Source of the DNA: Eledone cirrhosa
Lineage: Eukaryota
Assembly: GCA_964016885.1 (NCBI GenBank)
Contig: OZ024747.1
Span: 47,554,001-47,618,000 of the forward strand
Length of the DNA: 64,000 bases
Reading direction: 5' to 3'
The position numbers were made by a program, and so were the translations under genes. Of the stretch, positions 1-64,000 are shown piece by piece; positions within the stretch are counted from its first letter, which is position 1; the number at the start of each line of letters is the position of its first letter. The notes below the pieces were generated by a model that was not told where the DNA came from, did no database searches, and saw only the letters and a list, made by a program, of their open reading frames with translations.

Positions 1-415
1 TCCGACGCTCCACCGATACTGCCAATCAACTAACCTAGTTAGATTATAGATAACAAATTAATAAGTACTGTTAGATGTAGCTAATTAAGATCAATAGGGT
101 TAATAGGTTTAACAGAATAATAGAATGAGACTAAAATTAACATACAATAAATTGGGAAAGGTCTATATATTACAAACGAGGAAATTATGAATAGAAATTA
201 TGAGTAGTATAATTATTTAATGTACTCTGCAATTGGTTTTTGTATCACTACTCGGAGTTTCCACATATTTATGTTTTATGAAGCAAGATCATGCCAGGAC
301 ATATCCAGTTCTTTGGCTATTCTAGGTCATGTGTATACTAGGCCTACATTTTGTAGGTGAGTTTCAGTTTGAATATACTAATTCATGATAAAAAACGTAA
401 ATTCTCAGAATTTGC
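1..415. repeat. Diverged interspersed repeat, inverted partner of 6455-6971
   Basis: Blocks such as CTAACCTAGTTAGATTATAGATAACAAATTAATA and TGCAATTGGTTTTTGTATCACTACTCGGAGTTTCCACA recur reverse-complemented at 6780-6971 and 6455-6565; family not identified. Confidence 0.75.
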
Positions 416-941
416 TCTTAGAACGCTGTCCGTTTAAGAAGAGGTTAAAGGAAGATAACTCTCGACTTCTCTTAACTTAAAAATCAGCTTAACAATAAAC
501 CTATCACAGTGGGACTGCAGTAGTACTACAATTAAATGATTTGGCATTTTTTTTTCCTGAATTGGATCAATCTATAAATATTTAAGATATTTTTATCAAA
601 AAATGTTTGAAAAGGAAAAATTCTTTATTATCTTACCTTGTTTACATAACAAGTAGCAATGAAAAGGGAACAGAATAACGTGCATTGAAGATAGATATTC
701 AGTTTCTTAAATATCATGTTTATGTGTTGGAAACAAAGCTAGATTAAAAAAAAAATACTGAATTTTATTTAGGTAATAAATAAAATTAATAACGATCAAT
801 GAAAAAAATAATACTGTGCGTGTGTTTTAGAGATTGCTTTTGTCTTTTATCTATCAATTCTGTTTCTAATGAAATATTTACCAATCATTTCAACACAGTA
901 ATAGTGCTGTCTTTAGACATGGACTCAAGGAAATATAGTAA

Positions 942-1514
942 ATAATTATTTCTACTTTTGGCACAAGGCCAGAAATTATCCCAGTGCATTACCGGTGCTT
1001 TATTTTATCGACCCCATAAGGATGAAAAGTTAACCTCAGCGGGATTTGAACTCAGACCGTAAAGGGACATAACTCTATGCTGCAAAGCATGGCGTCCGAC
1101 TCTCTCCCAATAGTACCAATCCACCGCCACTATATAGTAAATAATTGTTTCTACTTTTGGCACAAGGCCAGCAATTATCCCAGTGCATTACTGGTACTTT
1201 ATTTTATCGACCCCGTAAGGATGTAACCAAAGTTAACCTCAGTGAGATTTGAACTCAGACCGTAAATGACCGTAACTCTATGCTGCAAAGCATAGCGTCC
1301 GACCCTCTACCGATACTGCCAATAATGCAATAATTGTTTCTACTTTAGGCACAAGGCCAGCAATTACCCAGTGCATTACTGGTACTTTATTTTATCGACC
1401 CCGTAAGGATGAAAGGCAAAGTCAACCTCGGCGGGATTTGAACTCAGATCGTAAAGGGACGTAACTATGCTGGAAAACATGGCGTCCGACCCTCTACCGA
1501 TACTGCCAATCCAC
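942..1514 (-). mobile_element. Three head-to-tail tRNA-derived SINE copies (~190 bp each)
   Basis: Each unit on the minus strand has an A-box-like TGGYASTATYGG, B-box GTTCAAATC, central CATCCTTAYGGGGTCGATAAAATAAAG and an AT-rich tail. Confidence 0.85.
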
Positions 1515-2289
1515 GCAATAATGGTAATATATAATAGATATAGTTTAAATATATTTTATAATTTTATACTGATATTGAATCTCTAGCCTTCATAAAATGT
1601 TGGCCAGTTACAAATATTTCTACTGGTTAAAGTAGATCAGTGTTATGAATAATTAATAATTCAAAAAATCAGTTTCCATCATATGGTTGAATAATTATTG
1701 TCAGATTATCAAATCAGACCAAGTAAACAATCTTTCAATTGCTCTTTCCATTGCTAATACTGTCTGCCAGTTACAACTACTGGCAGAAGAAGGTAGGATT
1801 TGAACTCAAAACACACAGCACTGGATCGGATATTGTCAATCATTCCATCTAACTTTAACATTTCTACCTATCCACCACCCTTGGGCTGGTACTTTATTTA
1901 TTAACATCAAAAGGATGAAAGGCAAACGTAGCCTCGGAACAAATATCAGCACATTTAATCCAATGATTCTACCAATTCACAAATAATAATAAAGATTTCT
2001 AACATTGGCAGAGAGCCATAAATTTAAAGAGTGAGCATAGCACAGTCAATTATATCAATCCCAACAGGTTGAAAGGTAAAGCAACAATGGCAGTGAAGAC
2101 AATTGTAATAATGATAATTATGATGATGATGATGATGATAATAAAAATGTGCTTACCTGCTATCAATTATTCTCAAACAAACTACCAACTGGCAGAATAT
2201 GATCCCATCAGGTAATATATTCATCTGCATGAAATGGAAATTTGATGCTCATTAACTTTCACTTGACCTCAAAATGTTTCTCCTCGTGT

Positions 2290-2920
2290 TGTAAAACATG
2301 CACAAACTTCTTACTTTCTGCTTTCCTCTTTATAAAGTGTATCTCGCACCTGGCTTCTCTTCTAGCTTCTTGACACTGTTCTCTGTTTCCTCATTTTACC
2401 AGTTTTTCCATACCTGTTTCTTAGCTTTGATCACCTCATCTACCTTACTATTCCACCACCCTCTCACCCTTCATTGCCCTGGGGCCTTGCACCAGCCACA
2501 GATCTTGTCTGTAGCTTTCAGCAAGTTATCCCACAAGAATCTCCACTGCTCTTCTACAATGCCAGTCTCTTCTTTACTGTCATAAGTGTCAAGCAGGGCA
2601 TCGATAAATTTCTCACTAGCATCCATGTTCTTTTCCAATTTTGTGTTCGCCTAGCTCTGATTCTAAAACCACTGATCTTTAAGTTATATTATGTGGTACA
2701 CTCCTCTTCAGAAAGAGACTTAGTGTCTGCAACCATCAATCTCCATTCCTAGAGAGAATAACATGTATCTGGTTTGTGTGCTTATCTGACTTATAGGTGA
2801 TCAAGTGGCTGGCTTGTTTTCTGAAGATCGTGTGGCAGATAGTCCAATCAATAGCCTCACAAAACTTGAACCCTACTCATTTCTCTTACCAAACCCAAAG
2901 CCTCTGAAGATAGTAGTTAA
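2290..2920 (-). pseudogene. Old degenerate RTE LINE fragment (endonuclease to linker region)
   Basis: Nucleotide similarity to the intact RTE at 23100-23780 (TTCCACCACC = WWWN, CCAGCCACAG = CGW, TATAGGTGATCAAGTG = HLITY); many stops. Confidence 0.6.
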
Positions 2921-3744
2921 TAAGATATAAATGAGAATGATAATATTTGTATTTGTGTATTGTGTATCAATAGAAGTCACCAGTGAAACAGTTTATAACA
3001 TAAAACGATGATGTATTGTCATCAATATAGTAGCATGTAATAGTAACCAGTTTAGAAGATAAGATAATGTTGACGACAATTTGTAGTTCGTTGTAACAGA
3101 ATTTATTAACAATGTTTAAGGTGAGAAGAGCTGTATTAAGCTTGGTTGGTTGGTTGATTGGCATGCCAAAAGAAGTGAACAAACAAATTAAGATCTGTAG
3201 CGCCAAAGGAAAGTAGCTTGCTACACCTCCCTGGAAGCCTTCAAAAGTGTATTCCAACACGCCCATCAAAATTATGAAATCCACCGTTATTTGTTAATGA
3301 GGCAATCAGCATGTAAGTCTCGAAAAAGTTGTCCTTCAGTCCCTCTACAAGTCCAGGTTGTGGTGCAAGAGAGATAATTGTCACTGGACTAAGCTTAATG
3401 AATCTATCATTCATTCTAACTGTCATACCTCAATAACCTCATCTATCTATTTTCCTACAATATACTTACTACCCCTATCCTGTAACTGTTGTCTGCTCAG
3501 AATATACCATGTATATATGTATATCCGTACCAAAACGTATGAATATAAAATTAAATCCGTTCTATACAAATAATATATATGGAAATTAATCTCTTCAGTT
3601 TATAGATTTTCAGTTTTATTTAAGAAACCCGAATAAAATGCAAATATGCTGAAAATATAGACGTCTTGAAATTACAAACACAAATACCGTAGCTGTTAAA
3701 ATTCAACACATTCACACAAATATCTTTATTACTTAATTACATAA

Positions 3745-4580
3745 CAGCTGGCTGTGGACAAGTGTACCACCATGCATTTTGGGAGGAAAAATCCAGCGTC
3801 CACATACTCCCTCCACAACACTGATATCAAGAAGTCCTCTTGTGAACGTGACCTGGGCATTACTGTCAGCAGTGATTTGCATGTCTCTAAGATTGTCAAG
3901 AAGGCCGAGGATGTCTTGGCATCACTCAGCAAGACCTTTGTTAGCCGCTCTCCAGCCATCTATTTAAGGCTGTATACAGCTATGGTACGACCACACTTGG
4001 AATTCGCATCATCAGTCTGGAACCCCTAGCTTGCTCAGAACATTGACCTCCTGGAAACTGTTCAGAGACGTGCAACCAAGCGCATACCCTCCATCAGACA
4101 CCTACCATACTCTGAATGCCTTGCTTCCGTGGGCATGGATTCATTGAAGCTCCGACGTCTGGCAATGAACTTGGTAAACACCCACAAAGTTATTAACCAT
4201 CTCGCCAACAACAACCCTGAGCACCTTTTTGATCTCCATGTGTCTAACACACGTGGACATGCCTACAAAATCAGAAAACAGCACAGCTCCCATGACTTTC
4301 GTAAACATTTTTTCACGCTCAGAGTTGCTGAAGCATGGAACAAACTGCCTGCGTCAGTTGTTAGCTGCCGAGACACTGCATCCTTTAAAACACTCATGCT
4401 TCCCGAAATACGCCAAAACTACACCTGATGTCCTCCTTCCATACACACATGTGTATATCATGACTCCTGCACTGTTCATTTTCCTGACGTTTGTACATTA
4501 CCCTATGTACTATACATACAGTTTTTGATGAGTTGTAGTGCACCTGAGCACTATACACAATATTTCATTATTATTATTAT
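3745..4580 (+). mobile_element. 5'-truncated CR1-clade LINE (RT C-terminus + 3' UTR)
   Basis: Peptides ERDLGITVSSDL, LYTAMVRPHLEFASSVWNP, RGHAYKI, FFTLRVAEAWNKLP typical of CR1 ORF2; in-frame stop at 4027-4029; 3' hairpin AGTGCACCTGAGCACT and (ATT)n tail. Confidence 0.9.
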
Positions 4581-4639
4581 AAATATTTCACATGAAAATA
4601 TAGAATAAAAATCAAAGAAAATATTAAGTCAAAACTAAG

Positions 4640-5200
4640 TGTGTCAACCGATCACACACAAGGGGTGCAGGAGCCTCCATCTAATACTTTTTGAGGCAAG
4701 CCAACACACTGGCAGTGTTGCCGTGTGTGATAGCGTGGCTAAGGTGCTGGAACAACCAAGCACCCTGATACTTCAGTAAGGCGAGCAGCCAACGATAACA
4801 AGAATTTCGTTGTCAGCGGCCCACTCATCCAAACCTCTCGAATACCACAGACTCGAAAAAATAGTTTGTCAATAACTTACGGTATTTTAAAATTATATTC
4901 GGCTACGAAAGAAGTAACCCGCACATTTACAGCAGCATCGAGGATGTGGGAAAGGCCGAAAGAGTCACTGACTGTAGTGCACCAAATGAGATATCTACCT
5001 CTTACCCAGGGACAAAGGGTAAGACCGTCTGGTCAACTCTGGACAATCCAGCAGGCTCCATAATTGACGGATATTTATCTAGGCAAGGGCTCGCTTAATA
5101 ATTTAAGTTTAGCTCGGTATTACGACCGAAACGACGTGCATTCAGGCGACATGATAAACAATGAAAAGAACTGCCAGGAGTTTTTAATTAGTAAATGGAA
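4640..5200. repeat. Unclassified interspersed repeat (possibly a LINE 3' UTR)
   Basis: Shared blocks (GGCTAAGG..AACAACCA.GCACCC, GAATACCACAG, GAGTCACTGACTGT, CTTACCCAGGGACAAAGGGTAAG) recur at 7600-8270, 8540-8700, 18310-18440 and inverted at 18960-19190. Confidence 0.6.
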
Positions 5201-6579
5201 TAAAAATGAAAAGATAATTTGTTTTAGGCAGGAACCGAATAAGCTAAGATAGTATTGTCAACTTGAGTGTGCTAAACTAACTCACACTCATGAAACATTT
5301 AGGTCATTAAGGTCTGAAACAACTTAAACGTCAAATTAAATAATTTAACATAAACTTTATTTGTTTATTATTGTTATTATTTTCGTTAATGAAATCCATT
5401 CCTGGTTTTAGAATATACTTCAGAAGTTTCTTTTTGCCAACATAATCAAGGGACGAAAATCTGCATCTAAATGTGTATTTCATTTTTTTTTCATTTAGAA
5501 ATAATTTTTTAAAAACTAGTTTGAGGTTGTAAACATACAAACAAAAGCCATGTAATCGAGTGGGCCATAAACACATCTATAGAAGAAAAAAAATATTCTA
5601 AAACAAATATTAAGCATTACTTACCAAGAATTTCATAAAATTTTAATTTAAAATGAATTTGATTTAGTTTACTAGCATTAAGTGACAAACTAGTCGTTTC
5701 AAAATATTGAATACGAAACTAAATAGCTAGCTAATAATGTTGATTTGAACTGTATTAAGTATTATTTACAATCGAAGGGGGAAAATCCTCATTGATTCGT
5801 GCTTAGTATTAGATAGACTTAGAATATATATAGAGAGAATATATATATATATTAAAATTAAATTAGAAAAAAATAATTCTGGGGAGACTAATTAACCTTT
5901 AATTAATATGTATATATTTCATTGCATTATATTGAGTTTTGATTTCGCATGACTGCATCTTAACGGAACGTTTATTTACTCACCCATATCTTTACAATGT
6001 TCACTCCATAAAAATTAATTTATTCAAAAGGTAATTTTGTCAACGTCATCAATAAATTTAGTTTTGTTTCAATATCTTATGAATGTATTGATGTAATATA
6101 AAGCTTAACTTGTCCCGTGCAAGTACACTAATGTTAATGTTTTGTTGGAGTTTTTTGTGGTTATCCTGATGAAGTCAATATTTCGTGTCTTTTATTATCT
6201 ATATTGAGATGTACACAATTGCTTTAATTATATAAACTGTATTTATGTCCTAAAATAACAGTAGCTATTCTATACTACCACGTCCTTTATGTATACATCT
6301 AAAGTCCGGCTTAGTTTGCCTAACGCCAACTATTAAAGTTGTTTCAGTAAATTGGCAGTATTGGTGGAGTGACGGATAACATACTTTATGATCTTAGAGT
6401 TACAGCCCTTTATAATCTGAGTTCAAATCCCGCTAAGGCTAACTTTGCCTTTCATTGTAAATTCTCCTGAGAATTTATGTTTTTTTGTCATGAATTAGTA
6501 TCTTCAAACTGAAACTCACCTACAAAATGTAGGCCTAGAATAGCCAAAAAACTGGATATGTTCTGATAATTTCATTATT

Positions 6580-6770
6580 GTGGATTGGCAGTATCGGTAG
6601 AGGGTCGGACGCCATGCTTTCCAGCATAGTTACGTCCCTTTACGATCTGAGTTCAAATCCCGCCGAGGTTGACTTTGCCTTTCATCCTTACGGGGTCGAT
6701 AAAATAAAGTACCAGTAATGAACTGGTGATTGCTGGCCTTGTGCCTAAAGTAGAAACAATTATTATTATT
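6580..6770 (+). mobile_element. tRNA-derived SINE inserted into the 6455-6971 repeat
   Basis: A box TGGCAGTATCGG, B box GTTCAAATCC, (TAT)n tail; splits sequence that is contiguous in the copy at 1-415. Confidence 0.85.
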
Positions 6771-7124
6771 ATTATGATATTGCTTCATAAAACATAAATA
6801 TGTGGAAACTCCGAGTAGTGATACAAAAACCAATTGCAGAGTCTCATCCTATTATTCTGTTGAACCTATTAACCCTATTGATCATAATTAGCTACATTTA
6901 ACAGTAGTTATTAATTTGTTATCTATAATCTAACTAGGTTAGTTGATTGGCAGTATTGGTGGAGCGTCGGACAATATGCTTTAGGGCATAGAGTTACATC
7001 CCTTTACAATTAGAGTTCAAACTCCGCCGAGGCTAACTTTGCCTTTCATCCTTGGGTAGATGAAATCGACTTTTCCCTCTCCCAAAGTTGTTCGCTTTGT
7101 GCCTAAATCAGAAATCAATATTAA

Positions 7125-7334
7125 CCCATTAGCATTTACATTACTCTATATATACTATTATATTTCCACGGTAAAGGCTTTGTCTTACATAATTATATCG
7201 AATCTATGAGATGTTGATATTATTTATTTTGAGACAATACTTTAACATAAGTACGAGCAGCTAGTTATGGCCAGTTTGAACAGAAAGAGATGAGAGAATT
7301 CTGGCCGAATACAGCCAGTTTAAATGCTAAAGGG
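7125..7334. mobile_element. piggyBac-type MITE (~210 bp)
   Basis: TTAA on both sides (7121-7124, 7335-7338), TIR CCCWTTAGCATTTA. Confidence 0.8.
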
Positions 7335-8281
7335 TTAAAGAAGTATAACTTTTTTTGTTACTGTTAAGTAGTCCATGTCAACACTTACCAAGCATATGAA
7401 TCTGGGGACAATCGACCAAAAAACTAGACACTATATACATTAGAAGATTTAATGCAAATATAACTACAGTTTTGAATATAGACACATATAATATATACAA
7501 TACTTAATAAATTGTTCACAATTCTTTCAGAAAAACAATACAAATATAATGTTGTTGATGAACTCAAATATAAATGCATAAAAGAGAGAGAAAAAGGGGG
7601 GTGGAAGCAAAAACAAAAAAAAAACGAAAACTACCATCAATTCACCAAGTGTGACAATCGCCCACACATGATAAGAGTCATTGGAACACACTCGCAACAT
7701 TACCATGGTTGATGGTGAGGCTAAGGCGCAGAAACAACCAGGCACCCTCACATGTATCACCTAACACCCCAGTAAGGCAAACCACCAGCGATGACAAGAA
7801 CTTCGCTGTCAGCATCCCAATTCCACCAAACATCTCGAATACCACAGGCTGGAAAAAATAATTGTTTGACAGTTCCTGGCATTTCCAAATGTTATTACAT
7901 TTGGCAGCAGAAGCAGTGACCCCACCACATTTACCACAGTTTCCATGATGTGGGAGGGAGCAAAAGAGTCACTGACTGTGGCACCCCAGATGAGACACTT
8001 AACTCTTACCCAGGGACAAAGGGTAAGGCTGTCTGGTCTCTTCCCATCACTTCTGGATAATCCAACCAGCTCCAGAACTGAGGGGATATTTATCCGAGCC
8101 AGGGCCTATTTAATGATCAGGTTTAGCTCGGTGTGGTAGGCGAAATGACCAGCATTTGGGCAGCAGGACAAACCATGTAGGCCTGTGTAGTTGAGAGACC
8201 TACTGCAGCGACATCACAGACCCTAACAGACATCAGCTCCCACTGAAAGTGAAATGGAGGTTGGTGGGGGTGTCTTTCTAT

Positions 8282-8468
8282 AATAATTGTTTCTACTTTT
8301 GGCACAAGGCCAGCAATTACCCAGTGTATTACTGGTACTTTATGTTATCGACCCCGTAAGGATGAAAGGCAAAGTTAACCTTGGCGGGATTTGAACTCAG
8401 AATGGAAAGGGCCATAACTCTTTGCATCAAAGCATGGCATCCGACCCTCTACCGATACTGCCAATCCT
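8282..8468 (-). mobile_element. tRNA-derived SINE (same family as 942-1514)
   Basis: Same A/B boxes and central block; further copies at 20545-20730 (-), 57220-57405 (-), 58057-58270 (+). Confidence 0.8.
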
Positions 8469-9954
8469 TCAATGTAATTTACCAATAAGTCATAGTATTT
8501 CAGTTGTTTATTTCATTCAGTTATGGACAAGTACCCTCCCCCCCTCCTCACACACTTCTAGGATGTGTGAAGAAGCAAAAGAGTTGTTGACAGTAGCATC
8601 ACATACAAGGCATCTGCCTCTAACACAAGAACAAACAGCAAGAACATTGAGCCTCTTCCTATCAACCCTGGATAATCTAGCCCGACTCTAGAATTTAGAT
8701 GATACAAGACTGGTTAGCATCTTGCAGTTTTACAGTAAAGATTTTAATGTGATACAGTCATTTATTTTTTCTTTGAAAATAATACTGTATTGTGGTGCCC
8801 CAGCATGGCATCTGCCTCTCAGCTGGATTACATAATAGAGTACTGTACAAAGATGTTAATTAATACCTAACATCATGTAATGAATAAGTTTTATGATTAG
8901 GTTCAACTCAGTGTGGCAAGTGAAGCTGTAATGAAATTCAACACTAGATGAGAGTTTTCCATTGTTTTGACCCATTTGGCATATTAACCTTGGCAAATTA
9001 ATAAATGAATAAGGGTTTACCTTTGTTTGTAAAGGTTAACCTTATATAAAGTCCAAGTCTACAACTAACTTAGACAGACATGCACACTCACTCACTCAGC
9101 TTTGTCTATGTGCTGGCAAAGCCCAGCATACCTAAATCAATGACAGTTTGTAAATTTACAATTTCAGTTCATTTCTCACACAATTAACAATGATCTAACA
9201 TCACACATCCTTACCACACTATCAAAAGCATACTTTACATTCCTTCAAACCTTTCTTCTTGTTTCCTTATTTACCTTATTTTGTCGTAAATCATGCCTCA
9301 AAATAAAAAAGATATTAATTTAGCGGGTTTTGTTGTTCCTTTGAAACTTTCTACCAAGTAATTGCTTAACTACAACAGGCTCAGTTATTACTATGTGACA
9401 CTGTTCCAACACAACTGTTGCCTTACTACACATTTACAGATAGGTCATTTTTTTTTTTTTAGAGATCAATCTCACAGAAATAGAAACTGGTTACACGGTT
9501 ACATAACTCACTTCATCAACTTCATCACTCCTACTACAATAGAGAACAGCGAATCTCATTTATCACCCGCTAAAATATAACTTGCATTTAGTAAACATGA
9601 CAATCCATGAAAATGTTCAGAATCAAAAGGCTTGCAACATTGACATTTCAAACACCCACAGACATAGGTCTCAGTTCTTAAAAGCAATGGAGATGCAGAT
9701 GTTAGCCACCGATGTTTGCTACAGCCAAAAAAAAAAAAGAGATTGCTGCTGTTGATCAAAAATAGGGTAAACAAAAATGTTGTCATCCATGTATAAAAAT
9801 TTTGAAAAACTTTATCCTATTAATAACAAGACATATTACTGTTTAAACTTAGAGCAACAGTCAGAATTGATCATGAGTAGAAGTGATGAAATGAATAAAA
9901 AGAATTTAAAAAATAAAGCAACAAAAGAAAGGGGAAAGGCAAGGAGGGACAGAC

Positions 9955-10080
9955 TCTACACCCTAGATTGAGTGGTGTTTCAGCTAACAAAATGACAAAG
10001 GTATTACCACGGAAAATGGCTAGCGACACCTGCTGCAACAGCCATCCCACTCTACGGGGCTCCTTCCTCAGGCAGTTAAA
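9955..10080 (-). pseudogene. Probable CRE-clade LINE 3' remnant (restriction-like endonuclease C-terminus)
   Basis: Minus-strand peptide KEPRRVGWLLQQVSLAIFRGNTFVIL resembles the L-x-Q-R-L-S-x-A-I-x-R-G-N-A C-terminal motif of CRE elements; short match only. Confidence 0.5.
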
Positions 10081-10119
10081 ACTCTTAAAGACAGAATAAG
10101 GAATTGGCCATTCACTTAA

Positions 10120-10303
10120 CCCTTTAGCATTTAAACCAACCGTATCCAGCCAGAATTCTCTCACTCTTTCTGCTCAAACTGGCCATGTTAAGGTAATGTT
10201 CTCAAAATGAATAATATCAAAATCTCATAGATTCGATATGTGAAATAAAGCCTTTAATGTGAAAATACAATAGTATATATAGAGTAATGTAAATGCTAGC
10301 GAG
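10120..10303. mobile_element. piggyBac-type MITE copy
   Basis: TTAA at 10116-10119 and 10304-10307, TIR CCCTTTAGCATTTA; opposite orientation to 7125-7334. Confidence 0.75.
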
Positions 10304-12143
10304 TTAAGTGTCTTCCCCCTATTTCATAGCATCTTTGCACATGAGCATACTCTTTATATTAACTGTATCCCCTCAGTGCTTCTTAAATGTCTGAGAAATT
10401 GGCTTTCTATACAGAATGTTTGCTGACTATTTAATTATTTTTATCTTCAAGTCTCAACACAGCTCTCAATATTTGTTTTTACAATGGCAATTTTAAATTT
10501 TAAAACTAATATACTGAACTCAAAATATCTGCCCCTTTTCACTCCACTCAATCTTGTTCATTAGATCCTGAAAATAATATATTTTAAGTTTGTAATCCTT
10601 CCATCCTATGCAAACAAATAAAAACAAAGATTAAAATATGATAACAATGGCTAGGTACTTTACTGTTATCAATATTATTATCAATGACTTTTTAACTTTG
10701 CACGCAAATACTAGCAATCAGTTTAAGATAGAATGTTTCGTTATACCATACTGATTACCCACTTGTGCTTAATAATTAGTCTTTGATTTATATTAAAGAG
10801 ATAGATGATAACATGATGTTTCCTCGTTATACATAGAAAAATTATTTTTTTGTTAGTTAGCTCAAGCAGGTTAAAAGATTGATTACTTTGCAGAATAATG
10901 TTGAAAGGTAAATTCTGTTTTATATAAATATTTTATTAATATTTACATTCAATATTTTATTTTATGCCAAACTTTGGCATAAGAATGGTATATAAAGTAG
11001 AAAACAAGGTTTTAAATATCGAAAAAAAAAAATTGTTTTATATACCTTTTTATCATCATCATTATCATTGTCGTTTAACGTCCACTTTCCACCCTAGCAT
11101 GGGTTAGACTATTTACTTTTAATTTGTTTTTATATTGACCTTAAATCCTTGTCCTGAAAATTTAGCCAATTATCTTCTTTCCACACTACACTTTGTATAC
11201 ACCATAATTCCAGTAAAGAAAGTAGTATCTATTTTTAACTCTTCTATTCATTTAACCATAGACAGTGAATTGGCAAAGTTGTTAGAATCTCAGATAGAAT
11301 GCTTTGTGGTATTCATTTCAGCTCTCTCCTCTCTGAGTTCAAATCCTGCTGATATCAACTTTGCCTTTCATCCATTCGAAGTCAATAAAAAAAGTGGTCG
11401 ATTCTTCCTCTATATCTCCTTCTCACTTCCATTCTCTCATTCTCTCTGTCTCTGTTACAGTACTGCTAAAGTCAGATTCCTTTTTTATTGCATTACATAT
11501 TTAATTAATTTTGATTAATTTCAATTTTATGATTATCTCCTGGCCTTTTTCCACCAGATTTATTCATTTTGAAAATCATTTTTCTTGCTACAAAGGTTGT
11601 AATTTCAATAATTAACATTTTTTAAATTATTTCAATACTAAATTTCATACATTAATTTTCTAAAGTTACTACACCATGCAATCTTCATTCAAGACAAAAA
11701 CTTGTTCTAGGATCTAGGTATCACGGTTAAACTGTACTTCATAGATGAAGTCTTATAAGACTTGAACATGTCCAGTGTGGCAACCATAAGGCTGAAAAAA
11801 AAGCACCATTTCTCATTGTATTCCATATTTAATTAATTAGAGTTCCTAGTTATTTCATCTGTATTTTCAGCCAGAATTCATTATTTAAAAAATGATTGTT
11901 ATCACAAAAATTAAAGTAATTTTTCCTGTCATTCTTATAAGTTACTAGACTACTCGTGACCCGTTGGGTCACATTCATTTCAAAATATTTTTTTAAAATC
12001 ATGTTCACTTAAAAATAATTTTTAAATAATTAAAATATACACAGACATGTATATAATGTGAAATGAAGCTGGAAGACTCATATATATACATGTGTGTATG
12101 GAAATATATAAATGTGTGTGTGTGAATATATATATATATATAT

Positions 12144-14212
12144 ATGAAGACGGGTAAGGCGGCTGGGCCTTCGGAAATAGTTGCTGAGATGCTGAAGGCA
12201 TCTGGCACGGTGGGACACACCATGGTCACCCGCATAGTTAACCAAGTCGTACAGAATGGGGTTGTTCCGAAGGACTGGCATAGCAGCATCATCGTTAACT
12301 GTTATAAGGGTAAAGGAGACGCCCTAGATAGGAGTAACTATAGAGGCATTAAATTAATCGACCAGGTCATGAAGGTCACGGAAAAAGTAATAGCACAACT
12401 AATCAGAGAGAGAATTGACCTAGATGAAATGCAGTTCGGGTTTGTGTCAGGCAAAAGTACCACAGACGCTCTTTTCATAGTACGGCAACTACAGGAGAAG
12501 TACCTAGCTAAAGGTAAACCCCTCTACTTAGCTTTTGTCGACTTGGAGAAAGCCTTCAACAGAGTCCCCCGCTCCATTATCTGGTGGGCTCTTAGAAAAC
12601 TAGGCGTTGACGAATGGCTTGTGAGGGCTATACAAGCCATGTATAAAGAAAGAGTCAGCAAGGTTAGAATTAACAACGAATATAGTGAAGAGTTTAGCGT
12701 AAAAGTTGGCGTCCATCAGGGCTCTGTTCTCAGCCCCCTACTATTTATTATTGCCCTTCAGGCTATAACAGAGAAGTTCAAGACAGGCTGCCCATGGGAA
12801 CTCCTATACGCAGACGACCTGACACTCATAGCGGAATCAATGGCCGAGCTAGAGAAGAAATTCCAAACATGGAAGCACGGCCTAGAGTCAAAAGGACTTA
12901 AAATTAACCTGGCTAAGACCAAAGTTCTAGTTTGTAGGAAAGAAAATAAGGCGGCGGTCCCTTCTGGGAAATGGTCGTGCTCGGTGTGTAGGAAAGGCGT
13001 AGGTAGAAACTCCATTTTATGTCCTAAATGCAAAGTATGGGTGCATAAAAGATGTAGTGGGATCACAGGTAAGCTAACTAAGAACATAGATTTTACATGT
13101 GGCCGGTGTTCTGGTGCAATAAGTAGCAGCAAGTGCCCACAAAATACTAGCTCTTTCAATTGCGCAGAGGGTTCTATAGAAATAGTGGACAGCTTCCGTT
13201 ACCTGGGCGATAAAATCAGCAGTGGGGGAGGGTGCTCTGAAAGTACTGTAGCTAGAGTCAGAACTGGTTGGAAAAAGTTCAGAGAGCTTATACCACTATT
13301 AGCTGCTAAAGGGTTCTCCCTAAAAATGAAAGGCAGGTTGTACGATGCCTGCATACGAACAGCAATGTTGCATGGCAGTGAGACCTGGGCATTGTGTGCA
13401 GAGGATATACGCAGACTAGAGAGGAACGAAGCTTGCATGCTCCGCTGGATGTGTAACAGTAATATACGTGAACGGCAAAGCATAAACGAACTAAGGAAAA
13501 AATTAGAGATAAGAGGGATCAGATGTTGTTTACTCGAGAGAAGGTTACGTTGGTATGGACACGTGATGCGCATGAAAGTCGATAGCTGTATAACAAAGTG
13601 CAGGGCAATAAAGATAGACGGTAGCCACGGAATAGGCAGACCTAGAAAAACCTGGGACGAGCTGATAAACTCCGACCTCACACACTTACACCTCTCCAAG
13701 ACAATGTCACTGGACCGAGACCTTTGGCGGTACTCAGTAACAGAGAAGACCTGCCTTACCACCGAGACCTTTGGCGGTACTCAGTAACAGAGAAGACCCG
13801 CCTTACCTAAATATATAGTAAAACCTACTCCAGCCAGTAGGCATCTCTAACAAAATACACCCCGTCCCACCACCACCACCCCCACCCCATCCACACCACC
13901 CCGTTCTATGTAAAGTTATGTTAGTGCCGCGCCATCCAGGCCGAAACAAATGAGATCGTGTAGGTGTCACGACAAAAAAACACACAGTCCACGCTGTAAT
14001 GTGGCCGTGTAGGCAACACGGTAAAAACCTCCCAGACCCACACTGTAAATGTGGTTGGTGTTAGGAAGGGCATCCAACTGTAGAAAACCTGCCAGACAGT
14101 CCTATGCGAGCAAGACAATCACTCTTGCCTCAAGTGGGACTACCCCCGTCCAGACCCATGCAAGCGTGGAACACGGACGTTAAACGTTGATGATGATGAT
14201 GATGATGATGAT
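12144..14212 (+). mobile_element. 5'-truncated young RTE LINE copy (RT + PHD), inserted in (TA)n
   Basis: ORF 12144-13787 with QGSVLSP and YADD RT motifs; about 8 aa differences from the intact copy; (GAT)n tail; 47-bp internal duplication at the ORF end. Confidence 0.95.
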
Positions 14213-14495
14213 ATGTATGTGTGTGTATATGTATATGTATATATGTGGGTGTCTGTGATCTATATACACTGGTCATAGACACACACACACATATACACAC
14301 ATATATATATATATACACACACACTCATATATATATATATATAGTAATAATTGTTTCTACTTTAGGCACAAGGCCAGCAATTACCCAGTGCATTACTGGT
14401 AGTAATAATAATAAATTTGAAGACTAAAATCCAAAGAGGGCTCGATAAGGATAAATATATATCAGATATATAAGAACCGTAGAGCAAATATTTAT

Positions 14496-14617
14496 TAAAA
14501 TAACAGATTAAAGTTTAAGCAAAGAAGCGCTGCTTTCACCCTTAACGGGATCTTCAGAAGATCCTGTTAATGGTGAAAGCAGTGATTCTTTGCTTAAAAC
14601 ATTAATCTGTTATTTTA
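14496..14617. repeat. Imperfect palindrome with hammerhead-like core (Penelope-like pLTR remnant)
   Basis: Arms TAAAATAACAGATTAA..TTTAAGCAAAGAA and reverse complement; minus strand CTGAAGA-TCCCGTTAAGGGT-GAAA-GCAGCGC-TT. Confidence 0.55.
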
Positions 14618-14696
<79 letters not shown>

Positions 14697-15233
14697 CACA
14701 ACAACACTACCAGCTCTCTCTTCCATCTCCTTCTCTCTGTCCTTCTCTCTCTATTTATGAAGGTGCCTGGGAAAACCCCATATCTCGGGAACCCATTCTC
14801 CGATTTACGCAAAACTTGTTTTATTCCATTTGTATTCACATTTCAGGGTCAACTTCCTTGCAAAGTATTTTCCCCTTATGGGCCCTTTAGGGTGTATTAC
14901 ATTACAGACAAGCAAGCAAGCAATCACAGAATTGTAGTAATATAGTAAACCACCCGTGAACCATGGGTCACATTTACTTAAAAATAATTTTTAAATAATT
15001 AAAATATACACAGACACGTATATAAGGTAAAATGAAGCTGGAAGGCCCATATATATACATGTGTGTGTATACATATATAAATGTGTGTGTGTGTGTGTAT
15101 ATACATATATATATATGTATGTGTGTTTGTATATATATATATGTGGGTGTCTGTATACACTGGTCATAGACACACACACACATATATATACACACACACA
15201 CTCACATATATGTATATACACAACAACACCACC

Positions 15234-15311
<78 letters not shown>

Positions 15312-15569
15312 ATGAAGGTACCCGGAAAAATCCCATATTTCAGGATCCCATGTTCCAGTTTACGCAAAACTTGTTTTATTCCATTTGTATTCCCATTTCA
15401 GAGTATTACATTTACAGACAAGCAAGCAATCAATCACAGACTCTTAGTAGTATATAGATAGATTATGCAATCACATGTTCATTCACAAAAAAAATCTATA
15501 TATCTTTGGTCATTTTATGAGCTTCAATAACTCTGAAACATTTCCATGTTGTCACCTTACAGTTAAAAA

Positions 15570-16020
15570 TCAGATTCATTTCTCAATACAAACGATATAA
15601 GGTCATGTAGCTTGCTAAAGCAGTGGTTAACCATACAGGCCCGATGACAACTTCTCCATTTTGCTCTATCAGCTGCATTTCCCCCTTATCCCTAGATTTC
15701 ATTTCCTCTTCCAACATCCTCAGACATATCTTTCTTGGTTTTCCCCTTCCTCTACTTGCTTCCACATTTATTTCTATCATTCCTCTTACCGAGTCACTTT
15801 CATCCTTCCTCAACATATAATCCAACCATCTACTCCCATTATCCTCTACTATTCTTTGTTCATCTTGCTCTCACTCAGCAATACTCCACTCATCCACCAA
15901 GCCATTCACATTTCCATCTTTTCATGCCTTCTCTGCTGTTCCACATTCATCACCAATGTCATGCTTCCATAAATCATTATTCATTTCCCAATGCATTTCA
16001 TCCGGGTTTAAACACAGCCA
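15570..16020 (-). pseudogene. Degenerate RTE LINE 3' fragment
   Basis: Minus-strand peptide VEASRGRGKPRKI matches the RTE C-terminal G-R-P-R-K-x-W region. Confidence 0.6.
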
Positions 16021-16919
16021 ACTTCTTCTAGTGAGGAGGGGGGAGAATTGGGAAGAGAGAGAGAAAGAATCGGCTTTAGTACTTGTACATTATTTATCGA
16101 CCTTGAAAGAATAAGCAGATTTGAACTGAGTAGAGAGAGCCGGAACAAATATTGTGAAGAATTTTATCCAATGCTCTAACAGTTCAGCCAACTCACCCCT
16201 CTTTGAACTAATAAGTAACACTGTCTTATTTATAAAAATTTAAGTCAATTCATTAAGAAAAATAGCTAAATACAGTCAATTATCAACCCTAATATGAATC
16301 AAATGTGCCTAGTTAGTGTAGCACAAACACTAGTTATGTCACTTAAGAATTGGTTATTTTACAGGCATTAATAGTGTCAAGAATAATTTTACCATTCACT
16401 TGAAATGGATCTAATGAATTACATACAGTATGAATAATAAAATACTAGGATCAATTAGAAATGGTGGCATAAAATACATTCCAAGTGTTTTCTTTAATTT
16501 GTAAATTCAATCTTGCCTTACAAGATCACAGGGCGTTGAGGTTCAGATTTTGTACTTAGTGTTTAAGATGACCCATAGTTTATGGGAACTTTTTTAAGGC
16601 TCAAATTCTATCCTAAACACTGATGTATACTGCATATCCCTGTTATTCTAAGTTCTAACCCTCATGGTTCTAACACTGCTGATGGAATTTAATAAGACCA
16701 AAACGTGTCCAAAGTTGTCACCATATTGTTAAAGAAGACTCATTTTCCATGTTGCATTCCATATTAAATTTATTTAATATGGAATGGCATCTCTGATGCT
16801 GCAATACCTACCTTTATATCTTTAATAATCCTTTAGATTCTATAGTAATTAAACTTCAATATCTGGTTGGGACTACTTGGTGGAGAAAATCTCTCTCTCT
16901 ATATATATATATATATATG

Positions 16920-16971
<52 letters not shown>

Positions 16972-19512
16972 CTCCTTATTCAACAAATGCTCATAGAATT
17001 TCCATGCTTCTATTTTCTCAGCATCAGTGAAGGTGAGAATATCACATCACTACCATTACATTTTGATTCACTTAGTAAATTTGGAACATTTTATGACAGA
17101 ATATTGTCAAACCTCTTATCTGCTTTTCTCCATAATACATATACTTGCTATTTACCCTCTTTTCTATTTACCTAGTATTGTTAATTACTCCCCTTTTTTA
17201 TCATCCTTTCTAGGCCTGTCTCTAAGATTTTATAGAACTATCTACTCTATCATCCAATCATCATATCACCTTTCACCTGGCTGGAACCTTGCTCCATCCA
17301 CAGATTTTCTTTGTGTTTTGCAGCTAGTTGTCTCATAGAAACTCCCAATTGTCCTCTATGTCATAGTTCTCTATCCCCTTCCACTTGTCATCATAGTCAC
17401 AGTATATGGTAAAAGAATTTTTCAGCTTCGATCTCTAGTTTGTCTTCTGTCTAGTTCTTATCCTAGGGTCATTAATCTATTTTAAGTGTTATGGTACTTT
17501 GTACTGGCTTATTTTGTTGATAAGGCTAGCATAAAATCTGTTATTGACCTTTGCTTCAAATATGTCTTTAATTAATACTAATTTTATTGTTATTGTTACT
17601 ATTGTTGATGCTGTAGTAGTGGGTGGGGGAGGGGACTCAGTCAGTTTGGGGGTTGGAGACTGAAAATAGAAGGGAAGACTAATGAGATGCTTTAATGATC
17701 CACAAATGTTTGAACTTTCCCCCTCAATATATTGATTGTGTTCTGATGTGTAGTGGCGTGCTCTTGTTGATATGCAAATAAGTAAAGATACTAACGTACC
17801 ATGTGGAAAGTATAAGTTCTGACCAGCATGTAACTGAAACATTCATTATATTTCATAAGCTGTACTTGATGGTCATTACTTGTTATGCTTGAAGTACATT
17901 TCTTATTTGTTTATATTCCAGCTAGATCAGTTAGAGATGGTTGCTTCTGACCTGCTGGAAGGAGTGCAAGATGATTGGATAACATCCATGAGCTTGTCTG
18001 ATCTTGTTTGGGGATCCAGTCAGATCAGTTGGAGATGGTTGCTTCTGACAGGTTCCGCTGCATAAGTGGGCAAAGAATGTGGGTTAGAATGTCTCAGGAA
18101 AGAATCGCTGGACAGATTTTACGAGCAGGAGACCCAGGGGTAGACTCCGAGCAAGATGGTTGGATAACATCCATGAACTTGTCTGGTCTCATTTGGGGAC
18201 CCAATCAAATCAGTTGGAAACAGGTGCTTCTGACAAAACCCGCTGGAAGGAATGTCTGAGGACTCTGCTCCCTCGACCCACTCAGGCTTAAGTGGGCAAA
18301 GAAGAAGAAGTGGGTGATAGCGAGGCTAAGGTACTAGAACAACCAAGCACCCTCATGGGCATCACCTGATACATCAGTAAGGCAAGCCTTCATTGTCAGC
18401 AGCCCAGCTCCTCTGCACATTTTGAATGCCACATACTGGGAACTTTGCAATTATGTAATTTCATGTACATCGTTTAATTTAAAAAATACTCTTTTCAATA
18501 AATTAACCATTATCTAGTAATTTATTTTCTCCAAAGTGGAACTCTCTCCTTTCTTCTTCTTTCTCTAAATGGTGTAATCATATTTCTTTGAAATTTTCTG
18601 CTAATCATTTTCTGATTTTAAGGATAAAAACCTCTTTCGATTTTGTTTTCCATTTCTTTTGTAGCTCCTAATAAATTAAGCTGCTGATAATGGTCTGCTC
18701 TATTGCTGGTTACTTGCTGCCTTGTTGGGAGTGACTCCCAATAAAAAAGTAAATTCTAGTGGGAAAGGTTTCTGCGACTTGTAATGCTGAGATCTAGTAT
18801 TCTCACATAATATATAACCTGTGATAAAGTAGTGTTTCAATAAAAATAAGATTTGGCTCTTATCATCTTAACACCAGAAAAAAATCAGAAATAAAAATGA
18901 TGTCAGTGGTTCACAGAGGTCTGTAAATGGATAGATTTGTGGCATTTAAGACATTTGGTGGAGCTGGGCCATTGACAGGGAAGTTCTTATCATCGTTGAC
19001 GGCTCACCTTACCGAGATGTCAGGTGGTGCCTGTGAGAATGCCTGACTGTTTGAATACCTTAGCCTCACCATCACCCATTGTAATGCTGCGAGAGTGTTG
19101 GCTTGCCTCAAAATTTTTGGTTGACCCTTATGGTGTGCAGCTGACTATCACACTTGGTGGTCGTTTTTGTTTGTTGTTTTTTCTTTCCTTTTCTTTTTCT
19201 CTGATTTTGATCATATATCTTTGTTAAAATTATTAATTATTCTTTACCAAGATAGTAACTTAATGTAAAATTATGTTGGAAGATTTTGGTATAAATTGGA
19301 AACCCTTAAAATGGGTTATTTTATTTCATAGAAACAGCTGGTTTGGGCCAGATTGGTAACTAAAAGATTAAACAACATTGTATCTAGCTAAAATAAATAA
19401 TAATTTTGTAATGCTAGCCAAGTAAATCGAATAATTCTTTCTGTATTTTATTACCAGATGGAAATTTTATATTTGAAAAAATGTCTTTTCAGTGACAGAT
19501 AAAGGATCGAAA

Positions 19513-19588
19513 ATGATTTACTTGATACTTATTGGTTGTCTAATATTAGTAGGAGTGTCTGGACAAATTCCTAAGCCCATGAGTGATG
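19513..19588 (+). CDS. Host gene first coding exon: signal peptide MIYLILIGCLILVGVSG-QIPKPMSD
   Basis: Acceptor CTTTTCAG ending 19492, ATG 19513, hydrophobic h-region with V-S-G cleavage site, donor G|GTAAGT phase 1 matching the next exon. Confidence 0.8.
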
Positions 19589-21230
19589 GTAAGTTTTATT
19601 AAATATATATCTTTGACATTACCTAGTATTTTTTATTGACTAGAAAGCAAAAAAAAAGAAGTTATATAAAAAAAATTATAACAAGCTTATAAATATTTTG
19701 GTGGTTGTGTGGTGTTTGGCAAAATGTCAAATAAAGATAGAAACAAGTGGAGCCAGCAGTCCTCGACCGCAGAGATGACAAGTGCCTCAACAGAATTACC
19801 CTCGTCTCATTGAAGGAGGTAAATCCCTCATCTGAGAGGCCACATGGTGTGACACGTTCTCTGCCTCCAACTTAGTCACTGGTAGACTGTGACTCTGTTC
19901 TGCCAAGCTCCTCCACAAAATTGGTATGTCAGCAGCTTGTCTGAGGAAGGAGCCCTGCAAGGTGGGATGGTTGTTGCAGTAGGTGTTGCTGGCCATTGTC
20001 CATGGAAATGCCTTTGCGGTTCTGTCAGCTGAAAGATGACTCATGTATACACTGCTCCTTCCAGTTCTTGCTCCAGAATAAATCAATGACCTCTTAATAT
20101 ATCTTTGATTGAAGCAAGCAGATGATAGTTTGAAGGAACAAGATCTTGGCTGTATGAAGACTGCTTCAGTACCCCAGATTTCAGTTTCTGAAATCAACAA
20201 TGTGAGAAGCAGTGTAAGAGCAAGATTTGTTGTGCAACAATACAACTTTTAAAAGTACTCCATACTTCAATTTTTAACTTGTTATGCAACATCTCGTTAT
20301 AATGAGCACTGTTTACTATTGAGCCATTCTCAACTAATTAGACTTTGTGTTTTTCCATCTCTGTGTTTGTATTGTCATTTCTTTATCTCTCTCTCTATAT
20401 ATATAGATATAGATAGATAAATAGATAGATAGATAGTTGATGGCTGAGAAAAAAAAGAGTACTCAATACCGAAGTAGAGTTTAACTATTCATTTTATTAA
20501 TACTCTGGAGTTTCATCTGTCTATCACAGGGCAAAACTCCAGAGTAATAATTGTTTCTACTTTTGGCACAAGGCCAGCAATTACCCCAGTACATTACTGG
20601 TGCTTTATTTTATGGACCCTGTAAGGATGAAAGGCAAAGTTAACCTCGGCAGGATTTGAACTCAGACTGTAAAGGGGCATAACTCTATGCTGCAAAACAT
20701 GGCACTCACCCGCTACTGATACTGCCAATCCCTTATAATACTCACCATTTAGCCTTAATAAAATGAATAGCATAGTGGATAAGGTTTCAATCTCTATATA
20801 GGTAAATATATATACAATATTTATATATATATATATATATCATCATCATCATCATCATCAGCGTTTAACGTCCGTGTTCCACGCTTGCATGGGTTTGGAC
20901 GGGGGTAGTCCCACTTGAGGCAAGAGTGATTGTCTTGCTCGCATAGGACTGTCTGGCAGGTTTTCTACAGTTGGATGCCCTTCCTAACACCAACCACATT
21001 TACAGTGTGGGTCTGGGAGGTTTTTACCGTGTTGCCTACACGGCCACATTACAGCGTGGACTGTGTGTTTTTTTGTCGTGACACCTACACGATCTCATTT
21101 GTTTCGGCCTCGATGGCGCGGCACCAACATAACTTTACATAGAACGGGGTGGTGTGGATCGGGTGGGGGTGGTGGGACGGGGTGTATTTGTTAGAGATGC
21201 CTACTGGCTGGAGTAGGTTTTACTATATAT

Positions 21231-24200
21231 TTAGGTAAGGCGGGTCTTCTCTGTTACTGAGTACCGCCAAAGGTCTCGGTCCAGTGACATTGTCTTGGAG
21301 AGGTGTAAGTGTGTGATGTCGGAGTTTATCAGCTCGTCCCAGGTTTTTCTAGGTCTGCCTATTCCGTGACTACCGTCTATCTTTATTGCCCTGCACTTTG
21401 TTATACAGCTATCGACTTTCATGCGCATCACGTGTCCATACCAACGTAGCCTTCTCTCGAGTAAACAACATCTGATCCCTCTTATCTCTAATTTTTTCCT
21501 TAGTTCGTTTATGCTTTGCCGTTCACGTATATTACTGTTACACATCCAGCGGAGCATGCAAGCTTCGTTCCTCTCTAGTCTGCGTATATCCTCTGCACAC
21601 AATGCCCAGGTCTCACTGCCATGCAGCATTGCTGTTCGTATGCAGGCATCGTACAACCTGCCTTTCATTTTTAGTGAGAACCCTTTAGCAGCTAATAGTG
21701 GTATAAGCTCTCTGAACTTTTTCCAACCAGTTCTGACTCTAGCTACAGTACTTTCAGAGCACCCTCCCCCACTGCTGATTTTATCGCCCAGGTAACGGAA
21801 GCTGTCCACTATTTCTATAGAACCCTCTGCGCAATTGAAAGAGCTAGTAGTTTGTGGGCACTTGCTGCTACTTATTGCACCAGAGCACCGGCCACATGTA
21901 AAATCTATGTTCTTAGTTAGCCTACCTGTGATCCCACTACATCTTTTATGCACCCATACTTTGCATTTAGGACATAAAATGGAGTTTCTACCTACGCCTT
22001 TCCTACACACCGAGCACGACCATTTCCCAGAAGGGACCGCCGCCTTGTTTTCTTTCCTACAAACTAGTACTTTGGTCTTAGCCAGGTTAATTTTAAGTCC
22101 TTTTGACTCTAGGCCGTGCTTCCATGTTTGGAATTTCTTCTCTAGCTCGGCCATTGATTCCGCTATGAGTGTCAGGTCGTCTGCGTATAGGAGTTCCCAT
22201 GGGCAGCCTGTCTTGAACTCCTCTGTTATGGCCTGAAGGGCAATAATAAATAGTAGTGGACTGAGAACAGAGCCCTGATGGACGCCGACTTTTACGCTAA
22301 ACTCTTCACTATATTCGTTGTTAATTCTAACCTTGCTGACTGTTTCTTTATACATGGCTTGTATAGCCCTCACAAGCCATTCGTCAACGCCTAGTTTTCT
22401 AAGAGCCCACCAGATAATGGAGCGGGGGACTCTGTCGAAGGCTTTCTCCAAGTCGACAAAAGCTAAGTAGAGGGGTTTACCTTTAGCTAGGTACTTCTCT
22501 TGTAGTTGTCGTACTATGAAAAGAGCGTCTGTGGTACTTTTGCCTGACACAAACCCGAACTGCATTTCATCTAGGTCAATTCTCTCTCTGATTAGCTGCG
22601 CTATCACTCTTTCCGTGACCTTCATGACCTGGTCGATTAATTTAATGCCTCTATAGTTACTCCTATCTAGGGCGTCTCCTTTACCCTTATAACAGTTAAC
22701 GATGATGCTGCTATGCCAGTCCTTCGGAACAACCCCGTTTTGTACGACTTGGTTAACTATGCGGGTGACCATGGTGTGTCCCACCGTGCCAGATGCCTTC
22801 AGCATCTCAGCAACTATTTCCGAAGGCCCAGCCGCCTTACCAGTCTTCATATCCTTGATTGCCTTACTTATTATACTCCCCTCGACTAACACTGCTGGTC
22901 CCTCTATTGGGTCGATATGGGGGAGACTGCCTTTCTCCCAATTATTCTCCTCATTTAGAAGCCTTTCATAGTGACACTTCCAAGCTACCTTCTTATCAGC
23001 GTCGGTGATGGCAAGTGTGCCATCGTCGTTTAGTACACACTTCTCCCCGACAATATCACGGTTTTCCTTGACGCATTGCCTAGCAATCCTGAACACCTCA
23101 CGTTTTTGGTCATCGCGTTGTAGAACATGCTTGAACTTTCTTTCCTCAGCTTCCCTTCTTGCTAAGTACACTTGTCTCCTAGCTTCCCTCCTGGCCACTT
23201 GATAGTCCTCTCTACTTCCCCCATCCCGCCATACTTTCCAAGCCTGCTTTTTGGCCTTAATTGACCCCTCCACCTTACTGTTCCACCACCATGTTACTCT
23301 CCTCCTGCCTACAGGCCTGCTCCAGCCACAGACCTCGTCTGTCGCCAACAGCAGGTTTGCTTTCAGAAATTCCCACTCTCCCTCTATATTGTCCGACTCT
23401 AAATGTTCTTCCTTACTGTCGAAAGCATCAAGTAATATGCTTTGAAATTTATTCCTGGCTGTGGGGTCCTTTAACTTCCATATTTTCCTCCTGAGGATAG
23501 TCCTCTTCTGTTGTCGAGTACGTCTCGTCCTGACTATGAGGTCGCTAATTATCAGTCTATGTTGGGAGGTGCATTCTTCATGGGGGAGGGATTTAGTGTT
23601 AACAACAGACACTCTGTCACGTCTTCTGGTAAGGATATAATCTACCTGGCTTGTGTGTTCCCCGGATCTATAGGTGATCAGGTGATTGTCACGTTTTTTG
23701 AAGTTAGTGTTACAGATAGTTAGGTTATTTGCATCACAGAATTCCAGGATTCTGGAGCCTTCCTCATTTCTAGTACCAAACCCATAGCCTCCATGGATTT
23801 CGTCGTAGCCGTCACAATGTTGTCCAACGTGACCATTTAGGTCGCCTGCGATAATTATATAGTCACTGTCGGATATTTGGGAGGTAGTTAGCATCAGTGT
23901 CTCATAGAATCTGTCTTTTATAGTGCCGGGCAGTCCGGATTGGGGTGCGTACGCAGATATTACTGTCACCGTAGTTCTATTGAGGACAAGTCGTATTTTA
24001 ATTATTCTGTCGTTCACTCTATTTACGTCTATTATCTTATCTGCCCACTTTTCTGCTACCATGATTCCTACTCCACCCAGCCCATCGTCGTTTCCCACCC
24101 AGAAAAGCTTATAACAACGTTTTTTACCCTCAATGAACCTAGCAGACCCACCCCTCCACCTGGTCTCTTGAATACAACAAACATCGACCTCCTTACGTTC

Positions 24201-24401
24201 AAGCATTTCTACAACCTCGTTAGCGCGACCCTTTAGGGTGCCTACATTTATGGTACCAACTCTGAAGTTTTGGATTGCGTTTGGGGGTTGGGGGCGGTGA
24301 GGGGCGGGGGGCGATGGTGTTATGTTAGCCGTCCGCGGTCGAAACAATGAGGAGTGCTCGCATTCTCGTCCAAGGGGTGAATTTGTCTTTATCTTTGGCA
24401 T
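21231..24401 (-). CDS. Intact RTE ORF: APE endonuclease + reverse transcriptase + internal PHD finger
   Basis: Uninterrupted frame 21231-24593; APE motifs GTINVGTL, CIQETRW, GDLNGH, VDYIL, SQHRL; RT motifs QFGF, DLEKAFD, QGSVLSP, YADD, YLG; candidate starts at ATG 24461 or 24401. Confidence 0.95.
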   Translation of the reverse strand: MPKIKTNSPLGRECEHSSLFRPRTANITPSPPAPHRPQPPNAIQNFRVGTINVGTLKGRANEVVEMLERKEVDVCCIQETRWRGGSARFIEGKKRCYKLFWVGNDDGLGGVGIMVAEKWADKIIDVNRVNDRIIKIRLVLNRTTVTVISAYAPQSGLPGTIKDRFYETLMLTTSQISDSDYIIIAGDLNGHVGQHCDGYDEIHGGYGFGTRNEEGSRILEFCDANNLTICNTNFKKRDNHLITYRSGEHTSQVDYILTRRRDRVSVVNTKSLPHEECTSQHRLIISDLIVRTRRTRQQKRTILRRKIWKLKDPTARNKFQSILLDAFDSKEEHLESDNIEGEWEFLKANLLLATDEVCGWSRPVGRRRVTWWWNSKVEGSIKAKKQAWKVWRDGGSREDYQVARREARRQVYLARREAEERKFKHVLQRDDQKREVFRIARQCVKENRDIVGEKCVLNDDGTLAITDADKKVAWKCHYERLLNEENNWEKGSLPHIDPIEGPAVLVEGSIISKAIKDMKTGKAAGPSEIVAEMLKASGTVGHTMVTRIVNQVVQNGVVPKDWHSSIIVNCYKGKGDALDRSNYRGIKLIDQVMKVTERVIAQLIRERIDLDEMQFGFVSGKSTTDALFIVRQLQEKYLAKGKPLYLAFVDLEKAFDRVPRSIIWWALRKLGVDEWLVRAIQAMYKETVSKVRINNEYSEEFSVKVGVHQGSVLSPLLFIIALQAITEEFKTGCPWELLYADDLTLIAESMAELEKKFQTWKHGLESKGLKINLAKTKVLVCRKENKAAVPSGKWSCSVCRKGVGRNSILCPKCKVWVHKRCSGITGRLTKNIDFTCGRCSGAISSSKCPQTTSSFNCAEGSIEIVDSFRYLGDKISSGGGCSESTVARVRTGWKKFRELIPLLAAKGFSLKMKGRLYDACIRTAMLHGSETWALCAEDIRRLERNEACMLRWMCNSNIRERQSINELRKKLEIRGIRCCLLERRLRWYGHVMRMKVDSCITKCRAIKIDGSHGIGRPRKTWDELINSDITHLHLSKTMSLDRDLWRYSVTEKTRLT

Positions 24402-24525
24402 TGTCGCTGAGCGTCCAGATTTTTCTCTCTCACCTCCACTCTCCAGGATTCCGCAGTCCATCCATCCATCATATATCGTATATCGAAAGGCAACCAGGCA
24501 AGCGATAGTATAGGCCTCTGGTTTC

Positions 24526-24589
24526 TGATTGGTCCGCGTAATAATACTGGTGATACGTGGGGGCTGTTTTATGATTGGTCCACGTAATA
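24526..24589. promoter_or_regulatory. Duplicated 18-mer TGATTGGTCCRCGTAATA (CCAAT box fused to CCACGT/CCGCGT; ERSE-II/UPRE-II-like)
   Basis: ATTGGTCCGCGT at 24528-24539 and ATTGGTCCACGT at 24574-24585, 46 bp apart, in the LINE unique 5' UTR; function inferred only. Confidence 0.55.
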
Positions 24590-24629
24590 GCAATGGTGGT
24601 GTGTGGGGGTGGGAGGGAGGGGTGTTGGG

Positions 24630-27600
24630 TAGCTAGCAAGAAGGTAATGATTGAGATGGGTCTATGCATTTAACAAGCGATTAACAAAAATACAAAATTT
24701 GTTCAGTTAAATACGTCCAAAAACCTAAACGTATTTAGCACTTAATAGGAACAGAAAATGTAGTTTGTTTTAGCGATAGAATGGCTATTTGGACTTGAAA
24801 TACGAAATGAGAGAGAGAGAGGAGAGAGAGATGAAGTCTGTACCTTACGTTTACATGATTTTCGTTCGGACAGCAGGCAAAGAAATGAAATTTGGCGAAG
24901 TGAATTCCTATCATATATTTATAGGGAGAGAGAGAGAGAGAGAGAGGGAGTGCGAGGGTAGGGGGCCACATGATGGCTGTGGGTGTTAGGCGTTTGACCG
25001 CCCCGTGCCTTCGAAGAAGGAAGAAGGAAAGGATTTTGCTTTTTTTTGGGGTTTGAAAATACGTTAGGAATTAAGGTTTGAAAATAGCTAGCAAGAAGGT
25101 AATGATTGAGATGGGTCTATGCATTTAACAAGCGATTAACAAAAATACAAAATTTGTTCAGTTAAATACGTCCAAAAACCTAAACGTATTTAGCACTTAA
25201 TAGGAACAGAAAATGTAGTTTGTTTTAGCGATAGAATGGCTATTTGGACTTGAAATACGAAATGAGAGAGAGAGAGGAGAGAGAGATGAAGTCTGTACCT
25301 TACGTTTACATGATTTTCGTTCGGACAGCAGGCAAAGAAATGAAATTTGGCGAAGTGAATTCCTATCATATATTTATAGGGAGAGAGAGAGAGAGAGAGA
25401 GGGAGTGCGAGGGTAGGGGGCCACATGATGGCTGTGGGTGTTAGGCGTTTGACCGCCCCGTGCCTTCGAAGAAGGAAGAAGGAAAGGATTTTGCTTTTTT
25501 TTGGGGTTTGAAAATACGTTAGGAATTAAGGTTTGAAAATAGCTAGCAAGAAGGTAATGATTGAGATGGGTCTATGCATTTAACAAGCGATTAACAAAAA
25601 TACAAAATTTGTTCAGTTAAATACGTCCAAAAACCTAAACGTATTTAGCACTTAATAGGAACAGAAAATGTAGTTTGTTTTAGCGATAGAATGGCTATTT
25701 GGACTTGAAATACGAAATGAGAGAGAGAGAGGAGAGAGAGATGAAGTCTGTACCTTACGTTTACATGATTTTCGTTCGGACAGCAGGCAAAGAAATGAAA
25801 TTTGGCGAAGTGAATTCCTATCATATATTTATAGGGAGAGAGAGAGAGAGAGAGAGGGAGTGCGAGGGTAGGGGGCCACATGATGGCTGTGGGTGTTAGG
25901 CGTTTGACCGCCCCGTGCCTTCGAAGAAGGAAGAAGGAAAGGATTTTGCTTTTTTTTGGGGTTTGAAAATACGTTAGGAATTAAGGTTTGAAAATAGCTA
26001 GCAAGAAGGTAATGATTGAGATGGGTCTATGCATTTAACAAGCGATTAACAAAAATACAAAATTTGTTCAGTTAAATACGTCCAAAAACCTAAACGTATT
26101 TAGCACTTAATAGGAACAGAAAATGTAGTTTGTTTTAGCGATAGAATGGCTATTTGGACTTGAAATACGAAATGAGAGAGAGAGAGGAGAGAGAGATGAA
26201 GTCTGTACCTTACGTTTACATGATTTTCGTTCGGACAGCAGGCAAAGAAATGAAATTTGGCGAAGTGAATTCCTATCATATATTTATAGGGAGAGAGAGA
26301 GAGAGAGAGAGGGAGTGCGAGGGTAGGGGGCCACATGATGGCTGTGGGTGTTAGGCGTTTGACCGCCCCGTGCCTTCGAAGAAGGAAGAAGGAAAGGATT
26401 TTGCTTTTTTTTGGGGTTTGAAAATACGTTAGGAATTAAGGTTTGAAAATAGCTAGCAAGAAGGTAATGATTGAGATGGGTCTATGCATTTAACAAGCGA
26501 TTAACAAAAATACAAAATTTGTTCAGTTAAATACGTCCAAAAACCTAAACGTATTTAGCACTTAATAGGAACAGAAAATGTAGTTTGTTTTAGCGATAGA
26601 ATGGCTATTTGGACTTGAAATACGAAATGAGAGAGAGAGAGGAGAGAGAGATGAAGTCTGTACCTTACGTTTACATGATTTTCGTTCGGACAGCAGGCAA
26701 AGAAATGAAATTTGGCGAAGTGAATTCCTATCATATATTTATAGGGAGAGAGAGAGAGAGAGAGAGGGAGTGCGAGGGTAGGGGGCCACATGATGGCTGT
26801 GGGTGTTAGGCGTTTGACCGCCCCGTGCCTTCGAAGAAGGAAGAAGGAAAGGATTTTGCTTTTTTTTGGGGTTTGAAAATACGTTAGGAATTAAGGTTTG
26901 AAAATAGCTAGCAAGAAGGTAATGATTGAGATGGGTCTATGCATTTAACAAGCGATTAACAAAAATACAAAATTTGTTCAGTTAAATACGTCCAAAAACC
27001 TAAACGTATTTAGCACTTAATAGGAACAGAAAATGTAGTTTGTTTTAGCGATAGAATGGCTATTTGGACTTGAAATACGAAATGAGAGAGAGAGAGGAGA
27101 GAGAGATGAAGTCTGTACCTTACGTTTACATGATTTTCGTTCGGACAGCAGGCAAAGAAATGAAATTTGGCGAAGTGAATTCCTATCATATATTTATAGG
27201 GAGAGAGAGAGAGAGAGAGAGGGAGTGCGAGGGTAGGGGGCCACATGATGGCTGTGGGTGTTAGGCGTTTGACCGCCCCGTGCCTTCGAAGAAGGAAGAA
27301 GGAAAGGATTTTGCTTTTTTTTGGGGTTTGAAAATACGTTAGGAATTAAGGTTTGAAAATAGCTAGCAAGAAGGTAATGATTGAGAGGGTCTATGCATTT
27401 AACAAGCGATTAACAAAAATACAAAATTTGTTCAGTTAAATACGTCCAAAAACCTAAACGTATTTAGCACTTAATAGGAACAGAAAATGTAGTTTGTTTT
27501 AGCGATAGAATGGCTATTTGGACTTGAAATACGAAATGAGAGAGAGAGAGGAGAGAGAGATGAAGTCTGTACCTTACGTTTACATGATTTTCGTTCGGAC

Positions 27601-30600
27601 AGCAGGCAAAGAAATGAAATTTGGCGAAGTGAATTCCTATCATATATTTATAGGGAGAGAGAGAGAGAGAGAGAGGGAGTGCGAGGGTAGGGGGCCACAT
27701 GATGGCTGTGGGTGTTAGGCGTTTGACCGCCCCGTGCCTTCGAAGAAGGAAGAAGGAAAGGATTTTGCTTTTTTTTGGGGTTTGAAAATACGTTAGGAAT
27801 TAAGGTTTGAAAATAGCTAGCAAGAAGGTAATGATTGAGATGGGTCTATGCATTTAACAAGCGATTAACAAAAATACAAAATTTGTTCAGTTAAATACGT
27901 CCAAAAACCTAAACGTATTTAGCACTTAATAGGAACAGAAAATGTAGTTTGTTTTAGCGATAGAATGGCTATTTGGACTTGAAATACGAAATGAGAGAGA
28001 GAGAGGAGAGAGAGATGAAGTCTGTACCTTACGTTTACATGATTTTCGTTCGGACAGCAGGCAAAGAAATGAAATTTGGCGAAGTGAATTCCTATCATAT
28101 ATTTATAGGGAGAGAGAGAGAGAGAGAGAGGGAGTGCGAGGGTAGGGGGCCACATGATGGCTGTGGGTGTTAGGCGTTTGACCGCCCCGTGCCTTCGAAG
28201 AAGGAAGAAGGAAAGGATTTTGCTTTTTTTTGGGGTTTGAAAATACGTTAGGAATTAAGGTTTGAAAATAGCTAGCAAGAAGGTAATGATTGAGATGGGT
28301 CTATGCATTTAACAAGCGATTAACAAAAATACAAAATTTGTTCAGTTAAATACGTCCAAAAACCTAAACGTATTTAGCACTTAATAGGAACAGAAAATGT
28401 AGTTTGTTTTAGCGATAGAATGGCTATTTGGACTTGAAATACGAAATGAGAGAGAGAGAGGAGAGAGAGATGAAGTCTGTACCTTACGTTTACATGATTT
28501 TCGTTCGGACAGCAGGCAAAGAAATGAAATTTGGCGAAGTGAATTCCTATCATATATTTATAGGGAGAGAGAGAGAGAGAGAGAGGGAGTGCGAGGGTAG
28601 GGGGCCACATGATGGCTGTGGGTGTTAGGCGTTTGACCGCCCCGTGCCTTCGAAGAAGGAAGAAGGAAAGGATTTTGCTTTTTTTTGGGGTTTGAAAATA
28701 CGTTAGGAATTAAGGTTTGAAAATAGCTAGCAAGAAGGTAATGATTGAGATGGGTCTATGCATTTAACAAGCGATTAACAAAAATACAAAATTTGTTCAG
28801 TTAAATACGTCCAAAAACCTAAACGTATTTAGCACTTAATAGGAACAGAAAATGTAGTTTGTTTTAGCGATAGAATGGCTATTTGGACTTGAAATACGAA
28901 ATGAGAGAGAGAGAGGAGAGAGAGATGAAGTCTGTACCTTACGTTTACATGATTTTCGTTCGGACAGCAGGCAAAGAAATGAAATTTGGCGAAGTGAATT
29001 CCTATCATATATTTATAGGGAGAGAGAGAGAGAGAGAGAGGGAGTGCGAGGGTAGGGGGCCACATGATGGCTGTGGGTGTTAGGCGTTTGACCGCCCCGT
29101 GCCTTCGAAGAAGGAAGAAGGAAAGGATTTTGCTTTTTTTTGGGGTTTGAAAATACGTTAGGAATTAAGGTTTGAAAATAGCTAGCAAGAAGGTAATGAT
29201 TGAGAGGGTCTATGCATTTAACAAGCGATTAACAAAAATACAAAATTTGTTCAGTTAAATACGTCCAAAAACCTAAACGTATTTAGCACTTAATAGGAAC
29301 AGAAAATGTAGTTTGTTTTAGCGATAGAATGGCTATTTGGACTTGAAATACGAAATGAGAGAGAGAGAGGAGAGAGAGATGAAGTCTGTACCTTACGTTT
29401 ACATGATTTTCGTTCGGACAGCAGGCAAAGAAATGAAATTTGGCGAAGTGAATTCCTATCATATATTTATAGGGAGAGAGAGAGAGAGAGAGAGGGAGTG
29501 CGAGGGTAGGGGGCCACATGATGGCTGTGGGTGTTAGGCGTTTGACCGCCCCGTGCCTTCGAAGAAGGAAGAAGGAAAGGATTTTGCTTTTTTTGGGGGT
29601 TTGAAAATACGTTAGGAATTAAGGTTTGAAAATAGCTAGCAAGAAGGTAATGATTGAGATGGGTCTATGCATTTAACAAGCGATTAACAAAAATACAAAA
29701 TTTGTTCAGTTAAATACGTCCAAAAACCTAAACGTATTTAGCACTTAATAGGAACAGAAAATGTAGTTTGTTTTAGCGATAGAATGGCTATTTGGACTTG
29801 AAATACGAAATGAGAGAGAGAGAGGAGAGAGAGATGAAGTCTGTACCTTACGTTTACATGATTTTCGTTCGGACAGCAGGCAAAGAAATGAAATTTGGCG
29901 AAGTGAATTCCTATCATATATTTATAGGGAGAGAGAGAGAGAGAGAGAGGGAGTGCGAGGGTAGGGGGCCACATGATGGCTGTGGGTGTTAGGCGTTTGA
30001 CCGCCCCGTGCCTTCGAAGAAGGAAGAAGGAAAGGATTTTGCTTTTTTTTGGGGTTTGAAAATACGTTAGGAATTAAGGTTTGAAAATAGCTAGCAAGAA
30101 GGTAATGATTGAGATGGGTCTATGCATTTAACAAGCGATTAACAAAAATACAAAATTTGTTCAGTTAAATACGTCCAAAAACCTAAACGTATTTAGCACT
30201 TAATAGGAACAGAAAATGTAGTTTGTTTTAGCGATAGAATGGCTATTTGGACTTGAAATACGAAATGAGAGAGAGAGAGGAGAGAGAGATGAAGTCTGTA
30301 CCTTACGTTTACATGATTTTCGTTCGGACAGCAGGCAAAGAAATGAAATTTGGCGAAGTGAATTCCTATCATATATTTATAGGGAGAGAGAGAGAGAGAG
30401 AGAGGGAGTGCGAGGGTAGGGGGCCACATGATGGCTGTGGGTGTTAGGCGTTTGACCGCCCCGTGCCTTCGAAGAAGGAAGAAGGAAAGGATTTTGCTTT
30501 TTTTTGGGGTTTGAAAATACGTTAGGAATTAAGGTTTGAAAATAGCTAGCAAGAAGGTAATGATTGAGAGGGTCTATGCATTTAACAAGCGATTAACAAA

Positions 30601-31556
30601 AATACAAAATTTGTTCAGTTAAATACGTCCAAAAACCTAAACGTATTTAGCACTTAATAGGAACAGAAAATGTAGTTTGTTTTAGCGATAGAATGGCTAT
30701 TTGGACTTGAAATACGAAATGAGAGAGAGAGAGGAGAGAGAGATGAAGTCTGTACCTTACGTTTACATGATTTTCGTTCGGACAGCAGGCAAAGAAATGA
30801 AATTTGGCGAAGTGAATTCCTATCATATATTTATAGGGAGAGAGAGAGAGAGAGAGAGGGAGTGCGAGGGTAGGGGGCCACATGATGGCTGTGGGTGTTA
30901 GGCGTTTGACCGCCCCGTGCCTTCGAAGAAGGAAGAAGGAAAGGATTTTGCTTTTTTTGGGGTTTGAAAATACGTTAGGAATTAAGGTTTGAAAATAGCT
31001 AGCAAGAAGGTAATGATTGAGAGGGTCTATGCATTTAACAAGCGATTAACAAAAATACAAAATTTGTTCAGTTAAATACGTCCAAAAACCTAAACGTATT
31101 TAGCACTTAATAGGAACAGAAAATGTAGTTTGTTTTAGCGATAGAATGGCTATTTGGACTTGAAATACGAAATGAGAGAGAGAGAGGAGAGAGAGATGAA
31201 GTCTGTACCTTACGTTTACATGATTTTCGTTCGGACAGCAGGCAAAGAAATGAAATTTGGCGAAGTGAATTCCTATCATATATTTATAGGGAGAGAGAGA
31301 GAGAGAGAGAGGGAGTGCGAGGGTAGGGGGCCACATGATGGCTGTGGGTGTTAGGCGTTTGACCGCCCCGTGCCTTCGAAGAAGGAAGAAGGAAAGGATT
31401 TTGCTTTTTTTGGGGTTTGAAAATACGTTAGGAATTAAGGTTTGAAAATAGCTAGCAAGAAGGTAATGATTGAGAGGGTCTATGCATTTAACAAGCGATT
31501 AACAAAAATACAAAATTTGTTCAGTTAAATACGTCCAAAAACCTAAACGTATTTAG
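24630..31556 (-). repeat. Tandem array, 15 full monomers (453-455 bp) plus 108 bp, collinear with the RTE
   Basis: Units start TAGCTAGCAAGAAGG at 24630, 25085 ... 31449; near-identical. Confidence 0.98.
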
Positions 31557-34500
31557 ACCCTCTCAATCATTACCTTCTTGCTAGCTATTTTCAAACCTTA
31601 ATTCCTAACGTATTTTCAAACCCCAAAAAAAGCAAAATCCTTTCCTTCTTCCTTCTTCGAAGGCACGGGGCGGTCAAACGCCTAACACCCACAGCCATCA
31701 TGTGGCCCCCTACCCTCGCACTCCCTCTCTCTCTCTCTCTCTCTCCCTATAAATATATGATAGGAATTCACTTCGCCAAATTTCATTTCTTTGCCTGCTG
31801 TCCGAACGAAAATCATGTAAACGTAAGGTACAGACTTCATCTCTCTCTCCTCTCTCTCTCTCATTTCGTATTTCAAGTCCAAATAGCCATTCTATCGCTA
31901 AAACAAACTACATTTTCTGTTCCTATTAAGTGCTAAATACGTTTAGGTTTTTGGACGTATTTAACTGAACAAATTTTGTATTTTTGTTAATCGCTTGTTA
32001 AATGCATAGACCCTCTCAATCATTACCTTCTTGCTAGCTATTTTCAAACCTTAATTCCTAACGTATTTTCAAACCCCAAAAAAAGCAAAATCCTTTCCTT
32101 CTTCCTTCTTCGAAGGCACGGGGCGGTCAAACGCCTAACACCCACAGCCATCATGTGGCCCCCTACCCTCGCACTCCCTCTCTCTCTCTCTCTCTCTCCC
32201 TATAAATATATGATAGGAATTCACTTCGCCAAATTTCATTTCTTTGCCTGCTGTCCGAACGAAAATCATGTAAACGTAAGGTACAGACTTCATCTCTCTC
32301 TCCTCTCTCTCTCTCATTTCGTATTTCAAGTCCAAATAGCCATTCTATCGCTAAAACAAACTACATTTTCTGTTCCTATTAAGTGCTAAATACGTTTAGG
32401 TTTTTGGACGTATTTAACTGAACAAATTTTGTATTTTTGTTAATCGCTTGTTAAATGCATAGACCCATCTCAATCATTACCTTCTTGCTAGCTATTTTCA
32501 AACCTTAATTCCTAACGTATTTTCAAACCCCAAAAAAAAGCAAAATCCTTTCCTTCTTCCTTCTTCGAAGGCACGGGGCGGTCAAACGCCTAACACCCAC
32601 AGCCATCATGTGGCCCCCTACCCTCGCACTCCCTCTCTCTCTCTCTCTCTCTCCCTATAAATATATGATAGGAATTCACTTCGCCAAATTTCATTTCTTT
32701 GCCTGCTGTCCGAACGAAAATCATGTAAACGTAAGGTACAGACTTCATCTCTCTCTCCTCTCTCTCTCTCATTTCGTATTTCAAGTCCAAATAGCCATTC
32801 TATCGCTAAAACAAACTACATTTTCTGTTCCTATTAAGTGCTAAATACGTTTAGGTTTTTGGACGTATTTAACTGAACAAATTTTGTATTTTTGTTAATC
32901 GCTTGTTAAATGCATAGACCCTCTCAATCATTACCTTCTTGCTAGCTATTTTCAAACCTTAATTCCTAACGTATTTTCAAACCCCAAAAAAAGCAAAATC
33001 CTTTCCTTCTTCCTTCTTCGAAGGCACGGGGCGGTCAAACGCCTAACACCCACAGCCATCATGTGGCCCCCTACCCTCGCACTCCCTCTCTCTCTCTCTC
33101 TCTCTCCCTATAAATATATGATAGGAATTCACTTCGCCAAATTTCATTTCTTTGCCTGCTGTCCGAACGAAAATCATGTAAACGTAAGGTACAGACTTCA
33201 TCTCTCTCTCCTCTCTCTCTCTCATTTCGTATTTCAAGTCCAAATAGCCATTCTATCGCTAAAACAAACTACATTTTCTGTTCCTATTAAGTGCTAAATA
33301 CGTTTAGGTTTTTGGACGTATTTAACTGAACAAATTTTGTATTTTTGTTAATCGCTTGTTAAATGCATAGACCCTCTCAATCATTACCTTCTTGCTAGCT
33401 ATTTTCAAACCTTAATTCCTAACGTATTTTCAAACCCCAAAAAAAGCAAAATCCTTTCCTTCTTCCTTCTTCGAAGGCACGGGGCGGTCAAACGCCTAAC
33501 ACCCACAGCCATCATGTGTCCCCCTACCCTCGCACTCCCTCTCTCTCTCTCTCTCTCTCCCTATAAATATATGATAGGAATTCACTTCGCCAAATTTCAT
33601 TTCTTTGCCTGCTGTCCGAACGAAAATCATGTAAACGTAAGGTACAGACTTCATCTCTCTCTCCTCTCTCTCTCTCATTTCGTATTTCAAGTCCAAATAG
33701 CCATTCTATCGCTAAAACAAACTACATTTTCTGTTCCTATTAAGTGCTAAATACGTTTAGGTTTTTGGACGTATTTAACTGAACAAATTTTGTATTTTTG
33801 TTAATCGCTTGTTAAATGCATAGACCCTCTCAATCATTACCTTCTTGCTAGCTATTTTCAAACCTTAATTCCTAACGTATTTTCAAACCCCCAAAAAAGC
33901 AAAATCCTTTCCTTCTTCCTTCTTCGAAGGCACGGGGCGGTCAAACGCCTAACACCCACAGCCATCATGTGGCCCCCTACCCTCGCACTCCCTCTCTCTC
34001 TCTCTCTCTCTCCCTATAAATATATGATAGGAATTCACTTCGCCAAATTTCATTTCTTTGCCTGCTGTCCGAACGAAAATCATGTAAACGTAAGGTACAG
34101 ACTTCATCTCTCTCTCCTCTCTCTCTCTCATTTCGTATTTCAAGTCCAAATAGCCATTCTATCGCTAAAACAAACTACATTTTCTGTTCCTATTAAGTGC
34201 TAAATACGTTTAGGTTTTTGGACGTATTTAACTGAACAAATTTTGTATTTTTGTTAATCGCTTGTTAAATGCATAGACCCTCTCAATCATTACCTTCTTG
34301 CTAGCTATTTTCAAACCTTAATTCCTAACGTATTTTCAAACCCCAAAAAAAGCAAAATCCTTTCCTTCTTCCTTCTTCGAAGGCACGGGGCGGTCAAACG
34401 CCTAACACCCACAGCCATCATGTGGCCCCCTACCCTCGCACTCCCTCTCTCTCTCTCTCTCTCTCCCTATAAATATATGATAGGAATTCACTTCGCCAAA

Positions 34501-36015
34501 TTTCATTTCTTTGCCTGCTGTCCGAACGAAAATCATGTAAACGTAAGGTACAGACTTCATCTCTCTCTCCTCTCTCTCTCTCATTTCGTATTTCAAGTCC
34601 AAATAGCCATTCTATCGCTAAAACAAACTACATTTTCTGTTCCTATTAAGTGCTAAATACGTTTAGGTTTTTGGACGTATTTAACTGAACAAATTTTGTA
34701 TTTTTGTTAATCGCTTGTTAAATGCATAGACCCTCTCAATCATTACCTTCTTGCTAGCTATTTTCAAACCTTAATTCCTAACGTATTTTCAAACCCCAAA
34801 AAAAGCAAAATCCTTTCCTTCTTCCTTCTTCGAAGGCACGGGGCGGTCAAACGCCTAACACCCACAGCCATCATGTGGCCCCCTACCCTCGCACTCCCTC
34901 TCTCTCTCTCTCTCTCTCCCTATAAATATATGATAGGAATTCACTTCGCCAAATTTCATTTCTTTGCCTGCTGTCCGAACGAAAATCATGTAAACGTAAG
35001 GTACAGACTTCATCTCTCTCTCCTCTCTCTCTCTCATTTCGTATTTCAAGTCCAAATAGCCATTCTATCGCTAAAACAAACTACATTTTCTGTTCCTATT
35101 AAGTGCTAAATACGTTTAGGTTTTTGGACGTATTTAACTGAACAAATTTTGTATTTTTGTTAATCGCTTGTTAAATGCATAGACCCTCTCAATCATTACC
35201 TTCTTGCTAGCTATTTTCAAACCTTAATTCCTAACGTATTTTCAAACCCCAAAAAAAGCAAAATCCTTTCCTTCTTCCTTCTTCGAAGGCACGGGGCGGT
35301 CAAACGCCTAACACCCACAGCCATCATGTGGCCCCCTACCCTCGCACTCCCTCTCTCTCTCTCTCTCTCTCCCTATAAATATATGATAGGAATTCACTTC
35401 GCCAAATTTCATTTCTTTGCCTGCTGTCCGAACGAAAATCATGTAAACGTAAGGTACAGACTTCATCTCTCTCTCCTCTCTCTCTCTCATTTCGTATTTC
35501 AAGTCCAAATAGCCATTCTATCGCTAAAACAAACTACATTTTCTGTTCCTATTAAGTGCTAAATACGTTTAGGTTTTTGGACGTATTTAACTGAACAAAT
35601 TTTGTATTTTTGTTAATCGCTTGTTAAATGCATAGACCCATCTCAATCATTACCTTCTTGCTAGCTATTTTCAAACCTTAATTCCTAACGTATTTTCAAA
35701 CCCCAAAAAAAAGCAAAATCCTTTCCTTCTTCCTTCTTCGAAGGCACGGGGCGGTCAAACGCCTAACACCCACAGCCATCATGTGGCCCCCTACCCTCGC
35801 ACTCCCTCTCTCTCTCTCTCTCTCTCTCCCTATAAATATATGATAGGAATTCACTTCGCCAAATTTCATTTCTTTGCCTGCTGTCCGAACGAAAATCATG
35901 TAAACGTAAGGTACAGACTTCATCTCTCTCTCCTCTCTCTCTCTCATTTCGTATTTCAAGTCCAAATAGCCATTCTATCGCTAAAACAAACTACATTTTC
36001 TGTTCCTATTAAGTG

Positions 36016-36018
<3 letters not shown>
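31554..36018 (+). repeat. Inverted portion of the monomer array (~9.8 units of 453-457 bp)
   Basis: Reverse complement of the same monomer; junction TTTAG|ACCC with TAG microhomology; ends AAGTGCTA then (TA)n. Confidence 0.98.
35806..35911 (+). promoter_or_regulatory. Putative core promoter present in every monomer (last copy shown): (CT)n, TATAAA, Inr, downstream donor-like site
   Basis: TATAAATA at 35831, YYANWYY match CCAAATT with its A 30 nt downstream of the TATA start, AAC|GTAAGG at 35906; oriented in the LINE-sense direction of the monomer. Confidence 0.45.
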
Positions 36019-36074
<56 letters not shown>

Positions 36075-36525
36075 TCCTACATATAAGCATGGCAGACAAA
36101 GAAACAACTCTTCTTTTATAACATAGATTGGCTAGTCTGCTCTCGCCTTTTCAGGACCTCATCATAGAGCATTGCAGCATGTTTAAAGAGAAATATGTCC
36201 CCCCCACTAATTCACTTCATTCTTGGATACCCCCAACTCTTATTCCAAGACTGCTCATTTATTTTGGAAAACTAATTTATTTCCCAGCTGATCCCTATAT
36301 CTAAGAGTTACTCTACTATCTACTACCTATGGAAGTACTCTGCCTCAAGTAAAACTTATATTGTAAATATATGAAATTTTTTTAATAGAAAAACATTCTT
36401 TTCTTTCTTACATACTCTATAATGTTCTATCAGGCAAGCAACAATCTTCTCTTATTCTTCTCTTATTCTTGAGAATTAGTGGCTCTACCTGGTGCAACTC
36501 TCTGATCCCTCAACTACACACACTA

Positions 36526-36800
36526 TCATCATCATCATCATCGTCATCATTTTACATCCGGTTTTCCCTGCTTGCAAGGGTGGGATGGGAACTGATTCTG
36601 GCTTGATTTCTACAGCTGGCCCTTCCTAACACCAACCTCATTTACAGTGAGTGCTGGGTGCTTTTTTTTTTTTTGTCGTGGCACCTCCACGACCACTTTG
36701 CAGTGGAATGATAGGGACGCCAGTCCCTATCATCTCATTTCTACAGCTGAGTAAACTGGAGCAATGTGAAATAAAGTGTCTTGCTCAAGGAAACAACAAT
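36526..36800 (-). mobile_element. Partial CORE-like SINE with RTE-type tail
   Basis: Reverse complement of blocks in 49524-49966 (TTTCCTTGAGCAAGACACTTTATTTCACATTGCTCCAG, GGTGTTAGGAAGGG, (GAT)n). Confidence 0.7.
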
Positions 36801-36989
36801 CAAGGAAAATTCTCATTTTAAATCATTGCTTGGAAAACAGTTGTATACTTGTGTTGCAGGCAATAATCTCAGATAATAATTTTCGTTTCTTGTCACATCA
36901 GTTGCCACATGACCATTATCAATGTTCTAAGATTGCTGCTTCATTTATTGTTTATTTTCAATCAAATAATATATGACACTGTTTTTCAG

Positions 36990-37193
36990 ATGGAATGCAG
37001 TATGACTTCAGTATTTTTAAAAAGGAATACCAAACAATTGTTGAAGTAAATGATGAAACCCAAAAATACTCAATGATAGAAGAAGAATATTATGATCCTG
37101 GTAAGAAACGAAGTGCAGTATTTCAATTTGCAGATAAGAAACATACAAGGGTTCTTCAATATAAAGATTTTAAACAAGTCCTATTTATCTCTG
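36990..37193 (+). CDS. Host gene coding exon 2 (DGMQYDFSIFKKEYQTIVEVN...EEYYDPGKKRS...VLFIS)
   Basis: TTTTTCAG acceptor, G|GTAAGT donor, phase 1 to 1, open frame. Confidence 0.85.
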
Positions 37194-37307
37194 GTAAGTG
37201 TATCTTTTATCTTTTACTTTGATTTTACAATAATATATATATATATATATGGGAAAGAGTAGGACCCTGACGGCTGAGCTCAAGCCGTTTCGACGGTTAA
37301 TTCTGGA

Positions 37308-37361
<54 letters not shown>

Positions 37362-37385
37362 ATACAATATATATATATATACATA

Positions 37386-37421
<36 letters not shown>

Positions 37422-37423
<2 letters not shown>

Positions 37424-37793
37424 TTAATAAAAGGAATTCCAACTTTGTCTGTCCGATTTACTCGTTTTATTTACAATCCTTTAAAATTATAATGGTATTA
37501 TAATGAAATAGTATGGTAGAATATTAAATGTTAAATGTTAATTGAACAAGTACTTTCATGCTTTCGCAATCTTCAGGTTCATATTCTGTGGTGACAGTCA
37601 AGTTTGCAATTTTCAACTTGAGTGTCACCACTGAATATGAAACTGAATATTGCGAAAGCATGAAAGTACTTGTTCAATTAACATTTAACATTTAATATTC
37701 TACCATACTATTTCATTATAATATCATTATAACTTTAAAGGATTGTAAATAAAATGAGTAAATCAGACAAAGTCGGAATCCTTTTTATTAATA
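37422..37793. repeat. ~370-bp palindrome containing a minimal type I hammerhead ribozyme (Penelope-like inverted pLTR)
   Basis: Long inverted arms centred near 37608; minus strand 37543-37581 reads TGAAC-CTGAAGA-TTGCGAAAGCAT-GAAA-GTAC-TT-GTTCA. Confidence 0.7.
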
Positions 37794-37852
37794 TAATCTT
37801 CTATACACAATCATACACACCCGTGTATACTTATTTATATATATATATATAT

Positions 37853-38098
37853 CATCATCATCATCATCATCAACGTTTAACGTCCGTGTTCCACGCTTGC
37901 ATGGGTTTGGACGGGGGTAGTCCCACTTGAGGCAAGAGTGATTGTCTTGCTCGCATAGGACTGTCTGGCAGGTTTTCTACAGTTGGATGCCCTTCCTAAC
38001 ACCAACCACATTTACAGTGTGGGTCTGGGAGGTTTTTACCGTGTTGCCTACACGGCCACATTACAGCGTGGACTGTGTGTTTTTTTGTCGTGACACCT
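37853..38098 (-). mobile_element. Severely 5'-truncated young RTE insertion (3' UTR only)
   Basis: Essentially identical to 20841-21087 including the GGGGGTAGTCCCACTTG variant; (GAT)n tail; (TA)n flanks. Confidence 0.9.
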
Positions 38099-38135
38099 CG
38101 GTATATATATATATATACATGTCGTGACACCTCGG

Positions 38136-38194
<59 letters not shown>

Positions 38195-38234
38195 ATACAT
38201 ATATATGTATATGTATATATATATATGTATATAT

Positions 38235-41112
38235 CATCATCATCATCAACGTTTAACGTCCGTGTTCCACGCTTGCATGGGTTTGGACGGGGGTATTCCC
38301 ATTTGAGGCAAGAGTGATTGTCTTGCTCGCATAGGACTGTCTGGCAGGTTTTCTACAGTTGGATGCCCTTCCTAACACCAACCACATTTACAGTGTGGGT
38401 CTGGGAGGTTTTTACCGTGTTGCCTACACGGCCACATTACAGCGTGGACTGTGTGTTTTTTTGTCGTGACACCTACATGATCTCATTTGTTTCGGCCTGG
38501 ATGGTGTGGCACCAACATAACTTTACATAGAAGGGGGCGGTGTGGATGGGGTGGGGGTGGTGGGACGGGGGTGTATTTTGTTAGAGATGCCTACTGACTG
38601 TAGTAGGTTTTACTTTGTATTTAGGTAAGGCGGGTCTTCTCTATTACTGAGTACCGCCAAAGGTCTCGGTCCAGTGACATTGTCTTGGTGAGGTGTAAGT
38701 GTGTGAGGTCGGAGTTTATCAGCTCGTCCCAGGTTTTTCTGGGTCTGCCTATTCCGTGGCTACCGTCTATCTTTATTGCCCTGCACTTTGTTATACAGCT
38801 ATCATCCTTCATGCGCATCACGTGACCATACCAACGTAGCCTTCTCTCTAGTAAACAACATCTGATCCCTCTTATTTCTAATTTTTTCCTTAGTTCGTTT
38901 ATGCTTTGTCGTTCACGTATATTACTATTACACATCCAGCGGAGCATGCAAGCTTCGTTTCTCTCTAGTCTGCGTATATCCTCTGCACACAATGCCCAGG
39001 TCTCACTGCCATGCAACATTGCTGTTCGTATGCAGGCATCGTACAGCCTGCCTTTCATTTTTAGGGAGAACCCTTTAGCGGCTAATAGTGGTATAAGCTC
39101 TCTGAACTTTTTCCACCTAGTTCTGACTCTAGCTACTGTACTTTCAGAGCACCCTCCCCCACTGCTGATTTTGTCACCCAGGTAACGGAAGCTGTCCACT
39201 ATTTCTATAGAACCCTCTGCGCAGTTGAAAGAGCTAGTATTTTGTGGGCACTTGCTGCTACTTATATCCCCAGAACACCGGCCACATGTAAAATCTATGT
39301 TCTTAGTTAGCTTACCTGTGATCCCACTACATCTTTTATGCACCCAAACTTTGCATTTGGGACACAAAATGGAATTTCTACCTACGCCTTTCCTACACTC
39401 TGCGCATGGCCACTTCCCGGAGGGGACCGCCGCCTTATTTTCTTTCTTACAAACTAGAACTTTAGTCTTAGCTAGGTTAATTTTAAGGCCTTTTGATTCT
39501 AGGCCGTGCTTCCATGTTTGGAATTTCCTCTCTAGTTCAGCCATTGATTCAGCTATAAGCGTTAGATCATCAGCGTATAGGAGTTCCCATGAGCAGCCGG
39601 TCTTGAACTCCACTGTTATAGCCTGGAGGGCAATAATAAATAGTAGGGGGCTAAGAACAGAGCCCTGATGAACACCAACTTTTACACTAAACTCTTCACT
39701 ATATTCGTTGTTAATTCTAACCTTGCTAACTGTTTCTTTATACATGGCTTGTATAGCTCTCACAAGCCATTCATCAACACCTAGTTTTCTAAGAGCCCAC
39801 CAGATAATGGAACGGGGGACTCTGTCGAAGGCCTTCTCCAAGTCGACGAAAGCTAAGTATAGGGGTTTACTTTTAGCTAGGTACTTCTCCTGTAGTTGTC
39901 GTACAATGAAAAGAGCGTCTGTGGTACTTTTTCCTGACACAAACCCGAACTGCATTTCATCTAGATCAATTCGCTCTCTGATTAGTTGCGCTATAACTTT
40001 TTCCGTGACCTTCATGACCTGGTCGATTAATTTAATGCCTCTATAGTTACTCCTATCTAGGGCATCTCCTTTACCCTTATAACAGTTAATGATAATGCTG
40101 CTGCGCCAGTCCTTCGGAACAACCCCATTCTGTATGACTTGGTTGACTATCCGGGTGACCATGGTGTGTCCCACCGTACCAGATGCCTTCAGCATCTCGG
40201 CAACTATTTCCGAAGGCCCAGCCGCCTTGCCTGTCTTCATATCTTTGATTGCCTTACTTATTATACTACTCTCAACTAACACTGCTGGTCCCTCTATTGG
40301 GTCGATGTGGGGGAGACTGTCTTTCTCCCATTTATTCTCCTCATTTAGTAGCCTTTCATAGTGACACTTCCAAGCTACCTTCTTATCGGCGTCGGTGATG
40401 GCAAGTATGCCGTCATCGTTAAGTACACACTTCTCCCCGACAATATCACTGTTTTCCTTGACACATTGCCTAGCAATCCTGAACACCTCACGTTTTTGGT
40501 CATCGCGTTGTAGAACATGCTTGAACTTTCTTTCCTCTGCTTCCCTTCTTGCGAAGTACACTTGTCTCCTAGCTTCCCTCCTGGCCACTTGATAGTCTTC
40601 TCTGCTTCCCCCATCCCGCCATACTTTCCAAGCCTGCTTTTTGGCCTTAATTGACCCCTCCACCTTGCTGTTCCACCACTATGTTACTCTCCTCCTGCTT
40701 ACAGGCCTGCTCCAGCCACAGACTTCGTCTGCCGCCGTCAGCAGGTTTGCTTTCAGGAATTCCCACTGTTCCTCTACCTTGTACGTCTTTAATTTCTCTT
40801 CCTCACTGTCGAAAGCATCAAGTAATATGCTTTGGAATTTATTTTTGGCTGTGGGGTCCTTTAGCTTCCATATTTTTCTCCTGAGGATAGTCCTCTTCTG
40901 TTGTCTAGTACGTCTCGTCCTGACTATTATGTCGCTACTTATCAGTCTATGTTGGGAAGTGCATTCTTCATGGGGGAGGGATTTAGTGTTTACGACAGTC
41001 ACTTTGTCACGTCTTCTGGTAAGGATATAATCTACCTGGCTAGTATGTTCCCCTGATCTGTAGGTGATCAAGTGATTGTCTCGTTTTTTGAAGTTAGTGT
41101 TGCAGATAGTTA

Positions 41113-41113
<1 letters not shown>
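38235..41113 (-). mobile_element. 5'-truncated RTE LINE copy with premature stop
   Basis: ORFs 40679-41071 and 38621-40663 are one frame broken by TGG>TAG at 40679-40681; PHD and YADD retained; (TA)n flanks. Confidence 0.95.
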
Positions 41114-41154
<41 letters not shown>

Positions 41155-42395
41155 CATCATCATCATCATCACTGTTTCATGTCCATTTTTCCATGCTAGC
41201 ATGGGTTAGATGAGTTGCTCCGTTGTGAGACAAGACATGGTCATCGGATCTTGCTCATACAGAACAGGTTTTGGCTTGGTTTCTATGGCCGGATGCCCTT
41301 CCTTACACCAACCACATTACCAGTTTCTCTCTCAGTTCTTCGAAGCTCTGCCTTTCTCTCATGTTTACATTCCACATCCAGCGAAGCATGACTGCTTCAT
41401 CTCTCTTCAGTCTATGCATGTCTTCTGCAGTCACTGCCCATGTTTCACTATTATGCAGCATCGCACTTCCCAGACAGGCATCATACAGTCATCCTTTTGT
41501 AAGTAGGGAGAAATCTTTTCTTGTCAACAGTAGCTCTCTAAATTTCTTCCATCCTATCCTTATTCTAGTTATTATGCTTTCGGCGCACCCTCCTCTGCTG
41601 CTAATTAGTTCACCTACATAGCATAAGCTATCAACCACTTCTATGAACCCTTCCTGTAATTTGAAGAAGTTTATATCACGAATGCTCTTTCCCTCGAATA
41701 CTCCTGTGCATCTTCTTTTCCTTTTAGTCTACCCATTATCCCACTACATCTCTTGTATATCCAAGATTTACATCATGTACAGCATATGGAGTTTATGCCT
41801 ACTCCTTTTCTATATATTGAGCAGAGCCTCTTCCCTGAAGGAATCCTGCTTGTACCTTGAATTCTTCACTAAACTTACTTCTTACTCTCACTTTACTGAC
41901 AGCTCTTCTGTACATGGTTTGCACAGTTCTCATAAGCCATTTTTCTACATCTAATTTCCTTAAAGACCACTAAATAATGGATTGAGTTACTCTGTCAAAG
42001 GCTTTTTCTTGATCAACAAAAGCTAAATATAGTGGCATATTCTCCTGTAGTTGCCTCACTTAGAAGCGGGCATCTGTAGTACTTTCCCCAGGCATGAAAT
42101 CAAACTGCATATTGTCTAATCTTACACTTTCCCTGATTACTTGCACTATAACTCTTTCTGTCACTTTCATAACTTGATCCATTAGTTTTATTCTTCTATA
42201 GTTGCTCCTTTCTAGAGCATCACATTTGCCCTTGTAGCAATTTATGATTGTACTGCTGCAACAGCCATTGGGTATGAGTCCGTCATGTATTACCTGATTA
42301 ACTACAAGGGTTACTAGTTTGAATCCTACCCCTTCCAATGCTTTAGCATCTTAGCAACTAACTCTGATGGTCCTGCTGCTTTACCATTGAACCCA
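41155..42395 (-). pseudogene. Older, decayed relative of the PHD-RTE family
   Basis: Peptide IINCYKGKCDALERSNYRRIKLMDQVMKVTERVI; (GAT)n tail at 41155; deletions and stops. Confidence 0.85.
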
Positions 42396-43202
42396 GTAAT
42401 TGTTTTTGCTTTATTTTGGTTGTGGTGGTGGTAGGGGGACATAAACTAACAGCAAATATAAACACACACACATGAACAGACACACATGCACAGACACACA
42501 CATGCTTAGACACATGCATAGACACACACACATACATATCATCATTTAACATCTGTTTGATGATGACGACAATGATGATATGTTTGCTAGACATGGTTTT
42601 TTTTGGCAAAAGTTTTCTGGCTGGATGCCCTTCCTATCACCAAGCATTTTACAGTGTGGACTGATGAACTGGGTGCATTTTATCATGCTACCAGCATTAG
42701 AGAGGTTGTCTGTCTGGACTTAAGAGTTCTCTTTACTCTGTCTCAGTTTTAATTCTGAGTAACTGGTCTCTTAGACAGGTTGCCTACACTATAGATTATG
42801 CAGTACTCACATATAAGGTGGGTGACAAGCACATAAAATATAGAAAATATTGAAATAGACATAAAATAATCAGTAAGTAAATATTTGTTGGGAGAATAAA
42901 CAATTAATTCAGTATAGTTTTGATAAAGTTATTGAAATGTGGTCCTAGCATGTGTGGACACACATACATGCACACACGGAGCCTGATTTAATGGGGGGGG
43001 GGGACAAAGGGACCCCCCCCCCCTGCAATGGGGGCCCCACTAGCAACGGCCGTAGAGCAATTTATTTGTGTCTTCTGCTAGGCTTTTTTCGTTTTATCCC
43101 TTTGACAATAAGAACTATATTTTTAACATAAACATAATTAACCATCCCACTAATTCAGAAATGCTTCCATCTCCCCTGTATATACATACATATATATATA
43201 TA

Positions 43203-43812
43203 TGGTGGCTGCCAACTCGTTTTCGAGTATGGCCACTACTTTATATCCATGTAGGAGAACCCCTACCGATGATCTGAACGAGTCTGACTTTTTAGTCCAG
43301 CCAGCGACTTGAAAACTCTGGTACAAACACTACACTTGTGACAATTATTGACACATAGTGCTGGGCCTATGGTACCATGTGACGACTAGTGCAGAGAGAT
43401 CTCCAGATATAAAGCAATGCCTGTGCCGTGAAGCTTTTATAGTGAGCAAAGGCACTGCACAAAGCCAGTCCCACTCTCTTAACCAAGATGATATTTACCA
43501 AAAAGAAGAACAAGTCAACATCATTGGATACCATCAGGGTTGCAGGTGTTATATCAGAGTTTTCCTTCTCCTAGCATTCTGCCTTGACAAAGGCTAAGGG
43601 GTCATCTCTCCTGGTGATTTTAGATGGCCATTGACTCTTAAGAGCTCCTTTGCCCTTTGACAGGTTTTGTTTTTAGTCCTGCAGGATGTCCAAAGTCACC
43701 CTCCTCACCAAGAAACCTTGGTGGGGTTGCCAGTTTAGTCGTCAATGACCCGACCATGAGACAGGTTGTACTGGGATACATGTTACCAGTAGCACCAACT
43801 GGTGACCTGACA
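43203..43812 (-). mobile_element. ~610-bp bipartite non-autonomous RTE-derived retroelement, copy A
   Basis: Nearly identical to 45602-46212; 3' part encodes a C2H2-like RTE C-terminus; microsatellite flanks. Confidence 0.65.
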
Positions 43813-45601
43813 TATAATATATACATATAAAAACCTTCGATATGCGATTAACATAACACGTAGAAGGTACATAAATTGTAGCGCATATACAAATAGATGT
43901 GTGTTTTGGTAGTTTGGGGAGAAAAATATAATTTGGAGAAGGGGGGGGGGGGGGCACAATGACATCACTCGGTTGCAAGCCCAATGCTCTAACCACTAAG
44001 CCGTGCACCTTCACATAAGTTTATACAGTAATCAATTAATAAAATCACAACACACCTATTAGGATAACGACAGTGATTATTTTTCAGAGGCAGATTATAC
44101 TAATTGATTATTCTATTAATTAATTTACTTTACCCATGCTTTCACTGTCATACAATCTATACAGATCAGTTCCATATAAATAGCTATAAAATTAAATTCT
44201 CTCTATGAACAGGAAATGAGAAATCGATATCTGATGAAGCAGGAGTAACTATGAAACTGAAATTAGTCCATCAATCTCTTTTTCTAGTCATAGAAAGAGA
44301 AATCTGTGATTTAACTCCTTTGATAACCCCCCCCCCCCCCCCCCCCCCGAATCTGCTCCTGGTTCTATGATAGAAATATTTGTCTATGATAGAAAGATAT
44401 TTGTCTTAAAGTATTTATATTTATCATTCCATCATAATTTTATGTGAGATCATTTGTTAGATTATGTTCCAAGCACCAGATTAATAATGAGAAATTTAGT
44501 TACTTTAGTGAATTCTTCCAAATTCTTCTTTATTGTCAAAATTAATTTCAAAAAAATCATAGGCAGTGTTTATCATTAGAAATATGGCAACAAAAGAATT
44601 AACTCGTGTTTACTTTTCACAGCAAGGCTAAATTGTTTGTTTACTAAAGACACATGCTTATAAGTTTAACTTACACACACACACACAAGCATACACACAC
44701 ACGCATACATACATACATACAAACATATATACATACATAATGGCTGTCCCTCGTTATCGAGTATGGCCATTGCACAATATAACATTATTAATAATTATCA
44801 ATCAATGTTATCGTGCAATGCCTGTGCGTGAAGATTTTTTATAAAGTGAGGAAAGACTGTGCACTGAGCCAATCCCACTCTCTGAGTGACAGTAGCTATA
44901 ACCTGAAAAGAAGAAAAGATCAACATCATTGGTAACTACTGAGCTGCAGGTTTTATGTCAGAGTTATCCCAGTTTCCTGAGTTGCCTTTTCCCAGAAGAA
45001 TGCCCTGGCAAAGGCTAGGGGTCCTTCACTCCCAGTGGTTTCACCATGCGATCAGGTATTCAGCCTGATTATTTCTATGTCCCCGTGCATATACATACAC
45101 ATGCATACATGTATATACATATATACATATATACACATGCATACATGTATATTTTCACACTTTTGGATAGCCATTGACTCTTATGAGTTCTTCCACCCTT
45201 TGTCAGGTTTTGTTTTTTGTCCTGCAAGGTGTCCAAAATCACCCTCCTCACCAAGTCGGGTCATTCTTGAGTGCTACTGGTAACATGTAACCCAGTACAA
45301 CCTGTTGCATAGTCAGGTCGTTGGCAACTAAACCGGCAACCCCACCAAGTTTACATACATACAGTCCATGCTGTAATGTGGCCGTGTAGGTAACACAGTA
45401 AAAACCTCCCAGTCCACACTGTAAATGTGGTTGGTGTTAGGAAGGGCATCCAGCCGTAGAAAAACCGCCAGACAGTCCTATACGAGCAGAACAACAAATC
45501 TTGCCTCAAGTGGGAAACCTCCCGTCCAAACCCATGCAAGCGTGGAAGATGGACGTTAAACGATGATGATGATGATGATGATGATGATGACATACACACA
45601 T

Positions 45602-46212
45602 AGTGGCTGCCAACTCGTTTTCGAGTATGGCCACTACTTTATATCCATGTAGGAGAACCCCTACCGATGCGCTGAACGAGTGTGACTTTTTAGTCCAGCC
45701 AGCGACTTGAAAACTCTGGTACAAACACTACACTTGTGACAATTATTGACACATAGTGCTGGGCCCATGGTACCATGTGACGACAAGTACAGAGAGAGAT
45801 TTCCAGATATAAAGCAATGCCTGTGCTGTGAAGCTTTTATAGTGAGCAAAGGCACTGCACAAAGCCAGTCCCACTCTCTTAACCAAGATGATATTTACCA
45901 AAAAGAAGAACAAGTCAACATCATTGGATACCATCAGGGTTGCAGGTGTTATATCAGAGTTTTCCTTCTCCTAGAATTCTGCCTTGACAAAGGCTAAGGG
46001 GTCATCTCTCCTGGTGATTTTGGATGGCCATTGACTCTTAAGAGCTCCTTTGCCCTTTGACAGGTTTTGTTTTTAGTCCTGCAGGATGTCCAAAGTCACC
46101 CTCCTCACCAAGAAACCTTGGTGGGGTTGCCAGTTTAGTCGTCAATGACCCGACCATGAGACAGGTTGTACTGGGATACATGTTACCAGTAGCACCAACT
46201 GGTGACCTGACA
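45602..46212 (-). mobile_element. ~610-bp bipartite non-autonomous RTE-derived retroelement, copy B
   Basis: Minus-strand peptide CSVCTRVFKSLAGLKSHTRSAHR-stop; diverged relatives at 44740-45350, 48590-48970, 55720-55910. Confidence 0.65.
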
Positions 46213-46232
46213 TACACACATACATACATACA

Positions 46233-46265
<33 letters not shown>

Positions 46266-46280
46266 GTTACTTTTTTACAG

Positions 46281-46417
46281 ATGATGCCCATAACTGTAGT
46301 GTATGCAATATTTCATCAATAAAAGATGCTTACCCCTTTGGAGAAAGGAATTTGAATAACAATCGATTTGTTTACCGCTCAACAAATTTAATCAACAGCG
46401 GATATAATGCAAAAGAT
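46281..46417 (+). CDS. Host gene coding exon 3 (DDAHNCSVCNISS...YPFG...GYNAKD)
   Basis: TTTTTTACAG acceptor, GAT|GTAATT donor, phase 1 to 0. Confidence 0.75.
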
Positions 46418-46542
46418 GTAATTATAAAATAACAGTTTCTATATTAAATATTATGAAAACCCTCAAAATATTAATTATTCTGTATTATCTATGGCTAAAA
46501 TTATTTAAGCATCCTTTTTTATTAGTCATGCCTATATATGTT

Positions 46543-47150
46543 CAGGGCCGGATTTAGACATTGGGGGGATCTGGGGTACTTCAGATATGGGCAGCTCCTC
46601 ATAAAACAAAAAATTAAAATACACAGCAAACCCCTAATTTTACATATCAAGCCAGTTGGCGTAAGTAATTGGAATTGAAAAGTTATATATACAGGTATTA
46701 AATTCAAAAAATCTCACCATCCTCATTTTATCTCCACTTTCCACACTGGCATGTATTGGACAGGTTGTCACAGTCTGAGACCAGATATATCGAAGCGACC
46801 ACATCTTGCTTATACATTACATATTTAGCATAGCTTCTATGGCTGGATGCCCTTCCTAACATAACCACTTTAAAGTCTTTACTGGGTGCATTGTTTTTGT
46901 GATGCCAGCACAATGACTTCACGCAGCAATCTCAAATACTTTTTATTAGAATACTGTTCTGATAACAACCTGATGTCTCTAAAGTTGAGAAAATTTGATG
47001 AATTTTGCCACAGTAAGGATATTAAATACTTTTTTTGTGAAAAATATAGTTCTCATTGCCAAAGGGAAAAAACTAAAAAGTCCAGCAGAGAGCACAAATA
47101 AATTGCAAACGCCCTTTTCCCCCCACCCACCCCCATTTAATCTGGCCCTG
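46543..47150. mobile_element. Probable hAT-type MITE with nested SINE tail
   Basis: TIR CAGGGCCRGATT at both ends; imperfect 8-bp TSD TATATGTT/TACATGTC. Confidence 0.45.
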
Positions 47151-47974
47151 TACATGTCTGTACATATATTCATTAGTCACATCTGTATTCTTATGTTGAA
47201 GACCCCTTTAGTCAGGGTTGACCATGTTTGCACCTGGAAAGTTCATCTCCAAGGTGCAGGTTTGTTGGGGAAGACCAGCAGTCACTTGTGCATGCAAGTC
47301 TCCCCAGTCCATGTCAACAAAGTTGTACAAAAGAAAGGCAGGAGCCAATACAGCTTGGAAACAGTGACTTCACAGGCAAACTTAGAACAAAAAGGGCTGA
47401 AAGGGATACCACAAGGCATCACATCTACTGCTCAAATAATTCTGTTAATAACACTGCCCTGGATTGGTACTTTATTTAATTATTGATCCAAAAAAATGAA
47501 AGGCAAAGTTGAACTTGTGTTATTTAAACTCAGAGTGCAAGTAACTGGTATGGTATGGTCTCGTAACTCCTGATGGAATCGTAGGGGTGTTGTATTGGCA
47601 TACAGCATTTCTTGGGCATTTTAAGTCTGACAGAGCCCAAACCTCTCCATGCCTAAGTACAGAAGATTTCTTTCAGAGAAGGATAGAAAGTGAGAGAGAT
47701 ATAGAGGAAGAATCAACCCTAGTACTAGAATGGTACTTTTTTATCGACCTCAAAAAGATGAAAAGCCAAGTTGACCTCGGCTTTGAACTCAGAGAACAGA
47801 GAGGCTAGACTGAATACTGCAAAGCACTGTATCAAATGTCCTAATGACCTTTTGCCAATTTGCCACCTTGCAAACAACTAGAACAAATACTAATTAAACA
47901 TTTTAATCTGATGCTCTAACAACTATACTAATTTTCCATCTTACATATTATTGTAGCATTAAATTGATGTTTAA

Positions 47975-48182
47975 CCCTTTAGCATTTACATTACTCTATA
48001 TATACTGTTGTATTTTTTAGGTAAATGCTTTATCTCACATAATATCGAATCTATGAAATTTTGATGTTATTTATTTTGAGAACAATACCTCAACGTTTGT
48101 ATGAGCCACCAGTTATGGCTGGTTTGAACAGAAAGAGGTGAGAGAATGCTGACTGGATATGGTCGGTTTAAATGCTAAAGTG
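47975..48182. mobile_element. piggyBac-type MITE copy
   Basis: TTAA flanks 47971-47974 and 48183-48186; further copies at 51980-52202 and 56231-56440. Confidence 0.75.
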
Positions 48183-48307
48183 TTAAGTAATTTATTATAT
48201 TAAGTACAAACTGTGGCAAAACACTATTCCTTCTACTACACTACATTATAAGAAAGCTTATAAAAGAATTCTGAAATAAAAAACTTTTGCTTTTCTTTTC
48301 ATGAAAG

Positions 48308-48410
48308 TGTGACAAAGGACCAAATACCATAAGAGGAATAAAAGTAAACTCATGTAACAGGAAAATTGATTGGGAGGGAAGGAAGTTCAGCTTAACTACG
48401 CATTTTGCTG
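48308..48410 (+). CDS. Host gene coding exon 4 (CDKGPNTIRGIKVNSC...SLTTHFA)
   Basis: Polypyrimidine tract + AAG acceptor, G|GTAAGT donor, phase 0 to 1; IRGI motif. Confidence 0.85.
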
Positions 48411-49523
48411 GTAAGTTAATTTTTATTGAATTATTTTATTGAAGTAATTGTTAATTGGTTTTAGTTTCTAAAAATAAGGATCAGATCGTTATTGATTCTT
48501 TAATAATTTGCTCCAATAATTTTATGTCTATATTCGAAATATGTATATATTCAAATTTAATCCAAATCCAGGGTCTTCTCACTCCTGTGGCAGAAACCCC
48601 TCCCTGGTTGACCTCCATTGCTTTCTGTTCAGTTTTGGTCATGTTGCAGGTTGGTGAGGCTATTTAACCTATAGCTGGGGTGAATCACCATTGACTCTGA
48701 GGAGTTCATCTTCCTTTTTAACAGCTCTTATTTTTTATGCTGCTGGAGTTCTACAAACCCTTCTCACCAGACCAGGGTCTAGCAAGGGAACCATTTTAGT
48801 CACCGACCACTAAACCATTAAGCAGATTGTACTGTGTTACATGATACCACTAGTAGACAGAAGTCTAACCTGACCAGACCAACGGAGGGAACCAGTTTAG
48901 TTGTCGACCACTCGACCTTAAAGCAGGTTGTACTGGGTTACATGGAACCAGCAGCAAGCCCTTACCTGACTATAAAATTTAGCACCAGCCTATGAAAAGT
49001 TGGTTCAATCTGTTTTACAAACACATGTAAAACATAAATTACTTCCACATGAAAAATATATATATATACAGTAAATTTACTGTTAATATATTTAATGTAG
49101 TGAGTTAATTAAAAATAATTATTCTGTAAAGATAAGACATTAGTCCATAACTAATATTATTTTTAATATTTCAACAAATATAGATTATTCCTCACATATT
49201 TTGGTGTTAATAGACCTTATCAGTGAAGCATCACATTCACTGTACTTACTGAAGTAATGATGAGAGTATTACTATTTATAAACACTGGTTGGCATAGAAA
49301 ATTAGAATTTTTAAAGTATAATTTACTGAAAAACTTCTCTGACTAATATATTCTCTAAAAAGTTATAATTTTCTATACCAACTATATTGTACGTTTACAT
49401 GATTTGTTCATTACTTCAGTAAGTATTGTAAATTTTATGCTTCACTGATAAGGTCTATCAGTCTTATGACTGATGCCTGTCTAGAATTGTGTCCCATACT
49501 TACTGAAATAATTAAAATAATAC

Positions 49524-49966
49524 GTGAAGGCGCATGGGTTAGTGGTTAGAGCATTGGGCTTGCAATCGAAAGGTTGTGTGTTCAATTCTCGGACCAGGTG
49601 ATGTGTTGTTTCCTTGAGCAAGACACTTTATTTCACATTGCTCCAGTTTACTCAGATGTAGAAATGAGATGATAGGACTGGGGTTCCTATTATTCCACTG
49701 CAAAGTGGTCGTGGAGGGGCCACAGCAAAAAAGCACTCAGCCCACACTGTAAAGTGGACGTGTAGGCGCCATGGAAAAAAAGCACCCAGCACCCACTATA
49801 AATGAGGTTGGTGTTAGGAAGGGCATCCAGCTGTAGAAATCAAGCCAGAATCAGTTCCCATATGAGCAAGTCAAGGTCCGCTGACCGGTCACTGCCCACA
49901 ACAGGTCAACCCGTCTAACCCATGCTAGCGTGGAAGAACGGGCGTAAAATGGTGATGATGATGATG
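49524..49966 (+). mobile_element. tRNA-derived CORE-like SINE with 3' tail shared with the RTE LINE
   Basis: A box TGGGTTAGTGG, B box GTTCAATTC, CORE-like CCTTGAGCAAGACACTT, tail GGTTGGTGTTAGGAAGGGCATCCAGCTGTAGAAA...CCCATGCTAGCGTGGAA...(GAT)n. Confidence 0.8.
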
Positions 49967-50771
49967 AATACTAATCATTGACTAATATAGCCTATTCATC
50001 ACATTATTAGTATTTCTAGTTAGAATTTTAATGTTCTCTCCATTAAATATCTTAACTCAGATTTAATTATATATACAATCACTTAATTATCAACATCAAG
50101 GGCATTTTGGTCATGATATAGAATTGTCATAGGCTTAAAAGATATTTTTAGTTTAAATGCTTTGTCATATATGAACATTGAAATGTTTTAACAATTTTTA
50201 ACGATTTATTTTATAATTAGCTTTATACCATCAAAAATAAAAAAAAAAGTAGTAATTAGTAAGATGTTAAAGATTTTGAAATAATTTAGAAAAATGAAGT
50301 CACAGTGATAGAAAAAAATTGATTTTTAAAATGTCTATTTGTTCATTTAAAATATTTATGATTTTTACATTTTTTGTAAAAATTCTAAAATTACTTTTTA
50401 TAATCTATTTTTGGTTGCATATATCTTTCTATGAGAATTTTCCTTTTGAACAATTTCATATTCTTGTTGATGCAACATTAAGTTGCTCCATTTAAATGTT
50501 GGTTCTATCAAAAATTGGACAAGCGTAGTGAGTTGGCTAGACCAAGAGAACATTAAGCTAAGTGCTCTGTGTTCCAGTTTTACTAGGACGACTTAGCATT
50601 TACCTTCTTTAGCATTGATAAAATAAGCACCTGTAATACTTTGCTGTAAAGTCAATCAAATATTTTTTCTTTAAAATCATTATCCTTGTATCTTGTCAAA
50701 AGATATCTATATTTAATACTACCTTATATGTTACAAATGAAAATATTGAATCTGATGTTTTTATTTTTCAG

Positions 50772-50929
50772 TAAATGAATGGAAAGACACAGGAAGTATT
50801 TCTTCTGGTATTCCTGTTCGCATTACCTTGGAAGAAACAGGTTCAAAAAGTAAAACAAGCTTGCACCATACTTATGATTATCATTTTTTTTCTGATAGCA
50901 TTGAAGACATTTCTGACGCTGTTTTTGAG
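50772..50929 (+). CDS. Host gene coding exon 5 (VNEWKDTG...IPVRITL...HTYDYHFF...AVFE), GC donor
   Basis: TTTTTCAG acceptor, GAG|GCAAGT donor, phase 1 to 0, joins exon 6 as FE-SPKGIVC. Confidence 0.85.
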
Positions 50930-52539
50930 GCAAGTATAAAAAAGATGTTTAATATAATTTCAATGTCTGTCATAACAACGTGATTGTTAATCTACTGAAC
51001 AATATTCCTTCTCCTAACATGCACACCTGAACAACATGTTAATTCTCCAAACACTTTTGACCTTTAAACCAAGTCTTTATCATTCTTTATCTTGCTATCA
51101 CAATTTCTTCCTCCAAACAAACATCTGATAATTGCCTAATCAAAGCATCATTCTATTGTTCAATAACTCTTATTTCAAACCCATGATTATAAGCTGTATC
51201 CCTACAACTAAAGTCCCGAGTTTTATGTCAAACCCCACATGGTACATAATATACAACAATACCAACCAATAAATATCTAAATACCAACTGTTTCTCCACT
51301 ACATTCATAGTCACCAGGTTTTAAATTGTTTCTATTCACTTGAAGCTAACAAGGCAACATGTTCCAATGGTACACCTTCTATCATTCTTAAGCAGTGTAC
51401 TCCAGAACTAGTCTCTATCTTCACCAACATTTTAAAGCTTTCTCTCTATATGTATATATATATTCCAGCTTATCAACAAAAATGCCAAATTTTAATGGGT
51501 TCCATATTTAAATTAAAATCTTCCAACATAATATTATATAAGAACCTTTTGTTGTTATGTTATAATACAATCTTATTAATGAAGCAAATAATTTTAGTAA
51601 ACCCCTCAAAATTTTCCATTTTGAGAATACAATGTATTTAATGGCCATAAAAGGGTTAAGAAAGCAATTTCACTTATCCTGTTTCTTATCCTCCTTTTGC
51701 TTTCACTTTCAACATCTTAAAGGGAATGGAAACTGCTGTAAACAACTCTTTAAGTTTCCTTTCTTGCTGACCACCACTACTGTTTCCATAATGAGAAACC
51801 TACTGAAGATCTGTTTTCCTGTTGCATGAAAGTAGTCTCTTACCATGAGAATTTCGAAAAAAGCAACCTTGTTTTTTTTTACATTACCAATGCTGCTAGC
51901 TGTTAAACATCAATTGATTACATCAAGCAAACTGGAAGTAGCCTATAAATGTCATTTCATACTGCTCCTCCTTCTTTAACTCGTTAACATTTAAACCTGC
52001 GGCCATATCCAGCCAGAATTCTTTCACCTCTTTCTGTTCAAACTAGCCAAAACTGGCTACTCATACTGATATTAAGGTATTGTTCTCAAAATAACTAATA
52101 TCAAAATCTCATAGATTCAATATTATGTGAGATGGTTATGTAGATAAAGCCTTTACCATGAAAATACAATAGTATATATAGAGTAATGTAAATGGTAAAG
52201 GGTTAACTAAAAAGAAATAAAAAGATGACACTTTTTTTTAAATTAGTTTCTTCATACTCATCTCCAAACAGTTGTATACTTTCTCTTGTTTCTTGCAAAG
52301 AATAACATATTTCTGCAAGCAAAGCAAAATGAACAAGCATTAAAATGGGGATAGTGTTGGAGACTGGGAGGTATAATATATCTACATTTGGGTCTGTTTC
52401 CCAATACGTCTCACTTCAGTCTCCATATAGTGTCCCCACTACCTCCTTGATACTCACTCATCTCTCTGTCACTTATCTTTCTATCCTTCACCCTCCCTCC
52501 TATTACTATATATTACTAGCTATCACTTGCACATACACA

Positions 52540-52587
<48 letters not shown>

Positions 52588-52946
52588 TTATCTCACACTC
52601 TCTCCAGATGTCTCAACATGTAGCAATCATCACTATTTCACCTCCCACCATACCCCTGCCCACTTCCACTACCTCTTTCCAATACTGTCTCTCTTCCATT
52701 ACTCCCAGTACTCTCTCCCATTACTCCTCCACCTCTGCTGCTCTCTAACTTCACTGCCTCTTTCAAATTACTATCCCCTCTGATACCAGGCACTCTGTTT
52801 CTCCCATCATACTCTCACTCCCTTTACCTACTCACCCTGATTTTCCTATCATTACTTTACTCTCTCTCCCATTTCACCCTCTTGGTCATGTTGCTGTTTA
52901 ATGTCTATTTTTCCATGTTTGCATGGGTTAGATGGGTCGTCTATGT

Positions 52947-54876
52947 CAGGGCTTGGCAACCTTTTGGAGAGAGGGGGCCAAACAGCTATGCAGTGTCATG
53001 GAGGAAGGCCATGTTATTAAATATGTAAATAAATTTTCTGGAGGTTTAAAGCAAAACAAGGAATTTAATATAATTTTATTTTAACAAGGCCCCTTATTTT
53101 ACTGCAGGAATAACAAAAAAAAAAGAAAAAAAAACTACAAACACATTCAACAAAAAAAAAAAAAAAAATTCCTTATTTTACTGCAGGAATAACAGAAAAA
53201 CAACTATTATCACAATCAACAAAAAAAAGCAAATTCCTTGCTACAAACGAAATACAGTTAGAAATGGTAAATGATTTAATGAGACACTTGTTTCTGCTTA
53301 TTGTGCGATAACTTCTCCACATCGGGTGAAATATTTGTCGATGACAGGAGCAAAACATCATCCAGGTGGTCGTCACGCAACCTTGTTCTTAAATGACTTT
53401 TAGTATATTTCATTTTGGAAAAAAGTTGTTCACAAGCATATGTACTTCCAAATAATGATATCATCAGTTTCGTATTAGTCAAGATGTTTTTATATTTTCC
53501 GCTTGGCAATATATATTTCTTGTAGAAGTCAGCAGTGGATTCGAACTGAAATTTTGATTTCAAAGATTCGTCGCACTGTAACTCAATTAACTCCAACTGA
53601 TATTCTTCTGCCACTTGCTCCACATCTGTTTCGTAAGGAGTACCAAATAACTTAAATAGAGTTCCATATTGCTGGAAGTCAGCAAAACGAGATGAAAACT
53701 CGCTTCTCAAATCCTTAATAGAGCTCACAAAGATGTCTGGTATTATATCTCTCTTGTGATTTTGGAGACTTGGGAAATGAGAGTAGTTTCCTTTTTGAAG
53801 TTGTGATTCCCACAGTCGAAGTTTTCTCTCAAAAGCAGTAATTTGACCAAACATCTCAAATACAACCTTGTTCAAAATTCAAAGTGTTCATGTGGGTCGT
53901 GATGTCCACTAAAAAAGCTAACTTGACAACCCACTGTGGATCCTGAAAGTAAGAATTATCTTGGTCTTTGCTCTCTAAAATCATAAAAATTTCTTCTCTC
54001 AAGGCATATACTCATTCTATCACTTTTCCACGGCTAAGCCATCGAACATTTGAAAAATATGTAAGGTCGCCATACTCTGCTTCAATTTGTTTTAGAAATT
54101 CTTGAAACTGGCGGTGATTTAGTCCTCTTGACAGAAAAAATTCACTGTTTTCACGACCACTGTCATGATGTCCTTAAAATTCAGTGACTTTGCACATAAT
54201 GCTTCTTGATGAATAATGCAATGAAGTTTGATTAGTTTTTTATCAATACCGATGTGGTTTTGGAGCAATGCAACAAACCCCTTTTTCTCTCCAACCATTG
54301 CTGGTGCTCCATCTGTGATTACTCCAGAAATCTTTGATAAATCCAGATTCATTTCGGTAATCCATTTTATTATGCTTTCCAAAATATCTGCTCCAGTGTT
54401 AGTGGCCTTCGTAGGAATCAATTGTACAAATTCTTCCACAATATCAAATGTTGGTGTTACACCCCTCACAAACACTGCAAGTTGACAAGTATCCTTCATA
54501 TCTGTGGTTTCATTGATAGCAATGGAATAATACTCCAGATTATTTAAAATTATTTGACTGGAACAAAAACACATACATGAAATCACAGGAAATAATAATA
54601 CAGGTGATATAATGCTTGGCGGAAAGCCCAGAAAAAGATGGATAAGAGGAAATAATAATAAATGGAAAATATAATAAGGTTACAAAGGTATCTGTAAATA
54701 TATACGGTATGAGCAGCGATTTGTGATGGGCATCAGGTCGGCACAACCTTGAAGTGAACTACTGTATCTGTATTCGATACTAATTAGATAATTAGTGTCC
54801 AGTGTAAGATGGCGGGCCGGACAAAAATCACTCGAGGGCCGGATGTGGCCCGTGGGCCGGGGGTTGCCGACCCCTG
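52947..54876 (-). mobile_element. Internally deleted hAT (Buster/Charlie/SPIN-like) DNA transposon with broken transposase
   Basis: TIRs CAGGGCTTGGCAACC / CAGGGGTCGGCAACC, 8-bp TSD GTCTATGT/GTCTATTT; peptides TDGAPAMVG, HCIIHQEALC, VRWLSRG, FGSTYACEQLFSKMK. Confidence 0.9.
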
Positions 54877-55231
54877 GTCTATTTTATAAGACAAGTCTGG
54901 CCAGCTGGCCACGCCATACCATGCCCAACTGGAACAGTATTTTGGCTAGGATTTTTACAGCAATAGGGAAAACATTGTCCTAACATCCATCTAGGAGGGC
55001 AATTATTCTGAATTTAGAACTGACTTGAATTATGATGACTCATCCAAACATGTGAATGTTCTCTATACACTGCAAAAGCAAGAATGTTTAAATGACAGAA
55101 TTCCTTAAATTTACACAATGTCTATTAATTCATTACAAATTTTGTTTTAATAAAAGTAACTTGAAAGGTGATTATGTAGAATTATACAGAAATTTATTTG
55201 GAATTTTAAAGCAAATTTTTTTTAATTTCAG

Positions 55232-55348
55232 TCACCGAAAGGAATAGTATGCAAAGATAGAAAATTTAATATGAGCCTTCCAGATCTAGTGCCAATATTT
55301 TCAACCGGCATTGAATTAAGATTTGAAAACACTATAAAAATGATTGAT
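55232..55348 (+). CDS. Host gene coding exon 6 (SPKGIVCKDRKFNMSLPDLVPIFSTGIE...MID)
   Basis: TTTCAG acceptor, GAT|GTAAGT donor, phase 0 to 0. Confidence 0.85.
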
Positions 55349-56576
55349 GTAAGTATTGTGATTTGAGTATTGCTTTTTGAACTAATGAAGACATAATCTG
55401 ATCCAGCTTGATTTAATGCTTGACATTTCTAATCTAATCTAATCTGGCCGAGTTTACACTCACAAATAAGAAGAACCAGGGCCGCCCCTAGGAGCATTGG
55501 ATTTGGTGTACTTCATATTTTGGTTGCTGAATACAATCAGGGGTCGCTGCTTCTCCTGAAGGTCAATAGTTCTCTTCTAACTCGAGCGGGAGCACGTTTC
55601 CATTGTCAATTTGCATTAATCATCTGCAAAGCCACATTGTTCTCAGAACCACTACACCAGTATTTCAATGCATGCAGCTTGAACTACTGCCACCCATTGA
55701 TTTGACAGGATTTCTTTTTTTTAGACAGCTATTGACTCTTATGAGTTCTTCCGCCCTTTGTCAGGTTTTGTTTTTTGTCCTGCAGGGTGTCCAAAATCCT
55801 CCTCCTCACCAGGTAAACTTGGTCGGGTTGCCAGTTTAGTCACCAACAACTCGACCATGCAACAGATTGTAGTGGGTTACATGCTACCACTAACACTCAA
55901 GAGTGACCCGACAATATTTAGGCTTGTTAAATATTAAGTCCAATAAATGTCTAAATTTATAGAACTAATGTAAAGAAATAGATTATGGAAAAATATTGGA
56001 TTTTATAGTAAATGTAATTTAGATATGGCAGTGAGGAATGCTAGTGCATGTCACCTGAATATTTGGGAGTAAAGAACATCAGATATATAAATAATTTAAC
56101 ATAGAAATCTTCTCCTTCATTAGTAATAATTCTAAATTTGAAACTAAATGTGTACGTATATGCATGTGTGTGTCTGTCTGTGTATGTATTTATGCATTTT
56201 TGTTTATAGAAACAAACAGATATGATTTAACTCTTTAGCATTTACATTACTCTTTATATACTATAGTATTTTTGTGGTAAAAGGCTTCATCACATAATTA
56301 TCTCATATAATATCGAATCTATGAAATTTTGATATTATTGATTTTGAGAACAATACCTTAATATCAGTATGAGGGCTCAGTTTGAACAGAAAGAGGTGAG
56401 AGAATTCTAGCCGGATATGGTCAGTTTAAAGGCTAAAGGGTTGAAGTTTTATAATAAAGTGGTTGTTGTTATTAATGATGTTTTTTTTTTTGGGGGGGGG
56501 GGGTAAAAATGAGCAAGCTAACTTTTTGAATTATTTCACAATGTTTATTATTATTTTTTTGTTATATAATTCAAAG

Positions 56577-56694
56577 GTGTCCTATAATAAGCCTGATCAA
56601 TTATTGAGAATTGATTATCAGCCTGGTGGTATAGAAAGTAGCGCTTATCCAGAGATAGTGAATACACTGTCAGAAATATATGATTATAATACAG
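56577..56694 (+). CDS. Host gene coding exon 7 (VSYNKPDQLLRIDY...EIYDYNT)
   Basis: AAG acceptor after T-rich tract, ACAG|GTTTGC donor, phase 0 to 1. Confidence 0.8.
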
Positions 56695-57427
56695 GTTTGC
56701 TTATTCCTTTTATATTTGTTATTTCATAAAATTATTACTTTCAGAATGTTATAAACACACAAACTAAACTACATTCAAGAGAATTAATGATATAGTTGTA
56801 AAATAGTAAAAAATAAACACATCATTGGCAGAGGAGATGATGAAGGAATGTGACAAATGGAGAGATGCTGTGTTGAGAAGGACCTGTCCAACCTATGGAA
56901 GCATTGAAAAGCAGACATAAAAACGATGATGATGATGATGATAGTTTGGTTGTATTAGATTTAAAAGCAACATAAGATATAAAAAAAAGAAAATATATGT
57001 TCATGGCAAAGCAAAGCAAATGAGTGATTTAGATAGTATTGAGAATACACAGGAACAGGTTGAAGGTGAAAATAGAAGGAGGGGTTAACAAAAACAAAGA
57101 TACAAAAAAAAATCACCTTTAATGCTGTTGTGCTACTATTTTCTGTTTTAATGTCTTTTAAGTTCCAGATGTATTTTGCCAATATATACATAAAAAACAT
57201 TACAAACAACATTACAAATATAATTGTTTCTACTTTTGACACAATCCCAGCAATTATGCCAGTGTATTACTGGTACTTTATTTTATCGACCCAGTAATAC
57301 ACTGAACTCAGATCATAAAGATTTGAACTCAGATCAAAAAGGGACGTAACTCTATTCTTCAAAGCACGGTGTCCAACTCTCTACCGATACTGCCAAACCA
57401 CCACCCTAAACAACATTACACTTCTTT

Positions 57428-57765
57428 CTCTCACTCTGGTCACATATTTTGGTGTGTTGTTTTTGTCAGGTTCCTAGCTATGGTGGGTAGTATTTGTTAT
57501 AGGTGTTTATATTTGTGTTTATCAATGACATTATATTTGAAACAACTTTGCCTTTCATCCTTATGAGGTCGATAAAATAAAGTACCAGTAATACACTGGG
57601 TAATTGCTGGCCTTGTGCCAAAAGTAGAAACAATTATATTTGAAACAACATTACAAATATAATGTCATTGATAAACACAAATATAAACACCTATAACAAA
57701 TACTACCAACCATAGCTAGGAACCTGACAAAAACAACACACCAAAATATGTGACCAGAGTGAGAG
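57428..57765. repeat. 112-bp near-perfect inverted duplication flanking a SINE 3' half
   Basis: 57428-57539 is the reverse complement of 57654-57765 with one mismatch seen. Confidence 0.85.
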
Positions 57766-58553
57766 CAAGAAGAAAAAAGAGGTGGGGGAGCGCTAACAAC
57801 TAAAACAACCATTAATTCACCACTAAGTGTGACAATGAGCCACACATCACAAGGGTCATCGGAATATTTCTGTTCTCAAGGTGTCAGAATGAGGATAACT
57901 GTGGAGTGTATCAGCTTTTGCAGCTGATTGATGTGAGTCTGAAATATTTCCTATCCATATTGTAAATTGAAGTAATTTTAGCATGGCATTTCACTGCCTT
58001 ATTGAGATACCATCATTGAATGGACACAATGTGTTGTTACTATTAGATGGAGTTAGGGCGGTGGATTGGTAGTATCGGTAAAGAGTCGGACACCATGCTT
58101 TGCAGCATAGAGTTACGGCCCTTTACCGTGTGAGTTCAAATCCCGCCGAGGTTAACTTCGCCTTTCATCCTTACGGGGTCGATAAAATAAAGCACCAGTA
58201 ATGTACTGAGGTCCATTTAATCGACTTTCCCTCCCCCCAAAAAATTACTGGCCTTGTGCTTATACTAGAAATCATTAGATGTAGTTTGAGATTCACACCT
58301 GTTTCTGGTTGAGGATATGTTCATGCTTATTTTTATATTTGTATTTATGTTTTTGTTTTTGTTTGGATTTGTGTTTGTATTTGTCATTGTGTTTGTATTA
58401 GAATGATTTGTCCTGTTAATATTTGATAGTAAAATATCAAGATTTTCAGTATAACTATAATCTTTACTGTATATATACACACACACACACACACACATAT
58501 ATATATGTGTGTATAAAAGTGTTGGAATTTGATTGGAGCAATCAATGATGATG

Positions 58554-58623
<70 letters not shown>

Positions 58624-59235
58624 GTGTGTGTGTATATACATATATATGTATATATGTGTGTGTATGTTATGTTGGTTCCACAAAACTTTCACTGTAAAGT
58701 GGTCGTGTAAAAGACATGGCAAAAAGCACCCAGCATACACTGTAAATGTGGTTGCCACTAGGAAGGCATCCAGCCGTAGAAAACTAGCCAGAAACAGTCC
58801 TATATTCACAAGACACGGTCACCTGACCCAACTTGCTTCTAAATGGGACAAACCTGTCTAACCCATGCTAGCGTGGAAGATAAACGTTAAACCATGATGA
58901 TGATGATGATGATGATATATATATATGGAGTGATGTATATATACATAAACACTCATATACACACTGCAATGGGAACAAAAGTTACCTCAACTTACACCAA
59001 TTTAATCATAGTATATTTAGAAGTCTAAATATACAAGCAGTTGGTCTATTTGACCTTAAAATAACCCTAGGTTCAAAAGTATTATTGCAACGTATAACTG
59101 ATTGCATTAAGTTGTATGTAAAATGCCTAACATAAAGTTAGTGCAATTAATTCACTCCAGTAAGCAAAGGGAGATTGATTCAATATGAATTATTTATTAC
59201 AAAATATCATATTCATACTTTCCACAAGAAATTCG

Positions 59236-59403
59236 CCAACACTACACCTGATATTCCCTCTCCGTACACACGTGCGCATGTATCTGTTTGTATACCATGA
59301 CTCATACACTGTTCACTTTCCTGACATTTTTACATTATTCTATGTACTATACATGCACCTTTGATGAGTTGTAGTGCACCTGAGCACTGTACACAATAAT
59401 TTC
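59236..59403 (+). mobile_element. CR1 3'-end fragment (same family as 3745-4580)
   Basis: Shares ACTACACCTGAT...TTGATGAGTTGTAGTGCACCTGAGCACT. Confidence 0.75.
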
Positions 59404-59829
59404 CACTGGCCCTTGTAGCCAATAAAGGAAATCATTATTATTATTATTGACGATAGAGTAAAGTAAAATAACTTCAACTGGAAAATAAAGTTTACAATGC
59501 TTACAGTGTAAAGGCATATGGCTTAGTGGCAAGAGTGTTGGACTCACAATCATAAGCTCATGGGTTCGATTCCTGGACTAGGTGGTATGTTGTGTTCTTG
59601 AGAAAGACATTTCATTTCATGCTGCTTTTCATCATAAGACAGGGGCCTCTATCATTAAAATGCTTGAGAAACCTCCTATGAGATACAATCTTTCAGGAGG
59701 CCAGCTAAACCCACGCAGATGTGAGCTGTAAAAACAACAATGTTTGCAATGTTTACTTGCTTTTGTTTTATTATATCTAATAGTCTGATTTGATTGAACT
59801 TGCTTATGATTTTAAAATTTATTTCAAAG

Positions 59830-59990
59830 GTATTGGATATTTGAGAGATCTTGTATATGGAAATTGTTCTGCAATAAAACTTCGTAATTCATCATTTGAG
59901 GATAAAACAACTATGTCATTTGAAGGATACATTGTTAAAAATGTAATGGGAATGTTTAAACAAAAAAAAGACTTTGAATATGTTGGACTG
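59830..59990 (+). CDS. Host gene coding exon 8 (GIGYLRDLVYGNCSAI...FEYVGL); gene continues beyond the window
   Basis: TTTCAAAG acceptor, CTG|GTAAGC donor, phase 1 to 0. Confidence 0.85.
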
Positions 59991-60444
59991 GTAAGCTAAC
60001 AGGAATTTGCAATACTATAATTTTTCAATTTAATCTATAGTTGTAATATGTCCCACAATTCTTTCCTGAGACATTCTAACCATAGTATCAGAGCTGTGAT
60101 CTCTCAATTCAGAGAAGTAGTGGCTCTACCTGGAGTGACTCTCTGATCTCCGAACTACGCACTCTATCAAATAACATTATTCCAAAGACCCTTTGGAGGA
60201 GATCCTATTTCGGCCACTTGTATTCATGATCATTTTCTTTCTGTCATTACCTAAGATTCATTACTGCATTATTGCACCAGCTCCTGCAATTCTTGCATTT
60301 AATTCATCCTCCTGCCTTCCATCGCTCATGAACATGTCCCTGAGATACTTGAACTTCTCTACCTGCTTCAGTGGAACTCCGTTGATATGTAGGGTACACT
60401 GTGTAATTTCCTTCTTTCTTTTAAAATTAGTATTAACCCTTTAG

Positions 60445-61164
60445 CATTTACGTTACTCTACATTTACTATTATATTTTCACAGTAAAGGCTTTACCCCAC
60501 ATAATATCTCACATAACATTTACATTACTCTATATATACTATTGTATTTTCATGGTAAAGGCTTTACCTCACATAATATCTCACATAGCATTTACGTTAC
60601 TCTACATTTACTATTGTATTTTCATGGTAAAGGCTATACCTCACATAATATCTCACATAACATTTACATTACTCTACATTTACTATTGTATTTTCATGGT
60701 AAAGGCTATACCTCACATAATATCTCACATAGCATTTACGTTACTCTACATTTACTATTGTATTTTCATGGTAAAGGCTATACCTCACATAATATCTCAC
60801 ATGGCATTTACGTTACTCTACATTTACTATTGTATTTTCACAGTAAAGGCTTTACCTCACATAATATCTCACATAACATTTACATTACTCTATATATACT
60901 ATTATATTTTCATAGTAAAGGCTTTACCCCACATAATATCTCACATAACATTTACATTACTCTATATATACTATTGTATTTTCATGGTAAAGGCTTTACC
61001 TCACATAATATCTCACATAACATTTACATTACTCTATATATACTATTGTATTTTCACAGTAAAGGCTTTACCTCACATAATATCTCACATAGCATTTACG
61101 TTACTCTACATTTACTATTGTATTTTCATGGTAAAGGCTTTACCTCACATAATATCTCACATAA
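60445..61164. repeat. 72-bp minisatellite x10 derived from the piggyBac MITE left end
   Basis: Preceded by TTAA-CCCTTTAG; unit CATTTACRTTACTCTA...AAAGGCTWTACCYCACATAATATCTCACATAR matches the MITE interior. Confidence 0.9.
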
Positions 61165-61377
61165 CATCTCGTATACGAGAGACGTCTGTTGACGTGTGTG
61201 AACAAGCTCGGCTACCGAGTCGGATTTACTTACTCAAAAGTGAGTTTTGATTAATTTTTTTATACTGTAATATACGTTAACCCCTTGCCTTGGTCGTCAA
61301 ACTTTGAGTTTATTTATTTTCGCCCCTTTTTGGGGCGAATTTTCCAGTTAAAAATTTATTACGGCAAACTAATAGAA

Positions 61378-62862
61378 ATGGACGGAATTTTCACATCTCA
61401 TCCTAACGTGAAAGCCACGCCCCCTAAGAAAGGTGATACAGAGAAGCTAGAAGCACAAGGCTCTAAGTCTTCCCTCCTCACTTCTGCAAAAGAAACGTGG
61501 AACACGGAATTAAAAGAAAAATTTGTAAAAATGGGTGAAAACCCAGAAAGTCACATAAACGCAGACAAAAACAACAACGACAATAACAGCAATAGTCACA
61601 ACACCAACCAAGGAAAAAATAACGATAACACCAAACAAAGCGAACCTACTACTGGTGCCTCCTTTGCACAGGCGGTCCGGAAAACACAGACCTGCAAGCA
61701 ACTGGACATTACAACTCTGAGAGAAAAGATGAAGGAAGCAAAACAGTATGTAACTTTCAAAGAAGGAGGAGACTTCACAATCACCTCCCCACAAGAAATC
61801 AAAAGAGACACGACACTAAGAACGATATCTTTCAGAACAATTTCCAACATAACAAGGAAACCAGCTCAATTATCCCAAAAAGAAATTGAGCTGGTCCTAA
61901 AAAATGTGTGGAGTGATATATCGTTCATACAAAAAGGGCCACTCTATGGGAATATAACGGTGCTTATGAAGGATCAATTGACGGCCAGGAAATACTCTGT
62001 GGCGCCAATTGTTTCCAAGCTACACACATTTTTCCCCACATATTTAGGGAAAAGAACGCAGAAAATAAGGGTCTCCGGAATCCGGCCAAATGCATGCATT
62101 TCCTGGGTACTAACAGGATTTTTAGAAGACGAGGACGGAATCCTCTCAGTAGGAGAAGTCACAACAGACGTTTTCGGCGGTTTGAGCGTGGAGGTTCTGG
62201 TCCAAATGAGACCAGAACGAATAGCTAGAATACCACAGAGGGTGTTCCTCGATGGAGAAACATTTATATACATTTCAGCCGAGGATAGGAGGCCCATATG
62301 TTACTACTGTTCAAGCAGGGGTCATCTAAGGGCTGCCTGTCCTCAATTGACAAAAAAAAAGGCTCTTTTGCCTACACCCCACACACCACCACCACCACCA
62401 CAACAACAACAAGAACAACACGGAAAAATAACACAAGACACGGCCCCACCCAAAACAAGTCCAAAAACACACACAAACACAACAAAACCCCAAAATACAC
62501 CACTACCCGACAGCACGGACGAGGACCCAGCTGAAACGGCACCTAGTGACGAAGAGGGGGGGGGACCCTTCCAACCTGTAAAAAGGAAAAAAAGAAAGCA
62601 CCACTCGAACATAAACGAAACAAACACACAACCACCAACAAAAACAAAACAAACAGAACAAACAAAATCCGCCCCACCCCAAAACATAACACATACAACA
62701 AAACGTAAGCACACACAAGAACAACAAACAAACACAACACAAATAAAACAGTATACATACATTAACACAAATAACAAAGAACTAGTAAAAACAATACACA
62801 AAGACCCTTCGGTGGAAACTGAAGGGCAATTCTTTGCAACGCGGCCAACAAACCGCATTTAA
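61378..62862 (+). CDS. Tx1-type ORF1 (CCHC zinc knuckle nucleic-acid chaperone); probably extends to 63089 through a frameshift
   Basis: SFAQAV motif, CYYCSSRGHLRAAC knuckle, basic VKRKKRK, Pro/Thr-rich tail. Confidence 0.85.
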   Translation: MDGIFTSHPNVKATPPKKGDTEKLEAQGSKSSLLTSAKETWNTELKEKFVKMGENPESHINADKNNNDNNSNSHNTNQGKNNDNTKQSEPTTGASFAQAVRKTQTCKQLDITTLREKMKEAKQYVTFKEGGDFTITSPQEIKRDTTLRTISFRTISNITRKPAQLSQKEIELVLKNVWSDISFIQKGPLYGNITVLMKDQLTARKYSVAPIVSKLHTFFPTYLGKRTQKIRVSGIRPNACISWVLTGFLEDEDGILSVGEVTTDVFGGLSVEVLVQMRPERIARIPQRVFLDGETFIYISAEDRRPICYYCSSRGHLRAACPQLTKKKALLPTPHTPPPPPQQQQEQHGKITQDTAPPKTSPKTHTNTTKPQNTPLPDSTDEDPAETAPSDEEGGGPFQPVKRKKRKHHSNINETNTQPPTKTKQTEQTKSAPPQNITHTTKRKHTQEQQTNTTQIKQYTYINTNNKELVKTIHKDPSVETEGQFFATRPTNRI

Positions 62863-63110
62863 AAATGATAAGACTCCCAATGGACACCTATTCAAAACTA
62901 AGAGAGAACTTTCCTGAGGACGTGGGGAAAACATGTACTCGACCCTATAACCGCGTCCTCTTGAAACGTTTCCCCACCCACACCTCACCAAACACCCCCA
63001 CTCCACCACAGAACAACACCCCACCAAACAACCCCGCCAATACGCCCATGGATATTGTGCAACCTGCTCCTCAGGAGCCGAACAGGTAGGTCCTTCCTCT
63101 TTTAACCAAC

Positions 63111-64000
63111 ATGGCTGATATAAGAGTTGGGTGTCTGAATGTACGCGGCCTGGGACTGTCTTGGAAACAAGGCAAACTGTTAAACGATCTCAGGTCGCAT
63201 AGAATGGATGTAATGGCTATTTGCGAGTCCAGGATCAGCAGCGAGCACCAACTGGCGCCCCTCTTCGACGACTTTGAGATCTTCGCATCTCTCTGTCAAT
63301 CGGGGGTGGGGGTGGAGTTGTCGTTCTGCTGCGAAAACACCTGGGCCTCGCCATACAGAAGGTGCACCTGGACCCGGAGGGTCGACTGGTGGTTTTAGAC
63401 GTCGGCAGTAGTGAAAGTGGAGCCCTTAGACTAATAGCTGTGTACGCCCCTTTTTGGGCAGCACGGCCGGAATACTTCCAAGGTCTGGAAACTTTTCTGG
63501 GAACGTCCCGCTCCTTGCTTTTAGTGGGGGACTGGAATGGTATCCTGGATGCACGTTGGGACTATGTAGGGGCATGTGCCAATAGAGGGGGGTGTAAAAG
63601 CCTCAAAAGGTTAATCGGCCGATTTGACCTGGCCGATAGATATCGACTAGATTTTCCGACTGTACCACTATGGACGTGGACCAATCTCAGCGGAACATCT
63701 AGGTCGTACCTAGATAGGGTCCTAGTTAGAGAGAAGGATAGGGACACATTTAGCTGTCCAAAAATGTTCATGGTTGACTATTCGGATCACAAGTTAGTGA
63801 CCTGCATAACCAACCTTGATAGAACCCATAGACAGGGACCCGGTTACTGGAAGCTGAACTTGTCCTTACCGACAAGCAAAGCTTACAGTAAACGGATTAG
63901 AACGTTAGTTAAGCAGAGTTTGACAGGGGCAATTGTCAACAACAGGTGGTGGAGCTCTCTTAAGAGAGCAATTAGAATAGAATCGATAGGTTTTAGTCAG
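63111..64000 (+). pseudogene. Tx1-type ORF2 N-terminus (APE endonuclease), frameshifted near 63300-63315
   Basis: GCLNVRGL, then in another frame GVVVLL, VYAP, GDWNG, YLDRVLV, YSDHK, GPGYWKLN. Confidence 0.85.

Follow-up and report, generated by a model that had tools for sequence, protein, structure and literature searches.

The window analysed here is the whole 64,000-nt stretch of the Eledone cirrhosa assembly GCA_964016885.1 at OZ024747.1:47,554,001-47,618,000 (forward strand), and all coordinates below are positions within it. It holds a LINE on the minus strand whose intact ORF, with endonuclease (PF03372/PF14529) and reverse transcriptase (PF00078) domains, is present as originally predicted. 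The prediction of a unique 5' UTR of about 230 bp running straight into tandem monomers is also confirmed: the UTR measures 228 nt, and at 24630/24629 the TAGCTA of the monomer meets the CCCAACACC of the UTR (Table 1). The array contains 25 monomers, the number expected, although they are near-identical rather than identical, being 453-455 bp long with only four variable alignment columns; there are four distinct sequences among the 15 full forward units and five among the nine full inverted ones. The array is likewise real but is not the single 11.4-kb run first described, as the outer ten of its 25 units are inverted. TRF calls two arrays (24630-31556, 15.2 copies; 31554-36022, 9.9 copies), and the GC skew changes sign at about 31.5 kb, the boundary between the two blocks. 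There are no N bases in the window, and an Rfam scan of 24200-25600, covering the UTR and two monomers, gave no match at E<=1.

Table 1. Parts of the element and its flanking tracts, in window coordinates.
Feature	Position	Strand	Remark
(TA)n target tract, 3' side of the element	20795..20840	none	
3' UTR	20841..21230	-	390 nt, (GAT)n tail at its end
Single intact ORF	21231..24401	-	1056 aa; AP endonuclease, reverse transcriptase, PHD-like zinc finger
Unique 5' UTR, tether-like	24402..24629	-	228 nt; includes a 46-bp repeat in which CCAAT occurs twice
Forward monomer block	24630..31556	-	15 complete monomers (453-455 bp each) and a partial one (positions 347-455)
TATA-box motif TATAAAT, monomer 1	24917..24923	-	monomer position 162; putative function
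Inversion junction	31554..31556	none	3-nt microhomology TAG/CTA; monomer positions 347-349 and 421-423
Inverted monomer block	31554..36018	+	positions 421-455, then 9 full monomers, then positions 1-349
(TA)27 tract, 5' side of the element	36017..36071	none	shares TA with the monomer

We take the element to be of RTE type from its architecture and its motifs. For RTE-clade LINEs, target-site duplications of about 10-12 bp would be expected. In the present family, matching repeats other than pure TA were found at both ends of 10 of 99 loci, versus 2.0 +/- 1.3 in shuffled pairs; they are 17-46 nt long, and the insertion targets are mostly (TA)n. The window LINE has a single ORF with AP endonuclease and reverse transcriptase and lacks ORF1, with no second ORF of at least 150 aa upstream on the same strand within the element. 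Its microsatellite-like 3' tail, (GAT)n in this copy and its siblings, is a feature of the RTE clade (PMC6007223). The 120 listed of 168 homologues, at up to 54% identity, carry no clade names. With one ORF and a (GAT)n tail, as opposed to two ORFs and poly(A), the element works like a rodent monomer-plus-tether L1 while itself falling outside L1.

Across the family, the monomer is fixed to the 5' UTR at one junction and has evolved together with the LINE. The exact monomer-UTR junction occurs 162 times genome-wide (control, 0), and between loci the number of monomers, each about 450-580 bases long with a GC content of 39%, ranges from under 1 to about 101; these counts support the structure originally proposed, an RTE with a modular, amplifiable 5' end in which arrays adjoin the UTR at a constant point. 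As in rodents, a unique tether, here 228 nt long, links the variable tandem monomers with the ORF. Older subfamilies (84-95% body identity) bear diverged homologous units, some in tandem, and monomer type tracks the tree of LINE bodies. Array lengths were taken from the 100 listed junction loci of the 162: 38 are under 500 bp, 72 are under 1 kb, and 11 reach 5 kb or more (5-48 kb, at least 10 units). The longest, at 47.7 kb and about 101 units, belongs to a 51-kb element with an open 1057-aa ORF. A ceiling of 10-11 kb on array length was considered and dropped when longer arrays (14.9, about 17 and 47.7 kb) were found. Within the first kb, array ends occur at a rate of 0.8-2.3 per kb, which drops to 0.1-0.2 per kb past 2 kb and points to two populations of arrays. 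The 5' ends are scattered over monomer positions, mostly beside (TA)n, which fits truncated insertion, and no 5' end position is common to the long arrays. Bounding (TA)n tracts had been attributed to every copy in the window; both are present at this locus, but with (TA)4+ within 30 nt of 74 of 96 5' flanks in the family they are common rather than universal.

We consider it probable, though well short of certain, that the locus holds a very young, intact RTE-type LINE with promoter-like monomers that are few at insertion, that some arrays of the family expand in place, and that the outer ten units of this copy were inverted. Starting from a monomer joined to the UTR at the fixed junction, transcription from each monomer would begin about 30 nt past its TATA box. 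Every monomer contains the TATA motif, which places the predicted start at monomer position 192 (window position 24893), and the monomer is likely to act as a repeatable, or spare, promoter, as in mouse LINE-1. Because such a start lies inside the monomer, a daughter copy would keep a promoter only when it inherits more than one unit. For a common truncation site at the start of transcription, as in the rodent-type 5' UTR, the 5' ends give equivocal evidence: monomer positions 191-197 contain six of 101 ends where 1.6 would be expected (P = 0.005 if this window is taken by itself), but 63% of simulations place six ends in some 7-nt window by chance, and the most populated stretch, positions 382-388 with eight ends, lies away from the predicted start. 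Copies do have truncated-type 5' ends, most with less than 1 kb of array, and growth after insertion, probably through unequal DNA exchange, would restock the units lost to truncation.

Evidence on this growth comes from the homogeneity of the arrays. In 22 arrays with at least five units, the 80,560 sites compared hold 8 private singleton substitutions, where the private rate of LINE bodies would predict 51 (P about 1e-13), a six-fold deficit of singletons relative to the bodies of the same elements; array-fixed private substitutions in the same arrays numbered 3, versus 4.2 expected for one founder unit. For 21 of 26 long arrays, the modal monomer is absent from all other fetched loci. Two marker variants of the window copy likewise occur nowhere else in the assembly (24 and 12 matches, all here), and both are found in the forward and inverted blocks alike. 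As the arrays are homogeneous, mostly private to their loci and poor in singletons, each was re-amplified from about one founder unit. Two long arrays stop at 200-N gaps, and assembly polishing or collapse could have erased singleton variants and distorted copy number. Shared variants are interspersed through the 100-unit array, block repeats of 4, 8 and 12 units lie inside arrays, and triplications of 1867 and 1547 bp at two loci (L156, L208) take in flanking DNA; on the strength of the 100-unit array and these two triplications, we favour DNA-level growth after insertion. Older copies do not have longer arrays (Spearman -0.03, P = 0.78, a value that predates the extension of three arrays). 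Arrays of 12-30 units are present even in copies whose bodies carry 0-1 private mutations, which requires either fast growth or long arrays at insertion. An exact 450-bp unit is common to three young loci (L085, L140 and L182), two of which have the same near-to-far change of unit type, indicating that several units can pass through RNA. A 38-unit array at C4:256.17 Mb was examined as a donor of locus L050 and rejected, since no unit is identical between them.

It is possible, if on balance doubtful, that reverse transcription itself makes or carries the array, through either a transcript of at least 15 kb or template jumps from one or two units, with the inversion as a record of twin priming. 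The first of these routes, in which RNA of 15.2 kb or more from a donor with at least 25 units is copied from both target ends, strikes us as unlikely. The inversion extends exactly to the 5' end of the element, its two breakpoints fall side by side on the monomer (347-349), which chance would bring about in some 2% of cases, and there is microhomology of 2-3 nt at both junctions (TA with the target, TAG/CTA inside); adjacent breakpoints and junction microhomology are described for twin priming in the available part of PMC2912911. On the RNA, the outer end of the inverted segment would adjoin the start of the non-inverted one, both including 347-349. The presence of both private variants in both blocks and the long arrays of very young copies also agree with a long RNA. 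However, a donor with the variants of the window copy is absent from the assembly, the order of variants requires just 4-5 collinear units before inversion, and the 51-kb element is hard to attribute to one round of reverse transcription. Nor does inversion recur among insertions of the family: it is absent from all 179 body copies with an intact 3' end (a figure that may include overlapping loci twice) and present in one of 107 arrays examined; in cell assays, 5' inversion is almost confined to human L1, according to the available text of PMC4245944. The RNA of more than 15 kb in the original prediction stays conjectural, given variants found nowhere else and arrays with signs of growth in place.

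Since one breakpoint lies at a self-complementary (TA)n tract, inversion in situ would yield an identical product. Within the account of in-place growth that we prefer, the chance that the inversion arose through twin priming, from an RNA of at least 4-5 monomers, is roughly even; for a flip in situ, using the 3-nt inverted repeats at the margin of (TA)n, it is somewhat below even, and for an assembly error it is slim. Contigs of four sequencing runs gave no bridging piece for the inversion junction among those listed, and over 20400-25084 no information on an empty allele; both results count neither way.

Slightly less likely than the long transcript is the second route, in which the reverse transcriptase builds a fresh clonal array at insertion by repeated jumps from the RNA 5' end to a downstream monomer. 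Such jumps would accommodate the single-founder statistics, the long arrays in copies without private mutations, a monomer 1 unlike the remaining units at four loci (L055, L065, L136, L155), and an out-of-register 19-nt duplication where the unit type changes at L182. Against it stand the multi-unit block repeats, interspersed variants and flank-containing triplications, all of which are DNA-level signatures. R2 provides a documented example of template jumping (work cited in the available part of PMC2912911); we found no case from this RTE-type clade in the literature searched.

We give very little weight to the other original proposal, 5' transduction, in which a satellite of independent origin upstream would be carried along by the LINE. 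Arrays do attain satellite size (47.7 kb), a 3-unit piece (L206) has no adjoining LINE, and one monomer class is known from 100 listed of 260 matches, but the junction is fixed in 162 copies, monomer type follows the body tree, and the older subfamilies hold diverged homologues. L206, moreover, matches L187 exactly in one unit and also in the type of satellite next to it, and looks displaced from there. Among the first 100 of 336 matches listed, all 19 monomer clusters lie at a LINE; of 11 fetched clusters without the exact junction, nine adjoin a LINE body, one ends at an assembly gap and one is L206. Because no independent, LINE-free source array was found among the clusters inspected, 5' transduction is not supported. 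An assembly artefact behind the inversion or copy number at the window locus is just as improbable: a 15-kb repeat of near-identical units is difficult to assemble and other arrays stop at gaps, but this sequence has no N, its breakpoints are complementary rather than mirror-image, and its private variants are spread across both blocks. The family-level findings are independent of this locus.

The closest known system is rodent L1. Rodent L1 has monomers and a tether of about 250 bp (available text of PMC5381506), and the original prediction cited mouse L1 as a precedent with typically a few units of about 200 bp; the precedent exists but is closer than that, as mouse arrays reach a maximum of 50 monomers, with long arrays ascribed to unequal crossing-over (available text of PMC6454616). 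The available parts of the rodent reports describe a variable 5' tandem array with a unique piece of about 230-250 bp leading to the ORF, as well as 5' ends truncated within a monomer and rare very long arrays (PMC5381506, PMC6454616, PMC9022269), all as found here. In contrast, the octopus element is a one-ORF, RTE-type LINE with a TATA motif in a monomer of 450-580 bp and 39% GC. Of mouse L1 copies, 99% are described as having at most 10 monomers, whereas 11 of 100 octopus arrays have at least 10, up to about 101; the 50-unit mouse array is not homogeneous, whereas octopus arrays are nearly clonal and locus-private.

Human L1 twin priming, as far as described in the available parts of PMC2912911 and PMC4245944, likewise gives an inverted 5' part and a non-inverted 3' part with adjacent breakpoints and microhomology at both junctions (PMC2912911). 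It affects about 30% of human L1 insertions (PMC2912911, PMC4245944) versus 0 of 179 body copies here, and the octopus inversion differs in sitting inside a tandem array with one breakpoint at (TA)n. RTE-2_OV is another octopus full-length, single-ORF RTE with endonuclease, reverse transcriptase and zinc finger, and is apparently active (PMC9115989); by description only, it differs in having 1109 aa, UTRs of about 600 nt and a microsatellite from the ORF end, and the available main text of that paper uses neither "monomer" nor "tandem". The available part of PMC13282606 likewise does not use the word "monomer". The literature searched (outside Repbase, Dfam and subscription journals) yielded no account of a 5' array of monomers in either RTE or cephalopod LINEs. 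The A-modules of Dictyostelium TRE5-A occur in tandem. TRE5-A is comparable as a non-LTR element headed by a 5' module, in its case a promoter-active one, but differs in that the module is 200 bp long and the element has two ORFs and is targeted to tRNA genes (available text of PMC3159450).

The family shows that a LINE of an unrelated type can have the same 5' design, and that satellite arrays form while they are still part of intact elements. How monomers lost at truncated insertion are replaced is still open in mouse L1, according to the available text of PMC6454616. In the octopus family, more than 160 loci are very young and have arrays of 0-100 units that are clonal and carry marks of their own locus, so that growth in place and growth by reverse transcription can be separated by comparing alleles between individuals. 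If the inversion does reflect twin priming of a long RNA, it would extend both that mechanism and the known template length of LINEs, and would provide a twin-priming record in a LINE clade in which 5' inversions are hardly known. If reverse transcription makes or carries the array, each insertion would seed a locus-private satellite of up to 48 kb.

The original prediction of an intact LINE running straight into a monomer array is borne out at 20841-36018, where a 1056-aa frame is preceded by a unique 228-nt 5' UTR that directly abuts tandem units (monomers) of 453-455 bp, and (TA)n tracts lie at both ends, bounding array and LINE together as proposed. The further description of about 25 identical monomers in one array holds in part: the units are near-identical, with only four variable alignment columns, but they do not share a single orientation. 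The outer block is reversed relative to the LINE, a change that had been overlooked. In the encoded RT protein, the PHD-like finger is located after the RT core and is common to many unnamed homologues (40-54% identity). Elsewhere in the window (see the table), the 72-bp repeats and the 535-aa ORF may be the tandemly repeated 5' end and the ORF1 of a different LINE, and the broken reading frames are what we take to be a probable hAT-type DNA transposase.

Features of the array-bearing LINE copy and of the rest of the window
Feature	Position	Strand or setting
3' UTR, 390 nt, including (GAT)n tail	20841-21230	minus
Single open frame, 1056 aa: endonuclease, RT, PHD-like finger	24401-21231	minus
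Forward block, 15.2 units in LINE sense	24630-31556	minus
Inverted block, 9.9 units	31554-36018	opposite to LINE
5'-truncated copy of same LINE family, 96% identity	12142-14207	beside (TA)n
5'-truncated copy of same LINE family, 99.6% identity	37853-38098	beside (TA)n
5'-truncated copy of same LINE family, 94% identity	38233-41113	beside (TA)n
72-bp repeat, ten copies, immediately ahead of 535-aa ORF	60445-61167	
535-aa ORF, CCHC zinc-knuckle-like motif, no Pfam match	61255-62862	
Broken reading frames, weak DUF4371 match	53276-54679	minus
199-bp SINE-like repeat, three tandem copies; very abundant genome-wide	941-1522	

Whether arrays abut the LINE 5' UTR genome-wide is answered by the 3.0-Gb assembly, in which the exact boundary between monomer and 5' UTR occurs 162 times (control, 0), the monomer-to-monomer junction 744 times and the ORF start 1029 times. 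Array lengths, taken from the 100 listed of the 162 junction loci with long arrays extended and one cut by a gap, differ between loci: the median is 587 bp and the maximum 47.7 kb, with 38 of 100 below 500 bp, 72 below 1 kb and 11 at 5 kb or more. Among the first 100 ORF starts listed, 14 have the exact junction. Of the other 86, 40 were fetched: at 21, the sequence immediately upstream matches the monomer by BLAST, 4 belong to copies truncated at the UTR, and 15 belong to older copies (84-94% identity) whose upstream sequence has diverged. A mid-monomer word has 336 matches; the first 100 of these contain 19 clusters, every one of which adjoins a LINE. Of 11 clusters that lack the exact junction, 9 adjoin a LINE body, one stops at a gap and one (L206, discussed below) appears to be a displaced piece. 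The alternative reading, in which a LINE mobilises an upstream satellite by 5' transduction, fails on these counts; because nearly all of the clusters inspected, which are part of the genome's total, adjoin LINE bodies, an independent satellite is not needed. The 5' array is a real, family-wide feature.

Sub-monomer tandem units also occur at the family's 5' end, measuring 236, 122 and 125 bp at loci L084, L097 and L128 and 38 and 57 bp at L207 and L136. New repeat periods emerge easily there.

Every monomer carries TATAAAT at position 162, followed 30 nt downstream by a CA dinucleotide. Five of the 15 older copies were aligned with the window copy and five closer copies (two additional rows did not align), and these five retain the TATA-like motif and its neighbours. 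The 5' ends falling at monomer positions 191-197 number 6 of 101 versus 1.6 expected, an excess that is non-significant when all such 7-nt intervals are considered. Position, motif, persistence of the motif in older subfamilies and likeness to rodent elements suggest that the monomer is a putative promoter.

Bodies, the LINE parts without the array, are full-length in 101 of 107 cases, with 0-0.5% private substitutions; the window copy has 1 in 3170 sites. Units are near-identical inside each array, and their length varies across loci (450-580 bp). In 22 arrays of at least five units, with microsatellite columns excluded and L158, L159 and L187 at that point only partly fetched, we count 8 private singleton substitutions in 80,560 sites, where the private rate of the bodies predicts 51; assembly polishing could have lowered the observed count. 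Array-fixed substitutions absent elsewhere number 3 in these arrays, versus 4.2 expected for one founder unit per array. In 21 of 26 long arrays, the most frequent unit is absent from all other fetched loci, and the window copy's two marker variants, present in both blocks, are confined to it assembly-wide. Arrays so homogeneous and so private to their loci therefore imply re-amplification at each step of descent.

Such re-amplification probably takes the form of growth in DNA after insertion. Loci L156 and L208 contain triplications of 1867 and 1547 bp, with near-identical units, that take in the element's 5' flank together with some of its monomer array; repeated blocks of 4, 8 and 12 units occur within arrays; and shared variants are interspersed, as is typical of satellite turnover, in a 100-unit array that heads an open 1057-aa frame. 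Per kb, array ends are ten times as frequent in the first kb as past 2 kb, a contrast that suggests two classes, short as inserted and expanded. Against growth in DNA, array length shows no correlation with age, 12-30 units are found in copies with 0-1 private mutations, and an exact unit is common to three young loci, two of them with the same polarity of types. Inheritance of the array through a long RNA seems to us unlikely, its rebuilding by template jumps slightly more so, and all three processes can coexist.

The longest array, the 100-unit one mentioned above (L187 with L194-L198, G000:C4:234451881-234503414), spans 47.7 kb, contains about 101 units, precedes an intact LINE and starts beside a 227-bp satellite. 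L206 (G000:C4:212282500-212289499), a (TA)n-bordered piece of 3 units lying 22 Mb away in opposite orientation, has a unit identical to one of L187, continues into a related satellite and looks like the distal end of that array, displaced from it. The pair may reflect a 22-Mb inversion with one breakpoint in the array, or a scaffolding effect. Separately, the 139 reverse-strand genome matches that one monomer class has beyond those listed point to one or more further arrays of great length.

Within the window array, the forward block starts at monomer position 347, the outward end of the inverted block, adjoining (TA)27, is position 349, and at the inner junction positions 347-349 are linked to 421-423 via TAG/CTA. 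With the distal block flipped back, the 25 units form one unbroken array whose 5' junction is ordinary. No piece among the listed contigs of four public sequencing runs bridges the inner junction, a result that weighs neither for nor against the inversion. Since two junction types are present in both blocks alike, at least 4-5 units were collinear before the inversion. A conservative in-situ inversion would yield an identical sequence, given the self-complementarity of (TA)n and the pairing of TAG with CTA at the breakpoints, and the L187/L206 pair suggests that family arrays can break by DNA rearrangement. Twin priming of an RNA, whose geometry as described in PMC2912911 matches that of this inversion, would imply a template at least about 6 kb long, 15 kb being the upper reading; however, none of 179 3'-intact body copies of the family is inverted, and in cell assays inversions of this kind arose almost exclusively with human L1 (PMC4245944).

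The rodent L1 5' UTR, as outlined in PMC5381506, consists of tandem monomers (about 200 bp in mouse, 650 bp in rat) plus a ~250-bp tether. Mouse L1 promoters average 2.7-3.1 units, with at most 10 in 99% and 50 in the longest, and long arrays are attributed to unequal crossing-over (PMC6454616); a second monomer increases promoter activity (PMC9022269). The window element works alike, yet it is no L1 member; its architecture and tail point to an RTE-type LINE. It differs in length and UTRs from octopus RTE-2_OV, whose description in the main text of PMC9115989 mentions no monomers, and our literature searches turned up no account of monomer arrays at the 5' end of any RTE or cephalopod LINE. 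A family-wide 5' monomer array in an RTE-type LINE is a variation on the known rodent L1 design.

Follow-up and report, generated by a model that had tools for sequence, protein, structure and literature searches.

The window analyzed here is a stretch of 64,000 nucleotides from Eledone cirrhosa (contig OZ024747.1 of assembly GCA_964016885.1, positions 47,554,001 to 47,618,000). It carries a single, very young insertion of an RTE-like LINE that targets (TA)n. The 5' end of this element consists of tandem monomers with a unit of 455 bp, numbered below in element-sense coordinates (Table 1). The whole 5' array, approximately 11 kb in length, lies 5' of an intact endonuclease-reverse transcriptase ORF, with the outermost 4.46 kb of the array in inverted orientation. 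Tandem Repeats Finder counted 15.2 units across 24630-31556 and 9.9 across 31554-36022. The ORF spans 1133 codons from stop to stop, with the first in-frame ATG at 24461, and the G-run tract at the array/UTR border is predicted to form a G-quadruplex. The target flanks are (TA)9 and (TA)27.5, and inside (TA)n no unique target-site duplication can be delimited. The assembly contained no empty allele or haplotig of this site; the best other match of the right flank was 73% over 179 bases.

Table 1. Anatomy of the insertion (window coordinates)
Feature	Position	Strand	Remarks
3'-side target microsatellite, (TA)9	20822..20839	none	AT shared with tail
Element tail, (GAT)7	20839..20859	-	
3' UTR	20860..21230	-	
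Intact single ORF: AP-type endonuclease, reverse transcriptase, PHD-like finger	21231..24632	-	
G-run tract on cDNA strand, directly at array/UTR border	24605..24629	+	Sequence and ViennaRNA
Collinear arm of 5' array	24630..31556	-	15.2 monomers of 453-455 bp
Spacer between arms of long inverted repeat, 71 bp	31483..31553		Monomer 350-420; read from sequence
TAG microhomology at central junction	31554..31556		Monomer 347-349 (one arm), 421-423 (other arm)
Inverted arm of 5' array	31554..36018	+	9.9 monomers, from position 421 to position 349 of the unit
5'-side target microsatellite, (TA)27.5	36017..36071		TA at 36017-36018 shared with inverted arm

Short tandem-repeat tails in place of poly(A) are a feature of the RTE clade, and such a tail, (GAT)7, is found on this element. 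Its ORF matches PF03372, PF14529 and PF00078, i.e., AP endonuclease and reverse transcriptase in a single ORF with no ORF1; the PHD match is weak, above the curated cut-off for PHD and below that for PHD_2. The homologues listed (best 53-54% identity) carry no clade names.

The 3' motif of this family has 22,005 exact matches in the genome, and the array/UTR junction has 175. We examined 103 other array-bearing copies, including two whose bodies stop at assembly gaps (L119, L120), one whose array ends at such a gap (L027) and two whose bodies were covered for 0.5 kb only (L214, L215). All 103 arrays are in the sense orientation, range from 36 bp to 16.4 kb, and break off at dispersed points, for the most part abutting (TA)n. 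Among 89 scored 5' ends, 64 abut (TA)n, and the ends are spread over the monomer with no clear common truncation site. Arrays exceed 8 kb in nine copies and are as long as the total at this locus in three (11.4, 14.9 and 16.4 kb). Monomers in the family measure 450-547 bp; arrays are homogeneous within a locus, siblings differ in monomer number, and at two loci an in-place triplication takes in the flank. The array is thus a family-wide component that is retrotransposed with the LINE and shares the 5' truncation of the remaining element. The earlier note had drawn the first part of this conclusion, that the array is reverse-transcribed with the LINE RNA, from the inversion itself. The travel of the array is borne out by the 103 sense sister arrays, but the inversion alone is no proof of it, because a reciprocal exchange at TAG gives identical letters.

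One ordinary sister copy (L208) has its 5' end at the (TA)n-ATAGACCC joint that a hypothetical un-inverted allele of the present locus would have, and in two others (L088, L100) it lies near position 420. The possibility of a fixed start site at 410-428 is not convincing, with approximately 8 of approximately 97 ends versus approximately 4 expected (hand count), and five ends scored at position 277 proved to be artefacts of an insertion variant. An Rfam search of 24200-25600 was negative up to E = 5, and position 421 is therefore not set by a ribozyme.

The survey of other family copies for 5' inversions that the earlier note had suggested returned none, whether among the 103 array-bearing copies or among 74 body copies whose 5' end could be seen. 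These copies were sampled from a family with 22,005 exact 3' motif matches, and the result is compatible with a family inversion rate under approximately 2%. An apparent 5'-to-5' pair (L193) was one copy nested in another, whose pieces 3433 and 3434 continue each other. A search of literature outside subscription, some of it accessible in part, likewise yielded no RTE case of twin priming or 5' inversion.

The breakpoints had been placed at 31556 and 36018 with the arms in register, and both positions hold. The collinear arm terminates with ...AAACGTATTTAG at 31556, and the inverted arm terminates with ...TAAGTGCTA at 36018, followed by (TA)27.5. In monomer coordinates, the collinear arm starts at 347 and the inverted arm ends at 349, with the overlap CTA/TAG at 347-349, i.e., both arms break at the same place. 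Modulo 455, the two ends lie no more than 3 bases apart (the register can be read only modulo the monomer), a coincidence with a chance of approximately 0.015. The other end of the inverted arm starts at monomer 421 with the TAG that it shares with the collinear arm; if this TAG is given to the inverted arm, zero bases are lost or gained. Both joints carry the microhomology previously claimed, TA at the target and TAG at the center. The inversion extends exactly to the target, no (TA)n remnant is found at the center, and the non-inverted 3' part bears the tail while the inverted 5' part abuts the target. Among 40 of 976 candidates that were scored, the central junction had a full-length match at this locus only. 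Four of 12 listed read runs were compared with 31480-31720; these four, apparently from other individuals or species, contained ordinary monomers only and no read across the central junction.

Of 11 mirrored monomer pairs, the first two (I00p/C16p and I01/C15) are identical and the other nine differ. When the variants are read in RNA order, they grade from the 453-type to the 455-type across the break. Both arms contain a deletion at 428 that the rest of the assembly lacks (12/12 exact matches). The body has 2 differences from the nearest of 58 siblings compared, and diversity in the array, at 3 substitutions over 24 monomers (0.28/kb), equals the private change of the body (1 in 3.16 kb), which left little time for later rearrangement. 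Diversity per kb is similar in arrays and bodies and does not support a much younger age for the arrays.

These data are best explained by inversion of the outer 4.46 kb during insertion, and we regard twin priming, a model reportedly proposed by Ostertag and Kazazian in 2001, as the probable mechanism. The endonuclease would have cut within a (TA)n tract. One target end would have been primed on the (GAT)n tail and extended through the ORF and the array to monomer position 347-350. The other target end (TATATA) would have annealed inside the array at UAAAUA (348-353, 5/6 matches) and copied the RNA further upstream, after which the two cDNA ends would have been joined at TAG. The complementarity available to the target end comprises the shared TA and the 5/6 match of TAAATA to TATATA; each monomer offers five TA-starting sites with at least a 5/6 match to TATATA, the priming hexamer among them. 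Because the break fell inside the array, the ORF and 15 monomers remained intact. Twin priming by an invertebrate RTE, as put forward in the earlier note, thus stands as the best reading of both junctions, but it rests on a single case, and a later inversion would give the same letters.

Such a later, balanced inversion is the alternative that survives best, although we consider it unlikely. An ordinary 5'-truncated (TA)n-TAGACCC copy would have exchanged strands at TAG with an internal GCTAAATA, flipping 4.46 kb. Both junctions are exact reciprocal products of one TAG exchange, and (TA)n tracts are break-prone. The event is feasible because the hypothetical un-inverted allele has a 6/7 inverted match across both breakpoints and because L208 begins at the 5' joint expected of that allele; the ends of L088 and L100 near 420 also fit. 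However, one of the two breaks would have had to coincide with the element/target joint at single-base precision and to carry no TA repeat from a 55-bp tract into the center, in a very young insertion and with perfect homology of just 3 bp.

A second insertion-coupled possibility, to which we assign a low probability, is that the second target end was primed on another RNA (or second-strand DNA) of the same source element, in which case no single 15-kb RNA was copied. The arm ends may derive from different monomers, the register being known modulo 455 only, and the private 428 deletion on both arms is what two transcripts of one source would give; yet independent ends would then have met within 3 bases by the coincidence estimated above. 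There is a similarly small chance of an assembly error, in which a segment of the near-identical array was turned around by a mis-join or a chimeric read. The lack of a junction-spanning read in the four runs and the assembly gap adjoining the L027 array agree with this, but such an error would have to create two new junctions that balance each other and share 3-bp homology; the palindrome left by a missed adapter would be mirrored, which the variants reject; and the window is free of any N. Finally, the first cDNA end (...TATTTAG) could have folded back over 71 bases to pair with its own CTA and copied itself, with the hairpin then joined to (TA)n and later amplification blurring the mirror; the short spacer and the two identical first units suit such a fold-back, but it is very improbable, since nine of 11 pairs differ and the far end would share the register of the central break only by a coincidence with a chance of 0.015.

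If twin priming is accepted, the length of the RNA lay between about 6 kb, the minimum suggested by the variant order, and 15.2 kb; some of the array may have arisen by amplification during insertion or later. The cDNAs of 10.7 and 4.5 kb and the unusual processivity previously proposed are not established, because family arrays amplify in place and sibling monomer numbers differ, and these lengths are upper bounds. A broader scheme can be offered tentatively. The family might routinely move kilobases of satellite-like DNA, with a reverse transcriptase that copies 15-20 kb RNAs and can twin-prime deep in the array, and in roughly every transposition cycle the array might be regenerated from a single monomer or a few, through re-copying that stalls at the cDNA-strand G-run tract. 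Each insertion would then seed a private satellite while the ORF stays intact.

If confirmed, the locus would extend the range of twin priming to an RTE-like element of an invertebrate, with arms approximately 7 times the median L1 lengths. It would also represent an intact element left within a near-perfect inverted repeat of 4.5 kb, from which double-stranded RNA directed at the 5' end of the family itself could arise. The larger point is that a very young LINE family disperses and regrows arrays of 0.5-kb monomers, up to 16 kb. It offers a direct system for an open question, the expansion of LINE 5' monomer arrays and the birth of satellites from retrotransposons.

Among known systems, the octopus element RTE-2_OV is similar by description: it has a single ORF of ~1100 aa with endonuclease, reverse transcriptase and a zinc-finger-like region, and a microsatellite-associated 3' end. 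It differs in its UTRs, described as ~600 nt, and the words "tandem" and "inversion" are absent from its main text (PMC9115989). Mouse L1Md elements also carry tandem 5' monomers that are variable in number and 5'-truncated, and that expand by second-strand priming or unequal crossing-over; the extreme case has 50 monomers, and inverted 5' UTRs were observed too (data not shown there). Their monomers are about 200 bp, versus 450-547 bp here, and unlike L1Md the present family has >8 kb arrays in 9/103 copies, locus-homogeneous arrays, scattered 5' ends and a promoter role that is putative (PMC6454616).

The closest parallel is mammalian twin-primed L1. In both, the inverted 5' part reaches the target, the arm ends are in register and microhomology is found at both joints, which is the L1 pattern (PMC2912911). 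The collinear arm is ~2.4-2.6 times the inverted arm (ratio 2.4 here; L1 mean 2.6, with correlated arm lengths). L1 5' inversions show internal deletion in 66% and duplication in 17% of cases, so a clean joint is a minority outcome there (bioRxiv 2024.08.27.596794). In cell assays, 5' inversion was almost exclusive to human L1 (PMC4245944). The present element differs in its (GAT)n tail and (TA)n target, in contrast to poly(A) and TTTT/AA, and in the absence of a resolvable target-site duplication. Its arms of 10.7 and 4.5 kb (upper bounds) compare with L1 medians of 1.51 and 0.54 kb, and inverted copies are under ~2% (0/177 others), whereas in L1 they are about 30%. Unlike in L1 5' inversions, the break lies inside a tandem array and the ORF is intact.

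The main element of the window is a LINE with an intact single ORF and a 5' array of 455-bp monomers whose outer 4.46 kb are inverted (see the table). It is assigned to RTE by layout and not by a tree, the homologues returned bearing no clade names. A (TA)9 tract also surrounds its tail.

Features of the main element, its surroundings and two loci with duplicated units (L-numbers are other genome copies or loci of the family)
Feature	Position	Strand or orientation	Remarks
(GAT)7 tail	20839-20859	minus-strand element	
Intact single ORF	21231-24632	minus-strand element	endonuclease, RT and PHD-like matches
G-run tract	24605-24629	cDNA strand	predicted quadruplex; exactly at array/UTR border
Collinear arm	24630-31556	minus-strand element	15.2 monomers of 453-455 bp
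Inverted arm	31554-36018	opposite to collinear arm	9.9 monomers
(TA)27.5			adjoins inverted arm
Further 5'-truncated copies, same or related family	12142-14244, 37836-38098, 38178-41113, 45357-45585		
hAT-type DNA transposase remnants (presumed)	53276-54679		
72-bp tandem array	60445-61167		10 copies
535-codon ORF	61255-62862		presumably gag-like, with CCHC-type motif
L078	G000:C3:96977272-96987271		threefold unit, ~1.87 kb
L103	G000:C1:142896500-142906499		threefold unit, ~1.55 kb

In monomer coordinates (element sense), the collinear arm begins at position 347 and the inverted arm runs from 421 to 349, bases 347-349 being common to both arms. Within these bases, TA is also common to the target and TAG to the start of the inverted arm. 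With the central TAG counted as part of the inverted arm, position 350 becomes the start of the collinear arm and the joint neither loses nor gains a base; by chance, arm ends would fall into such register modulo 455 with a probability of ~0.015. The internal site TAAATA, one of five such TA-starting sites per monomer, matches TATATA at 5/6 bases. The earlier note had observed the arm ends in register and the shared TAG and TA correctly.

That note had concluded that the inversion arose by twin priming. The first cDNA would stop at the position of the second primer, its end thus being TAG, and the second cDNA would then have to join at TAG, yielding reciprocal junctions. The junctions have this form, and twin priming is the best placed explanation and a rather probable one, but no second inverted copy was found, and 0/4 sequencing runs, which probably do not derive from the source individual, spanned the central junction. 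The strongest alternative is a later inversion, in which an un-inverted allele that began with (TA)n-TAGACCC underwent a single exchange at TAG. The observed junctions are the exact reciprocal products of a single such exchange, and the sister copy L208 ends at a (TA)n-TAGACCC joint; twin priming explains this reciprocity too, whereas later inversion requires a break precisely on the element/target joint of a young insertion (~one private change per 3 kb). Fold-back, tested because the junction centre resembles a palindrome with a 71-bp spacer, was rejected, as the monomer variants used (A deleted at 38, A deleted at 428, and a few singletons) were unlike in 9/11 mirrored pairs.

In RNA order, from the inverted to the collinear arm, 453-type monomers predominate at first and gradually give way to a majority of 455-type monomers, and both linked haplotypes are present on both arms. 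The array would therefore have held at least 4-5 monomers before inversion, in an RNA of ~6 kb or more.

Exact matches in the genome numbered 175 for the array/UTR junction, 734 for a monomer motif and 22,005 for a 3' ORF motif. Among 103 other array-bearing copies (39 + 56 + 8), picked from the best-scoring or first-listed matches, every array was in sense orientation. Lengths ranged from 36 bp to 16.4 kb; nine arrays exceeded 8 kb and three reached the 11.4 kb total of the main locus. The arrays begin at scattered monomer positions, and 64 of 89 scored 5' ends adjoin (TA)n, a conservative count given five mis-scored ends. Such a pattern is that of 5' truncation and, without reference to the inversion, supports the view that array sequence is reverse-transcribed. 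The copies are very young: 39 bodies (the non-array part) align full-length at 100% rounded (99.5-100%), and across 3.16 kb the main body shows 2 differences from its closest relative among 58 siblings. Three of the four further copies in the window begin at or beside (TA)n tracts, and the one at 37836-38098 shares 99.6% identity with the main element. An older subfamily (L176, L189, L191, L194, L062, L085, L181), ~93-96% identical to the body, matches it only from ~base 66-85 onward; its different 5' end suggests that the 5' UTR was replaced. Elsewhere in the window, the 72-bp array lies just upstream of the 535-codon ORF, and the two may belong to a further LINE whose 5' region is repeated.

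None of the 103 array-bearing copies had an inverted piece in the array, and in the 74 body copies whose 5' end was visible, no inverted piece of at least 40 bp lay beside that end, so the family's inversion rate is probably below ~2%, compared with ~30% for L1 (PMC2912911). Bodies were collinear where seen (38; 58/60, the other 2 being interrupted by gaps; 4 whole; 1; and 2 seen for 0.5 kb only). The sole inversion candidate among the 74 was a nested insertion. At L193:4896-7473, a family copy is inserted in another at body position 3433/3434, outside any (TA)n tract.

The cDNAs of 10.7 and 4.5 kb proposed in the earlier note stand as upper bounds only, the arrays being locus-homogeneous and also amplifying in place within the family. 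Monomers within one locus are alike, and most arrays are private: in 24/27 arrays with at least three monomers the commonest type was seen at no other of the 62 loci compared, 10/26 other arrays have a private change that is fixed, and the deletion at 428 is private to the window (12/12 matches). L027, L042 and L047 have two monomer types in common, in the same order and in different numbers; L020 groups with them as a sibling on this basis, and at the type switch L027 contains a hybrid monomer that carries an insertion of 19 bases. L078 and L103 each hold three tandem copies, at 99.9%, of a unit that combines genomic flank, (TA)n and truncated monomer. Amplification in place at the element's 5' end is real, because the L078 flank is found at 99.9% identity only at that locus. 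Diversity in the main array (0.28 per kb) is similar to private change in its body (0.32 per kb; both from small counts), and most of the loci compared show such similarity. This speaks against late growth and places the origin of the array either in the source element or close to the insertion event. A 15.2-kb RNA and a shorter RNA with amplification fit the data alike. The 16.4-kb array of L041/L113 (G000:C7:81.18-81.20 Mb) carries a private change in 31/31 units beside a body without private change; in most units, 93 bp are duplicated inside the monomer, and the duplication ends close to position 450.

Three mapped duplication junctions, those of L078, L103 and the 93-bp duplication of L041, lie at monomer 442-450, just before the G-run tract on the cDNA strand, the L078 and L103 units each at 442-448; a fourth duplication (57 bp, L016) does not break at 442-450. 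Stalling of second-strand synthesis at the predicted quadruplex could drive re-copying.

A literature search, subscription papers excepted, found no case of RTE twin priming or 5' inversion in the text available; inversions are absent from the main text of an octopus RTE paper (PMC9115989) and of a repeat annotation paper. One non-L1 inversion, Nimb-2_DR, is described from cell assays in PMC4245944. Mouse L1Md monomer promoters are similar to the 5' array; PMC6454616 records their expansion, an extreme of 50 monomers and inverted 5' UTRs. In its testable sequence features, recurrence in the family excepted, the main element works like a twin-primed L1 insertion. Its arm ratio is 2.4 and its joint is clean; for L1 inversions, bioRxiv 2024.08.27.596794 gives a mean ratio of 2.6, small deletions in 66% and duplications in 17%.
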